Part shown: positions 1 to 64,000 of the stretch, piece after piece
How positions within the stretch are numbered: position 1 is the stretch's first letter
Layout: the number at the start of each line of letters is the position of its first letter
Assembly (NCBI GenBank): GCA_043228905.1
Contig: JBHGNT010000003.1
Span: forward strand, 5,270,001 to 5,334,000
DNA: 64,000 nucleotides
Direction: 5' to 3'
DNA from: Azolla caroliniana
Taxonomy: Eukaryota > Plantae > Polypodiophyta
Made by a program: the position numbers and the translations under genes
Notes under the pieces: generated by a model
What the model saw: the letters and a program-made list of their open reading frames with translations, nothing else
Told to the model about the DNA's origin: nothing
Database searches by the model: none

Positions 1-197
1 CCATTTGGCATACATGTTGTGCGCCACTTGGCGTACAAAGTGCATGCCATTTGGCGGTCATCTAATGTGTCTAGTGCTCTAGAGTTCTTGAATAATAATA
101 ATATGAAAATGTATTTATTAATGAAAATGAGTTGGTGTAATGATTGAAGTGTAAGACCATTGTTTGAAGGTCACAAGTTCAAACCTTGATATTCACA
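1..197. mobile_element. Probable end of an LTR (ends ...TTCACA) inserted in Copia A, with a degenerate tRNA-like A/B-box segment at its terminus
   Basis: Copia coding sequence resumes right after 197. TGGTGTAATGA (133-143) and AGGTCACAAGTTCAAACC (168-185) sit at nearly the same distance from the CA end as the tRNA-like segment in the chromovirus LTRs. Confidence 0.45.
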
Positions 198-2620
198 TTT
201 TGTGATTTCGATGTAACAATCAGAGCTAAGAAAGCCCTCATCTCTACAAATGAAAAGCTCCGCCGATCCATTCGTGAAAAGAACCCCGTAAGCCGATTCG
301 GCTACAACAATTATATGGCATACCATTACGCCTTTATGATGAACGTAGCAATAGTACGGGAGCCGGAAACCTTTTCCGAAGTCGCGAAGGACCCGTGATG
401 GATCGAAGCAATGAACGAGGAGATGTGTGCATTACGCAAGAACGAGACATGGGATCTCGTTCCCCCCTCACCGTACAAGAAGGCAATCGGTTGCAGATGG
501 ATCTACAAGGTGAAGTATAACGCCGATGGCTCCGTAAACTGCTACAAAGCTCGACTTGTAGTGAAAGGATACGCTCAGATGCATGACGTCGACTATGAAG
601 AGACCTTTGCCCCGGTGGCAAAGATGACGACGGTGCGGACCGTGATCGCACTTGCCATAGCAAAAGGGTGGCACCTCCACCAAATGGACTTCAAGAACAC
701 CCTTCTCCAAGGCGAATTAGAAGAGGAGGTTTTACATGATACAACCACCCGGCTTCAACTCGAGCACCCATCCGAAAGCTGTATGCCGACTCAAGAAACC
801 ACTCTATAGCCTCAAACAAGCACTGCGTGCTTGGCATTCGAAGATAACGCAATATCTTCATCAAATCGGCTTCCATATGTCAAAATCAGACAACTCCCTC
901 TACATATGAAGCTATTCCGCAAGTCCGATCGTCATCATCTTATATGTGGATGACCTAGTCATTGGAGTTGAGCATCTCGTCGAAATCAATAAGGTCAAAT
1001 CCCTCGTTTCCGACAAGTTCAAGATGACGGACATGAAGGAGCTCCACTACTTCCTTGGCATCGACGTAATTCGGACTTTGGATGGAATCATGATCTCTCA
1101 ATGTCACTACATCCTCTACTTGTTATACAAGTTCAGAATGGCTGACTGCAAATCAACGGCAACCCCGCTCGATCGCAATCTCAAACTAGATGCGAAATCC
1201 GACACCAAAGCGTGTGAGCCGACTCAGTATTGGCAACTCATCTAGCTCACGATCACACAATCCGATCTCAGTTATCCGGTTGGTCTCCTTAGCCAATTCA
1301 TGCAAACACCGCGTGATACTCACTTGGATTGCGCTAAGCGAGTTCTACGATACGTGAGCGGCACAATGGTTTGGGGCATCCTCTACAAGACCGCGATGCC
1401 AATACGACTCAAGGGGTACATAGACGCCGATTAGGCCGGCTACAAAGCCGATAGAAGATCAACCTCTGGATTTGTTTTCTCCATTGGCAGCAAGCAATAT
1501 CCTAGAGCAACATAAAGTAACCAATCATCGCACTTTCGAGCACAGAGGCGGAATACAGAGACGCGGTAGTGGTTGCATGTGAGGCCGTATGGCTCAAAAG
1601 GATACTCAAGGATCTGGGCGTACCCATCAAGGATCCGACTTCCCTTTACTTTGACAACATGAGTAGTATCTATTTGGCTCGGAACCCGGTGTTCCACGCA
1701 CAGACAAAGCACATCGAAGTACACTATCACTTCATTCGAGAGCGCGTTCTAGCTGGCGATGTCAACCTACAACACATTAGCACCAATCTTCAAATGACCG
1801 ACATCGTCACTAAAGCCTTAGGAGGCGACAAGCTATGGCAATTCATGACCGATCTCAGATTGACGATCCCTAACCTGCCAAGCTTGAGGGGGAGTACTGA
1901 AGACGCTACGCAATAACGCGCAAGCCAAAGCACAGACTTCAAAACTACGAACAACGCAAGCTGGAGCACAGATTTCGCAACTCTGCATAAATGCGAGTCG
2001 ACGCGGACTCCAGAACGCGAGTCGAAGCAGATTTCGGATACCATCTGAAACCGAACTGACTTGAGCTTGAGAGGACGTGTTGAGAATCTAGCTCAACTTG
2101 GTCTAGTGTGTGAAGTCACCTTGAGAGTGAATAGACACTCCAACAGTCAAGAGTCACCATTATGTCACCACTTTGTATTCTAGCATTTAGTATGGGTCAT
2201 AGAATCATAACTTATGAGCTTTCACATTCCCCATGCTCCATGAGTCTTGTAGTTAATCAAGAGATAAAGCACCCTCCTCCCACCTTGTATAGGTAACATT
2301 GAAGGGCATCGCCTTAGATATAGGTAGCTTCTTACATTAAGTTAGGCCGCAAGGCATTTTAAGTAGGCTCATCTTCTTTTACTTGATCGGAGGAAGACTC
2401 CCCGATGTGTGTATAAGTCTCCTTGTAGACTCTCTATGTAATAATCCTTCCTAACTAATGGGAAAGTAGCTTCATTTTGGGGAAAAAAAAAGCACCCTCC
2501 TCCCACCTTGTATAATGTTGAGTCTTTCTCCTTTGTTAATATACTTTACCTTGCGTAATCTTTGTGTCTTACTCCTTGTCTCTCTCACTCTCACTCTCAC
2601 TCTCTCTGATACACACACAC
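198..2620 (+). mobile_element. Degenerate Ty1/Copia element A: RT and RNase H remnants, PPT, truncated 3' LTR (starts 2078)
   Basis: ORF fragments WDLVPP..KAIGCRWIYKVKYNADGS..YKARLV, YVDD, EAVWLKRIL..NPVFHAQTKHIEVHYHF with stops and frameshifts. TGTTGAGAATCTAGCTCAAC at 2078 matches the LTR at 24166. Confidence 0.9.
2292..2488 (+). mobile_element. 197-bp A-tailed retroposed insert (5'-truncated LINE or SINE-like) inside the LTR of Copia A
   Basis: Flanked by a 26-bp direct repeat AAAGCACCCTCCTCCCACCTTGTATA (2266-2291 and 2489-2514) and ends in an A-tract. The homologous LTR near 24406 has a single copy of that site. Confidence 0.7.
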
Positions 2621-5496
2621 AGTTGAAAATAGTGAGACTAAAGTATGTCGATGGGGAGAGCATTGTAGAGCAGATCAGTACCTTCATGGGATTGGTGAAT
2701 CAGTTAGCATTAGCGAAGTTCCCATTAGATGATGCTATGCAAGCCGCACTATTACTGTGTACTCTACCGGATAGTTGGAAAAAATTAATAGTGACACTCA
2801 ACACTTACTGTAAAGAAAACAACCTATCTTTACAGGTACTAAAAACAAGTATCTTAAATGAAGAGACAAGAAGAAAGGATAAAAGTGCCTTGTCTCAATC
2901 GGAAGTTAACGTGACCCAAGAACATAGTAGAGGAAGAAGAGAACACAGAAGTCAAGAAGATTGAGATAGGTTTTATGCAAGGTCAAAATCTAGAGGTAGA
3001 CCTACATGCTTCTATTGTGGGAAACCTGGTCACTTCCAAAAGAATTGTCGACACCTTAGAAATGACAAAGGCATGGCTGATGAGGTCTAACCCAGAAAAA
3101 GTTTTGAAGATAAAAACACCTCAGCCATTGCAACTAGTGAAGAAGAGATGTTATTTATCTATGAACAAGGTAGCGTGAACCTTGCAAATGTTGAGTGCTC
3201 ATGGGTAGTGGATTATGGTGCTTCATTCCACTTAATTCCCAAAAGAGAATGTTTCTCATCTTACATAGTCGTTGACTATGGCTACGTAAGGATGAGAAAT
3301 GACAGTGAATGCAAGATTGTGGGCATAGGAACTGTGTGTTTGGTAACAACTACTGGCTGTAGGTTAACGTTGAGGGATGTACGCCATGTTCCAGATGTCA
3401 GATTGAATTTGATATCGGCTGGAAGGCTAGATGACGAAGGCTACAGTGGTGGCTTTCGAAATGGTACATGGAAGGGAACTTGATTGTGGCTCGAGCTCAA
3501 AAACAAAACACACTGTAAAGGGAGCTTGAGTTCTGTAAAAGGAGCTTGATTGCGGCTTGAGCTAAAAAACAGAACACATTGTATGTAATGCATGCCAAAT
3601 TGTGCCGAGATGAAGCCAATGTAGTGGGTGACTTAGATGGTGAGTTGTGGCATAAAAGGCTCGGGCACATGAGCGAAAGGGGAATGCATATCCTTGCTGA
3701 AAAGGATTTTCTACCAGAGGTGAAAGGAATACACCTTGAAAAATGTGTGGACTACTTGGCTGGAAAGCAAAATAGAACAACCCTTCACTCCAGATCTCCG
3801 ATGAGAAGAAAGCATGCCTTAGAACTGGTTCACTCAGATGTGTGTTATGTGGATGCCCCATCACACCGCGGTCGACAATACTTTGTCACATTTATTGATG
3901 ACTTCAAAAGAAAGGTGTGGGCTTATGTGTTGGTGTCTAAAGACCAAGTGTTGTTGTTCTTTAAAGAGTTTCACGCAAGGGTAGAAAGGGAACCTGGACA
4001 GCAGTTGAAGGCTGTCCGGACAAATAATGGCGGTGAGTATAGAGGCCAATTTGAGTCGTATTGCAAGACTCAAGGCATCAAACTTGACTATATGGTGCCG
4101 AAGACACTTGAGCTAAATGGTTTAGTAGAGAGAATGAACCGGACTATAATGGAAAGAGTAAGAAGCATATTGGCGCAGGCAAAACTGTCAAAGTCGTATT
4201 GGGCTGAGGCAATGTTGACGACGGTTTATCTCATAAACAGGTCTCCATTAGTGTCCCTGAAGGGGAATGTACCATAGAGGGTGTGGACAGGAAGAAATGT
4301 GTCTTATCATCTCTTAAAGGTGTTTGGATGCTTGGCCTATGTACTTGTTGCTAAGGATCAGAGGGCAAAGTTGGACAACAAGTACAAACCTTGTATATTC
4401 TTGGGATACTCAGAAGACGATTCGGGTATAGGATGTGGGATCTCCTTGATAAGAAGGTGATAAGAAGTCATGATGTTATATTCATGGAAGATAAGACAAT
4501 CGAAGGCTGGAAACTACAGAGACCAGAGTCATTTTCCCAATCGACTATTGTTATGGAGTCGATACTAGTCGATCTCACTCCCACACAACTAGTCAACAGA
4601 CAACAACCAGATGATGAAGCCGAACCTGAGTTGGCCGACACTCAATAGCAAATTGATGCACATGAATCTGCCTCGAAAGATGAGTTGTTGGATGAAACTG
4701 AATTTGAGTCGGTCATTGAAGGAAGAAGATACCCACAAAGACAAAGGAAGGCCTCCTCTCGTTATCCAACCAGTCAATATATCCTCATGACTGATGAAGG
4801 GGAACCAAAATGCTATGAAGAGGCCATGACTGATGTACACAAGGATAAATGGTATAATGGCATGCAAGAGGAAATGGAGTCCTTGCATGAGAACCTCACC
4901 TATGAGCTAGTGGAGTTGCTTGATGGTAAGATGGCACTTAGAAACAAATGGGTCTACAAATTAAAGACTGGGGAAGACGGAAGTACACCCAGGTATAAGG
5001 CCCGCATTGTCGTGAAGGGTTTCCAACAAAAAAAAGGTGTTGATTTTGATGAGATTTTTGCTCCAGTTGTTAAGATGACCTCTATCTGGACTATTTTGAG
5101 TATGGTTGTGAGTATGAATTTGGAAATTGAACAGTTGGATGTTGAAACATCCTTCGTGCACGGTGAGTTGGAAGAGGAAATCTATATGCAACAACGGGAG
5201 GGCTTTGAGGTAAAAGGAAAAGAGAACCTCATATGTAGGTTGAGAAAAAGGTTGTATGGGCTAAAGCAAGCCCCACGACAATGGTATAAGAAATTTGAGT
5301 CCTTCATGTTGGAACATGGATTCCACAAAACACAAGCTGATCATTGTATATTTGTGAAAAGGTATGATGAAGGTGACTTTCTTATTCTTTTGTTGTATGT
5401 AGATGATATGTTGGTTGTTGGACAAGATTTTAAAAAGATTGCAAGCTTGAAGAAAGCTTTGAGCAAATCTTTTGCCATAAAAGAGTTAGGACCCGC
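2620..5496 (+). mobile_element. Degenerate Ty1/Copia element B (Tnt1/Tork-like): gag, protease, integrase, RT; truncated at both ends
   Basis: LLCTLPDSW gag, WVVDYGASFH protease, LWHKRLGHMSE..LELVHSDVC integrase, RYKARIVVKG..LLLYVDDML RT. Short tandem duplication near 3472-3583. Confidence 0.9.
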
Positions 5497-5515
5497 AAAC
5501 CCTAAACCCTAAACC
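5497..5515 (-). repeat. Interstitial plant telomeric repeat (TTTAGGG)x2.7 at the breakpoint of Copia B
   Basis: AAACCCTAAACCCTAAACC directly follows the truncated RT codons ...GGACCCGC. Confidence 0.75.
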
Positions 5516-5533
5516 ATGACTCTCCCCCTTCGC

Positions 5534-5609
5534 TCATTGTATATTTGTGAAAAGGTATGATGAAGGTGACTTTCTTATTCTTTTGTTGTATGTAGATGAT
5601 ATGTTGGTT
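5534..5609 (+). repeat. Exact 76-bp duplicate of Copia B RT segment 5341-5416
   Basis: TCATTGTATATTTGTGAAAAGG...GATATGTTGGTT occurs twice. Confidence 0.9.
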
Positions 5610-6348
5610 TGTTATGTAGATAGTCCCTCCTTTTCGGGGGAGTCAGCCGAAAAGTTGACTCGAGAGTTGGCTGGCCGAAATTGGTTGGGAAGCCGACTTC
5701 GAAATCGGTTGAGAAGCCGAAACGTGTCGGTTGGCCGAAATCGGTCGAAAACCGAAATGGTATTTCGGTCGAATGGGAGTCGGCCTAATAGAACTTCGAA
5801 CAAACATATACATATATATATGTATTAGAGATGAACTAGTATATATAGTAAGAGTAAAACTAGCTACGCTTGTATGTGGGATAACTCACTGCGAGTAAAA
5901 ACAGTGAGAAAAAGCGCGAAGGTATACTTAAGTGAAAAGGCGAGTGCGTGAGTTATATAAGAATATATATTGCAAGAGAAGAGTGAGCTATCATAGTAGT
6001 GGTTGTGAGAGTGACATAACTTGAAAGCTGAGTGTGAGAGGAAGAACGAACAGTGCAACAGAAAGGAAGAGTGACAAAAACAGAGAAGTTTTGGAAGCTT
6101 CAAAAGGGATAGATACCTACGAGTTACGGTTTGGTGCACTCGGCTGAAATTGTGGTTTCAGAGTACACTCAGACCAGATCAAGTTCTATCATTTAGTGAT
6201 GGTATTTTGTCTTACTTCATACTGGAAATTTCTGTTCCGTGTTTTTTCCCTGAAATTAGGGTTTTTCACATAAATCATGTGCTACTCGTTCTATTTCTGT
6301 GTGTCTCTAAGTTTATTTGTAAGTTTTTTCTAAGTGAAATCATTTCAT
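5610..6348 (+). mobile_element. LTR (about 740 bp, TG start, 3' end lost or fused to the ROCO pseudogene)
   Basis: Starts TGTTATGTAG inside the duplicated RT piece. GCCGA-rich U3, TATATAA, AG-rich R and telo-box/T-rich U5. No matching TSD. Confidence 0.6.
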
Positions 6349-8512
6349 AATGGACCCTGACATTGAGGTGCAGCTGTGGAGGAACCGGTGCACTTTCATG
6401 TTGGGATCAGATTTGAAGTGAGTGCCCGCAACATCCATGTCATTGTTCATCTGTGGGGATCCATCTACAGGCAAAACATGACACAATCTTAAATATTGAA
6501 AACCTCACAAGCTAGATTGATGAGGATAAACACTAACACTTTCAATTCATTTGTTTTGGCGCAGGAAAGACTACCCTTGTATCTACCATGCGCTCCACGT
6601 ATGGGCACAAGAGAGATAGGCTGAGAGCCCTATTTACCGAAGGGCGTATACAAGGAATCGAGGTCCAAGCCATCAAAAGAGAGGGAATCTGAGTGTCTAT
6701 GTGGGACATGGCAGGCCAATCAAAGTTTCATGCATTCCATGATTGTATGTTCCCCGACATAGGCACAAGCTCTTATCAGATTCCATCCATGCTCATGTTG
6801 GTCTAGAGTCCGATGGAGAGTGAAAGTAGCGATAGAGGAGCAAGGAAAATAGACGTGGACTTCGAAGCAAGCTTCAGGTACTGGCTCAAGTTCCTCACCT
6901 CCAAAAGTCACTTGAGCAGACGAAATGGAGCTTGTCTCAAGCTCTCTCTCACCTTCCATTGATTCACTTTGATCAGATTTTAAAGGGGTTATTGACATTG
7001 TCGACCCTCCATTTGATGTGGATTCAAGAAACAAGGATTCTGTAAAAGTTGTAGCAAAATGAATCTTCTCCATTGCCAAAGAGTTGGTTCAAGGTATTGG
7101 CCGTGTGCCCACACCTGCACACACAAGGAAGCGAACATCTCCCCTATTCAATATTTGTGGTTTTCTAAGTGCACAAAATCAAACTATGTGATAGATGTGT
7201 TGGTTCGAGCTCAAAATAATACTCAAGAAAACACTCTAAGTACCTTAGTTTTTGTGCAAAAGCGTATCGTCAATACCTTAATTACAATATGTGCACAACC
7301 TATAGGTGTCCAAGGTGTTAATTTGATCCAGAGTGTAATCCGGCCCGATTAGTTACGTTCTCCATGAAGGACGTTAGATACAGAAGATCAATGCATGGAA
7401 ATAACTTATTTGAAGGAACAACTATTAAACAAACTTGAGCAAGGCGAGCATGAATTTTTTGATTGAAAACTGACCAGGCATATGCATGTTTCTCTCACAA
7501 GTGCTTTAATTGAGCTCTTAAGCTCAGAGTTTTATGGGGAGGTCCTCAATTCATGCAAACAACGGTTTGAGGTGGAGTTAGGGGATGCATTGTTGGAGAA
7601 TGATGAATTCAATTTATCTAGGCAATATCAAAGTCGTGAAAATGTTATTACAACTAGTCTTGAAAATGATTTGATACAAGGTCAAACATCTAAACACACA
7701 GTGAAAGAACAATCTAGTAAGTTTATGGTAAGGCCAAATTTAAATTTACATCGTAAGGTGGATGCCCCTCTTGAAGAGGTCCTAAAGCTATAACATAAGG
7801 TGTATCAAATGACCAAGAAGCTAAGGGAAGTACATAAAGAACTTCAATATATGAGGAAAGATGTTATGAGTAAGGTTGAGAAATCTATAGGCAAGCTATT
7901 GATGATGGCTCTAGAGAATGAGACAAAGAAACAACTCCCACACACTGCTTTCCTTACAACTAAATCTCACAACTCAAAGATGGGAAAACTTTTGAGATGG
8001 GTGGCTCAACTTTTGGGAGAGGAGTTTGTGAGAATCCAATTGTATCGTGAGGATAAAAATTTGCCACACCTGGTGGAGAACCAACCTGGTATCACCCTCA
8101 CCTCTTTGTTTGTGTCTCATTCATAGACTCTAAATAAAGCTCTTCCATATATCAATTGTTTCTTTCGTGTTTGGACTATAGCTACTAGACTTGGTATTTC
8201 CTCTATGGCTCCCCTTGCAACCTCTTTGAATCCTCATTGGACACATCACCTCAAACTAGCAAAACAATACCCTATAATACAATGTACTTCGAAATCCAAA
8301 AAATATATATAATTTAAGTATCCTAGAGTGTGCATCCAAAGAGTTGCAAAAGTGCTTGGCATTTATATTGGTGGGGAGGGTTGACAGACCAAAACACAGC
8401 TGCGAAGTTCTATCTTATGCGTACAATATGTTATGTAATTGACGGGAGTACTCAAATTGCATGGTTATGGAAGACACATTGTGAGGGAAAAACTCCCTTT
8501 CAGCTAGGCTAA
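6349..8512 (+). pseudogene. TORNADO1-like Roc-COR pseudogene (5' LRR part lost, COR N-half deleted), with GC-AG intron 6471-6564
   Basis: Translates to MDPDIEVQLWRN..FICGDPST(G)/KTTLVSTM..WDMAGQ..CMFPD..KSNYVIDVLVRA..KQLPHTAFLTT..RIQLYRED..QIAWLWKTH. Collinear with the intact gene but with many stops and frameshifts. Confidence 0.9.
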
Positions 8513-8679
8513 ATTATATCTTGCTATGTGGGTTTGAATAGATAACATTTTCTGCGACTACCAAAATTTATTGTAAACTAATATATATTCCTTATCTCAA
8601 ACCTAGATGGACTTTTGAACTTAACAAACAATAGCTCCATTTTATAACAGATATTATCAAGCTATATTGCACAGTTCAT

Positions 8680-10460
8680 ATTTCTTTCTTTCGATCAAAG
8701 TTCAATAGCCTTTGACTTAAGCATAATCTTCCTCTCCTCACGTGAATAATTATCTTCATACGAAATTAATTAATTCCAGAATATAATTTAATCAATCTTG
8801 TTTTCCAGCTAAATGTTATACAAAACCACACAAATGAGCAAAGCATGATTCAATCAGTTAGGGATGAACAAGAAGGCCCACAAAACGTTGGATCAGCTAC
8901 GTTATGAACCATTCAAAACTATTTTATCACTGAATGTACCTCGAGGTAGCTTAAAGAGTTCTGTGATTAAAAATTCAAATGTTCGGATATTTTCAATTAG
9001 TTAGCTTTTCTCGTTGAATTGAAGGTAATATTTCTAGTTAGATAGAGAAGCAATAGACAATTTGCTAGTATAAATTCTATATCAAATCATGCTTAACGAT
9101 AATTTAAAGAATTTCATGCTTGATTGTCAAATAAAATATAATATTAGGGCAGCAAACAAACATAGGTCGAGATTGAAAATATGAGATTTGTATATCATTG
9201 TTTGTTTAATCAACACCTTTGTTTCTAGTGTTTCTAGAATACAGACATGGGTCAAGAGTATAGAAGCAATTAGAGAAGAAGCCAAAGTCCTTACTAATAT
9301 CTCATTACTCCTATCTTGTAGCCCTCTTTGATCATCTCCCCAATCCCATATACATTCAGAGAAGCATCTTATCCGAGTCCTGTGCTGCAAAGGCAAGATA
9401 AAATATGGAATAAGTTAATGACAAGACATTCCGTTACAAGTAAAAGTTGCAGATCGATTGAAGATTCCCAAACTGAAACAATCCCTTTATAAGCTAGAAA
9501 GTACTTTTTCTGAATATCATTAAAAAAACTGCATACAGGCTTCCTGTGCTGGCTAAATCACCATACAATGCAATCAGGAAACTAGAAATGTTATGTTGAG
9601 TATCTTATGAGGGAAATTTATAAAGTCAACTTCACTATGTGAAGTGCATGCATTTTCATATAGTAGAGCCTGATTGCCATGTTTTCCAAGTTAGCCAGCT
9701 ATTGTAAGAGAGTTTTTTCACATAGCCTAGATCAGCTTACAGTCAAGTGCAGGTGATTTCTCTAATTTGAAAAGTTGAACCTTTGTATGTATTTGTTAGA
9801 AAAATCAAAAAGCATAAAATGAAATTCACAATCAAGAAGGATACAATGAAATCCACAATTAAAGAGAGCTCATATTAAAACAATCAAGTTGTCATGTATA
9901 TGTGTATACATCTTTTCCAATAAACTTGAGAGAGTGAATTTAATTTTTGCTGGATAAGCCATTGATACTCTAATCACGTAAAGCATTTCTTTTTGTTCTT
10001 CTGTCGGTTCTATTTTCGAAAGGTTTTCTAATTATTTTTTCTTTTACAGGCAGTTACTAATCCGACCCAAATTTCTTCTCCTTCTTTGTTCTACACCTTC
10101 CAATTGCATGTGCATCAATCACTAGAACTAACGAAATGCACAAACATATACAAAGAAGAGTTTAAAGAATCCTTATTTTTAGGAAAGAAACTTGCCTACA
10201 GAAGGTGTATTTTGGTTCCTTTCTGAGAGGGAGATTGCAAAGACCTCAGCATCGGCAGCCATTCCACACCTGATTCGTCGCCTTACACTCAAAATCCTGT
10301 GTTTTTCCTGCTACACCAAATGCTCAAGACGCCTAAAACACAATAACGCAAAAGGTAGTTGAGAGAGAAAGAGAAGAATATAATAAAAATATGTCCCCTT
10401 CAACAAGGGTATGACAGGAAAGATTAAGAAGACAAGATCCTACTTTTATCAAAATGAACG
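8680..10460 (-). pseudogene. Possible decayed multi-exon gene or spliced ncRNA of unknown identity
   Basis: Series of short higher-GC blocks bounded on the minus strand by YAG acceptors and GTAAG/GTATG/GCAAG donors (e.g. about 10196-10278, 10036-10121, 9740-9782, 9536-9581). One block gives a protein-like peptide DASLNVYGIGEMIKEGYKIG. No long ORF. Confidence 0.3.
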
Positions 10461-10473
10461 GAAGAAGAAGAAG

Positions 10474-10705
10474 GTTTTTCTTCCTCCGCCACCATTCTCC
10501 CAACTTTTCAAGCCGATCTCTACAATCTGATACATAGCTAGCTCATTTACTGAAGGAACTCTGCGTGTGGATGGATGCAGAGACTGCAGATTTCTCTTCC
10601 TCTTTCTCCGCCACCATTGTTCCAGCTTTTCAAGCCGAGCTGACCAATCTTATACATAGCTCATTTACTGAAGTGTCTCTATATGTGGATGGATGCAGAG
10701 ATTCT
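10474..10705. repeat. Diverged tandem duplication, about 115-125 bp x2
   Basis: CTCCGCCACCATT..CTTTTCAAGCCGA..ATACATAGCT..CATTTACTGAAG..GTGGATGGATGCAGAGA is present twice. Confidence 0.85.
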
Positions 10706-11285
10706 CTGGTATTTCAGGAACAAAAGAAACATTGGAGGAGGAGGATGCAGAGAAGAAGTGATTGCGTAAGAAGAGAGAAACGAGAGGGTCCATGTCAGGG
10801 CTACATATAGCTAACATAAGATGCTCCTCTGTTTCTTTTGGTAAGAAATCCCCGTTTCCTGCTAATGTTTCTTCTCGTAGGACAGTGGACTCAATCCTAC
10901 ACCGAGCTGTTAAACCGTTTCTAAACAGTTTGGCGTTTCAGCTCGGCTTGGATTAGGTTTGAGTTTCCTAGACCGGTTTTGAGCTGGTGAGCTTGCAAAA
11001 TCTCTGATTAGGAGATATGATTTCATTTGAGAGAATGATGTGTGATCAATGCAACATACCTAGAAGAGACAAAGTTATTAACAAAAACACATTGTCCACT
11101 TAATTCAAATACACAAATAACCTTGATTAATAATGTATTTAAAACGAGCCGATTATTCTTAGTTGGAAAAGCCCATCTAGGTTAGATGAAGGAATATGCA
11201 AAAGTTTACAATAATTTTTCAAAGTAGGCCTTTCAAACCAACGAGAAAATGTCATCTATTCAAACCCACATAGCAAGATATAGTT

Positions 11286-11845
11286 TTAGCCTAGTGGAAA
11301 GGGCCTTTGTCCTTTGTAGTGTGTCTTGCATAACCATGCAACTTGAGTACTCCAGCGAGCTCCATAACAGATTCATACGAAACTTCTCAGCAATGTTTTG
11401 ATGTGTCAAACCTCCCTTTTCCATCAATATCAATGCCAACCACTTTTGCCACTCTTTGGAAGCAAACTATAGAGTGCTTAGAAATATATCTTTTGTTTTA
11501 TTTAAAAATACTCTGTATCATAGGCTACTGTTTAGCCAGTTTGAGGTGGGTTGTCCAATCAGATATCAAACAGCTTGCAAAAGGGAGCCATAGAGGAAAT
11601 ACCAAGTTTAGCAGCTATGGTCAAAACACAAAAGAAACAAACCATTGATATATGGAAGAAGTCTGTGTAGATACTCTGAATGAGTCTATCAGATCGGCTT
11701 TCCACGGGGTGTTGCACTTTTTTATCCTCACAATATAATTGGATTCTCAAAAACTCCTCCCCCAAAAGTCGAGCCACCCATCTCAAAAGTTTTTGAACTG
11801 TCCAATTGCAAGATTTCGTAAGTTCCTCGACCTTAGATTGTGATC
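11286..11845 (-). pseudogene. Out-of-frame C-terminal remnant of a second tandem TORNADO1-like copy (now the 3' UTR of the fused gene)
   Basis: KLLRWVARLLGEEFLRIQLYCEDKKVQHPVE...STQVAWLCKTHYKGQRPFPLG* (TAA at 11288-11286). Closely matches 7985-8512 in inverted orientation. Confidence 0.85.
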
Positions 11846-14800
11846 TGATACCAACATCATATTTTGCTGGTTCCTCCACAGTTGGGCCTCGATGGCAGGG
11901 TTCTTCATAGAAAAGAGGGCTTTAATTTCAAAGAAAGGAAGGACGGAACGAGAAAGTGCATCCACCACCGCAGCAGTTGCAGATTGGCTTAATTCCTTGT
12001 CTTTAATGAAGCCTAATTGAAGACTGTATAGTTGAGGAGGCGAGGAAGGGGCGCTGCCAGCTGTTCCCGCCCTCTTCTTTGGCGGTGCTAGGTAATCCAT
12101 GAAATCCATTAGCTGCTCCTCTTCCATATATTTGCTGTCTAGAGAGAGCTCTTTGAGGTTGGGCCAGTGCCGCAGGAAACCAGTGCTCTTTCTCCAGTTC
12201 ATGCGTTTCGAATATATATGCAGTCTCTGGAGGGAGGCTGCGAGGGGCGAATGCGAGGAATGAAGGTTCGCCAATTTCACCACAAACTCTGCGGATACTC
12301 TCACACCCTCAAGGTGGAGGGATGTGAGGGACGTGAAGTCGCCTAACAGCTCCACGCACTCATCGCTAATCTTCATATCCTGAAGGGAAAGATGTTTGAG
12401 GCGTTTGTTTTTCTTGAGGGCACTCAGAAGACAATGACTACCCCTGAATTCTCGAGCCTGAATGACGAGGCTGCTGGGTGCCGCATCACGATCTGCAGCA
12501 AGAGAGAGCGCCTCCACCCAAGCTCTCTCCTCCTCTGCAGTTAGATCCAGGAGGAGATGGAGAGCTCCGCCTGTGAGATTGGCAGTAGCCATGAGGATGG
12601 CCATCCGTTGTTCGGTAGTGTCGGCATCTCTGAAATTGAACATCATGTCTGTGTTCCCCCAGTCCCAAACTGGATGATTTGGTTGCGGATCCTCGAGGCT
12701 ATTTATCGGTCGTCTCGGTCGTCGTTGTTCTGCAAAATTCCGTCTCATGATTCCCCTGTTCATTACATATGACCAATATGCTATTCCATGGTTTTGCAGC
12801 TTCTTCTTAGCGATGAGGAACAGGTTCTTAACATTAATTAGTTGAGGGAGTTGCTGCCCCAGCTCATGATGATCGCTAATACCCTTCAAAGTAATCGACA
12901 ATTTCTCCAAACTATCAAGAGCTGCTCTGGATTTCTCGCACGCCTCTGTAATTTCAAAGGAATTCCACATCATTTTCGTGAGGCGGTGAGGGGGTTGAAG
13001 TTTCTGGTGAAACATTTGAAAATTAGAAAGTTGGAATTGCAGGGATGCAGCCTCCACATCCCTCCTAAATTGCATTTCATGGTGTGCCTTGCATAACCAT
13101 GCAACTTGAGAACTCCCGCCGATTTTATCATCATAAATTGCATGCCTGAGACAGAACTTCTCAGCTATGTTTCCGACTGTGACACCTCCATTTTCCACCA
13201 ATACTGATGCCAACCACTTTTGCCATTCATTGAAAGACTCTATCATGCTTGGACATTCGGGAGAGATTGTTGATGAGGTAGTTATATCCTTTATTGATTC
13301 AACAATGCTCGATAGCAGAGGATACTGTTTCGCCAGTTGGCGGTGGCAAGTCCAATCAGTTTTGAAAAGGTTTGAAAGGGGATCAACAGAGTCAATTCCC
13401 ATTACAATGGCTACACTCAAAACATAAAAGAAACCATTAATATATGGAAGAGCTTTAGAGAGACACTCTGATTGAGACGTTGACCAGGAGGTGAGGATGA
13501 TGCCAGGTTGGTTTTGCACTGGGTGTGGCAGAATGTGATCCTCACAATACAATTGGATTCTCACCGATGTCACTCCTGAGAGTGAAGTCACCAGATTAGT
13601 TATTCCATTGTCACCATTGGTCGTAAGGATGGCGACACGAGGGAGTTGCTTCTCATTCTTATCCTCATTCCCCATAGGGAGCTTCAAGAGCGTACCTATA
13701 CATTTCTTAATCTTGGTCATCACATCCTTCCTCACATGTTGAAAGTTTTCATGTATTTCCCCTAGCTTCTCATTGATTTTGCTTAACCTCTTGTCTACCT
13801 CTAAGATCTCATTATTAGGAACATGTAAATTTGAGATGACCTTTCCCATATACTGGCTTGATTGTACCTCAATTGCTTCTTCTGATTCTAGCTTTACCAT
13901 GAACTTGCCGCATTTTACCTCAATTGCCTCTTCTAATATTTCACGCTCTTGCGCCAGGTTATTTTTTACGCTAGCGATGGTCAAATTTTGATGACTTTGG
14001 AGTTGCTCAAGTACATTGTCTTCATCATTCCTCAGCAATTCATCCCCAGATACTAGATCCAACCATGCTTTACATGAAATAAGAATTCCCCAATAATTCT
14101 CGAAACCAAGGAGATCAATTAAGTCATAAATTGTTTGAGGACAAGGCATATTCGTATTGCACTTCCAATCATAACATTGTGGCTCCCCTCGTTCAAGCTT
14201 TTCTCTTAGTTGTTCCTTCAAATAAGTTATTTTCATGCACTGATCTTCTCTGTCTTGTGCCCTTGATGGATCAACTAAGCATTCGGGTCGGATGACGCTC
14301 TCTATTATCTTCACCCCTTGGATGCCACTGGGTTGAGCTAGTATTGTAATCAAGCTGTCGATAATATGCCTCTCCACGTAAGCTAAGGTTCTCGGCATAT
14401 CTTCTACTTCAGTATTGTTTACAGCTCGAACCAACACATCGATGACATAGTTTGATTTTGCTTGGCACAACACCACAATGATCTCCTTGTTTGGAAACCG
14501 GATGGATATGGATTCCTTCCCAAGCATAATGTTAGCATTCGATTGGAATGCATTGTTAAATAAGACTTGAATCCTAGGAAAGATTCCTGGTGTAAGAAAA
14601 GTAAGGTCTTTCTTTTCGCACTCTAACCTTCGACCCCTATACACAAAAGAATCATTATCACCTAAGTTGCATGTTGGTGGCAATGAAGCCCATTGAAGCT
14701 GCTGTACACCCACATTTACCAATATTGCTGGGATAAAGATAAGATCTGCATTGCTTTCAGAGTCTCCATGGTCAATGGCAACTTTGCAACATAAATGCAT

Positions 14801-17267
14801 TTCTTCCATCAATTTTAGCACTAGTGATCCCTCTACTTTAAATCCAATAGTGGATTCCAAGTTCCCCTCTAGTAATTCTCTAGCTACACATCCATTGTTA
14901 AATACAACGGTATCTTCAGATGGTTCAGACTTTGTGATGCAAATGAGGGTGGCTATGATGTGATTATAGAACCAGTTGGGATCAAGAACAATGTGTTTGG
15001 TTTTGTTGGTGTATATGATGCTTCCCGACTCGCTCAAGGTTGAGGCAATCGTATTCAAATTGACTGTAGCATTGAGACTAGAATGTTTACCCATCTTACA
15101 AATTTCCGTAAACTTGTTCCATGGAATGATTCGCTCATTTGTGCTCTTCAAATGCTTGGACAATTGTTTGCTTACTTGTGTGCAGATGCTGTACACCTTA
15201 ACACCTCGGAGCATCTCTTTGGAAACTTTGAAGAAATGCTCGGCTACAGGTTTGACGGAGTCCTCCTGTCTCGCATCCACTTCGAAAGGAGGATCGACAA
15301 TGTCAATCGCCCATTTAAATTCTGATCGAAGTGAATTAATGCATGGTGAGAGGAAGCTTGAGACAGACACCATTTGATCTGCTCTTGTGAATACTACCAT
15401 CAGTTTAAGAGTAGTGTTAGATTGGGGCCTTTTGGAGGCAAGGAACCTGAGCCAGTATCTGAAGCTTGATTTGAAGTCCGCCATTGTTTTCATAGGTCCT
15501 CCATCACTATTAGTGCTCAGCACAGGACTCCAAACAAAAACCCACAGAGATGGCATGTCGGGGAACATACAATCCTGGAAGGCAAGGAATTGTTGTTGGG
15601 CTGGTATGTCCCACAGGGAGAGCATAATTCCCTCTCTTTCGATGGCTCTGACTGCAATTCTCTGTATGGGGTCATCCTGGGTACCTGGGCGGACTGTAAT
15701 GTCTCTCAGCTTATTTCTCATTGATGGAATGCAGGGTGGATGGGTGGTGCGGACTTTTATTGCTCGAGCTCGTGTGGGGAAAGATGATATTCTGCGCTTA
15801 CGACGTCTGCGAAACGGCATGCGATCATAGATGGAAAGCATAGTGGACACAAGGGTAGTCTTTCCTGCAGCAAAGAGATTATGCAAAATACAAGCGTTAG
15901 GGTTTGCCTTCTGAGATCAAATCAAGTTGTCTGATGTAAATATTTTAGAGACGGCGTTTGCCTGAAAATGGATCTCCACAGATGACCAATGGCATGGAAA
16001 TGCAAGGCCCTAGCTCCCAACCTGATCTCAGCATGCGACTGTGCTGGTTCCTCCATAGCTGGGCCTGGATGGCGGGATTCATCTTTGGATGCTGAAAGAA
16101 AGGAAGGCCGGATCGATCAAGAGCATCCACCACCGCAGCAACAGCAGATTGGCTTAATTCCGCTGATGCGTAACCTAAATGAGGACTATCTACTGCGTTA
16201 CGCTGCATATCAAGGCTGTATAACTGACGAGGTGATGTCTGGTCTTCCATGAACGTTGGTGGTAGGTGCTCCATGAAATTGATTAGCTCCTCCTCTCTCA
16301 TATCTCTAGTATAAGTGCCTAGAGAGAGCTCTTCGAGCATCGGCCAGTTGTGCAGGAAACCAATGCTTCTTCCCCAGTCAATGGATATAGAATCTATGTG
16401 CAGTCTCTTGACAGAGGATGTGAGGGATAAGTGTGCGGCACGAAGCTCCGCCAATTCTGCCACAAATTTTCCGGAGGCGTCTATACCTTCAAGGTGGAGA
16501 CTAGTGAGGGAGCTAAAGTCACGTAACACCTCTATACACTGATCGTTAATCCTCATCCACTGCAGCGAAAGATGCTCGAGGCCATTGAACTTCTTCAGAG
16601 CAGTAAGGACCTCATAAATGTCGAAATCACACTTGGAGATAAGCAAGCTCCTTGGCGTCGCATTACACTCTGCGGCCAGAGAGAGAGCATCCAGCCAAGC
16701 CGACTGTTCTTCTGGGGTGAGAACCTTGAGATGCAGGAGATGAACTGCTCCACCTCTAAAATGGGCGGCATACTTGAGGTAGGTCATGCTTTGCTCCAGA
16801 GTAGTGTCGCCCCTTAAATTGACCATGATGTCGTTGCTCCCCCAAGCTCGTTCTCTTCTGACGGTAGCATCACCATATGACTGATACGTTGTTGCTTGGA
16901 TTTCCTGCATAAAGATGAGGAAGAGATTCTTATCAGTGGGGTCATTCATCAGATGAGAGCGCTGATGATGATCACCTCTTGGGTTCAAAGCATTAAGAGC
17001 GTTTCTGGATTGCTCACACGCCACTTGGGTTTCATGGGAATCCCACCTCACGTTGATGAGGCGGTGAGGTTGTCGAAGACTCTGGTTATGAAGGAGGGAT
17101 GCAGCCTCCTCATCCGTATCATCCGTCCTACGGATGTGGAAGAGGTTCTTGAAACTGTCAAGAACTGTAGCCTTCAAATGGTGATACGGTTGAAGATTCT
17201 GACGTCGTCGTTGTTGTTGTTGTTGATGATGATGATGATGCCGGGAAGATGAAGCCTCTGCAGCCAT
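11783..17267 (-). CDS. TORNADO1-like ROCO protein, about 1795 aa, join(17267..15962,15864..11783): His/Gln leader, LRR-like module 1, Roc GTPase, COR, TRN1-type C-terminal domain, fused LRR-like module 2
   Basis: Splicing joins the 440-aa and 1367-aa ORFs in frame (5388 nt) and rebuilds the P-loop GDPFSGKTT. Also LSLWD, VVFTRAD, COR IVLDPNWF, TRN1-family C-terminus RIQLYCED..PHPV..IAEKFCL..VAWLCKAH, and RNI-like repeats LEHLSLQ/LTSLHLE/VKRLHID/LEELSLG. Confidence 0.88.
15865..15961 (-). other. 97-nt phase-1 GC-AG intron within the P-loop glycine codon
   Basis: TTTTCAG/GCAAAC...CCCTAAC (branch point)...TTTGCTGCAG/GAAAGACT. Same position and GC donor in the paralog (CAG/GCAAAA 6471 ... CACTAAC ... 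GCGCAG 6564). Confidence 0.85.
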
Positions 17268-19197
17268 GATAAATATATGTATGAACCAAGTGACCTGATT
17301 GTTTGGTTTGGTCTGATTAGATTTCCGCTTTCAACTTTCCTTTTTCTATTATCTCTAGTTCTATGACAGTTGAAATTTTGAATAGTGGTATGTAGGATTG
17401 ACGTACGTACATACGTACATCCATCCATACATATAATTCATACAATACATACATATATACATAAAATCCATACCATACATACAAACATGGTGCGACTTGG
17501 TTGTCGTGGGTTTGGTGGACCATCCGCTACAAGTAATAATGGTGACTTTTAAATTGCAGGCGAGGATATTCTCGATCAAGTAGGGCATCAACAAGATGAT
17601 GTGGTGGGGATGGTTTCTACGTCCACACCAAATTTATTAATTATGGGCGTATTGTTGCATGTTTCTGTTCAAATAGTGGAGTAGATCTTGAGAATGACTA
17701 GCACAGGAATTGAAAACAGACAATGCTAATAGTCCAAGTCTAATTAACTTCTCAAGTGTATCTTATTATTGGTAAAGAGAAATTTGACATTGGGTGACTT
17801 GCCACAATGGCAACGTGTAGTACAAATAAAGAGAGATCACGATGGTAAGGAATGTATAAAGAAGAGATCGGAAGAAACTTGTATAATTACATATTTTGAG
17901 ATAGCCAATATATGTGAGATTAACTGTCTCCTGAGTGAGAGTATTGGGGAGCTTCTGTTCCATGTTGTGGCCAGAAATGCTCTACAAGTGTATTGAATCA
18001 CATAAATTTGCACAATAGGAAATGCTGAAGACATCATCAATATGGGAGCTAAGGTTGACTACTCTACCTTGCATTTAACTACTCTGAAGGGGACATTGTT
18101 GTAGTGCAATGGCTTGTCAGCAAGCATCCTCCATCTCGAACTGCACAGGAAACTATATCCCAATGAAGACAAACAACAAACAACAAATTCAATTTACATT
18201 CCCATTTCTGGTGGCTTTAGCATCTTGTTCTTTTGGCACATTGAAATTCTACACATAGCATTAATTCAAATGTTTGGGGGCATTTATTCGTCTTTTCAAG
18301 TGAAATGCCGTGTTTCCTTTTCCTTCCATTAATTTTTGATTGGCCTCTATAGAAATTTGGAAAAGATTTTGGCACGCTCATGGACCAATTATTGAAACAA
18401 TTGTACATATTATTTGTCGAGGATAGAAATGTAAATAGGAAATGGGCTTGTTTGACATCTATAAAAGTAAGCCTAATTTAACATGGATAGTTGGCGAAGA
18501 ATACTTGAAAGCTTGGATCCATATAATAGACAATTTACGTACAATTCACCACTAATGGAATAGTGTCATTTTCAAAAGTGTATATTTAGCTTGTTTAAGT
18601 TTAGCTAATGTTACTTTGAGCGAAAGATCAAAAGTTGAGACGGGAGAGATTAGTGTACTCCATGAGAGATATATTATAAGTTGATGGTCACAATCCTCAC
18701 TAAGATGATTTGTGATTAAGCTACATATACAAAACACATGGCATAGTAAAAAGTTGATGCTGATTGAGCACATGCTCTCTCCTTTGCCTTCTCTTTTTTT
18801 TGGCCATCCAATTGATTATTATTTTATTTGGTCAGTAGCATGTTTGATGAATGGGAATTAAAACTATATTCGAATGAAGACAAACGACAAACAAAATTCA
18901 ATATGAATGACACAAGCAATGCAAACTTTAGTTGATTCGTTTTTATTTTCCCATTTTTTGTTGCTTTAGTCTCTTGTTCTTTTGTCGCATTGAAGATTTA
19001 CTAGTGGCAGTGAACGATGATAAAAGGTAGACAATAACATGGAGCTAAACAATTGAATAAGGCTAGGTAGGATTGACACATACATACATCCAGACATACA
19101 TCATAAATGGTATATATAAATGGAGGTATGGGCAAAATTCAACTGAATCTGTGAGTGCGTCTTCTTCTTTCTGAGTTACTACGGACAACGACAAAGA
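17268..19197. promoter_or_regulatory. Divergent (head-to-head) intergenic/promoter region with internal duplications
   Basis: 1930 bp between two divergent ATGs. TATATATAAA near 19111. Motif GTAGGATTGAC..CATAC(A/G)TACATCCA at 17392 and 19067. Block 18162-18250 repeated at 18873-19000. One W-box TTGACT at 18055. Confidence 0.55.
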
Positions 19198-21102
19198 ATG
19201 TCGATAGACAACATTGCAAGAGACTTGCGGATGTATGCAGAGGAAGGTTGTGGCCAAGAGCTTCTGAATCTCATTGGGGAACTATCTGACTCCACGTTCG
19301 ACACCGTGATCACTAAGTTTGATGACAGCAGCGGAGAGCTTCCTCTCCATGTGGCTGTGAGGAAGGGCCATGGACTGGGTGTATTGGGTCAAATCTGCAC
19401 AAAAAGAAATGGGGAGGACCTCATCCATGTGAGAACTGAGGGGGGCTACTCTCCCTTGCATTTAGCTGCTCGCTATGGGAACATTGAAGCAGTGGAGTTG
19501 CTTGTCAGCAAGCATCCTGCTGCTGCTGATTGCAACCTCCCCGATGAGGTGAGCTACAACAGACCCTTGCACCTTGCTGTTCTTCATGGGCACAAAGAGG
19601 TCGCCGCCCGACTCGTCGAAGCGGGAGCCACGCTCACCCTCCAAAATGGTAAGAACATGGTTCCTCTAGGGTTTTGTGAAGATCCAGAGATGTTCCGGGC
19701 CCTTTTCTCGCGCATCGACGATAGAAGAATCGAGAAGGAGATGAAGTATTACAGGGAAAAGTTGTACCCCTGCAAAACCATTCTGCATTATGCCGCTCTT
19801 CATTGCACAGATGAAGCTTTGATCGAAAACCTTTACTTAGCTGCAGCTGGTATTCGGCCAAAACATCTACAAGGTCATCCATCAAGTAAGGAAGTGTTAG
19901 AGCATGTTGATGAAGAAGGGAACCCATTCTTGCACAAGGCCGGAAAGCATATGTTGAAGGTGATCTTCAAGGGGCTGATTAGGAAGGAGCGAGACTTCAC
20001 AAAGCTGTTGGTCATGAATTGTGGACTGTACGATGCTTTTATGGGCAACAGACAACTATATGATGAACTAGCGTCTGATGGGACGACTTCCCAATTCAGT
20101 TTGGAATCGATGCAAGGGGAGCTCCTGTTTAGGCTCAAGCAATGGAGACAGGATGTAGGCGACGAGGCAAAGCAAATCCTGAAGCAACCATGGACGAATT
20201 CTCTCCTTCCATATCTGGCACTTTACCTGGGTAAGCACGAGGTCTTGAACTTCATACTGGATTCAAGATTGGAGTTCACTTTGAATCAACCGGATGCAGT
20301 GGAGAAGAGGTCGTGCCTGCATTGGGCGGTGTTACACAATCGAGTGGACATTGTGGACAGGCTCTTTATCTGCTCCCTCAGCTGTTGCAAGGGCAAGAAG
20401 CGCAAGCAAGAGATGGTCGACTGTCGGATGAGGTTCAAGAAACCAAGCCCAAGTGTAGTGGACGGTGCAGGGATGACAGCATTCCATATTGCATTTAACC
20501 AGAAGAATGAGGTAATGATGCAGACCCTGAGGAGGCAGAAGGAATTCAATGAATACGAAGACAAATTGCTGAAGGACAGGGAAGTGTATGTGCAATCGGT
20601 GAATGCAATCCTGGTGGGTTCGGCATTGATAGCAAGTATCACATTCGCCGGCTGGTTGCAAGTGCCATCGCATGTGTTCGGCAGCAGGGCAATGATCACC
20701 TTCTGGATCACCAACAGCTTGTCATTCGTCTTCGCAGTTGCGGCCATGGGTTTAAGCATCGGGATCCTGCTACTCACGCCCACAAGCTACATCGGCCAAG
20801 TAGTGTTTGAGCTTCAAAGGGGTATCATGTACATTGCATTTCTCCTCATGTTCTCGTTGGCAGGAGCCACAGTAGCCTTTATAACAGCAGGTTTCGCTGC
20901 ATTTGGGAATCAAGCTCCCCAACCAGAGTACAACATAGCGATGGGAACCGCTACAGGTCTTGGCGGCTTTGTTTGTGTGCTCATTCTAACATATTACATG
21001 CGCCAAGTGAAACTTCACAGTTCCGCATATCGACAACAAAGGATCACTTCCCATAGCAATGAAGAGCATGAGCGTCCACGAGAAACAATAGACTTAGAGT
21101 AA
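19198..21102 (+). CDS. Ankyrin-repeat protein with C-terminal PGG-type 4-helix transmembrane domain (ACD6/ITN1-like ANK-TM), 634 aa, intronless
   Basis: About 8 ankyrin motifs (GELPLHVAVRKGH, GYSPLHLAARYGN, RPLHLAVLHGH, KTILHYAA, RSCLHWAVLHN, GMTAFHIA). TM domain NAILVGSALIASITFAGWLQVP..FWITNSLSFVFAVAA..AFITAGFA..GLGGFVCVLIL. Confidence 0.92.
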   Translation: MSIDNIARDLRMYAEEGCGQELLNLIGELSDSTFDTVITKFDDSSGELPLHVAVRKGHGLGVLGQICTKRNGEDLIHVRTEGGYSPLHLAARYGNIEAVELLVSKHPAAADCNLPDEVSYNRPLHLAVLHGHKEVAARLVEAGATLTLQNGKNMVPLGFCEDPEMFRALFSRIDDRRIEKEMKYYREKLYPCKTILHYAALHCTDEALIENLYLAAAGIRPKHLQGHPSSKEVLEHVDEEGNPFLHKAGKHMLKVIFKGLIRKERDFTKLLVMNCGLYDAFMGNRQLYDELASDGTTSQFSLESMQGELLFRLKQWRQDVGDEAKQILKQPWTNSLLPYLALYLGKHEVLNFILDSRLEFTLNQPDAVEKRSCLHWAVLHNRVDIVDRLFICSLSCCKGKKRKQEMVDCRMRFKKPSPSVVDGAGMTAFHIAFNQKNEVMMQTLRRQKEFNEYEDKLLKDREVYVQSVNAILVGSALIASITFAGWLQVPSHVFGSRAMITFWITNSLSFVFAVAAMGLSIGILLLTPTSYIGQVVFELQRGIMYIAFLLMFSLAGATVAFITAGFAAFGNQAPQPEYNIAMGTATGLGGFVCVLILTYYMRQVKLHSSAYRQQRITSHSNEEHERPRETIDLE

Positions 21103-21379
21103 AGGTTTCTTCTAAGGAACTAACACAAGCAAGTGGTACATTGATGGCCAGTTTCACCCCACTTGAAAACCAAATGTTTAAGTTCTTTTTAAATGTACTC
21201 AATAGTTATAGTAGAAATGTTAAATTCTTGGAAGTCCATACGAGAGAGAGAGAGAGAGAGCGCTCAATTAGTAAGGTTGCCCAATGAGGACCAGGAGTAA
21301 AACTTCTACATTCCATAGTGGCACCTAATGAATTAAGAAATATATATGTATGAAGTATACAAAATAGAAAGGTGAGAAA

Positions 21380-21440
21380 ATTAGGTTTTGAACCTAAAAT
21401 TCAATGCTTGTAGTGTAACTACTTACCACTAAGGTAAGCT
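21380..21440 (-). repeat. Degenerate tRNA-derived (SINE-head-like) relic
   Basis: Minus strand TACCTTAGTGGTAA (A-box-like) and AGGTTCAAAACCT (B-box-like) with tRNA-like spacing. No cloverleaf. Confidence 0.35.
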
Positions 21441-21967
21441 GAGGATATAGACATTCGTATAGCATACTTTTTCCATTTTATGATAAGCAGTGGAGGTCAA
21501 ATGGGACCAAAACGAAAGCATTTAATTTGTAATTGTTGAATGGTCAAGACCTTAACCGATAAACATCATAATTGAAAGCATTTGAAAGTAATGGATGAAA
21601 GGAGCGAACCAGATTGACAAATATGTAGAAAGCAAGCTCGAATATGGTAGTTTGCAGCAAAATGTACTAGAGAGAAAGAGAAAGAGAAATATAAATATAA
21701 TACAATTATTAACGGGACTTGCACAAATAATGGGTCATCCCACTATTTATATATTCTAGTTAAGATGTCTCATTCTTTAATTATTTGGAAGCTACTATCA
21801 CCTTTAGAATATTGGTGCTTCTCATACCAACCTAATTAGAAACCAAGGGCAAATTTTATAATTAAATGCAACTTAAACGGCAATGGAAGGGCACAATAGA
21901 TTGGCCCATTGCGATGATCAATGCCCTTTGGTTTTCATACAATTAAGAAACAATCTCAACTACAAAA

Positions 21968-22035
21968 ATGAAATTTGCTCCCTCTCGGTGAAAGTAAGGT
22001 AGATGAAATTTGCTCCCTTTCGGTGAAAGTAAGGT
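21968..22035. repeat. 35-bp tandem duplication
   Basis: ATGAAATTTGCTCCCT(C/T)TCGGTGAAAGTAAGGT x2. Confidence 0.85.
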
Positions 22036-22378
22036 TGGTACATGGATAGTGGGACACCAACTTTCTGCATACATATAAAGAAACATTAAGGGATCGTGCA
22101 TATTTAGCCGATTATGACCCAACCCCCAGTATATTAAAACAAAGAAAACTGTCTCTTCTTTTAGGTCCAAGTGTGAAAATTGCACAAATTCTTGATCTTT
22201 GCATCAAGTTGCAAAACTCACATGCGAGTATAACATGTCACACATACACAACACACACACGACGACCATTGTAACAATTGTAATACAATCAAGGATCATC
22301 TTTTAATGGCAAAATTATTTAGTCTTTAAGTGGAAACATAATGGTAAAACATTATGCCATTGCAAAAGGTTTATCATT

Positions 22379-22951
22379 ATGCCGGAGCCTAGCAGTGATG
22401 ACCATCATAATCATAATCATCACCATCATCGGTTTTGTCATCTGATGAACGGTGGCTAATGTTACGATCTTGTTCCTCATTGATAGGAATAATGAACATC
22501 ATGACAGAATAGGATATTCTTCATACTGTGATGGACACATTAGAGAAGAATGAGCTTGGGGGAGCAGAGACATCATCAATTTAGGAGGTACCACTTCAGA
22601 ACAACGAATGGCGTACCTTAGGGATTCTGCCAATTTCAGCAGGGGAGTAGTCCATCTCCTATTTAAACAAAATTCCATCACCCAAGAGGAGGAGAAGGCA
22701 TGGCGGGAGGCTCTCTCTATGGTTGCAGATTATGATGTGGCCCCCAGGAGCCTGCTCATCCATGGAGCAATGACAGGAATGTCCCCTTCACTATACTTTC
22801 GTCGAATCCAAATGGAATCAACGTAAATAAACAATTGAATCAATGATTTAAATTCTATAACATCGGCAGATCCATATGGATGGACGAGGTATCTCCATCT
22901 CTTAATCATCATCAGAAGCTTCAGCCACCTCATCGCTTCATCCAAACGTAT
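22379..22951 (+). pseudogene. N-terminal relic of another TORNADO1-like paralog, cut by an LTR insertion
   Basis: DDHHNHNHHHHRFCHLMN..ILFLI..E*AWGSRDIINLGGTTSEQRMAYLRDSANFSRGVVHLL..EEEKAWREALSMVADYDVAPRSLLI aligns with modules 1 and 2. Followed by HQKLQPPHR, the module start motif. Confidence 0.85.
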
Positions 22952-23994
22952 TGTTGCCTAGTAAGGGTCAAGCTAGAGTAGTAAAGGGGCAAAAGGCTAA
23001 ATGAAGTATAGCCAAAGAGTATGTCGCCGGACAAGTGTGAAGCCAAACCAAAACATAGCCGAATAGCCAAGTAATATTAATAGCCGAAAATTACTATGTG
23101 CCGAAAAATATATATAGCCGAGTGTAAATATTAGGTAGTTATAACTCTTGTGCTAGTTGTAGAAACGACATTGTATTGTTGATGTAATCCTTCCATGCTT
23201 CCTATATTAAAGGGCATGAGCATTATACAAACTATCGGTCTATAAGTTGTTACTGATTTAGTAAAGAATTATGTTTGGAGACTATTGTGTTTATCGTTTT
23301 TTGAGTTTATAATTCTAAGTGTATTCTGCAGAGCCGATCAGTTAGATGATTCAGGCAATGTTTTATACAACTACCTTCATTAACTGATCCGACATAACTT
23401 GTGAACTTCCTTTCTAATAGTTTCTAATTGTTAAGTCCACACCTCCAACCACAACCTTTGGTAATGGATACATACTTAGGGATTGAGGATCCGATCCGTG
23501 TTTTTCTAGAGAATAGAACAACACAATTTCGCATGCCCGGTTCGATTTGTGTGAGACAGTGAACATTGGAGGATGGATGTTGTTCAATTGGAGTGACGAG
23601 AACACATCTGTGAGACATAGAGCATCACATACTCGGTCGAAGCACTGAAGAGTGGCACAAGGTAATTGGCCAGATCCAACATTTTGGGAAGCAATCCGAC
23701 AAGAGGTTGAAGAAGATTTTACAGTATTTCCTAGCTTAGAGACTTCCCTTGACAATAGTTCGGATTCTGAAATGTTCGACAATCAAGTAGCTACCACACA
23801 AACAAAGAGTCCCTAGTACCAAACAACCAATACAACGAGCCAATTAGATTTCAAGAAGACGACACAATTCCTTACCCTTACTTGAAGTATAGTGATGAGT
23901 TTGATGCCGATGCACATGTGCGTGATTTCCTTACCATATGGCAGGCAAACCATGTGTCACAAAAACTATCACAAGTTGATGTGGATGCTCAATC
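22952..23994 (+). mobile_element. Old Ty3/Gypsy element J: 5' LTR (about 22952-23565) and gag start
   Basis: TGTTG...GAACA boundaries, GCCGA-rich U3, TATA. Gag-like peptide PYLKYSDEFDADAHVRDFLTIWQANH near 23870-23960. Confidence 0.6.
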
Positions 23995-24165
23995 GTTATG
24001 TGGCGTGCCGAGTGTGGGAAATGCACGTAAACAAGGGTAAAAGGATGAAGTGAAGGCTTGGGGCAAAAGAATAGAGAGAGGCACAACGTGATTTAAGGGG
24101 ATTTTATTCCTTTTCCTCCTTTTCAAGGAGTAGGGAATAAAATCAATAAAAAATGTGTTTGTGTT
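23995..24165. mobile_element. Probable LTR fragment K interrupting the gag of J, itself interrupted by Copia C
   Basis: Abrupt loss of gag-like coding sequence. Purine-rich LTR-like tract and hairpin GATTTTATTCC...GGAATAAAATC. Confidence 0.35.
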
Positions 24166-26802
24166 TGTTGAGAATCAAGCTCAACCTAGTGCAATGTGTG
24201 AACACACCTTTTGAGAATCTATGATTACTCAAAGGTCAAGAGTCACACCACTACTCTCTACACATTAACTATGTGTCATAGAATCATATTCTATGACACA
24301 TAACTAATGAGTTACATATTCCCCTTGACTATGAGTCTTCACATTCCCCAAGAGAGAGAGTGATTGTTGTAGTTAGTTAATGAAGGGAGAGGGTGACTAT
24401 ATATAAAGCACCCTCCTCACACTTTATACTAAGATGGTTGTGACTCCCTGTTATGCTACATTTTGTAAACCTTATTCTACTTATGAAATATACATCTTCT
24501 TCTTGAGTATTCTATTTTCCTCTCATTTATCTATCTTAACTTCTCTTTTATCTCCTCTCTTTTTCTCTCACACATATACACACATAATGCACATCTATTT
24601 CGCTACACAAGAATCACCATCAATTCTTTACATGGTATTAGAGCGAGGTTTGTAGCTCGATCTAGCCCACTCGCCTAATCGTGATCGTGTGTTGTGCTCT
24701 ACGCTGACGTTCAAGAAGAACCGGCTCATTGTTATCGTAGTACCACTACATAGCTCGTGTTCGAGAGAGAAGGAAAAGAAGAAAGGAAGCTTCATCGACA
24801 ATGAACACTCAAATGGGGAGCACTCTCCCTAACGAGAAGCTAGATCGAAACAACTTTGCATCTTGGGAGTACAAGATGCACCAATACCTTGTCGGCCAAG
24901 GCTATTGGGGTTACATCAAAGGAGCACAAGAAAACCGACCCAACCCAAAAGACGTCGACTATGCAACGTGGGCGCAAGCGGCAAGCCGAGTGATGTATTG
25001 CTTGGCGACATGTGTTCACGACCACATGCTCGGGTACATTCGAGAAGTCGAGACGCCATAGGAAGCGTGGGAGAATCTATGAAAGATTTTCGTCGCCAAC
25101 ACAACCGCGAGAAAGCTTCAAATCCACCACGAGTTGAACAATATCCAACAAAGGGATATGTCCATCACAAGGTACACCTTGAAGATCAAGGAGCTATGTG
25201 ATGCAGTCGACTCGATAAGCATCAATGTGGAGGATGATGAAATGGTGCAAAATGCCTTGGCGGCCTTGCACCACGATTCGAGGGATGTAGACCGTCGTAC
25301 TAGCACGAGAGAATCCGCCCTCCTTCTTCGATCTTCAATCCATGTTCTTGGTCAAAGAAAATCATGTTCGAACAAGGAGCAATGCCTCGGAAGACCACAC
25401 GCTTTACACGCATTCGGACGGAGGAAGAGGACGTGCAAGGAGAGGTTGATTTGGCTAAGGACGAGGTGGACGAGGCCCGACTTACGAAAACAACTCTCAA
25501 TTTCGACATCAAGATGAAGGCCATCAAGGAACCTTCGGAAGAAGGGGGAGCCACTGTTCCGGTCTGAGCTGACAAACATCGATTGAATGCGGAGATTGCG
25601 GCAAAATCGGCCACCACGAAGAAGTGTGCCGAAAGAAGATGTGTGAGTCGGCTTCCACTAGTCGACAACTAACCAATTATGCTACGAATTCCGACTATGA
25701 AGATCGTGGCGGAATGTTCGTAATGAACCATAGAGCAAATTCTATGTCGGCCTCTACTTCGAATAACGCATCTAGTCTAGAAGACGTATGGTTCATTGAA
25801 TCCGGTGCCTCGAACCATATGACGTCTTATCAAGAATGGTTCCGAGAACTTCGAGAGCCGGATCGACCCAGCTATGTCGAAACCAGAGACGACACTACGC
25901 ATCTGATTCGACACATCGGCAATGTCCCATTCGGCAAAGAAGGTAACCAAACTTTTATTAAAAATGTCTTGCATGTACCAACCATTACGAAGAATTTGGT
26001 CTCTGTCGATCAAATTGTTGAGCAATAGATATAAGTACGATTTAATCAAGGCGGTTGCTTCATCGAAAAAGAGGGCCGACTCATTGCTCGCGGATGAATA
26101 TTCATTCTCGACTCGCACGAGATGAAATCGACCATGTTTGCAAAGGGCATGAAAGTCGATTCCGACATAGAGTTATGGCACAAGTGGATTGGCCATATCA
26201 ACCTCCAAAAGCTCAAAGGCAATCCAATCTAAAGGAGTCGTCATCGGGCTCCTAACATTCACGGAGAAAGAGATTGAAGGTGTGTGTGCCACTTGCCAAT
26301 TCGGCAAGCAACATCGGCACCCATTTCCGAAGGAGCGGAACATGAGCAAAGGCGTACTCGACGTAATTCATTCCGATGTATGGGGTCTGGCTTAGAGGGC
26401 TACATTCGGTGGATGCCGATACTACATGACCTTCATCGACGACTTCTCAAGGCACACTTGGATCTACCCCATGCGGCAAAAGAGCGAAGTGTTCGGACAC
26501 TTCCAAAAATTTAAGAATGAAGTTGAGAAAGCCACGGGCCGACATGTACGATGTCTTCGGTCAGATGGAGGCAATGAGTACTTCTTCGACGAATTTACGG
26601 CGTATCTATGGAAAGAAGGAATTCGGCAAGAGTTTTTGTGTAGACATATGCTACAACAAAACGGATTGGCCGAATGAAAGAATCGGCACATCCTTGAAGT
26701 AGCACGGGGCCATGATGAATGAAAAGCACGTGTCGAAGTCGTACTGGTAGAAGCGGCTAACACGCCGTATACCTCATGAATTGGTGTATGACATTGGGTG
26801 TG

Positions 26803-27275
26803 TGTTAAGAGTCTATTACTAAGCAATAGACCAAAGTAAAGTAAAAGAAGGAAAATAGATTGGATAGAAGAACCCGTTCCACCCGACCACCCCTGAGCTA
26901 TGATCTAGACATAGCCAACCTACCACCGACGTCCCATACCGTTGGATATTAGGATGACTAAAACCTTGGAAGCGATAAACACGATCGTCGAGACGAAAGC
27001 CTAGCCCGCACCACCATTGCCTAAGACAGTAGCCTTCTGACGTAATGTCTGTATGAGGGTATCTAAGCCTCATATTTATTCCTTTTCCTAGGCCCCTTGA
27101 ATACATGTGCCTTTCTAAAAGGCTCTCCATTCATTGGTTGTCCAAATCATGATAGTGAATGCACCTATCATTCCTTCTATCCAATCATTAGTCCCCATTT
27201 TAACATTAGTGAACATACCCTTCACTAATGTAAATATTAGTGACCTACCCTCACCAACGTTATGTGTACATAACA
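26803..27275. mobile_element. Solo LTR (473 bp) in the integrase of Copia C
   Basis: TGTTA...TAACA termini. TSD GTGTG/ATGTG (one mismatch). Confidence 0.8.
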
Positions 27276-30200
27276 ATGTGCACGAACTTACTCCGCACGA
27301 GAAGTTTTTCAGAAAGACAATGGACCTATCACATGTTCGGATATTCGGCTCCATTGCGTACGTGCACATCCCCGATGAGAAGCAACAAAAGTGTTGAATA
27401 TGAGTGTATAATAATGGCCATATTCACACTGTCCCTTTGGACAGCCCAAGTTGGGGCTATTTCTATAAATAGCATAAAGGGCAGTTGCCCTAGGATAGTC
27501 ACTATATAAAGTGACTTCGTAACCTTTAGTTTGGGTCGTGGTTGTTGTCATTTTGTAACTGTTGCTATTAAGAAATAAATTGTTTCTTTGTGCCTATCTC
27601 TCTCTCTCTCTCTCTATCTCTGTGTATATTGTTTCATTCGCATACACAGGTTCTTCACCATCACGGATGTTGTTTGTTCTTCCGCACTAACGACCTTGTT
27701 CCCCAACATTTGGTATTGGAGCGTTGGAGGTTCTTCAACCCATTGTCGGCTGTCATAGTACACTACACAACATTCTGTTTCTGTTTTTCTTGAAGAATAG
27801 AGAAGAGAGAAAACAAACAAGAAGTCTGCATCTCACTATGTTAAATCACTAATTGGAGTAAGCTAGCCGGTTGTACTCTGCTCCTGTGATTGTAATCCCT
27901 TGAGGTGAGCTCCTTGTGCAACACCCGACCCAATCGTGCTTCATTTGGTTAAACAACATCCGAATAGGTCACCGGACGCTATTCACCCTCTTGTTGTAAC
28001 CACCTGTTGTAGAGTGGTCTCCTGGCAACAACCAAATTCGTGCTTCATTCGGCTGATCGACATTCGGGAGGATAAGTTGGTCCAAAACCAAACCGACTCG
28101 AGTTCAAAACCAACTAGAACGATATCGGATGAGCCGACTGGCTGCACCCCACTAAGGTTCGTAGTCAACTCTGAATAGAGTCTTACCAACCGAAACCTAA
28201 TCAGATGGCATCAACATCCGGCTCATCGGAGATGAGTCTAAGGAGGTTCGACGGTTCGAACTTCAACTTCTGGAAGGAACAAATGTAGGACTATCTCATA
28301 GTCAAGTGTCAGATAGACCCGATTGAGAATGAAAATCCTCCAGAAGCATATAAGGCAAACGAGTGGCTAAAGCTGGACAGAATCATCCCCGCCACGATTT
28401 GGATGCACTTGTTGGAGTCAGTGTACTTCACAGTGCAATCATGCACGACAACTTTTGAAAATTGGAAAACACTGTCGGAAACTTATGAAAAGAAGGTCGC
28501 CGCAACGAAGATGTATCTGATCCGACGCCTCTACAACTTGCGGATGAAAGAATCCAATTCGATTCAGGCGGATGAAAGCCTAAGCTCCTAAATATCATCT
28601 CAGGGGACAGTAATAGAGGATGAACTCAGAGCAATGATACTCATGAGTAGTCTCCCCTCTTCTTGGGAAACTTTCGTCAAAACTGTGTGCAATGCTTCAG
28701 CAACTTTCGTCACAATCGTGTGCAGTCCTGGGACAACCGAATCTGCAACTACTACAAGAAACCGGGCACTCAAAGCAAAAACCGACAAAGCTCAGAGAGC
28801 GGATCAGAAGAGTAGCTGGCATGAGGAGGTCAACTACGTCGGCTCTTCAGCCGAAATTTGGACGACCGACCCGAACATACTGTCCATAGAGAAGCTAGTC
28901 AAATCAGAAGTTCTGCTTACGACTGAGGACTCGAGCACATGGCTCCTGGACTCGGGCACATCGTATCATGTGACACCTCACCGATCTCAGTTTTGGCAAT
29001 ACTCAAACCGGCACTCCGACTCAATTTGAGTCGGGAACTCGCAACACTGTGCCATAATCGGAATCGGCACCGTAGAGCTCAACCTTCCGGGTGGCTCTAC
29101 ACTCGTACTACACAACATCCAACACGTTCCTGAGCTTTCAAGACCCTTGATCTCAGTCGGACAACTTGACGAAGCCGGCATTCGTGTCGGGTTCTCATTA
29201 GGAGGGTGGACACTCCACAAAGGGAACCTCCTGCTTGCTCGAGGACCAAAGGTACATTCCTTGTACCCTTTATATGTCACACTCAAAGAGGGTGACCTAT
29301 TTTTGGTTGATATCCCCGTGTCATCGTTATGGCACGGACGACTTGGACACCTCAGCAAGGTCGGCATAACGCACCTATCCAGAGCCGGTTACATCCCCAA
29401 ACTCTCCTTCTTGGATCACCAATTCTGCGAGCATTGGCAGTACGGCAAACAGGTAGCCGCATCACACCCGACATCAACACCAAGAGAATCGAGTCCCCTC
29501 GATTTGGTCCATTCGGACGTCTGTGGCCCGATGCCACATCAGTCTCTCGGCAATGCTTCGTACTTCATCAGTTTTATTGACAACTCAACTCGGAAGGTGT
29601 GGGCTTACCCCATTAGAACCAAAGATCGGGTGTTCTCGATCTTCTCTGAATGGCTTGCAATGGTAAAAAATCAGACCGGTCGGAAACTGAAATGTCTCCG
29701 AACTGACAACGGAGGAGAATTCAAGTCTAAAGAATTCGTCAAATTTTGTCGGGAACACGGCATTCGACGTGAATATACGAAACCTTGTTGTCCGGAGCAA
29801 AACGGAATTGCAGAACGCATGAATCAGACGATTTAAGAATGCGTAGTATCCATGCTCCAACACTTCGGACTATCGGATGGCTTCTAGGCTGAGGCTCTAC
29901 TTACGATAGTACACATAATCAATATATCACCAAGTAGACCTCTAGGACTTAAAATACCTCAGGAAACATGGACCGGCAGTAAGCCGAATTATGACAAGGT
30001 GAGGATCTTCGGTTGCGAGGCATATGCCCTCATATCGAAAGATGACCGCCGGAAACTCGAACCAAGATCAAGGAAATGCATTTTCCTTGGATATGGACCC
30101 AATGGCGAGATCAAATACTGACTCTGGGACCCTGAGCACAGACAAATCATCTGAAGTTCGGACGTCGTGTTCAACGAGTCGGCTATGCATAAAATGGCCA

Positions 30201-30783
30201 GAAGGCCTATTGAAGTCCGAAGGGTAATATTCTCCGAAGTGCCAACCCTTCATGAAGGCCCAACCCACAACACGAGATTGGTTTCACAGGTAACCGACAC
30301 CTCCCGCATTGAATCCACCGATTTAGCACAGCCGAGTGGCTCGGCTTTTGACCATCCGACCCCTATACCCGGTGTGACTAGTGTAGTCATACCTCGAAGA
30401 TCCGGGAGACTATCGCAACCTCCGAAAAGGTACAGTCCCGGAATTTTCTTTACCGACGCCGACAAACCAACGTCTTACGAAGAAGCATCGGCATCTGCCG
30501 ACTCATCCACCTGGCATCTGGTGATGGAGTCAGAAATGCACTCCATTCATGCAAACAAGACTTGGGACTTGGTCAAATTACCGAAGAATCGACTTGCTCT
30601 TCCATGTAAGTGGGTCTATCAACTAAAAGAGACGTCCGACTCGACCAACCCAAAGTATAAGGCCAGATTAGTTGCGAAGGGATTTCGACAAGAATATTGT
30701 AGAAAGTAGCGTGCGGAAGCAAGTATGAAGATCGAACAGAAGGGAGGAAACTCAGGTTTAATGGAGAGCTTGAGCTTACACGG

Positions 30784-33700
30784 TGTCGAGGTATTCCTCG
30801 CGGATGCGTGGAATGAGGCGGGACCTCAGGAGTCCTGTACCGAAGAGCAAGAGAGAAAGGAGAAGAGACCCACTACGTGCGAGCGTAGATTCATAGGGAC
30901 ACGGCCCTTCGACACAAAGACGTGAGTGGGACAGCGACACAGAGAGACACGAATGTATGTATGTATTAACAAAGACAAACAACAAGAACACGAAGCCGGC
31001 GAACAGATGCCGATGCCTGTTCGTAAACGCACAGAAAGAAAGGAGTAGGTTGGAGGTGCTGCCGGAAGCACTCGGGCATTCCTCAGAGCAGCGCGAGCCT
31101 CCCAAAACCTGCACAGAAGAAGCTATGGAGTTTGGAAGAGAGAGAAGCCTTCGGCCCACAATCCGACAACACTTCGTCCTCTCTTACTTCGCAATCCCTT
31201 CCCCCTTCTCGTCTCCCTCCTTTTATAGGCAAGGAAGGAGCCGTTTCCTATTAACTTCCTACCTACCGAATCTACCTACCTAGGATCTTCTATGTCCCTA
31301 ATTCTCTCTTATGTACAACGTAAGGCGTACGTGCATGAAGAGCCGGCTCCTATGCTCCGGCGCACCGATTCCGCTCGTGGACGGTTTTCTTCACGACATC
31401 CGCCCCCACCTAACCACGCATCCACCGGCATGCGCCAAATTGAGTTGGGACGGAGAAAACCGGTGCAGCCTTTATTCCCCGCCCGTCGGTTCTTCTTCGG
31501 TTTCGGATCGTTCGTCGTCCCGGTCCAGGTTATCCGGATCCGGCTCGTCGTCGTGACGCTTCTTGAACGCTTTGATCTGCTTCCCAGCTACCGGTATCGC
31601 CATTCTCGTGCCGTCGAGTTCCGCCAGATGGTACGTCCCGTTGTCGTTGGCGCTTTGTACCACGTAAGGCCCGAACCACCTTCTTGTGAACTTCCGTGTC
31701 GCTCGGTGCTGGTTGTCGAGGCTACTGTCGTAGACTAGCACCCAGTCGCCTTCCTCGATCTTCTTCGGTCGGAGTCGGTGCGTCCGGTCGAACCGGGCTT
31801 TGTTCCTCGTCGTTGCCACCCGAAGCCTTTCCGCAGCCTGCTCCACGTCCTCCGGTCTTCGCTCGAGCTGCCGTATGCGCGCCGTCAACAGTTCCTCCCG
31901 GCTCATCTCGTCTCTCCAGTCCACGGTTGCCCATGAGGAGATCGTACGTTCCATCGCCATGATCGGCTTCTGCCCAAACATGAGCTCTGCCGGCATGAAT
32001 CCGGTTACCGAACTGTGCGTAGTTCGGTCTGCCCACAATGCGTAAGGCAGCAGCCGCGGCCAGTTCCCGACTTGACCCCCGCATGCCCGAACTAACGCCT
32101 TGACGATCGGTCCGTGTCCGCGCTCCACATTTCCATTCACCTCCGGATTGTACGCAGTGGTAAGCGAAAGCTTGACTCCTAGTCGGTCGAACAGCTCCTC
32201 GGCCTCTTCGGCGTCCAACTCCCCGCGATTAGCCACGATCTTCCCGACGCACCCATACCGGCATATTACGTCCTCGAGCTGGAACCGACATACAGCTGCA
32301 GTCGTTTTGTTCTGAAGGGCCCGGCCTTCCACCTGGTTCGTCAGATCTTCCCAAGCCAGGACCAGGTACCGCATCTGTCCTACTCCCATCGGCATCGTCA
32401 CCAGATCTACCATCCATTTGAAGTGGATGGTCGGAGGGTACGTAGGGTGAAGCTCGTCCCAATGTCGGACTATGGAGTGCATCTGACAGCTCTCGCAAGC
32501 TGTCACGAACCGATGCACGTCCCGGTACAGTCCCGGCCACCAGTACTTCCCCTTTATCTTTTCGAACATGGCCCACGTTCCACGGTGTCCGGCCCAAGGG
32601 CTGTCGTGGTAGGCCGTCAGCAGCTCCTCCTGTTCTTCCTTCATCGCCACCACCCGGAGCGGGACGTCGTTCTTCTTCTTCAGGTGCTTCCATAAGTATC
32701 CGTCCCGGAGAAAGAATCGGTAAGCTTTCTTCCAGATCCGGTTGGTCTCGTCCTTCGTCCATGACGCATCCGGTGTCATTGTCCTAAAAAATCCACCGAT
32801 CTGGAGCCACTCGCCGTCGTACTTGCTTTTGTCGAAGTCGTTAAGTGCCGGAGTGCTCGTCCCATCGGGCGTCACGTACGCTGCCTCGAAGAAGTCCACG
32901 CAGACTTCTTCGTCCTCTGAAACCATGCCGCCCTCGTCATCAAACCTCGCCTCGAAAGCATGTCGGCCATGGCGTTGTCCTTTCCGGAAATGTGTCGTAT
33001 TTTCGGATCCAGGGACTTGATGTACGTTATCCACCTGAGCATCGCCAGGTCCGGTGTCGCGCATTCGGAAACCATGCCGAGAATTGGCAGGCAATCCGTC
33101 TCGATAATCACTTCCGTCCCGATCAGGTAGTCTTTGTCGGCCTTTACTGCCGAAACGATACCCCAGAGTTCGCGTTTAACCTAGGCGTACCCTTGCTGTC
33201 GCTCATTGAGGACCTTCGTGCCGAATCGGATCGGGAACTGAATGTCGTCCTTGTCTTCTTCGTTGACGACCCATCCTATCCCGGTCGGGCTCGTATCCAC
33301 CGTTATGTATACCGGGGTACCCTTCTCGTAGACAGCCTTCCGGAGCGCCGGTGCTGCCGCAAGAGCTTCCTTCAGCTTCTGGACCGACTCCGTGTGCTCG
33401 TCTCGCCACTCGAATTTTCGCCCTTTCTTCAGCAACCCGTATAGCGGCTCCGCAACGTGGGCGTAATGCGGGATCCATATGTGGTAGAATGCGCATGCCC
33501 CCAGGAACCTCTGAACTTCCGTAATCGAGCTACAGTCGGCCTTCATCGCGGAGATGGCTTCTACCTTTGCCCAAGACGGCTTCCGGCCATACGGTCCACA
33601 CAGGTGTCCGACCACCAGGATTTCTGATTGCCCGAAGGCCGATTTCTCCCCGGAGAAGGTGAGCTTCGCATCCTCTAGCCTTTGTAGCACCTTCTCGCAG

Positions 33701-36700
33701 TCGTCGATGTGTGTTGCCACGAATCGCCGGCATCCGTCCGGCCCGACTGTCTCGTCCTTCTCTTCCACCGGGCACCCCTTTATCGGATGTCGTCCAAAAA
33801 TGGCATGGTGATGTCCAGGATGCAATCCCTCAGTACCTTGTTCATTGCATTCACCATGTGGGCCACCGAGTTGGTCCCTCCTTGTGGCAGGGTACACATT
33901 CGCACTAGGCCGAGGGGAGTTCGCATCGTCGTAATGTCTCTACTCTCCACAGCTAGCTGGAACTGGTCGTACCCCGAGTACAGATCACCGACCGAGTAAA
34001 TCGACCTTCCGGCGAAGGCCTCCGCGAACTCGTCTATGGTCGGTCCGATTCCTGCGTTCCGAATGGTCACTCTGTTGACCGGCTGCAGGTCCTGAATGAA
34101 GCGCAATGTTCCGTTTTTCTTTGGTACGGTAAACCATCGATTCGAGTATGGGGCACTTGACGGTTCGAGAATGCCCATATCGACTTTCTGCCTCAATAGC
34201 TCCATCAACTTCGGGATGTGAGCTCTCGGTACTAGAATCGGCTTGAGATTCCACGGTACATGCGGTATTGTGAATATCACCGTCGGCTCCACGATTGTCG
34301 GGTCTACGCACCCAATCTCTTCCAGTGAGAATGCGAAGGCTTTCCCGTGCCTTCCGAGCATCCTCCGAAACCGGTCTTCCTCCACCGGTAGTAGGAACCC
34401 GCCCCCATCGATTTTGAGCTCCCGGAGCGTCCCGTCGGTGAAGGTGTGTCCTATGCAGGCCGGATCTCGTAAACTGGGGTGCCGCGACTGGCCTTACCTT
34501 CCGATCCACAGTCTTGTACTTCGTGCTAACTCGGGCCGTCCGATCCGACCCGAGCCCCCGACTGAAGTTCGCGATGACTTCGTACATCTCTTCGGAACAT
34601 ACCGGTATCGTCCGGTCTTTGTTAAGGTCTTCTCCGGCTACCTTCCTCTGCATCCCCAAGGTGTCATCAAAGGAGACCGCCTCCACGGCCCCGCTGATTT
34701 CCTCGTCCGAACCGAGAACTCCGCACGCTCGAAGTCGCTCCTCCGCCCTTGCCCTTTCTCGGCCAACGATGCCGACTATCATACACCCTCCGTTGTTGGA
34801 GGGTTTCTTCGGTTTTGGTTCTATCGTACAGCTGTGGGGTCTTTCCTAAGTGTCCGGGCTGTCTCGGCCCCACGCCTCGGCAGCCCTCTCTAAAAATCCT
34901 CCCGGTTCTCGCCACCGAGGGATTCGCGGTTTCGCTCGTGATTCGGTCGCACCGTCAGAAATTGGACCGAATGGCGCCCGTCCTGGCTTTTGACCCTCGC
35001 GTAGGCCGAACCGTTGTGTAGCACCTTGGTCTCCATCCGCGCCGCCATCATGTATGGTTCCCCTAATATGACCAGGTGCGAGGACGTCTCCTGTACGAAG
35101 AAGTGCTGGTCAATCTCGACGTCGCCAATCTTGACTCGCACGTTCGGGCAGGCCCTGTGCAGTTCCTCGGTGGCGCGTGTCGCCGCCCGTATCTTCCACC
35201 CGTGCTTGGTGTTGATCGGCCACTTTCCCTTCTTATAGAAGTCCATGGACATCAGGTTTATTTCCGAACCGTGGTCCACCAATGCCACCACCGGTTCCTA
35301 AACATCTCCGATCTTTACCGGGGTCTCCGTGGTCGCTCGGGCCCAGTGTGGCTGTGAATAGTGGCTCTCCGCCCACTCGTCTTCTAGCGCCATGTCGTCG
35401 ATGTGCGTCGTCCGCACCTCCACCGTCTCCGTCGACAACCTCTTCCGTTTCACCAGGTCCACAATGGAGTCGTGGAACTCCTTCTTGGCGATCCCTAGCA
35501 CCTCTAGAACCTTCTGTAGGTCCCTAGTCCTTTCTATTTCCGTCCCCAGTCGGTATCCACCCTTCCTGGGGTTATCTTGCGAGCTAGACCCGCCGACATC
35601 GTTCCGTCGTTGCCCGAATCGGGTCTCGTACCGTTGAGAGGGCCCGGCCGCTCCGGCTTTCCCCACTCGTTTGTCTTCTACCAGAGCCTCGTAGTTCCGG
35701 CAGGCGGCTTCTACGAAGCCCGTCTTCTCCTCGACCGGATCGCTCCACCCGGTTATTTCCCGGACCAGTCTCTCAGCGCGGTCCATTTCATCTTTCCTTA
35801 GCCGTGCGCCGGCGAGACTTTCCAGCATTGCCGACCAGAATCCGTCTTTGCCCTCCTTTCGGGCCTCGCTGCCCCCGACCCGAATTCCGGCCGACGCCGA
35901 GTAGTGGATGGCCTCCACGTGTCGGGCCGCTGCCTCTTCCATCAGTCTCTTCATACCTCCTCGCCCGTCGTTTCGGTTTAGGGCCCTTGTGGTGTCGCCG
36001 GCGTGCACCCGGCCTTCCCACAGGTATACCACCCGGTTCCTCAACGCTTCTGCGAAATCGCCGCAGTCCTTTCGGATGTGGCCGACCTCGTCGCACCACA
36101 TGCACTTGTTCCCCGCTACCGGCCGTCGGTCACGAGCCAGTTCGCCGCCTTCCCTTCGAGTTTGGGCGATCTGGAGATCCTTTATCGCCCGCGTCAACTC
36201 CTCCAGCGCTGCTCCTCCGGACGAGCCACTGACCATGCCGGTCGAAGCCGGACCAGTTTCTAGCCAGTCCCGGGTTTCTTCCCTTCGCCCTTGCGGTGCC
36301 GGTTCAAGCCTCCTTGCTGTGACAGACCCCGCACCAGCCGCCCCGTTGTCAGCCCATTCTCGCCGTTTGTCGAAACGGCCACAGACTCTCTTAACCGCAG
36401 CCCAGTCGGTCGTCAGCCCGTCTTCGGTTTCCAGCAAGGAGCCGACTTGATCCCGGTCCCGCTCGTCCACCGACTTGACGAACAGTAGGACCCGGCTCGT
36501 ATCCAGAACAGTTCGGTCAAGCGTCGAAAGGCGCGCAAAGCGTTCTTCGAACTCCCGGAGGAGTGCCGACACGTTTCTTCCCTTGTCGGGGAACTCCACC
36601 CATTCCATGAAGTCTCGTTTCGAAAGCCGGAGCGCGTCGTCCAACCCGTATTTTTCCAGGAGTCGGCCTTCGAACTCCTCCCAGGTACGGCTCTCCGCCC

Positions 36701-37636
36701 GCACCTCGAGCACCTCCGCATGGATGCTCGGCATCGCCACTCGAGGAAACCCGGCAAGATGCCTCTCTTCCGGAATGTCCCGCATCAGCATTTCTGCCCC
36801 GTAGGACGCCAAATACCTTGTGGCATCCTTTCCGCTGAACCGGCCGATAGTACCGACGACCGCATCAATGGCTCTATTGAGGGCGCCGGACCCCTCGCGT
36901 GCGCTCAATATCCGATCCACGGCCGAAGCCATGGCCTCCGCAATATCCGACCCTTTCATCTTCTGCTCTTCTGCCGCCCCTTTCACGTCGGGTTCACCAA
37001 GATGTCGAGGTATTCCTCGCGGATGCGTGGAATGAGGCGGGACCTCGGGGGTCCTGTACCGAAGAGCAAGAGAGAAAGGAGAAGAGACCCACTACGTGCG
37101 AGCGTAGATTCACAGGGACACGGCCCTTCGACACAAAGACGCGAGTGGGACAACGACACAGAGAGACACGAATGTATGTATGTATTAACAAAGACAAACA
37201 ACAAGAACACGAAGTCGGTTATAACCGACCAGGCCGACGAACAGATGCCGATGCCTGTTCGTAAACGCACAAAAAGAAAGGAGTAGGTTGGAGGTGCTGC
37301 CGGAAGCACTCAGGCAGTCCTCAGTGCAGCGCGAGCCTCCCGAAACCTGCACAGAAGAAGCTATGGAGTTTGGAAGAGAAAGAAGCCTTCGGCCCACAAT
37401 CCGACAGCACTTCGTCCTCTCTTACTTCGGGATCCCTTCCCCCTTCTTGTCTCCCTCCTTTTATAGGTAAGGAAGGAGCCGTTTCCTATTAACTTCCTAC
37501 CTACCGAATCTACCTACCTAGGATCTTCTATGTCCCTAATTCTCTCTTATGTACAACGTAAGGCATACGTGCATGAAGAGCCGACTCCTATGCTCCGGCG
37601 CACCGACTCCGCTCGTGGACGGTTTTCTTCACGACA
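30784..37636 (-). mobile_element. Full-length GC-rich Ty3/Gypsy E: LTRs 30784-31398 and 37003-37636; gag-PR-RT-RH-IN with lesions
   Basis: 4-bp TSD ACGG, PBS TGGTGAACCCGACGTGAA, gag knuckle CMWCDEVGHIRKDC, protease LVDHGSEIN, RT PYSNRWFTVPKKNG..FLDD, integrase H..GHRG..CESC..PFGPY-type GPY motif (WFGPY). Confidence 0.93.
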
Positions 37637-38295
37637 ACGGTATACGCAGGAGAGACAGAGAGAGAAACACAAAAAACTATATTCAACAATAATACTCAAT
37701 CTGTACATAAGACGTGCTTTAGTGAACACTTTTATACAAGTCCTAGAAGGACTGACCGAAGTACTAACAGTACTTCAATGCTCATTAAGAGCTCCTACAC
37801 TAACTCCCAAATATATTCCTCATGGAATATCTTTCCTAACGGCCTCACGGTTTACGCACTCGGCCTAACCGATCGGTCCCAACCGATCCGGTCCTCGGCT
37901 TCTTCAGCCGATCCAGCCGATGTTGAGCTTGTCTCTCAACACTCCCCCTCAAGCTCAACTCGAGGCTCTTCGGGATCCTCGGACTCACAGCTCTGGTTCC
38001 TCCTGCCTTCACGCCTTGCTCGTGCTCCTCGACCTATTCGACTCCGCGCGCTTCGACCCTTCCGATCGGCTTGTCTGCTCATGTGGCCCTTATCAGCTCT
38101 TCTAATGTTGCGGTGTTGACACTTCTTCTGCTGCCATTTCTTCCACTTGGGCCTCGGCTGATTCAGCGTCTCTTAATCAAACATCCGAACCAATTCGGCT
38201 ACCTCCGATCGGTTTTCGCTCTCGTCGGAGTTGGCTGTCTCCAACTCGTCTTCAGTCTTCTTGCCCTCGATGGCGTCATCTCCCCCATGCGTGGT

Positions 38296-41200
38296 TTAGG
38301 GTTTGTCCGGATACTTTCGGTGGAAATCAGCAAGAAGATCTTGTGCATTGGCAACATTCTCGACGGGTTCCCAAGTACGTTCGCTCGGACTATAACCGAG
38401 CCAATCGACCAAGTAATAAAGTTTGTTGCGAACAAGTTTGGAATCGAGGATGGCAGCAACTTCATACTCCGGGCCGACGTCCAACTCCAGCGGGGGCGGC
38501 GGTGGTGTCACACGATCGGGAATGGTGTTTGCTTTATAAGGTTCAAGAAGAGAACAATGGAAAACCGGATGTATCTGAAGCTGCGGAGGGAGATCCAGGC
38601 AGAAGGTGACATCATTAATCTTCCCCGTAATACGGAAAGGACCGAGTCGTCGATAATCCAACTTGTCGCACGGTCGAGTAGTCTTGATGTGACGACGTAA
38701 GAGCCATACTCGATCTCCGATGGCAAAAGAGGAGGGAATCCGATGACGATCCGCATAAGTGTTCTGTGTGTGTTGAGCATGACGAAGGTGAGTAGAGAGA
38801 TCCATCTGGATCTTGCGTAGCCTCTCCAAATGGTCCTCGGCACGAGGGTTGGTAGGTAGCTCCGGAGTGTCGATCACCGACCAGTGAGGATGGAAACCGG
38901 TATAAGCGAGAAATGGGGAGACCCGAGTCGAGGAGTGAATAGCATTATTATACGCAAACTCCGCAAAGTGGAGAATCTCGGCCCAATCGTCCGGTTGATA
39001 ACTCAGGAAACACCGGAGATATTTGCTCCAACGTTTGGTTTGTTCGTTCCGCCTGTCCGTCAGTTTGAGGATGGTAGCCGGAGGAGAGGTTGCAGGAGAC
39101 CTTGAGCATCCTGAAGAGATGCTGCCAAATTTGGAGACAAATTGCGGGCCTCGGTCACTGATAATACTGTCTGGTAGGCCATGATGCCGAAACCCCTTCG
39201 AGACCGGTAGATCTGTGATAAAATCAAGACAAATAGACTGCCATGGCTTACTTGGAATTGGTAAAGGTTCCAACAAGCCATATGGATGGTGTCGTAGCAT
39301 CTTTGCTCGGCAGCAAGCATCACAGGTCCGAACGTAGTCGTCGACAAAACGGCGCATGTGGGGCCACCAAAAAGATCGCTGCACTAACTCCAACGTCTTG
39401 GTACTACCGAAATGTCCCGCCGTATGGGTGTCGTGACAATGTTGGACGATTTGAAGGCGACAGGAGCAATCGGGGACATATACGCGCTTTTTAAAGAATA
39501 ACAAACCATGATGATATTCGAATTGTCGGTAGTCAATACCTGGTTGTTGAGATTGAGAACAGAATGCCTGAGAAGTATCAATGTGCGCCAGGATGTCTTG
39601 AGCAAAACTATTCGTCTTCAAGGTGGCACGTATGTCATCGGTAATCCGTGAATCCATCGGGGTGTGAAAAATCCGCGTCGTGTGCAATCGTGTTGGTCCC
39701 CAGATTACTTGCTTTTGATTATCAAATGTTGCGTCACCAGGACGAGGTGCAAGATATGAACACCGTGATAGTGCATCTGCTTTTCCTTGCTGCTTCCCCG
39801 GTCGATATGTGATTTCGAAGTGGAAACGCGTGAGGAATTGCGGCCACCGAGCTTGCCCTCGATTTAGTACGCGAGCGTTCTGAAAATAAGCAAGATTTTT
39901 ATGATCGCTAAAGACAATGACCTGATGTGGAGAGCCCTCTAAGAAATGCCGCCATTGTACAAATGAATCCACCATGGCTAATAACTCCTTGTCATGTATT
40001 TCATAGTTGATTTCTGCGACATTAAATTTGCGCGAATGGAAAGCCACCGGATGCAACTCTTCTTTATCGCCTTGTCGAGAAAGGATGCTACCGAGGACGA
40101 AATCTGATGCGTCGGCCTCCATGATGAATGGTTTGCTTGTATCCACATGAGCTAGAATCGGTGCTGATGTAAAGGCTTTCTTAAGATGCCGAAAAGCCAT
40201 ATCTGCTTCGATGGAGCAAAGAAATGCTTGGCCCTTCTTCATAAGTTGTGTGAGAGGTAAAATAATCTTCGAGTAATCCTGTATAAACTTACGGTAGAAG
40301 TTAGCAAAGCCTAGAAAACATTGTACATCTCGTAACGACCGTGGAATTTGCCACTCTAGTACAGTTTGGATTTTAGCTGGATCCATAGCGATGCCCTTTG
40401 AGGAGATGACGTAGCCTAGAAATTCCACTTGCTTGCAGTCAAAGCTACATTTCTCTAGCTTGGCATAAAGACCATTCTCGCGGAGTCGCTTTAGTACTAA
40501 TAGTACATGAGAATCGTGCTCTTCCTTGGTCTTCGAATAAATCAACAGATCATCCAGATAAATGATCAAACAGATATCCAAGAGGTCTCTGAATATATCA
40601 TTTGCCATGTGTTGGAAGACTGCGGGTGCATTGGTTAGGCCAAACGGCATAACAGTATACTCGAAATGCCCATACCGCGTGCGAAAAGCGGTCTTCCACT
40701 CATCTCCCGGTCGGATCCGCACGAGATTATACGCTCCTCGTAGGTCGATTTTAGTAAAAAACTTGGCACCATTAACTCGCTCTAAAAGACTTGATATAAG
40801 AGGAAGTGCATACCTATTCCGGATGGTGACTTTATTCAATCCGCGGTAATCAACGACAAGACGAAGTGAGCCATCTTTCTTCTTGACAAAGAAGATGGGT
40901 GCACCGGCCGGAGATTTCGAATGACGGATGAACCCGCTTGCCAAGTTCTCCTCTATGTAGGCTCGAAGGACTTCTAACTCGGTGGGTGACAAGTTGTAAA
41001 TTGGTCCCCATGGTGGCTCCGTTCCTGGTTGTAAATCGATGGGACAGTCATAGGGACGGTGATGAGGAAGGGTACCGGCTTTTACCTTGTCAAATACATC
41101 GGCATAAGGATGATATTTTGCCGGAAGTTGTATTGAGCAGTCCTTAATAGTGCTAGAAGGATGTACTGATATGGCAAATAGGAACATTGCCTCCTTGGGT

Positions 41201-41715
41201 CCTTCTTCGCGTAGTTGATGGAGTGAAATGGTCGAAACTCGGTCAGCTGATTCTTGGGGTGGTCGATATCGGACTTCTCTTGTTCTCCAATCTATGGCTG
41301 GATTATGTAATTCAAGCCAAGGTAATCCTAGGACAATGGGATGCTCTGGACTACTAATTATATTAAATGATATTATACACACAAAACTACCTAGGACAAC
41401 TTGAATGGGTTCTGATTCTTCTACAATATTCCCGGAAGCAATGGGACGACCATCAATGACCACTACAGATGCGGGACAAGGAAGTTTTCTTAAGGATATC
41501 TGAGAAGCTTGGGCAAAATTTCGATCCATGAAACAAGAATTAGCTCCGGAATCTAAAAGTGCTAGGACGGGTACTGGGGGAGTACTTTTAGTACTAACAA
41601 TGACTTGGGCTAGGAACAAATTGCTAACTTGCTTGGAAGGAATGGAACCACTAATGGGCTGTACAGATCTAGGGCTGCTGTCCAACCAAATGGCTCCTAT
41701 TTTGGCTGGACTCAA
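38296..41715 (-). CDS. pol: Chromovirus T1 Pol (PR-RT-RH-IN-chromodomain) with an internal integrase deletion and a compensated frameshift
   Basis: LLDSGAN, YLDD, EADASD, HxxGH..CDAC, GPF, chromodomain [28 protein letters not shown]. Confidence 0.85.
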
Positions 41716-43378
41716 TCGTTTAACTCTTCATCTAATTGACTAAGGATTTCAAATTTATTTGAGATACTTGGGCTATTAGTACTATGAATACTATCTGACA
41801 CTCTATTAGTACTATTAATACTATCAGACACTCCGAAGGGAAGAATTGACTCGGGTTTAGTACAGGCGACGATTTGATTTACCTGTCTTCTTGGCCTATG
41901 GGGACAATTGATGGCGATATGTCCTGGTCCACCGCAATAAAGACATAATCGATTGGCACATCGTCGTTGCTTTTCTTCTCCCCATAACGGGCCGCGTCGA
42001 CGCATGGTATCGATCTCCATCGGTGTCGAAGTATTTGCTTGAGGTATGTCTCGTGCAAACGGTTTAGCCGCGACTGCGGCGTAAGTGGGCTCTGGCCTAG
42101 AGCGTGGTATCTGTAATTGACGTTCTGAACGCCGTTCAAAAAGGCGGTTGTCACATCGAACTGCTCGACTGATTGCCTCCGTAAGAGACTTTGGTTCTTC
42201 GGGGAAAGTTAGAAGTAGATCTTTGACATCGTTTCGCAAGCCATAGCGAAACTGCTCCATTAGTGCTTGATCATCCCAGGGTATATCTGAAGCAAGTAGG
42301 CGGAAATCCGCCGCGTAGGCAGAGGCTGGACGATCGCCTTGACGCAATCGCCGGATCTTGTTGATCGCCGTCCTGATGCTGTCGGTGTCTCCAAAGCAGT
42401 CTTTAAACTCAACAATAAAATCTTCAAAGTTATTAAGTAAGGGGGATTGTTTTTCTAGAAGCGGAGCAAACCATGCCAAGGCTGAGCCGCTAAGTAGCGT
42501 GCCTATTAGGCCGACTCGAGATGCATCAGTGGGATATCGGGAAGGATGCATCTGGATGACTAAGCGTACCTGATTAAGGAATCCCCGGAATTGCGAATGC
42601 GTTCCATCAAATTTCACAGGAAGTCCAATCTTGGGCTCTTTATGAAATCCTTGGGGACTGGATCCTTGTTGTTGCAACGCTGCTTCGAGTTGTTGTACCC
42701 GTAACGCTAACTCCCCATGTTGTTGTTGCGTTTGTTGTTTTTCTAGAGCGATTTGTTGCAGATCCCCTATCAGCCGTTGGTTTTCTTGTTCCAGGGCAAC
42801 AAACTTTTCTTTTAGGCATTGTAGCTCGGAGAAAACGGATTGGTATTCTTGGGCGCTAACAGTAGCCATAGTATAGGGAAAAGGGTAGGAGGATGAGGGA
42901 GAGTGACAAGTAGGCTAGAGGAGAAAATTGGTTCAAACTGTCAGGAATAGTACTAAAACAGAGATGGAATTAGTACTAAGAACAGCAGTACTATTAGTAC
43001 TAAGAGGACGGGACTGCGTAAGATTCCCGAGAGAGGAAGTTAGAAGAGGAGAGAGAGAGAGATAGCGAGAATGAGAGAGAGAGAGAGATGATGACAGCAG
43101 CTAATATATTATGTGAAAAGATAAGTACAAGCGGCTAAGAGGCTTAAGACTGGCGTTGAACCAATTTGGTTCAAAACAATGCCTTGTGCCTCCTTTTATT
43201 GTGTTTTTAGGAATAATCCTGAAGCTTCTAGAATGTTCCAGAGAGATCTGGAATATACATCAATTTTCTATGATAAAGTATAAATGAAAATAATATCCTA
43301 CAAAATACAATTCATAATCTAATGGTAAGAGCTCGACCCATGTAGCATAAAGTCATGGGTTCGAGTCTTGCCATGACA
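38299..43378 (-). mobile_element. Tcn1-like chromovirus copy T1 (5' LTR 42939-43378; 3' LTR deleted), inserted in the RNase H of Copia F
   Basis: Near-identical to T2. Homology stops at GGGTTTGTCC (38299). Confidence 0.93.
41712..42869 (-). CDS. gag: Chromovirus T1 Gag (coiled coil, capsid, CCHC knuckle)
   Basis: PVKFDG..LLSGSALAWF..QFRYGL..CLYCGGPGHIAINC. Confidence 0.9.
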   Translation of the reverse strand: MATVSAQEYQSVFSELQCLKEKFVALEQENQRLIGDLQQIALEKQQTQQQHGELALRVQQLEAALQQQGSSPQGFHKEPKIGLPVKFDGTHSQFRGFLNQVRLVIQMHPSRYPTDASRVGLIGTLLSGSALAWFAPLLEKQSPLLNNFEDFIVEFKDCFGDTDSIRTAINKIRRLRQGDRPASAYAADFRLLASDIPWDDQALMEQFRYGLRNDVKDLLLTFPEEPKSLTEAISRAVRCDNRLFERRSERQLQIPRSRPEPTYAAVAAKPFARDIPQANTSTPMEIDTMRRRGPLWGEEKQRRCANRLCLYCGGPGHIAINCPHRPRRQVNQIVACTKPESILPFGVSDSINSTNRVSDSIHSTNSPSISNKFEILSQLDEELND

Positions 43379-46300
43379 CCTGAGAATTGCCACAACTTGT
43401 CCAGACCAAGAGGCTTTGTGAAGATGTCGGCAGTCTGCCGATCCGTCGGCATGTACTGAAGTTCGACTTCACCGGAAAGGACACGCTCATGGACAAAATG
43501 GTAGTGCACTTCAATGTGCTTGGTCCGTGCGTGGAAAACGGGGTTCTTTGCGAGCTGGATGTTGTTGAGGTTGTCGCAGTAGATCGTCGTTGGATCTGAC
43601 ACCTCCACCTTCAGGTCCTTAAGTAGCCGCTTCAACCATATGGCTTCGCATGTCGCGACAGCCGCTCCTCGGTACTCAGCTTCGGTGCTCAACAGTGCAA
43701 CTGTCGGCTACTTCTTACTGCTCCACGCGATTGCGGCACTCCCGAGGGAAAACGCGTATCCGGACGTGGATCAGCGATCGGCGACGTTGCCAGCCCAATC
43801 AACATCGGTGTAGCCGACTAACTGCGCGGCTGCACCGGTCCGATATAGCAGTCCGCGGTCCTTAGTGCCACTTACGTACCGCAGTACGCGTTGCGCACAC
43901 TGAAGGTGCTGCTCGGTAGGTCGCGCCATGAACTGACTGATCACCCCGACCGGATAACTGAGGTCGGGTCGGGTGATGGTCAAGTATATGAGGCTTCCGA
44001 CAATTTGTCGGAACCTCGTCGGGTCGCATACCTCTCCCGTATTGGGACGAAGCTTGATAGTTCTGTCCAGAGGAGTCGAGATGGACTTACAGTCGGCCAT
44101 CCCGAGTTTGAAGAGCATACCCAGCACGTAATGACGTTGGTTGATCAATATGCCTTCGGGGGTACGGATCACTTCGATCCCGAGGAAGTAATGAAGGTCC
44201 CCTAGATCCTTCATGTCGAACGATGCCGCAAGCTGGAGCTTTACGCGGTCGATTTCACCTAGGTCGGCGCCGGTGATGACCAAGTCATCAACATATAGTA
44301 AAATACAAACCGGTCCGAGTCGACCTTTCCGGATGAACAGGGAAGAGTTCGATTTTGACGTGACGAAGCCCATCCGACGCAGTTGTTGCGTGATATTCGC
44401 ATTCCAGGCACGCGGGGCTTGCTTCAGTCTGTAAAGGGACTTCTTCAGTCGGCATATTGCCGAGGAGTTCATTCCGGAGTGAAATGCGGGGGGTTGTACC
44501 ATGTATACTTGTTCCTCAAGGTCACCCTGCAGCAACGCATTCTTTACATCCATTTGATGTAGGTGCCACCCCTTGGCCGCGGCTACTGCGAGCAAAACAC
44601 GGACGGTCGTCATTTTCGCGACCGGCGCAAATGTCTCATCGTAGTCGATGCCGTGTTTCTGCGGGTAGCCCTTTGCCACTAGCCGAGCCTTGTACCGGTT
44701 GACCGAGCCATCGGTGTTGTACTTCACTTTGTACACCCACCTACACCCAATCAGCTTCACACCCTTCGGTGCGTCAACCAGGTCCCAGGTCACGTTCTCC
44801 GCCAATGCGTGCATCTCTTCCTCCATCGCGGCACGCCAATTCGCGTCTTTAGCCGCTTCTGCGTAGCTCTCCGGCTCACGCACTTCCGCTACACGGGTCA
44901 TGTACGCATAATGATGCGCCATGTACTCGTTGTATCCGAGCAGCAAAGCAGGATTCTTCTGGCAGGTAGATCGACGTAATCTCACGTTAGCCGATGTCGA
45001 GGCCTTCTCGGTTGACGCAGCCTTCACCTTTAAAGACCTGTCACCGGTTCCCTCAGAGTCGGACTCGCGTCGGTCTGACTCATTCTTATCCGTGCCGGAA
45101 TCCGACACCTTCTTCTTCCCTTTCTCTTTGCGTGCAAGCTGTATCCTCGGCTTCCTACGCGGGGAATGCACGGCCGAGTCTCCACTACTCGCCGGCTCTT
45201 CATCGGACTGGTCGTACCGATTCAGTCGTCCAATCGGTCCACTTAACCATAGTGAAATCGGAGTCTCTTCGCGGGTCTCGATTTCGGGCTCATCCGGAGG
45301 CATCTCGGCCTCCGTGAACTCATCGTCAGAGCTCGGATTGGAGTCGAGGTTCGTAGTCGGGGGCGAGTACCAGGACGCGGACTCGTCAACCACAACGTCG
45401 CGGCTGACACGCGCTTGTTTGGTGCGAGGGTTATAGCACTTATAACCATTCTGCTCGTCCGAGTAACCGACCAAGATGCATTTCTCGGCCTTTGCGTCCA
45501 GCTTCCTCCTTTTCTCCTTCGGTACATGCACATACGCAATGCTACCGAACACCCTCAAGTGTCGCAAGTTCGGCTTCGTTCCGAAATATAGCTCGTGTGC
45601 CGACACTTTGTCTCCGATCCGGTTCTGGATGTATACCGCAGTCCTTACCGCCTCGGCCCAATAGAACTTGGGCAAGCTCTTCTCCTCCAACATTGCCCGT
45701 GCCGCTTCCACAATTGACCGATTCTTCCTCTCGGCCACGCCGTTCTACTCCGGCGTGTATCTGCAACTGAATTCGTGCCGAATTCCCATTTGTTGTAGAT
45801 AACCATTGAATTGACCGCAAAAGTACTCTTTCTCGCCATCCGACCACAGGCACTTGATCTTTCGTCCCATTTCCGTTTCCACGAACCCTTTGAGGTCCCG
45901 GAAACAGTCGAAGACTTCGCTCTTCCTCTCAATGAGGTAGATCCACGTGTGCCGCGTGTGGTCGTCGATGAAGGAGATGAAATATCGGCTCCCGCCAAGA
46001 CTAACGTCCCCCATACATCGGAGTGTATAAGGTCGAGCTTGTTCCGGCTCCGGTTTCGCTCGTTGGTGAAGGGAAGGCGGTGTTGCTTCCCGAGTTGGCA
46101 GGCTTCACAAATTTGTGCCTTTTGGCCACTAAATTTGGGCAATCCGAACACTACCTGTTTCGATTGCAGATCTTGAAGCCGCTGGTGGTTGACGTGGCCT
46201 ATCTGCTTGTGCCACAAGTCGATGTCCGACTCGGATTTTTGTCCCTTCGCGAACATTGCGGTGCCGCCGTCAGTGGAGTCGAGGATGAACATCCTCCCGT

Positions 46301-46870
46301 CTCTGTGCCCTTGTGCAATCACACGACCTTCTTCCTCAATGAAGCACCCGAGGTGTGTAAACCGAACCTCCATCCCTTGGTTGACGATTTGTCTGACTGA
46401 GACCAAGTTTTTCGTGATTGTCGAAACGTGTAGCACGTTCATGAGTTTCCCTTTCTGCCCGACATGGCTAAGGGGAACTTCTCCAAAATTCGCGATCGGA
46501 TGCGAAGTGTCGTCTCCTGTTGCGACTACTCCAGGTTGTATCAGTTTTTCAAGGTACGAGAACCACTCCTTATGGCTCGTCATGTGGTTTGACGTGCCGG
46601 AGTCTACGTACCACACCTCGTCCGATCTCGGGGTGGTCTGTTTCATTGAGTTTGCTTCGTGTCTCGTCACGAAGGCAGACCCTTCTCCGGCTCTCCCGGA
46701 GTCTTCGGCGTAGTGCGATCACTGCTGATTTCCCTTGTCGGTATGTCCGGAGCTGTTTCCGGAACCGGTTCTCTCCAAATCGGCGCGCTTCTTCCAGCAC
46801 TCGCTTTCCTGGTGGCCTTTCTTGCCACAGTACCAGCACTCCGTGATGGCCTTCCCTTGCCGGTTCTCAT

Positions 46871-46964
46871 TGTTGAAGACAAGGCCGTGTCGATGCGGAA
46901 GATCAAGAAGCATTCGATTAGGGTTTGAGTACCTGCGTATGACAGTTTCTGAGATCGTGCACAT

Positions 46965-47006
<42 letters not shown>

Positions 47007-50000
47007 GCACAAAAGACTCTTTCTGTTCCATAGAAAACAATAATACAACCAACCTTACAAAAAGGTTACAAGGTCACTATATATAGTGACCGACTTAGGG
47101 CAACTACCATTTATGCTAATTACACAAATGGCCCGAACTTGATCTATACAAAGGGATAGTGTGAATACGTCCATTATACACTTGTATTCGACACTCCCCC
47201 GTAATGGGCGTATACATGGGTTATCTAAGATTACAGGTATAAACCTAGGTTCTCGGACATATCAGTTTTGTTCGAGTCGGCAGGGTCCGAAGGCAGAAGA
47301 CCGGACTGGTCGGGTCGGAAGAGTTGAAGCCGATCATTAGGGAACTGATGTCGGTTGTCTGAAACCATCCTGCGCTGTGTCCGGCTCTAACCGGACTGGT
47401 TTGTCGTTACGCCCATCTGATGCCGAAGGGACCGAAAGCGGTCTGCCGAAAGACACTTGGTCATTCCATCTGCGACATTGTCGGTTGTGGATATTTTCTC
47501 TAGACCGATTTTCCCTGAAATGACGCAGTCCCGAACGAAGTGATATCGAACGTCGATATGTTTGGAGGCGTTGTGGTGAACCGGATTTCTCGACAAGGCA
47601 ACAACACCTTGACTGTCGCTATAGACAACTGGGGCCGAGTCATGATCGACTTGTCGAAACGTGTGCGCCAGCCGGCCGAGCCACAAAGCTTCTTTTGCAG
47701 CGTCGGACGCAGCTACATATTCTGCTTCGGTTGTTGAGGTCGCTGTGCACTCCTGAAGTTTCGACTTCCACGAAACTGCTCCATTGCCGAATTTGAAGCA
47801 GTATCCAGTTGTTGATTTCCGATTGTCTATACAGCCGGCGAAGTCCGAGTCGGTGTAACCGACTACGCCTGAGGTTGAGTTCGGACCGAAAAGAATGTCG
47901 TGATCTTTTGTGCCAGCCAGATATTTGAACACATGCTTGACTGCGTTCCAATGCGATCGGCCAGGATTGTGCATAAATCTACTAACGACTCCTACGGCAT
48001 GAGAAATATCAGGCCGTGTCGCGACCATCAGGTACATAAGGGAGCCGACTGCCGGTGCATACGGTACCGACTTCATATCTTCCCCCTCCGGACCGGATGT
48101 CGGGCAGTCTCGCTGAGAGAGCCGAAGATTCATGGGGAGCGGGGTTGAAGCAGATTTGGCTGATTTCATGTTGAAGCGTTCCAAGACACGTCCGATATAG
48201 TCGGTCTGAGACAAAAAAAGATGTCGTTTATCGCGATGACGACTAATCTTCATGCCAAGTATGTGTCGTGCCGGACCGAGGTCCTTCATGGCAAACTTCA
48301 ACCGTAGTTGCCGAATGAGATCGGCAAGTTCGCCCGCGTGGCGTCCAGAAATTAGCATGTCGTCCACGTAAATGATGAGGAAGATGGGTGATCCATCTTG
48401 AGTTGTGTTGGTAAAAAGACAATGGTCCTCATCGCTTTTTGAGAAGCCGATCGATTGGATGAAGTCGTCGAACTTCTTGTACCATTGTCGCGGTATAAAT
48501 TTCCTCTTCAAGATCACCATGGAGGAAGGCTGTTTTGACATCTAGCTGAATCAGCTCCAAGTTGTTGGCTGCCACTACGCCGAGTAGAAAACGAAGGGTT
48601 GTCATTTTCACCACTGGTGAAAAAATCTCGTCGAAGTCGACGCCATATTCTTGTCGGAAGCCCTTTGCAACTAATCTGGCCTTGTACTTTGGGGTGGTCG
48701 AATCAGACGTCTCTTTTAGTCGATAAACCCACTTGCAAGGAAGAGCACGTCGATTCTTAGGTAATTCGACCAGATCCCAAGTCTTGTTTGCCCGAATGGA
48801 GTGCATTTCCGACTCCATCGCCAGATGCCAGGTGGCTGAATCGACAGATGTCGATGCTTCTTCGTAAGACGTCGGTTCGCCGGCGTCGGTGAAGAAAATT
48901 CCAGGAGAATACCTCTCCGGAGGTTGCGACAGTCTCTCGGATCGTCGAGGTATGATTGGACTGGTCGCATCGGGTATCGCGGTCGGATGGTCCGAAAGCG
49001 AATTATTCTGCTGTGCTGAGTCAGAGTTGTCCGAGTCGGGGGTGTAAGGTTCAGCTACCCGTGAAGCTGACCGTGTGTTAAGAGTGGGGCCTTCTTGAAG
49101 GGTCGGCACATCGGAAAATGTTACCCTTCGAACTTCGATCGGTTTTTCGACTGATGGATTCATAGCCGACTCGTTGAACACAACGTCCGAACTTCGAACG
49201 ATTTGTCTGCGTTCGGGGTCCCAGAGTCGGTATCCCATTTCGCTGTCTGATCCATATCCAAGGAAAATGCATTTCCTGGACCGAGGTGCAAGTTTTCGGC
49301 GATCATCTTTCGGAATAAGGGCGTAGGCCTCGCATCCGAAGATCCTCAGCTTGTCGTACTTCGGCTTACTGCCGATCCATAGTTCCTGAGGAATTTGAAG
49401 TCCTAGAGGTCTGCTTGGCGACATATTGATTATGTGTACTGCCGTGAGTAGAGCCTCTGCCCAGAAGCCATCCGACAGTCCGGAGTGTTGGAGCATGGAA
49501 ACTATCCGTTCTTGGATTGTCCGATTCATGCGTTCTGCAATCCCGTTTTGCTCCGGACTGTGTGGTGCTGTAAATTCACGTCGGATGCCGCGTTGTCAGC
49601 AGAATTTGACGAATTCTTCTGATTTGAACTCTCCCCCATTGTCGGTCCGAAAGCATTTCAGTTTTCGGTCAGTTTGATTTTCTACCATAGCGAGCCAATC
49701 GGAGAAGATCGAGAAGACACGATCTTTGGTGCGAATTGGATAAGCCCACACCTTTCGAGTCGAATCGTCAATAAAACTGACGAAGTAAGAGGCACCGCCG
49801 AGAGACTGATGCGGCATTGGGCCACAGACGTCCGAGTGGACTAAATCGAGAGGTCTCGTTTCTCTTGGTGCTGATGTCGGGTGTGATGCGGCTGCTTGTT
49901 TGCCATACTGGCAATGTTCGCAGAATTGATGGTCCGAGAAGGAGAGTTTAGGGATGTATCCGGCTCTAGATAGGTGCGTAATGCCGGCCTTGCTGAGGTG

Positions 50001-52117
50001 TCCTAATCTTCTGTGCCATAGTGATGACACAGGAATATCCACCAAAAACAGGTTACCCTCTCTGAGCGTAACATGTAACGGATACAGTGAGTGTATCTTG
50101 GGTCCTCTAGCAAGCAGGAGGTTCCCCCTGTGGAGTGTCCACCCTCCCGAAGAAAAACCGGCACGAATGCCGTCTTCATCTAGTTGTCCGACTGAGATCA
50201 ATGGCCTTGAGAGCTCGGGTACATGTCGGACATTGTGAAGTACAAGTGTAGAGCCACCTGCAAGGTTGAGCTCTACTGTGCCGATTCCAATGATGTCACA
50301 GTGTTGCGAGTTGCCGACTCGAACTGAGTCGGAGTGACGGATCGTATATTGCCGAAATTGGGATCGATGAGGAGTCACGTGAAATGACGCACCCGAATCT
50401 AAGAGCCATGTGCTCGATTCTTCAGTCGTGAACAGAACTTCTGATCCGACTGGATTTTCGATTGATAGTATGTTCGGGTCGTTTGGTAGCACATCAGCTG
50501 AGAAGCTAACGTAATTGATCTCCTCATGCCGGCCACTCTTCTTGTCCGATTTCTGAGACTTGTCGTTCTTGTTCTTGAGTGCGCGGCAGTCGGCTTTGAT
50601 GTGTCCGGGTTTCTTGCAATAGTTGCAGATTCGATTATCCCGTGACTGGCTCCGTCTTCGTTGATTGTTCGGCTGCCGTGAGGAATCTCTTCCTCGTATG
50701 TTCGATCGGTCTGTCGAACCTTGTACTACATAAGCGTCTTCTGTTGAGTCTTTGGCGAAAGACTTTCTCCGAGCTGCTTCGGTCAGGATTGCGCTCGTGA
50801 CTTCGGAGTATTTAACAGCCGTGGTTGACGCGTTGCACACGGTTGTGACGAAAGTTTCCCATGATGAGGGAAGGCTGCTCATGAGTATCATTGCTCTGAG
50901 TTCATCCTCGATTGCCGTCCCCTGAGATGAGATTTGGGAGCTTATGCTTTCGTACTCATTGAGATGTGCTTGAACCGAATCGGATTCTTTCATCCGCAAG
51001 TTGTAGAGGCGCCGGATCAGAAACATCTTTGTTGCAGCGACCTTCTTTTCGTAGGTGTCCGACAGTGTTTTCCACAGTTCGAATGCTGTCGTACACGATT
51101 GCACCGTAAAGTATACCGATTCCGATAGGTGCATCCGAATCGTGGCGCGGACGATTCTGTCCAGCTTCTGCCACTCAATTGGTTTGTATCCTTCTGGAGG
51201 TTCTTCATTTTCGATGGGATCGATTTGCCCCTTGACTATGAGATAGTCCTGCATTTGCTCCTTCCAGAAGTTGAAGTTTGATCCATCGAACTTTCGTAGA
51301 CTCATTTCTGACGAGCCGGATGTTGATGCCATCAAATTTGGTTTCGGTTGACGAAGCTCGGTTCGGAGTTGACTACGAACCTTGTTGGAGTGCAGCCGGT
51401 TGGCTCACCCGATATCGTTCTAGTCGGATTTGGACCCGAGTCGGTTCGGCTTCGGATATATGAATTGTTAAACTTGCTCGAATTGACTCCGGTAACTTGA
51501 GGGACAGAACCGACTGGTCTTCCCGAATGTTGCCGAGTCGGAGTGAGCCCGGTTCGCTTCCGAATATATATGCCAAATGCCGATTATTGAAACCGATTGT
51601 CTGGACCGATTCTGCTTCGGGTGACTGCAGCGACGAGAGAGACGGATCCAACTGATCCTCCCGAATGTCGATCAGCCGGATGAAGCACGAATTGGGGTTG
51701 TTGTCTTGAGACCGATCTGCACCGAGTGGTTACAATGAGCGGCGAGCAGCGTTTGATGACCTCTTCAGATGCCGTTTAACCGAGTGGAGCACGATCGTGT
51801 CAATGTTGCACAAGGGGATTTCACCTCGAGCGGTTACGATCACAAGGAACAGAGTACAACCGGCTGGCTTACTCCAAGCGAAGATGATCTAACGCGATGA
51901 GATGCAAGCCTCGTTTCTCTTCTTCTTCTCTCTTCTTCGAATGACGCAAGAAACCGAATGCTGTGCAGGCTGAGATGACGGCCGACAGCGAGTTGAAGGA
52001 CCGAATACTGTGCAGGCTCTGATACCAGATGTTGAAGACAAGGCCGTGTCGATGCGGAAGATCAAGAAGCATTCGATTAGGGTTTGAGTACCTGCGTATG
52101 ACAGTTTCTGAGATCGT

Positions 52118-52166
<49 letters not shown>

Positions 52167-52352
52167 CACAAAAGACTCTTTCTATTCCATAGAAAACAAT
52201 AATACAACCAACCTTACAAAAAGGTTACAAGGTCACTATATATAGTGACCGACTTAGGGCAACTACCATTTATGCTAATTACACAAATGGCCCGAACTTG
52301 ATCTATACAAAGGGATAGTGTGAATACGTCCATTATACACTTGTATTCGACA
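46871..52352 (-). mobile_element. Young full-length Copia G (relative of D): 323-bp LTRs 46871-47193 and 52030-52352
   Basis: TSD CTCAT, PBS TGGTATCAGAGC, PPT GGGGGAG. About 3 differences between LTRs. Polyprotein 51335-47387 is broken only by one TGA (49596) and an RT deletion/frameshift (about 48490). Confidence 0.95.
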
Positions 52353-55300
52353 CTCATCGCTTCGACTCCCCCTGTTTCCGGAGGGTCCGGAGTTGCTATC
52401 GGCATCACTTTGGTGCCTTCTTCCTTGATCTCGTCGGCCGCCTCCATTGCGCGCCGACTCGCCTCGTCCTCCACGTCCACGGGGCCTATCTCCCTCCGTG
52501 TACAACATTCTGTTGTCGGTGTGCGTGCTTGTAGATGCACCCGCATGGTTCTCCTCTACCAGGAGCATTGACTGTAAGTCAAAAAAGGACGGCGTATTCT
52601 CCCGGGTACACACAGTCGTTCGAAAAGCTCCGAACTTCGACGCCAAACCTCCGAGACAGATCTGGACCATCTCGCTCTCCTCAATGTTCACCTCTATGGA
52701 GGCGAGGGAGTCGCAGATATCCTTGATCTTCGAGGTATAGTCCGCCACCGACAAGTTGCGTTGTCATAGGTTGCTCAACTCCTGTCGGAGCTGAAGCTTC
52801 CTAGCTGTGGTGCTCGCGGCGAAAATCTTCTTCAGATTTTCCCACGCACCCTTCGGCGTCTTTGCATCCCGAACATAGCTCAACAGTTGTTCGCCCACAC
52901 ACAACGCGAAGCAGTATAATACCCTGCTCGCCGATTGCTCCCACGACGGGAAGTCTCTGTGTGTCGATTCGGGTGTTGCGTCATTAGCTCCTTCGACATA
53001 ACTCCAGTAGTCGTGTCCGAGCAGGTACTGGTGCATCTTGTAGGACCAAGACGCATAGTTGGTTCTGTCGAGCTTCTCTGTTGGAAGCGAGCTCGCCATG
53101 CCTCTATCCATCGTTCTTCTTGTTCTTCTTCGTCAAGCTATGTCGGCTGCAGAGAGGTTCGCAACCCTCGTGCTCTGATACCATGTAGAAAGTACCATGC
53201 GGAAGCAAGTATGAAGACCGAATAGAAGGGAGGAAACTCAGGTTTAATGGAGAGCTTGAGCTTACACGGTATACGCAAGAGAGACAGCGAGAGAAACACA
53301 AAAAACTATATTCAACAATAATACTCAATCTGTACATAAGACGTGCTTCAGTGAACACTTTTATATAAGTCCTAGAAGGATTGACCGAAGTACTGACAGT
53401 ACTTCAATGCTCATTAAGAGCTCCTACACTAACTCCCAAATATATTCCTCATGGAATATCTTTCCTAACGGCCTCCCGGTTTACGCACTCGGCCTAACCG
53501 ATCAGTCCCAACCGATCTGGTCCTCGGCTTCTTCAGCCGATTCAGTCGATGTTGAGCTTGTCTCTCAACAAATATGGCGTCGACTTCGACGAAATCTTTT
53601 CACCAGTGGTGAAAATGTCAACCCTTCATTTCATGCTCGGCGTCGTGGCCGCCGACAACTTGGAGCTGATTCAGCTAGATGTAAAAACGACATTTCTCCA
53701 CGGTGACCTACAGGAGGAAATCTATATGGAGCAGCTGAAAGGCTTTGTTGCATCCGGCTAGGAACATCTAGTTTGTCAACTCAGGAAGAGTTTATACGGC
53801 CTCAAACAGGCACCTCGACAGCGGTACAAGAAGTTCGACGACTTCATCCACTCGGTCTGCTTCTCCAAGAGCGATGACGACCATTGTCTCTTCACCAAAA
53901 TAGCTCAAGACGGGTCTCCCGTCTTCCTCATCATTTACGTGGACGACATGCTACTCTCCGGCCGACATGCCGGAGAACTCACCGAACTCGTTCGGAAATT
54001 GCAGTTGAAGTTTGCCATGAAGGACCTCGGTCTGGCAAGACACATACTTGGTATGAAGATTAGTCGGCATCGCGATACACGGCAACTTTTCTTGTCTCAA
54101 ACCGACTACATCAGACGTGTCTTGGAACGCTTCAACATGCACTCGGCCAAGTCTGCTTCAACCCCGCTCCCCATTAACCTTCGGCTGTCTCAACGAGACT
54201 GCCCAACATCCGGTCTAGAGGGGGAAGATATGAAGTCGGTACCATATGCACCTGCAGTCGGCTCCCTTATGTACGCAATGGTCGCGACACGGCCTTATAT
54301 CTCTCATGCCGTAGGAGTCGTCAGCAGATTCATGCACAACCCAGGCCGATCCCACTAGAACGTAGTCAAGCATGTGTTCAGATATCTAGCTGGCACAAAA
54401 GACCACGACATTCTTTTTAGCCTGAACTCAACCTCAGGCATAGTCGGTTACACCGACTCAGACTTCGCCGACTACGTGGACAGTCGAAAATCAACAACCG
54501 GATATTGTTTCAAATTCGGCAATGGAGCAATCTCGTGGAAGTCGAAACTTCAGGAGTGCACAACCACCTCAACTACCGAAGCAGAATATGTAGTTGCGTC
54601 TGACGCAACAAAAGAAGCTTTATGGCTCGGTCGGCTGGCGCACACATTTCGACAAGTCGACCTCGACTCGGCTCCAGTTGTCTACAACGATAGTCAGGGT
54701 GTTGTTGCTTTGTCAAAAAATCCGGTTCACCACAACGCCTCCAAGCACATTGACGTTTGATATCACTTTGTTCGGAACTGTGTCATTTCAGGGAAAATCG
54801 GTCTCGAGAAGATATCCACAACCGATAATGTCGTAGATGGAATGATCAAGTGTCTTTCGGCGGATCGCTTCCAGTCCCTTCGGCACAAGATGGGCGTAAT
54901 GAAAAAACGGTCCGGTTAAAAAGTCGGACACACAACACGGGATGGTTTTGGACAACCAACATCGGTTCATTGAGGATCGACTTTAGCTTTTCTTACCGGA
55001 CCGGTTCGGTCTACTGTCTTTAGATCTTGTCAACTCGAACAAAACTGATCTGTCAAATAAACCTTGTATATACCTGTAATTTAAGATAACCCATGTATAC
55101 GCCCATTACGGGGGAGTGTATAATGGCCGTATTCACATTGTCCCTTTGGACAACCCAAGTTGGGGCTATTTCTATAAATAGCATAAAGGGCAACTGCCCT
55201 AGGATAGTCACTATATAAAGTGACTTCGTAACCTTTAGTTTGGGTCGTGGTTGTTGTCATTTTGTAACTGTTGCTATTAAGAGATAAACCGTTTCTTTGT

Positions 55301-56747
55301 GCCTATCTCTCTCCCTCTCTCTGTGTGTATATTGTTTCATTCGCATACACAGGTTCTTCACCATCACAGATGTTGTTTGTTCTTCCGCACTAACGACCTT
55401 GTTCCCCAACAAAAAGCTCGACCCAAAATCGGAGAAATGTATCCTCATAGGATACTCACTGGAACAAAAGGGGTACAAGTGCTATAACCCCTCAACTTGA
55501 AAATCTCGAGTAAGTCGAGACATCGTTTTCGACGAGTCCGCATATTGGTACGCACCAGAGACAACTTCGACTCTGACTCCGCTTGACCCAGAATCCGTCG
55601 AACAAGAAGTAGAAGATGAAGATCGCCTTATGCACATGGTCGAAGAAAGCCCGATTACGACAAAGCTTAGTGGGCCACAAGAGCCTCCGAGCGATCAAAG
55701 CACATCTCGGTCGAGTTCAAAACTGGACAAAGGCAAGGGGAAAATGTCAAAGTATGAAGATGATCACTTCGACAACAACGAATCGACTAACTCCCTCGAT
55801 AGTGAGTTCAAAGCCCTTGACATCCAGACAAATGGAGCAAAGAAAGCCTTAGTATCCGCAAACAAGAAGCTCCACTAATCCACCCGTGAAAAGAACCTAG
55901 TAAGCCAATTTGGCTACAACGATTAAATGGCGTACCATTACGCCTTTATGATGAAGGTAGCGATAGTATAGGAGCCGGAAACATTTTCTGAAGCTGCGAG
56001 GACCCCAGATGGGTTGAAGCGATGAATGAGGAGAAGCAAGCACTCTCCAAGTATGAGACATGGGATCTCATTCCCCACTCACCGCACAAGAAGGCAATTG
56101 GCTACAGATGCATCTACAAGTTGAAGTATAATGCAGACGGCTCCGTAAACCGTTACAAAGCTCGACTCATAGCGAAAGGATACGCTCAAACACATGGAGT
56201 CGACTATAAAGAGACATTTCCCCCGGTGGCAAAGATGACGATTCTGCGGACTGCTATCGCACTCGCAGCGGCGAAAGGGTGGCACCTCCACCAAATGGAC
56301 GTCAAGAACGCCTTTCTTAAAGGCGAAGTAGAAGAGGAGGTGTACATGGTACAACCACCCGGCTTCGAATCCAGCATTCATCCGAAAGCCGTATGCCAAC
56401 TCAAGAAGCCACTCTACGGCCTCAAGCAAGCACCGCGTGCTTGGCATTCAAAGATTATGCAATATCTTCATCAAATCAGCTTTCGAATGTCGAAATCCGA
56501 CAACTCCGTCTACGTATGAAACGACTCTAGAAGCTCGATTGTCATCATCGTATACGTGGATGATCTGGTTATTGGAGGTGAGCATTTAGTTGACATCAAC
56601 AAGGTGAAGTCCTCCTCTCCAACAAATTCGAGATGACGGACATGAAGGAACTTCATTACTTCCTTGGAATCAAAGTAATTCGGATTCCGACCGGCATTAT
56701 GATCTCTCAACGACACTACATCCTCAACTTGTTATACAAGTTCGGGA

Positions 56748-57213
56748 TGTTAATTACGGAAGCATCCTAACCTTACCACCCTTTGGAGTGTTGATCGTTG
56801 GCTGGACTCGCCACAACACAAGGTGTCCTCTTCCGGAACACTTCTCCAAAGGGTGGTAAAGTTAGGTTGCTTCCGTAATTAACACGCGTAAGATCTTAAT
56901 ATCAACCGCAGATGGCAAGTATACAACACGCAAGCATTAATTAATTGATATATGTAATCTTCTATTACTTCCGTAAACATTACATCGGGTCAAATCCTTT
57001 TATAGGAATCCGATGTCATTACAAAACGGTGCCCTATTGGCAACCGGCTACGAATCGGTTCGGATCCGGATCGGTGCAACTATACCGGATCCATCCCTAC
57101 AAATACTAATTCTATTTATTTCTAAATATATATATATATATATATCCGATTCGCCCTTTCGCCACTTATCCTTCGGCCCTTAACCGGCCAACACGGGATG
57201 GCTGAGTGCAAAT
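56748..57213 (-). mobile_element. Solo LTR (466 bp) in the RT of Copia C, with a 41-bp-arm terminal foldback
   Basis: TGTT...AACA termini, TSD CGGGA, TATAAAAGG on the minus strand near 57004. Inverted arms 56748-56788 and 56844-56884. Confidence 0.85.
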
Positions 57214-57446
57214 CTGTAGCAACCCCTCTCGATCGAAACCTCAAACTAGATGCCAACTCCGGTGTCGTGAAAAATCCCTCACTATGTGTGGATCGTGAGG
57301 CGAAACCGTCGGGGTTATGGACTAGAAAGAATTAAGGCTCACACGCTTAGCACAAGCAAGATTTACACATGAGCCAAGTAGGTAAAAGAAAATATTTGTT
57401 TATTGCAAAAGAAAATAGATTCTTTATAATTCTAGAATCATGTTAC

Positions 57447-60400
57447 TATCAGGAATAGTACTAAAACAGAGATGGAATTAGTACTAAGAACAACAGTACT
57501 ATTAGTACTAAGAGGACGGGACTGCGTAAGATTCCCGAGAGAGGAAGCGAGAAGAGGAGAGAGAGAGAGATAGCGAGAATGAGAGAGAGAGAGAGATGAT
57601 GACAGCAGCTAATATATTATGTGAAAAGATAAGTACAAGCGGCTAAGAGGCTTAAGACTGGCGTTGAACCAATTTGGTTCAAAACAATGCCTTGTGCCTC
57701 CTTTTATAGTGTTTTTAGGAATAATCCTGAAGCTTCTAGAATGTTCCAGAGATATCTGGAATATACATCAATTTTCTATGATAAAGTATAAATGAAAATA
57801 ATATCCTACAAAATACAATTCATAATCTAATGGTAAGAGCTCGACCCATGTAGCATAAAGTCATGGGTTCGAGTCTTGCCATGACACTATCTCCCCCTTA
57901 AAGACGACGAGTGGAACGAGTCGGCGCTAATTGCGGACCGGGTTTGTCCAGATACTTTCGGTGGAAATCAGCAAGAAGATCTTGTGCATTGGCAACATTC
58001 TCTACGGGTTCCCAAGTACGTTCGCTCGGACTATAACCGAGCCAATCGACCAAGTAATAAAGTTTGTTGCGAACAAGTTTGGAATCGAGGATGGCAGCAA
58101 CTTCATACTCCGGGCCGGCGTCCAACTCCAGCGGGGGCGGCGGTGGTGTCACACGATCGGGAATGGTGTTTGCTTTATAAGGTTCAAGAAGAGAACAATG
58201 GAAAACCGGATGTATCTGAAGCTACGGAGGGAGATCCAGGCGGAAGGTGACATCATTAATCTTCCCCGTAATACGGAAAGGACCGAGTCGTCGATAATCC
58301 AACTTGTCGCACGGTCGAGTAGTCTTGATGTGACGACGTAAGAGCCATACTCGATCTCCGATGGCAAAAGAGGAGGGAATCCGATGACGATCCGCATAAC
58401 TCTTCTGTGTGTGTTGAGCATGACGAAGGTGAGTAAAGAGATCCATCTGGATCTTGCGTAGCCTCTCCAAATGGTCCTCGGCACGAGGGTTGGTAGGTAG
58501 CTCCGGAGTGTCGATCACCGACCAGCGAGGATGGAAACCGGTATAAGCGAGAAATGGGGAGACCCGAGTCGAGGAGTGAATAGCATTATTATACGCAAAC
58601 TCCGCAAAGTGGAGAATCTCGGCCCAATCGTCCTGTTGATAACTCAGGAAACACCGGAGATATTGCTCCAACGTTTGGTTTGTTCGTTCCGCCTGTCCGT
58701 CGGTTTGAGGATGGTAGCCGGAGGAGAGGTTGCAGGAGACCTTGAGCATCCTGAAGAGATGCTGCCAAAATTTGGAGACAAATTGCGGGCCTCGGTCACT
58801 GATAATACTGTCTGGGAGGCCATGATGCCGAAATACCTCACGCATAACAAGAGCGGCGGTTTCCTCGCTAGTGATGGCTTATGTACATGGCACAAAATGT
58901 GCCATCTTCGTATATCGATCGACGACGGTTAGGATAGCATCGAACCCCTTCGAGACCGGCAGATCTGTGATAAAATCAAGACAAATAGACTGCCATGGCT
59001 TACTTGGAATTGGTAAAGGTTCCAACAAGCCATATGGATGGTGTCGTGGCATCTTTGCTCGGCAGCAAGCATCACAGGTCCGAACGTAGTCGTCGACAAA
59101 ACAGCGCATGTGGGGCCACCAAAAAGATCGTTGCACTAACTCCAACGTCTTGGTACTACCGAAATGTCCCGCCGTATGGGTGTCGTGACAATGTTGGACG
59201 ATTTGAAGGCGACAGGAGCAATCGGGGACATATACGCGCTTTTTAAAGAATAACAAACCATGATGATATTCGAATTGTCGGTAGTCAATACCTGGTTGTT
59301 GAGACTGAGAACAAGATGCCCGAGAAGTATCAATGTGCGCCAGGATGTCTTGAGCAAAACTATCCATCTTCAAGGTTGCACGTATGTCATCGGTAATCCG
59401 TGAATCCATCGGGGTGTGAAAAATCCGTGTCGTGTGCAATCGTGTTGGTCCCAAGATTACTTGCTTTTGATTATCAAATGTTGCGTCACCAGGACGAGGT
59501 GCAAGATATGAACGCCGTGATAGTGCATCTGCTTTTCCTTGCTGCTTCCCCGGTCGATATGTGATTTCGAAGTCGAAATGCGTGAGGAATTGCGCCCACC
59601 GAGCTTGCCGTCGATTTAGTACGCGAGCGTTCTAAAAATAAGCAAGATTTTTATGATCGCTAAAGACAATGACCTGATGTGGAGAGCCCTCTAAGAAATG
59701 CCGCCATTGTACAAATGAATCCACCATGGCTAATAACTCCTTGTCATGTATTTCGTAGTTGATTTCTGCGACATTAAATTTGCGCGAATGGAAAGCCACC
59801 GGATGCAACTCTTCTTTATCGCCTTGTCGAGAAAGGATGCTACCGAGGGCGAAATCTGATGCGTCGGCCTCCATGATGAATGGTTTGCTTGTATCCACAT
59901 GAGCTAGAATCGGTGCTGATGTAAAGGCTTTCTTAAGATGCCGAAAAGCCATATCTGCTTCGATGGAGCAAAGAAATGCTTGGCCCTTCTTCATAAGTTG
60001 TGTGAGAGGTAAAATAATCTTCGAGTAATCCTGTATAAACTTACGGTAGAAGTTAGCAAAGCCTAGAAAACATTGTACATCTCGTAACGACCGTGGAATT
60101 TGCCACTCTAGTACAGTTTGGATTTTAGCTGGATCCATAGCGATGCCCTTTGAGGAGATGACGTAGCCTAGAAATTCCACTTGCTTGCAGTCAAAGCTAC
60201 ATTTCTCTAGCTTGGCATAAAGACCATTCTCGCGGAGTCGCTTTAGTACTAATAGTACATGAGAATCGTGCTCTTCCTGGGTCTTCGAATAAATCAACAG
60301 ATCATCCAGATAAATGATCAAACAGATATCCAAGAGGTCTCTGAATATATCATTTGCCATGTGTTGGAAGACTGCGGGTGCATTGGTTAGGCCAAACGGC

Positions 60401-63131
60401 ATAACAGTATACTCGAAATGCCCATACCGCGTGCGAAAAGCGGTCTTCCACTCATCTCCCGGTCGGATCCGCACGAGATTATACGCTCCTCGTAGGTCGA
60501 TTTTAGTAAAAAACTTGGCACCATTAACTCGCTCTAAAAGACTTGATATAAGAGGAAGTGCATACCTATTCCGGATGGTGACTTTATTCAATCCGCGGTA
60601 ATCAACGACAAGACGAAGTGAGCCATCTTTCTTCTTGACAAAGAAGATGGGTGCACCGGCCGGAGATTTCGAATGACGGATGAACCCGCTTGCCAAGTTC
60701 TCCTCTATGTAGGCTCGAAGGACTTCTAACTCGGTGGGTGACAAGTTGTAAATTGGTCCCCATGGTGGCTCCGTTCCTGGTTGTAAATCGATGGGACAGT
60801 CATAGGGACGGTGATGAGGAAGGGTACCGGCTTTTACCTTGTCAAATACATCGGCATAAGGATGATATTTTGCCGGAAGTGTTATTGAGCAGTCCTTAAT
60901 AGTGCTAGAAGGATGTACTGATATGGCAAATAGGAACATTGCCTCCTTGGGTCCTTCTTCGCGTAGTTGATGGAGTGAAATGGTCGAAACTCGGTCAGCT
61001 GATTCTTGGGGTGGTCGATATCGGACTTCTCTTGTTCTCCAATCTATGGCTGGATTATGTAATTCAAGCCAAGGTAATCCTAGGACAATGGGATGCTCTG
61101 GACTACTAATTATATTAAATGATATTATACACACAAAACTACCTAGGACAACTTGAATGGGTTCTGATTCTTCTACAATATTCCCGGAAGCAATGGGACG
61201 ACCATCAATGACCACTACAGATGCGGGACAAGGAAGTTTTCTTAAGGATATCTGAGAAGCTTGGGCAAAATTTCGATCCATGAAACAGGAATTAGCTCCG
61301 GAATCTAAAAGTGCTAGGACGGGTACTGGGGGAGTACTTTTAGTACTAACAATGACTTGGGCTAGGAACAAATTGCTAACTTGCTTGGAAGGAATGGAAC
61401 CACTAATGGGCTGTACAGATCTAGGGCTGCTGTCCAACCAAATGGCTCCTATTTTGGCTGGACTCAATCGTTTAACTCTTCATCTAATTGACTAAGGATT
61501 TCAAATTTATTTGAGATACTTGGGCTATTAGTACTATGAATACTATCTGACACTCTATTAGTACTATTAATACTATCAGACACTCCGAAGGGAAGAATTG
61601 ACTCGGGTTTAGTACAGGCGACGATTTGATTTACCTGTCTTCTTGGCCTATGGGGACAATTGATGGCGATATGTCCTGGTCCACCGCAATAAAGACATAA
61701 TCGATTGGCACATCGTCGTTGCTTTTCTTCTCCCCATAACGGGCCGCGTCGACGCATGGTATCGATCTCCATCGGTGTCGAAGTATTTGCTTGAGGTATG
61801 TCTCGTGCAAACGGTTTAGCCGCGACTGCGGCGTAAGTGGGCTCTGGCCTAGAGCGTGGTATCTGTAATTGACGTTCTGAACGCCGTTCAAAAAGGCGGT
61901 TGTCACATCGAACTGCTCGACTGATTGCCTCCGTAAGAGACTTTGGTTCTTCGGGGAAAGTTAGAAGTAGATCTTTGACATCGTTTCGCAAGCCATAGCG
62001 AAACTGCTCCATTAGTGCTTGATCATCCCAGGGTATATCTGAAGCAAGTAGGCGGAAATCCGCCGCGTAGGCAGAGGCTGGACGATCGCCTTGACGCAAT
62101 CGCCAGATATTGTTGATCGTCGTCCTGATGCTGTCGGTGTCTCCAAAGCAGGCTTTAAACTCACCAATAAAATCTTCAAAGTTATTAAGTAAGGGCGATT
62201 GTTTTTCTAGAAGCGGAGCAAACCATGCCAAGGCTGAGCCGCTAAGTAGCGTGCCTATTAGGCTGACTCGAGATGCATCAGTGGGATATCGGGAAGGATG
62301 CATCTGGATGACTAAGCGTACCTGATTAAGGAATCCCCGGAATTGCGAACGTGTTCCATCAAATTTCACAGGAAGTCCAATCTTGGGCTCTTTATGAAAT
62401 CCTTGGGGACTGGATCCTTGTTGTTGCAACGCTGCTTCGAGTTGTTGTACCCGTAACGCTAACTCCCCATGTTGTTGTTGCGTTTGTTGTTTTTCTAGAG
62501 CGATTTGTTGCAGATCCCCTATCAGCCGTTGGTTTTCTTGTTCCAGGGCAACAAACTTTTCTTTTAGGCACTGTAGCTCGGAGAAAACGGATTGGTATTC
62601 TTGGGCACTAACAGTAGCCATAGTATAGGGAAAAGGGTAGGAGGATGAGGGAGAGTGACAAGTAGGCTAGAGGAGGAAAATTGGTTCAAACTGTCAGGAA
62701 TAGTACTAAAACAGAGATGGAATTAGTACTAAGAACAACAGTACTATTAGTACTAAGAGGACGGGACTACGTAAGATTCCCAAGAGAGGAAGCGAGAAGA
62801 GGAGAGAGAGAGAGATAGCGAGAATGAGAGAGAGAGAGAGATGATGACAGCAACTAATATATTATGTGAAAAGATAAGTACAAGCGGCTAAGAGGCTTAA
62901 GACTGGCGTTGAACCAATTTGGTTCAAAACAATGCCTTGTGCCTCCTTTTATAGTGTTTTTAGGAATAATCCTGAAGCTTTTAGAATGTTCCAGAGAGAT
63001 CTGGAATATACATCAATTTTCTATGATAAAGTATAAATGAAAATAATATCCTACAAAATACAATTCATAATCTAATGGTAAGAGCTCGACCCATGTAGCA
63101 TAAAGTCATGGGTTCGAGTCTTGCCATGACA
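57447..63131 (-). mobile_element. Full-length Tcn1-like chromovirus copy T2: 440-bp LTRs 57447-57886 and 62692-63131; gag 62621-61464; pol 61467-57898 with two premature stops
   Basis: TSD GTTAC, PPT AGGGGGAGATAG, about 6 LTR differences (mostly transitions), C-terminal chromodomain. Confidence 0.95.
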
Positions 63132-63354
63132 GTTACAATGGATTGGATATGAATCTGAAAGATCATCCTTGAAAGAAAGGAGCCAACCATCATGTAAGGA
63201 GTGGTCCGATATGAATATGAGAGATTATTTTTCCTCAAGGGATGGGAGAGAGAAGAAGAGAATGGGAAGAGAAAAAAGAAAAAGAAAAAGTGGAACATAT
63301 ACGGAGTTCCTTCTTGATCATAGCCTCCCATGTTCCTTTGCATGTGTCCCCATC

Positions 63355-63472
63355 TAGTTGCATGGCCTCTATTTCTAGTTGCTTGGCCTTTATTTTTAGT
63401 TGCATGGCCTCCTTTTTTAGTTGCTTCGCCTTTTTTAGTTGCTTGACCTTTACTTTTAGTTGCATGCGACCA
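63355..63472. repeat. Minisatellite, six 18-21-bp units TAGTTGC(A/T)TGGCCT(N)n inside LTR H
   Basis: Units start at 63355, 63376, 63397, 63418, 63436 and 63457. Confidence 0.9.
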
Positions 63473-63572
63473 TTCGTATAATTCGGCCACATGATCCACA
63501 ATCATCCATAAAATTCAGCTCGTGCATAATCCGTACGTGCGTCGCAACCAAACCGTAAACACGTCCGCACGC

Positions 63573-64000
63573 TGTCGTGAAGAAAACCGTCCATAAGCGG
63601 AATCGGCGCACCAAGGCGTGGGAACCGGTTCTTCACGCGCGCACGCTCCAAGTTGTACATAGAAGCGAATTAGGAGGATAATCGGCAGGAACGGGCCCTA
63701 ACACGAGTGGAGACAAAGACCGCGCGAACAGTCTTTCGGTCGCGCGCGCGAACTGTACGAGTCGGCGGCATAACTACGCGGATGCGCGAAGAACGGAGCG
63801 GATCCCTGTCCAAAAGGGACAGGGAATAAAGCTGACATGACGGCCTGCTCGTCGGCCTATATAAGGAGCAGGAAAGAGCTGTTGCAGGGATCTCGCGGGG
63901 AGAGGACGAAGTGCTGTCGGACCGTTTCTGGACGCTTCTCTCTCTGTTTCCTTCCTTCTTGAGCTCCATAGCTTTCCTGTGCAGGGTTCCGAGGAGGCAC
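63573..64000 (+). mobile_element. Start of an LTR from a family related to Gypsy E (runs off the window)
   Basis: TGTCGTGAAGAAAACCGTCC is identical to the U3 end of the E LTRs, then diverges. TATATAAGG near 63858. Confidence 0.75.

What the first reader, a model, noticed from the sequence alone, without database searches (positions are those of the whole stretch)
11783..21102. Head-to-head ROCO (TORNADO1-like LRR-Roc-COR) and ankyrin-TM gene pair: candidate two-component, non-NLR immune locus
Seen: the only two intact host genes in 64 kb are divergently oriented 1.93 kb apart, share duplicated promoter motifs, and are surrounded by dead paralogs and LTR nests. Established: head-to-head sensor/executor pairs are typical of plant NLRs (RPS4/RRS1, RGA4/RGA5, Pik). 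ANK-TM proteins (ACD6, Lr14a) act in immunity and cell death. Angiosperm TORNADO1 is a low-copy developmental gene, while LRR-ROCO expansions have been proposed as immune receptors in brown algae. Inference: this may be a ROCO sensor coupled to an ANK-TM membrane executor in an early-diverging plant. I know of no description of such a pairing.
Basis: partly seen in the sequence, partly recalled or inferred. Interest (0 to 1): 0.85.

Follow-up and report, generated by a model that had tools for sequence, protein, structure and literature searches.

The report
Fern ROCO–ankyrin channel gene pair
In a fern genome where our searches found almost no standard NLR immune receptors, these two back-to-back genes are one copy of a duplicated block that joins an unusual member of a large LRR-GTPase (ROCO) gene array to an ankyrin membrane protein, and the two likely act as a pathogen sensor and a calcium-channel executor, which is untested.

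Summary
Observation confirmed. An intact 1,795-aa LRR-Roc-COR gene (GC-AG intron in the P-loop) and an intact 634-aa ANK-TM gene face apart, 1.93 kb between start codons, in a fern. The ROCO belongs to an array of about 55-60 loci in two clusters on one chromosome. Searches found no close TORNADO1 orthologue and only one NB-ARC gene (lower bounds). ANK-TM neighbours occur only in one derived ROCO clade: three head-to-head copies, two with both genes intact. All stem from one event copied by block duplication (dS about 0.2 for both genes). That clade also lost the switch I/II consensus found in 30 of 30 typical paralogues. It gained a second, C-terminal LRR module, drawn from at least two donor lineages and variable at its exposed loops, while its own N-terminal LRR is conserved. 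This resembles paired sensor NLRs. Against coupling: a single origin, an intact ANK beside a broken ROCO, an intact ROCO without ANK, and 'shared promoter motifs' that are duplication relics. Coupled sensor/executor pair about 0.4; the array as a substitute for NLRs is as interesting as the pair.

The parts
15962..17267 (-). ROCO exon 1: His/Gln-rich leader, N-terminal RI-like LRR module (about 9-10 beta-alpha repeats) and first half of the P-loop (GDPFSG)
15865..15961 (-). 97-nt GC-AG intron inside the P-loop, at a position shared across the family
   Evidence: a spliced paralogue contig end at this position (table 7, place 15868)
11783..15864 (-). ROCO exon 2: Roc, COR, helical/coiled region, TORNADO1-type C-terminal domain, extra LRR module, stop
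15722..15823 (-). Clade-specific basic insert of about 33 aa in switch I (RRRRKRR...), predicted disordered; the family G2 motif RTxGI is absent before strand beta-2
15572..15613 (-). Altered switch II: WDIPAQQQFLAFQD against WDMAG..F[HY]AFHD in 30 of 30 typical paralogues
11846..13060 (-). C-terminal second LRR module, derived from exon 1 of a paralogue and fused in frame where typical members stop
11307..11777 (-). Broken relic of a ROCO C-terminal domain behind the stop codon (remains of a tandem copy)
17390..18144 (+). Decayed 5' part of an earlier ANK-TM copy (promoter repeat plus ankyrin codons); matches the ANK gene on C18
18187..18494 (.). ROCO-family upstream element, also found upstream of about 20 unpaired ROCO genes
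18824..19000 (.). Second partial copy of the ROCO-family upstream element
19053..19197 (+). ANK-TM proximal promoter with ATAC microsatellite
19198..21102 (+). ANK-TM gene, 634 aa, one exon; ankyrin repeats, then four predicted membrane helices (about 20584-20991) with a weak PGG match
6341..8485 (+). Dead typical ROCO paralogue (stops, frameshifts, internal deletion)
22410..22953 (+). Relic ROCO LRR module behind the ANK gene; part of the duplicated block (also at C3:5.258 and 5.612 Mb)

Best explanation
The locus is one of three copies of a block in which an ANK-TM gene stands head-to-head with a derived member of a large fern LRR-Roc-COR array, and the two likely form a defence pair in which the ROCO likely senses a pathogen cue and the ANK-TM likely acts as a calcium-permeable executor. 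Shown: gene structures, the array, one origin of the block, the clade-specific switch changes and the exchanged C-terminal LRR module. Inferred: an ANK-TM copy landed in the upstream region of a ROCO gene. On the same stem the ROCO likely lost normal GTPase cycling and captured a second LRR module, which is refreshed from neighbouring paralogues and would serve as the variable recognition surface. Its conserved N-terminal LRR or basic Roc insert would hold the ANK-TM inactive until a ligand binds, as sensor NLRs do with their helpers. Untested: binding, co-regulation, channel activity and any immune role.
For: ANK-TM hits in 843 kb fetched around ROCO and ANK loci fall next to one ROCO clade only; 3 of 33 located exon-1 starts have one upstream. 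That clade has 100/100 support and a 0.39 stem. G2 RTxGI and WDMAG..AFHD are kept in 30 of 30 typical exon-2 frames and altered in all 3 intact clade members, in both broken ones and in P0124. Switch II is described as the most conserved Roco region (PMC6337361, passages). C-terminal modules are not one clade (AU p 1.3e-4) but share one junction. Positions +1..+4 after the LRR strands show pN/pS about 2.0 in the C-terminal modules and 1.8-2.0 in typical N-terminal modules, but 0.4-0.7 in the clade's own N-terminal module. Both genes are under purifying selection (ANK 0.19-0.57, COR 0.32-0.45). Contigs of run X1 match both genes with no differences. Head-to-head layout, an extra domain in the sensor and, in two model pairs, a dispensable sensor P-loop mark NLR pairs (PMC9528088, passages). 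ACD6 and Lr14a mediate calcium influx, and ACD6 is regulated through its ankyrin repeats. An NB-ARC search gave one gene, without LRR.
Against: One origin only: ROCO and ANK diverge equally between blocks (dS about 0.15-0.25) and flanks align, so the three copies count as n=1. At C3:5.40 Mb the ANK is intact and conserved (omega 0.19) beside a transposon-broken ROCO. At 5.53 Mb a clade ROCO is intact with no ANK found in about 34 kb upstream. At 5.25 Mb a broken ANK has no ROCO upstream. Related ANK-TM genes on C5, C18, C1346 and at C3:12.7 Mb have no ROCO nearby. One related contig (L081) has about 500 bp of unrelated DNA upstream of the ANK. The promoter motifs are relics. The selection signal depends on site choice made after seeing the alignment: textbook xxLxLxx positions give 1.10 (CI 0.82-1.37), and against local pS the typical value drops to about 1.2; only 3 sequences per clade module, and gene conversion confounds it. 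DxxG itself is kept in 3 of 6 clade sequences. The ANK middle region varies fast itself (omega 1.05-1.61), so it may be its own sensor.
Confidence: 0.4

Rival explanations
1. Both genes are likely defence genes but work apart. The ANK-TM fell once into a fast-turnover ROCO cluster and was carried along by block duplication; the derived ROCO works alone or as a regulator of typical ROCOs through COR dimerisation.
For: Single origin; orphan intact ANK at 5.40 Mb and orphan intact ROCO at 5.53 Mb; the cluster also holds an unrelated chalcone synthase gene; the intergenic DNA is a mosaic of relics; Lr14a confers resistance as a single cloned gene.
Against: The switch changes, the extra LRR module and the ANK neighbour all map to one clade. 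Four of five clade loci keep an ANK gene or an ANK-promoter relic upstream. The orphan ANK and orphan ROCO lie 120 kb apart and could pair in trans.
Confidence: 0.35
2. The ROCO array is a developmental or nearly neutral expansion in a transposon-rich region. The derived clade is decaying, and its LRR variation comes from relaxed constraint and gene conversion.
For: Many copies are broken. Whole-module dN/dS is 0.7-1.0. The only studied plant ROCO, TORNADO1, is developmental. No close TRN1 orthologue was found elsewhere, so the array may carry that role.
Against: COR and the C-terminal domain stay at omega 0.3-0.5 in the clade. Variation is concentrated at repeat-periodic exposed positions while buried leucines are conserved. 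The same derived architecture is open in several related ENA sequences.
Confidence: 0.2

Closest known systems
Paired plant NLRs (RRS1/RPS4, RGA5/RGA4, Pik-1/Pik-2)
   Same: Head-to-head genes a few kb apart; one partner has an NTPase core, an LRR and an extra domain, C-terminal in RRS1 and RGA5; in two model pairs the sensor does not need its P-loop (PMC9528088, passages).
   Different: Neither gene has NB-ARC. The core is a Roc-COR GTPase, the extra domain is a paralogue's LRR rather than a host-target decoy, and the partner is an ANK-TM protein. One-to-one dependence is untested and orphans exist.
TORNADO1 (plant ROCO)
   Same: RI-like LRR, Roc, COR, coiled region and the C-terminal domain with LxCE..H and WxC..H motifs.
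   Different: Only 28-34% identity; about 55-60 loci instead of the one or two stated for plants (PMC11378527, passage); fast birth and death; a derived clade with altered switches and a second LRR module.
Brown algal LRR-ROCO expansions (Ectocarpus and others)
   Same: Expanded LRR-Roc-COR family with variable LRRs, proposed as immune receptors (PMC11378527, passages; PMC3341825, search listing).
   Different: Algal LRRs are encoded one per exon and shuffled or alternatively spliced, and genes are mostly dispersed in at least one species. Here the LRR lies in one exon, genes are in tandem clusters and whole modules are exchanged. No ANK-TM partner appeared in the passages seen.
ACD6 / Lr14a ANK-TM proteins
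   Same: Cytosolic ankyrin repeats followed by a PGG-type multi-pass membrane region.
   Different: A fern subfamily, 35% identical to Adiantum proteins; PGG below the Pfam cut-off; channel activity untested; known regulators are small MHA1 peptides and genetic links to NLRs, not ROCO proteins.
LRRK1 / LRRK2
   Same: Roc-COR fold; ankyrin and LRR-Roc-COR occur in one chain there (recalled).
   Different: No kinase or WD40 domain here, and the ankyrin repeats belong to a separate membrane protein.

Membership tests
ROCO (Roc-COR) | Roc GTPase followed directly by COR | tested here: met
   COR-A over cut-off; Roco structures are the top fold matches
ROCO (Roc-COR) | N-terminal LRR | tested here: met
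   beta-alpha solenoid model, pLDDT 82.7, RI-like and F-box LRR matches
Active Roc GTPase | G1, G4 and G5 motifs | tested here: met
   GDPFSGKT, FTRADQ, VDAR, as in typical paralogues
Active Roc GTPase | G2 threonine and G3 DxxG | tested here: not met
   window copy has PIQRI for RTxGI and DIPA for DMAG; a displaced RTRGIK-like copy lies 33 aa upstream in other clade members and reads RARAIK here; hydrolysis not measured
TORNADO1 orthologue | High identity and low copy number relative to angiosperm TRN1 | tested here: not met
   28-34% identity to Ipomoea TRN1, 38 matches all within the array (34 of 100 candidates scored)
ANK-TM (ACD6/Lr14a type) | Ankyrin repeats plus C-terminal multi-pass membrane region | tested here: met
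   Ank families over cut-off; four hydropathy peaks at aa 463-598
ANK-TM (ACD6/Lr14a type) | PGG domain PF13962 | tested here: inconclusive
   17.4 bits against cut-off 24.1; more distant homologues carry it
ANK-TM (ACD6/Lr14a type) | Calcium influx activity | not testable with these tools
   needs oocyte, HEK or leaf assays
Paired NLR | NB-ARC domain in both partners | tested here: not met
   no NB-ARC in either protein
Paired sensor/executor locus (works-like) | Head-to-head genes of unrelated clades within a few kb | tested here: met
   start codons 1.93 kb (window), 1.71 kb (5.61 Mb) and about 2.6 kb (5.41 Mb) apart
Paired sensor/executor locus (works-like) | Extra integrated domain in one partner | tested here: met
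   C-terminal LRR module in the 3 intact clade members, absent from the other 33 of 36 long exon-2 frames
Paired sensor/executor locus (works-like) | Strict co-retention of partners | tested here: not met
   2 intact pairs, 1 intact ANK with broken ROCO, 1 intact ROCO alone, 1 broken ROCO with promoter relic, 1 broken ANK alone
Paired sensor/executor locus (works-like) | Repeated independent pairing above chance | tested here: not met
   all copies descend from one block
Paired sensor/executor locus (works-like) | Physical or genetic interdependence | not tested

The most novel reading that the evidence does not exclude
This fern lineage has largely replaced NLRs with an array of LRR-Roc-COR GTPase receptors, and one clade has independently re-invented the paired-NLR design: a pseudo-GTPase ROCO sensor with an exchangeable C-terminal LRR cassette controlling a head-to-head ANK-TM calcium channel.
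Probability: 0.3. Interest if true: 0.92.

Novelty: new variant of a known kind. Interest (0 to 1): 0.7.

Why it matters
Plants are described as having one or two ROCO genes of poorly known function (PMC11378527, passage), and a 2014 review reported none in ferns (PMC4104024, passage). A tandem array of about 55-60 loci, in a genome where only one NB-ARC gene was found, gives a direct test of the idea from brown algae that LRR-ROCO proteins are immune receptors. It also bears on how NLR-poor plants defend themselves: Azolla filiculoides has 3 rows among 3,775 NLRs in PMC12512272, Table S3. If the pair is functional, it names an upstream regulator for ACD6/Lr14a-type channels and shows sensor/executor pairing arising without NB-ARC. 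The natural switch II variants are also useful for the open question of the Roco GTPase mechanism.

Tried and rejected
Complex prediction (ROCO N-terminal LRR with ANK residues 1-470) was not available: the queue was full, so there is no verdict on binding. No RNA holder was listed for the stretch; the only run, X1, is a guessed RNA run held as contigs with share 0.12. X1 gave no cover at 5000-10705, 13242-15143 or 17680-18947 at 98% likeness; it also covered the dead relic at 22668-22814, and no contig spans this gene's intron or the junction to the C-terminal module; levels and co-expression cannot be read. The ENA proteins P0124 and P0278-P0285 were first taken as transcripts; this was rejected because they start behind and end inside the P-loop intron and the ANK contigs carry promoter DNA. 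The metagenome scan returned only 1.5-3 kb contigs, too short to test linkage. Per-site selection counts along a tree could not be run, so pairwise dN/dS was used. The C-terminal TORNADO1-type domain has no Pfam or Atlas match above 0.9, and it was not tested by the fold searches, which were filled by Roc-COR. Family searches in the own genome are insensitive to divergent members: PF08477 found 1 array gene among 35 matches, the rest presumably small GTPases and not examined, and PGG found 2 genes. WH_DRP and RPW8 found nothing, so NLR scarcity is a lower bound. No other recurrent host gene was found upstream of typical ROCOs among 95 other ORFs, of which the largest cluster (49) is retrotransposon-like. 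Literature searches listed no paper on a land-plant ROCO expansion or a ROCO/ANK-TM pair; subscription papers, and supplements of genome papers and bioRxiv preprints, were not seen. Earlier-finding look-ups were empty.

Full report
Observation. The minus-strand gene starts at 17267, has a 97-nt GC-AG intron (15961-15865) inside the P-loop and ends at 11783, giving 1,795 aa. The intron is credible: 35 of 44 family acceptors examined had a donor at the same codon, 18 GC and 17 GT, and one contig end in run X1 shows the spliced form of a paralogue. The protein has an N-terminal LRR solenoid, Roc-COR, a coiled region, a TORNADO1-type C-terminal domain (compare) and a second LRR module at aa 1371-1775. 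The plus-strand gene (19198-21102) encodes a 634-aa ankyrin protein with four predicted membrane helices and a sub-threshold PGG match. Of 26 other long ORFs tested, 20 are LTR-retrotransposon parts and 6 match nothing. The host is a fern by best named relatives. A water fern is my inference from the 523-Mb size and chromosome-scale contigs (recalled values); no call shows the genus.

The array. Roc-COR gave 83 matches (78 of 118 candidates scored) and the LRR module 76, all on C3 at 3.6-6.1 and 22.2-24.1 Mb plus two small contigs. By hand this is about 55-60 loci. In 843 kb fetched, 36 exon-2 frames exceed 800 aa and roughly 20-24 genes have both exons open. Ipomoea TORNADO1 finds only this array, at 28-34% (34 of 100 candidates scored). 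An NB-ARC search found one gene, with no LRR match; these searches give lower bounds and miss divergent members. For context, Azolla filiculoides has 3 rows in the NLR table of PMC12512272 (section 8 and supplement rows seen).

The pairing. ANK-TM genes inside the array lie at 5.254 (broken), 5.289, 5.408 and 5.609 Mb. Three stand head-to-head with a ROCO; both partners are intact in the window and at 5.60 Mb. At 5.40 Mb the ROCO is split by a transposon, frameshifted and has lost its C-terminal module, while the ANK is intact. At 5.53 Mb a clade ROCO is intact without an ANK; at 5.58 Mb a broken one keeps only an ANK-promoter relic. Flanks align and dS is about 0.2 for both genes, so this is one event copied several times. 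Other ANK-TM loci (C5, C18, C1346, C3:12.7 Mb) and the PGG genes on C12 have no ROCO in the stretches fetched. The best Adiantum and Ceratopteris relatives of the two genes lie on different chromosomes. The intergenic repeats are direct: an ANK 5' relic and a ROCO-family upstream element found before about 20 unpaired ROCOs. They record an ANK copy landing in a ROCO upstream region, not a designed shared promoter.

What is special about the paired clade. In a tree of 33 of the 36 long exon-2 frames plus four ENA proteins, the window gene, the 5.53 and 5.60 Mb genes and P0124 form a clade (100/100, stem 0.39). The 30 typical frames all keep RTxGI and WDMAG..F[HY]AFHD. The clade has a basic insert of about 33 aa in switch I, IQRI/IPRI/LQRI in place of RTxGI, and DIPA, DVPG, DIPG, EIPG or VIPG in switch II; the final AFHD reads AFQD in five of six sequences. 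G1, G4 and G5 are normal. Switch II and the Roc-COR interface are the most conserved Roco region and relay nucleotide state to the LRR (PMC6337361, passages), so altered or lost cycling is likely but unmeasured; DxxG survives in 3 of 6. Only this clade carries the C-terminal LRR module. Its junction is shared, but the modules come from at least two donor lineages: those of six ENA proteins nest with exon 1 of the neighbouring 5.64-5.73 Mb paralogues (AU p 1.3e-4 against one clade; group named before the tree; 45 rows, quick tree). Pairwise pN/pS at the four positions after each of nine LRR strands is 1.8-2.0 in 13 typical N-terminal modules and about 2.1 in the 3 C-terminal modules, but 0.4-0.7 in the clade's 3 own N-terminal modules. 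Textbook xxLxLxx positions give only 1.10 (CI 0.82-1.37), values against local pS are about 1.2 for the typical set, and the positions were chosen after seeing the alignment. These site tests left out the 22-24 Mb cluster, C359, one identical duplicate, modules aligned over fewer than 300 aa and the 5.65/5.73 Mb modules. Diversifying selection is therefore suggested, not proven. Contigs of run X1 (RNA by guess) match the ROCO at four places and the ANK at two with no differences.

Mechanism. Head-to-head layout, an NTPase-LRR partner with an extra domain and, in two model pairs, a dispensable sensor P-loop describe paired NLRs (PMC9528088, passages). ACD6 and Lr14a drive calcium influx, and ACD6 is regulated through its ankyrin repeats (passages, abstract and outline). 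I therefore favour, at 0.4, a pair in which the ROCO likely senses through its exchangeable C-terminal LRR and restrains the ANK-TM through its conserved N-terminal LRR or Roc insert. The main rival (0.35) is two independent defence genes joined by one accident, with the derived ROCO working alone or on other ROCOs; the single origin and the orphans fit it well. A developmental or near-neutral reading gets 0.2. The descriptive layer (array, one-origin block, derived clade) is secure.

Known and new. The ROCO is a family member but not a close TORNADO1 orthologue; the locus is not an NLR pair but may work like one. ROCO expansions as candidate receptors are known from brown algae (PMC11378527, passages). 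Plants are there said to have one or two ROCO genes, and PMC4104024 (passages) reported none in ferns. PMC11218826 (passages) held nothing on this. Searches listed no land-plant ROCO array or ROCO/ANK-TM pair, within a library that lacks most subscription papers. Verdict: real, a new variant of known kinds, interest 0.7; the categorically new reading has probability about 0.3.

Noticed in passing
G000:C5:15,516,544-15,520,245 (L111): The only NB-ARC gene found in the genome; N-terminal helical region, NB-ARC and a long C-terminal region with no LRR match, resembling the CC-NB-ARM class (label from PMC12512272, assignment by eye).
   Followed up: partly
G000:C12:0.56-0.63 Mb (L112-L114): Small cluster of TIR_2 exons, each followed by a conserved exon of about 240-270 aa with no family above the Pfam cut-off; a possible TIR-X fusion family.
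   Followed up: partly
L013:1903-3060 (C3:5,596,903-5,598,060): Chalcone synthase exon inside the ROCO array, just downstream of the paired ROCO at 5.60 Mb.
   Followed up: partly
C3:3.86-3.93 Mb (L025, L026, L057, L058): A roughly 33-kb segment appears twice with nearly identical ROCO genes; very recent duplication or an assembly duplicate.
   Followed up: no
C3:22.19, 22.20 and 22.29 Mb (L055, L054, L049): ROCO copies whose LRR and Roc lie in one open frame, so the P-loop intron is lost or in frame.
   Followed up: no
L002 (C3:5,255,761-5,256,327): The broken ANK copy is 100% identical to the window ANK over aa 446-634, suggesting recent gene conversion.
   Followed up: no
L015 region C3:5,599,947-5,600,360 (in L013): Extra partial LRR-module copy behind the stop of the 5.60-Mb paired ROCO.
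   Followed up: no
G000:C5:21.48-21.65 Mb and C12:3.34-3.39 Mb: Separate tandem clusters of ANK-TM genes and of PGG-domain genes without ROCO neighbours.
   Followed up: partly
window 23000-64000 and 1-6000: Nested copia and chromovirus-type gypsy retrotransposons, including a 1,143-aa open pol frame at 38296-41727.
   Followed up: partly
family-wide: About half of the P-loop introns use a GC donor, scattered among GT copies in both clusters, implying repeated GT/GC switching.
   Followed up: no
L048 (C3:24,065,787-24,068,650): A signal-peptide ORF followed by a kinase ORF (receptor-like kinase by eye) lies head-to-head with a broken typical ROCO at 24.06 Mb.
   Followed up: no

Follow-up and report, generated by a model that had tools for sequence, protein, structure and literature searches.

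A ROCO gene of Azolla caroliniana with a second LRR module at its C-terminal end and remodelled Roc switch motifs

The fused gene and its neighbours

The window analysed is a stretch of 64,000 nucleotides of Azolla caroliniana DNA. A fused ROCO gene lies on its minus strand at 17267-11783 and has one predicted GC-AG intron and a predicted product of 1795 aa in the order LRR-Roc-COR-CT-LRR. Exon 1 (15962..17267, minus strand), defined by its ORF, translation, and residue map, codes for a His/Gln-rich leader, module 1, and the first part of the P-loop (GDPFSG). Module 1, an N-terminal LRR of the RI type by its homology to module 2, is at about 17072-16044 (minus strand) in the residue map; the start codon was placed provisionally from the MAEEAA starts of fused paralogs. 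The predicted intron of 97 nt (15865..15961, minus strand), which an earlier note on this DNA leaves out, splits the P-loop, and its removal gives GDPFSGKT and the 1795-aa frame. The donor is GC also in L035, L043, and L050 and GT in L046, and the intronless paralogs L051, L055, L064, and P0004 have the identical GDPxAGKTT junction, matching the predicted splice. A single frame (minus strand) stays open for 1377 codons from 15916 until its stop at 11783.

The exon-2 part of the Roc GTPase domain (15203..15864, minus strand) was delimited in an alignment of 35 family rows. The G1 P-loop, which depends on intron removal, and G4 (TRAD, 15388-15377) are retained. Switch I has a basic insertion of about 35 aa (15710..15817, minus strand, limits approximate) found in the fused clade only, and switch II is remodelled to WDIPAQQQFLAFQ (15575..15613, minus strand) in place of W[DE]MAG..EFHAFH. 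The COR domain (14171..15202, minus strand) scores 36.3 bits with Pfam COR-A at a cut-off of 35.3. Unfused paralogs score with Pfam Roc, whereas the fused exon-2 frames do not; since these paralogs align with the fused Roc region over its full length and COR follows directly, the protein is assigned to the ROCO family. No NB-ARC Pfam match was present in the fused gene, and a PDB sequence search with the fused Roc-COR gave no match at E<=1. Downstream are a predicted coiled-coil linker (13646..14170, minus strand), with long helices in the AlphaFold model, and the family C-terminal domain (13079..13645, minus strand).

Past AWLCKAH (13102-13082), the frame goes on through HEMQFRRDVEAASL..QKLQPPHRL into module 2. 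The fusion junction (13055..13081, minus strand), common to the fused relatives, comprises the final His-Glu of the C-terminal domain, an ATG at 13075, and an RRDxEAASL leader. Module 2 (11843..13075, minus strand) was recognized by AlphaFold, structure matches, and site models as a C-terminal RI-type LRR of about nine repeats with the capping helix NPAIEAQLWRNQ. The note took it for a copy of the N-terminal module, and the two are 51% identical over 354 aligned residues (43% by tblastn), with all motifs quoted in the note present. Its AlphaFold model is an LRR of the RI type (pLDDT 84, pTM 0.85), resembling the LRRs of RanGAP, NLRP9, NOD2, and RI at Z 16-18 (17-18 for the first three). An 807-residue AlphaFold model (pTM 0.55) does not place module 2 against the C-terminal domain with confidence.

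The copy-specific tail and stop (11783..11842, minus strand) consist of a 19-nt filler and then out-of-frame DNA of a remnant (11286..11823, minus strand), the broken C-terminal part of an ordinary-type paralog. The remnant begins at 11823 in a different frame, has its stop at 11286-11288, and, with its 3' flank, is 83% identical to the L039 gene. The description of it as broken is accurate: compared with the closest intact relative, it has five frameshifting indels and also stops within about 0.55 kb. The note had proposed a deletion at about 11845 of the Roc-COR of a second tandem copy; homology to the ordinary exon-1 end does stop at 11843 and the remnant is out of frame, but it comes from another paralog. 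At 6340..8512 on the plus strand, in tail-to-tail orientation to the fused gene, ORFs and translations revealed an ordinary-type ROCO pseudogene with an LRR end, the same GC-AG intron, and Roc-COR-CT with stops and frameshifts.

Recurrence of the junction and changes in the Roc switch

The in-frame read-through fusion to a second LRR is confirmed by the one frame reaching 11783 and by the junction in paralogs and in contigs of other assemblies. L035 and L043, diverged paralogs with 80-83% DNA identity, have the junction in common at DNA level, so that there are three intact fused copies. It is also present in L091, P0001, and P0011; six proteins of the P0001 cluster carry it, and two of the nine cluster members terminate upstream of it. 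In L091, an independent contig of 6457 bp, module 1, intron, Roc-COR-CT, and the start of module 2 are in frame, with 86% DNA identity. The junction was found at 3 of 40 places among the genome-wide matches listed. The fused Roc-COR-CT forms one clade (five rows, SH 100), as do the module 2 copies of the Azolla caroliniana genome (100/97). A fourth copy (L050+L071) is broken and has cleanly lost module 2. An assembly chimera, or a chance read-through specific to one copy, could be suspected in a repetitive tandem cluster, and the contigs of the runs X1-X3 are pieces only, and at full identity none spans 13078 or the intron (no matches in X3; the RNA nature of these runs is a guess, and they were not counted for or against expression). 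Contigs of X1 and X2 bridge the junction, however, and because the same junction occurs in two intact paralogs and in contigs of unrelated assemblies, the fused gene is neither a chimera nor a one-off. The chimera explanation is already refuted at the level of the subfamily and has next to no probability for this copy.

Ordinary paralogs end soon after the C-terminal motif, although 10 codons after AWLxKTH for both in the window and not 8, as the note had counted. Motifs of this type in 60 fetched loci numbered 48; the stop follows after 10 codons in 34 and within 3-12 codons in 46, and two are read through, both at the fused-gene junction. The architecture is non-standard for ROCO proteins, as the note had stated, with the second LRR (13075-11843) behind LRR-Roc-COR.

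All five fused proteins, and none of the 31 unfused ones, have remodelled switch I and switch II motifs, which is a new observation. The G3 sequence W[DE]MAG is present in 31/31 unfused rows and 0/5 fused rows. The DxxG consensus of active GTPases reads DIPA in the fused gene, with the glycine replaced, and DVPG, DIPG, and EIPG in other fused rows. Canonical G2 (RTxGIxV) is absent from all five fused rows and present in 30 of the 31 others; at the aligned position, the fused gene reads IQRIAV and others RT[QK]GIEV. The inserted switch I segment carries a second G2-like copy, RTRGIKV in relatives and RARAIKV in the fused gene, and L035, L043, and P0001 keep its Thr. In other GTPases, DIPG does not prevent GTP binding; given this and the retained Thr, Roc may be altered and not dead. 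The dN/dS of Roc is 0.61 in the fused genes versus 0.28-0.32 in three ordinary trios, and among fused paralogs it is 0.50 in COR and 0.48 in the C-terminal domain. To judge from these motifs, the fused Roc would have an altered switch, with loss or slowing of GTP switching. The literature describes switch II as the region of Roco proteins with the strongest conservation and switch I as variable (PMC6337361); in the Chlorobium tepidum protein CtRoco, switch II is reported to couple the nucleotide state to LRR position and dimerisation (PMC11052575).

Evolution of the two LRR modules

Module 2 had been described as strongly diverged from module 1, but module 1 is the aberrant one. The module-1 stem accounts for most of the divergence, at 0.90-0.95 changes per site versus 0.17-0.18, and the best identity to ordinary family LRRs is 62-66% for module 2 and 49-50% for module 1. 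Module 1 is derived and slower-changing: its strand-face dN is 0.14, against 0.57 in module 2 and 0.55-0.83 in three ordinary trios.

The three module 2 copies are stop-free through dS of about 0.4, and their frames are all open despite 15 gap blocks. Neutral simulations kept three copies open in 0/5000 runs at dS 0.415 and in 1/5000 at dS 0.234. Mean dN/dS is 0.94-0.99 and indistinguishable from 1. Site models prefer M2a over M1a (2dL 31-36); they put dN/dS at 0 for about 27% of sites and at 6-7 for 13-15%. Ordinary N-modules show a similar pattern (2dL 13-50 in 4/4 trios), unlike fused module 1 (2dL only 4-5). Enrichment at pre-defined strand-face positions is significant in two of three ordinary trios and not significant for three-way differences in fused module 2 (10/45 vs 45/300, p 0.27). 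The first 100 codons of module 2, which are fused-specific, reveal little constraint (2dL 4.4 vs neutrality; 40-241 of 5000 neutral runs open). The codon models are our own code applied to three sequences, and the nearest neighbours of the module 2 cores among ordinary paralogs form a patchwork, so gene conversion could refresh the frame and inflate the site tests.

The proposal that module 2 is under selection is thus supported by shared-junction paralogs, independent contigs, neutral simulations, and site models, which would split a mean dN/dS of about 1 into conserved and positively selected sites. The original argument, divergence without a stop beside a broken remnant, fails as stated. 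The remnant was rejected as a neutral control, and the suggested dN/dS comparison with it is not a fair one: the N-module of its closest relative, L039, is outside the module-2 clade, so the remnant may have been dead before joining.

P0011 and P0001 are 97.7% identical in Roc-COR-CT and 47% in module 2, and module 2 of P0001 is 82% identical to unfused L046/L048. By sequence comparison, relatives hold the LRR of another paralog in the same slot on a scaffold 98% identical. The 3' ends of module 2 differ three ways, and each copy is cut only after the capping helix.

Possible roles of the C-terminal LRR

The fused gene belongs to a small subfamily in a cluster of about 50 TORNADO1-like ROCO genes, and we give roughly even odds (about 0.5) to its product being a two-headed ROCO of the sensor type, in which the C-terminal LRR can be swapped and the GTPase switch is weakened. 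The ancestral fusion occurred once, in frame, at the start codon of a second gene. Module 2 probably arose when the N-module of the ancestral gene was itself duplicated in tandem, as the shared RKDxEAASL leader suggests, and ordinary paralogs may later have donated sequence to it by gene conversion. The C-terminal LRR is likely the variable, ligand-sensing head, and positive selection and module exchange both favour the suggestion of an integrated sensor. As the remodelled Roc switch probably no longer cycles normally, the protein would use its COR domain to signal together with ordinary paralogs or would rely on a ligand-driven shape change, perhaps in defence. A two-headed sensor is likely, and it would depend on ordinary members of the family for signalling, as happens with some plant immune receptors. 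A wider and more tentative reading is a ROCO-based immune network in a seed-free plant, where ordinary LRR-Roc-COR proteins would signal and the fused ones would be specialized sensors whose switch is silenced and whose C-terminal end serves as a cassette slot, receiving LRR domains from any paralog through recombination, perhaps with a whole second ROCO in some haplotypes.

Other roles of module 2 are less probable. As an autoinhibitory lid or scaffold, it would dock on Roc-COR or the C-terminal domain of its own or a partner protein and replace control by the GTP switch. The LRR of CtRoco is reported to fold back on Roc-COR and contact switch II (PMC11052575), switch II is altered exactly in the fused clade, and every copy keeps the whole solenoid through the cap. 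A fixed self-contact predicts conservation, yet the dN of module 2 (0.39) is the highest of the protein (0.12-0.23 for the rest, fused paralogs), the module has been replaced by one 47-56% identical on a near-identical scaffold, and the conserved strand face belongs to module 1. We consider this role unlikely. Slightly less credit goes to a tolerated passenger, translated without a role of its own, in which only misfolding changes are purged, while conversion from working paralogs would preserve the open frame and mimic positive selection. Mean dN/dS, the non-significant face enrichment, the patchwork neighbours, and the clean loss of module 2 in L071 are in its favour. A premature stop after the C-terminal domain would, however, restore an ordinary protein at no cost, and no such stop is fixed in 3/3 intact copies or 5/5 full-length P0001-type proteins. 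The three different ends past the capping helix also count against a passenger, as does the fused-specific N-part, for which the 22 modules include no unfused donor and which is likewise open with in-frame indels.

An origin from a double ROCO (LRR-Roc-COR-CT-LRR-Roc-COR-CT), with a degenerate first unit regulating an active second one, would make the present copies later truncations, possibly dominant-negative or decaying, and some relatives might keep the double form to this day. P0001-type modules do extend into GSDLKRVPATSIRLFICGDPFAGK and an intron-like tail equal to the ordinary exon 1 end, the window has its C-terminal remnant, and an 86-bp COR-like scrap is behind module 2 of L035. A module swap alone explains the P0001 end, however, and no second Roc-COR was found behind L035/L072 or L043/L073; the contigs able to show one stop short. 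The three truncated copies have diverged by 20% in Roc-COR-CT, stop-free and with dN/dS 0.5, and this origin appears improbable. Compared with these alternatives, the two-headed sensor is preferred. If it is true, a clustered and positively selected ROCO family repeats the sensor/helper division of NLRs, and a subfamily moved the variable LRR to the opposite end and changed the GTPase switch.

Relationship to known ROCO systems

To our knowledge, the plant ROCO proteins described so far come from a single developmental gene. The Azolla family clusters in the genome, where contig C3 carries nearly all of the 99 and of the 83 matches, and the Atlas cluster named protein TORNADO 1 matches an intronless paralog with a score of 0.96. 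TORNADO1 (TRN1) has likewise an RI-type N-terminal LRR followed by Roc-COR, but it is described as a leaf-patterning gene of flowering plants with the N-terminal LRR only (PMC4104024), while Azolla has about 50 clustered genes and a subfamily in which the C-terminus bears a second LRR and the switch motifs are altered. The same review confines ROCO genes to flowering plants (PMC4104024). Brown-algal LRR-ROCO genes, candidates for immune receptors, are reported as clustered, locally duplicated, and subject to birth and death, with positive selection and exchange in an N-terminal LRR whose repeat exons shuffle (PMC3341825, PMC11378527). Such clustering (C3 matches) and LRR positive selection (site models) are found in Azolla, but not one exon per repeat: both modules lie in continuous open frames, a single exon encodes each LRR domain, exchange involves whole domains, and it is the C-terminal LRR that varies. 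The C-terminal additions named for brown algae are a peptidase, DUF900, and membrane segments (PMC3341825, PMC11378527). CtRoco has the LRR-Roc-COR core and a model coupling switch II, LRR position, and COR dimerisation, but one LRR, an intact DxxG, a measured GTPase cycle, and no C-terminal LRR as described (PMC11052575, PMC6337361). Sensor/helper NLR pairs and integrated-domain NLRs would be analogous in their variable added domain, degenerate nucleotide switch, and fast-evolving cluster, although the fused protein is without NB-ARC and its added domain is an LRR of its own family and not a host-target decoy.

In the literature searched, no ROCO with LRRs at both ends and no seed-free ROCO expansions were found; the approximately forty animal domain combinations mentioned in PMC11378527 could include such a case. 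The words Roc, tornado, and GTPase are absent from a fern receptor paper (PMC12512272). When 1.84 billion representatives were searched with a profile, the matches were about 25 strong fragments of the family followed by generic LRR proteins, with no long protein matching the whole module. The fused family offers natural variants with the same scaffold and different LRRs, or with intact and altered DxxG, which are useful for the question of LRR-Roc switch coupling in ROCO proteins generally, including LRRK2. A Foldseek search with the 807-residue model, which matched LRRs only, and an Atlas search with the C-terminal domain, which had no usable match, were uninformative about how that domain folds. 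The domain is a confident alpha/beta domain in the AlphaFold model, and its QLYCEDH ... AWLCxxH residues possibly form a metal site.

Gene model and recurrence of the fused layout

The ROCO gene on the minus strand (17267-11783) has an open frame of 1377 codons from 15916 to 11783 and a further frame of 461 codons upstream. Removal of a 97-nt GC-AG intron (15961-15865) would join both frames into a protein of 1795 aa, in which the P-loop (GDPFSGKT) stands at residue 431; this predicted splice has support from three relatives that share its donor and from the intronless paralogs L051, L055 and L064. The GC donor of the intron, located within the P-loop codons, is common among the paralogs compared (window, L031, L035, L043, L046 and L050), with GT in L046, and the intron is missing from the L051/L055/L064 group. 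Past the motif AWLCKAH the frame enters, as the earlier note had described, a copy of the N-terminal LRR module (module 1), 51% identical over 354 aligned residues. This copy is designated module 2 (13075-11843), giving LRR-Roc-COR-CT-LRR, where CT is the family C-terminal domain. In 60 fetched 10-kb loci, 48 C-terminal motifs were found, and the stop follows within 3-12 codons in 46 of them (after exactly 10 in 34), while the remaining two read through for more than 400 codons. Both paralog ends in the window also stop after 10 codons, not 8 as previously noted. Leaders of module 1 (window 17070-17267, L035:1100-1250, L043:8600-8900) carry His/Gln runs differing in length, and those of L035 and L043 have a partial repeat of the first LRR helix (CEKSRAxLDSLK).

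The junction was spanned at 3 of the 40 places listed in a DNA search, namely the window, L035 and L043, each with an open Roc-COR-CT-LRR frame and its own exon 1 in front. Two more are broken: a fourth copy (L050 plus L071), from which a clean deletion removed module 2, and a fifth piece in L039. In the fourth copy (L071:6115-8595 and L050:3950-5810), Roc is interrupted by about 5 kb, and the deleted stretch begins just within the AW motif and reaches the tail also found in L043. Outside this assembly, protein P0001 has the same linker as the window gene; its cluster of nine members includes five with complete module 2, one with a module-2 fragment, P0011 cut inside module 2, and two ending before the junction. 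Contig L091 (86% DNA identity) has the whole fused layout until it ends inside module 2, and contig L092 has a frameshift ahead of the junction. Contigs of a related gene, from records 4 and 5 of run X1 and record 9 of run X2, bridge position 13078, and two X1 pieces match the module 2 of the window with zero differences. An assembly chimera, the objection foreseen in the earlier note, is excluded at subfamily level.

Fold, origin and exchange of module 2

AlphaFold modelling from a 28-row alignment predicted module 2 as a solenoid built from about nine strand-helix repeats and a capping helix (pLDDT 84, pTM 0.85). The best structural matches of this model are RI-type LRRs of axonemal LRR proteins, NLRP9, RanGAP and NOD2 (Z 16.8-18.2, rmsd 3.6-4.6 across 263-277 residues), with concordant Foldseek results; the structure prediction proposed earlier thus gave an RI-type LRR solenoid.

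In trees, the genome's three modules 2 group as a single clade (100/97) next to ordinary N-modules, and the stem leading to them is short (0.17). The stem of the three module-1 sequences is 0.9, so the strong divergence formerly ascribed to module 2 belongs mostly to module 1. Compared with 22 ordinary modules, module 2 reaches at best 62-66% identity, module 1 at best 49-50%. An RKDxEAASL-like leader is present in all three modules 2, in two of three modules 1 by pattern (the third has a variant) and in none of the 22 ordinary modules. The second start codon (ATG at 13075) is retained in L035, L043 and P0011, with Thr in P0001. We infer that the ancestral gene was duplicated in tandem and that the two copies fused at the second start codon, after which module 1 would have specialised; capture of module 2 from a close paralog could also account for its origin.

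The scaffolds of P0011 and P0001 are 97.7% identical (909 residues), and their modules 2 only 47% (151 residues). The module of P0011 clusters with that of the window, that of P0001 with unfused L046 and L048 (82% identity, 100/100), so two donor lineages have filled one slot. The first part of module 1 also differs between L091 and L092. Three kinds of 3' end follow the capping helix: in the window, a remnant of another paralog (11286-11823, minus strand), 83% identical to the gene end in L039; in L035 and L043, another, common tail; and in P0001-type proteins, a continuation to GDPFAGK and an intron-like tail.

Selection on module 2 and changes in Roc

In codon models (own code, F3x4, three sequences), dN/dS of the fused trio is lowest in the C-terminal domain (0.48) and COR (0.50), higher in module 1 (0.67) and Roc (0.68), and highest in module 2 (0.94-0.99). 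The last mean alone is no sign of neutrality, since M1a is better than strict neutrality (2dL 42) and M2a better than M1a (31-36); about 27% of the sites are invariant, and 13-15% have a dN/dS of 6-7. Ordinary N-modules in four trios have the same site pattern (2dL 13-50), and fused module 1 lacks it (2dL 4-5). In neutral simulations, all three module-2 frames stayed open in 0/5000 runs at dS 0.415 and 1/5000 at 0.234; the frame on the window's branch alone was open in 20 to 238 of 5000, and the first 110 codons in 40 to 241 of 5000. The earlier proposal of selection on module 2 is strengthened by the site models and full-length simulations, but not by the strand-face positions chosen beforehand, whose variability excess was not significant (10/45 vs 45/300, p 0.27; dN 0.57 in module 2, 0.14 in module 1), and conversion may contribute. 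The remnant is broken as reported, with five frameshifts plus stops within 0.55 kb; its proposed use as neutral comparison is unfair, because the N-module of L039 sits outside the module-2 clade.

Among 36 aligned rows, the five fused proteins group as one clade (SH 100), and they alone have a switch I insertion of about 35 residues and have lost RT[QK]GIEV at the aligned position. At switch II, again in these five alone, W[DE]MAG..EFHAFH is replaced by W[DE][IV]P[GA]..F[LP]AFQ; W[DE]MAG occurs in 31/31 unfused and 0/5 fused rows, and the window gene has DIPA, without the glycine. Outside the insertion, Roc dN/dS is 0.61 in fused genes vs 0.28-0.32 in three ordinary trios. A review describes the DXXG region as better conserved than any other part of Roco proteins, and switch I as variable (PMC6337361); in CtRoco, switch II is described as linking the nucleotide state with rotation of the LRR and with monomerisation (PMC11052575). 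The fused Roc may be slowed or uncoupled.

Possible function, family context and neighbourhood

The reading we favour, at a probability of roughly 0.5, is labour divided within one protein. Module 1 would have become a conserved part with a structural role or a role in binding partners, module 2 would have taken on the variable sensing typical of the family, the GTP switch would be loosened, and output would come from COR dimers with ordinary paralogs or from ligand-driven shape change. In a model that spans the coiled coil, the C-terminal domain and module 2, the two domains are each predicted as folded and are joined by a helix, but show no confident packing (pTM 0.55). Autoinhibition by module 2 is rather unlikely. 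Slightly less probable is a tolerated passenger with a frame held open by conversion. In sliding windows, module-2 cores are equally close to ordinary paralogs and to one another, so conversion may help to keep the frame open and may add to the site signal. Least probable of these is that the fused gene is a truncated double ROCO. Module 2 of P0001, P0008 and P0012-P0014 terminates as ordinary exon 1 does (GDPFAGK plus intron-like tail), and a second Roc-COR exon may lie behind these modules, which would make a double ROCO.

Own-genome searches gave at least 99 matches to module 2 and at least 83 to the C-terminal domain, lower bounds with fragments included, and almost all of them lie in two stretches of contig C3; the 60 fetched loci are a subset. 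The two TORNADO1-like clusters (G000:C3, about 3.58-6.09 Mb and 22.2-24.1 Mb, L031-L090) probably hold roughly 50 genes and pseudogenes. Pfam Roc and COR-A both scored in ordinary members, and an intronless one had a 0.96 match to an Atlas cluster named protein TORNADO 1; matches of this kind mark the host as a land plant. Positively selected site classes occur in ordinary N-terminal LRRs of these clusters, an expansion immune-like in its own right. Plant ROCO is described as TORNADO1 of flowering plants, LRR-Roc-COR (PMC4104024), and brown algae have clustered, positively selected ROCO families, which differ in that their LRRs are N-terminal and exon-shuffled (PMC3341825, PMC11378527). At title and abstract level, the literature showed no ROCO that has an N-terminal as well as a C-terminal LRR.

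Head to head with the fused gene, about 1.9 kb from its start, is an intact ankyrin-repeat plus PGG membrane-domain gene (19147-21102, plus strand), with a partial copy near 17988-18245; we take this gene type to resemble ACD6-like defence genes. A lone ROCO LRR module fragment with a stop lies at 22515-22766 (plus strand). Two copies of a Ty3-type LTR retrotransposon with chromodomain (38296-43379 and 57445-63131), 98-99% identical, have gag and pol in separate frames, and several nested Ty1/copia-type elements (223-5609, 28081-30697, 43384-56749) have open gag-integrase-RT frames. A GC-rich (57-61%) retroelement-like block (31472-37636) has long frames on both strands, of which a 597-aa frame (35298-37091) gave zero Pfam matches. 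About 600 bp downstream of the remnant are two direct 100-bp copies, 82% identical (10479-10701).
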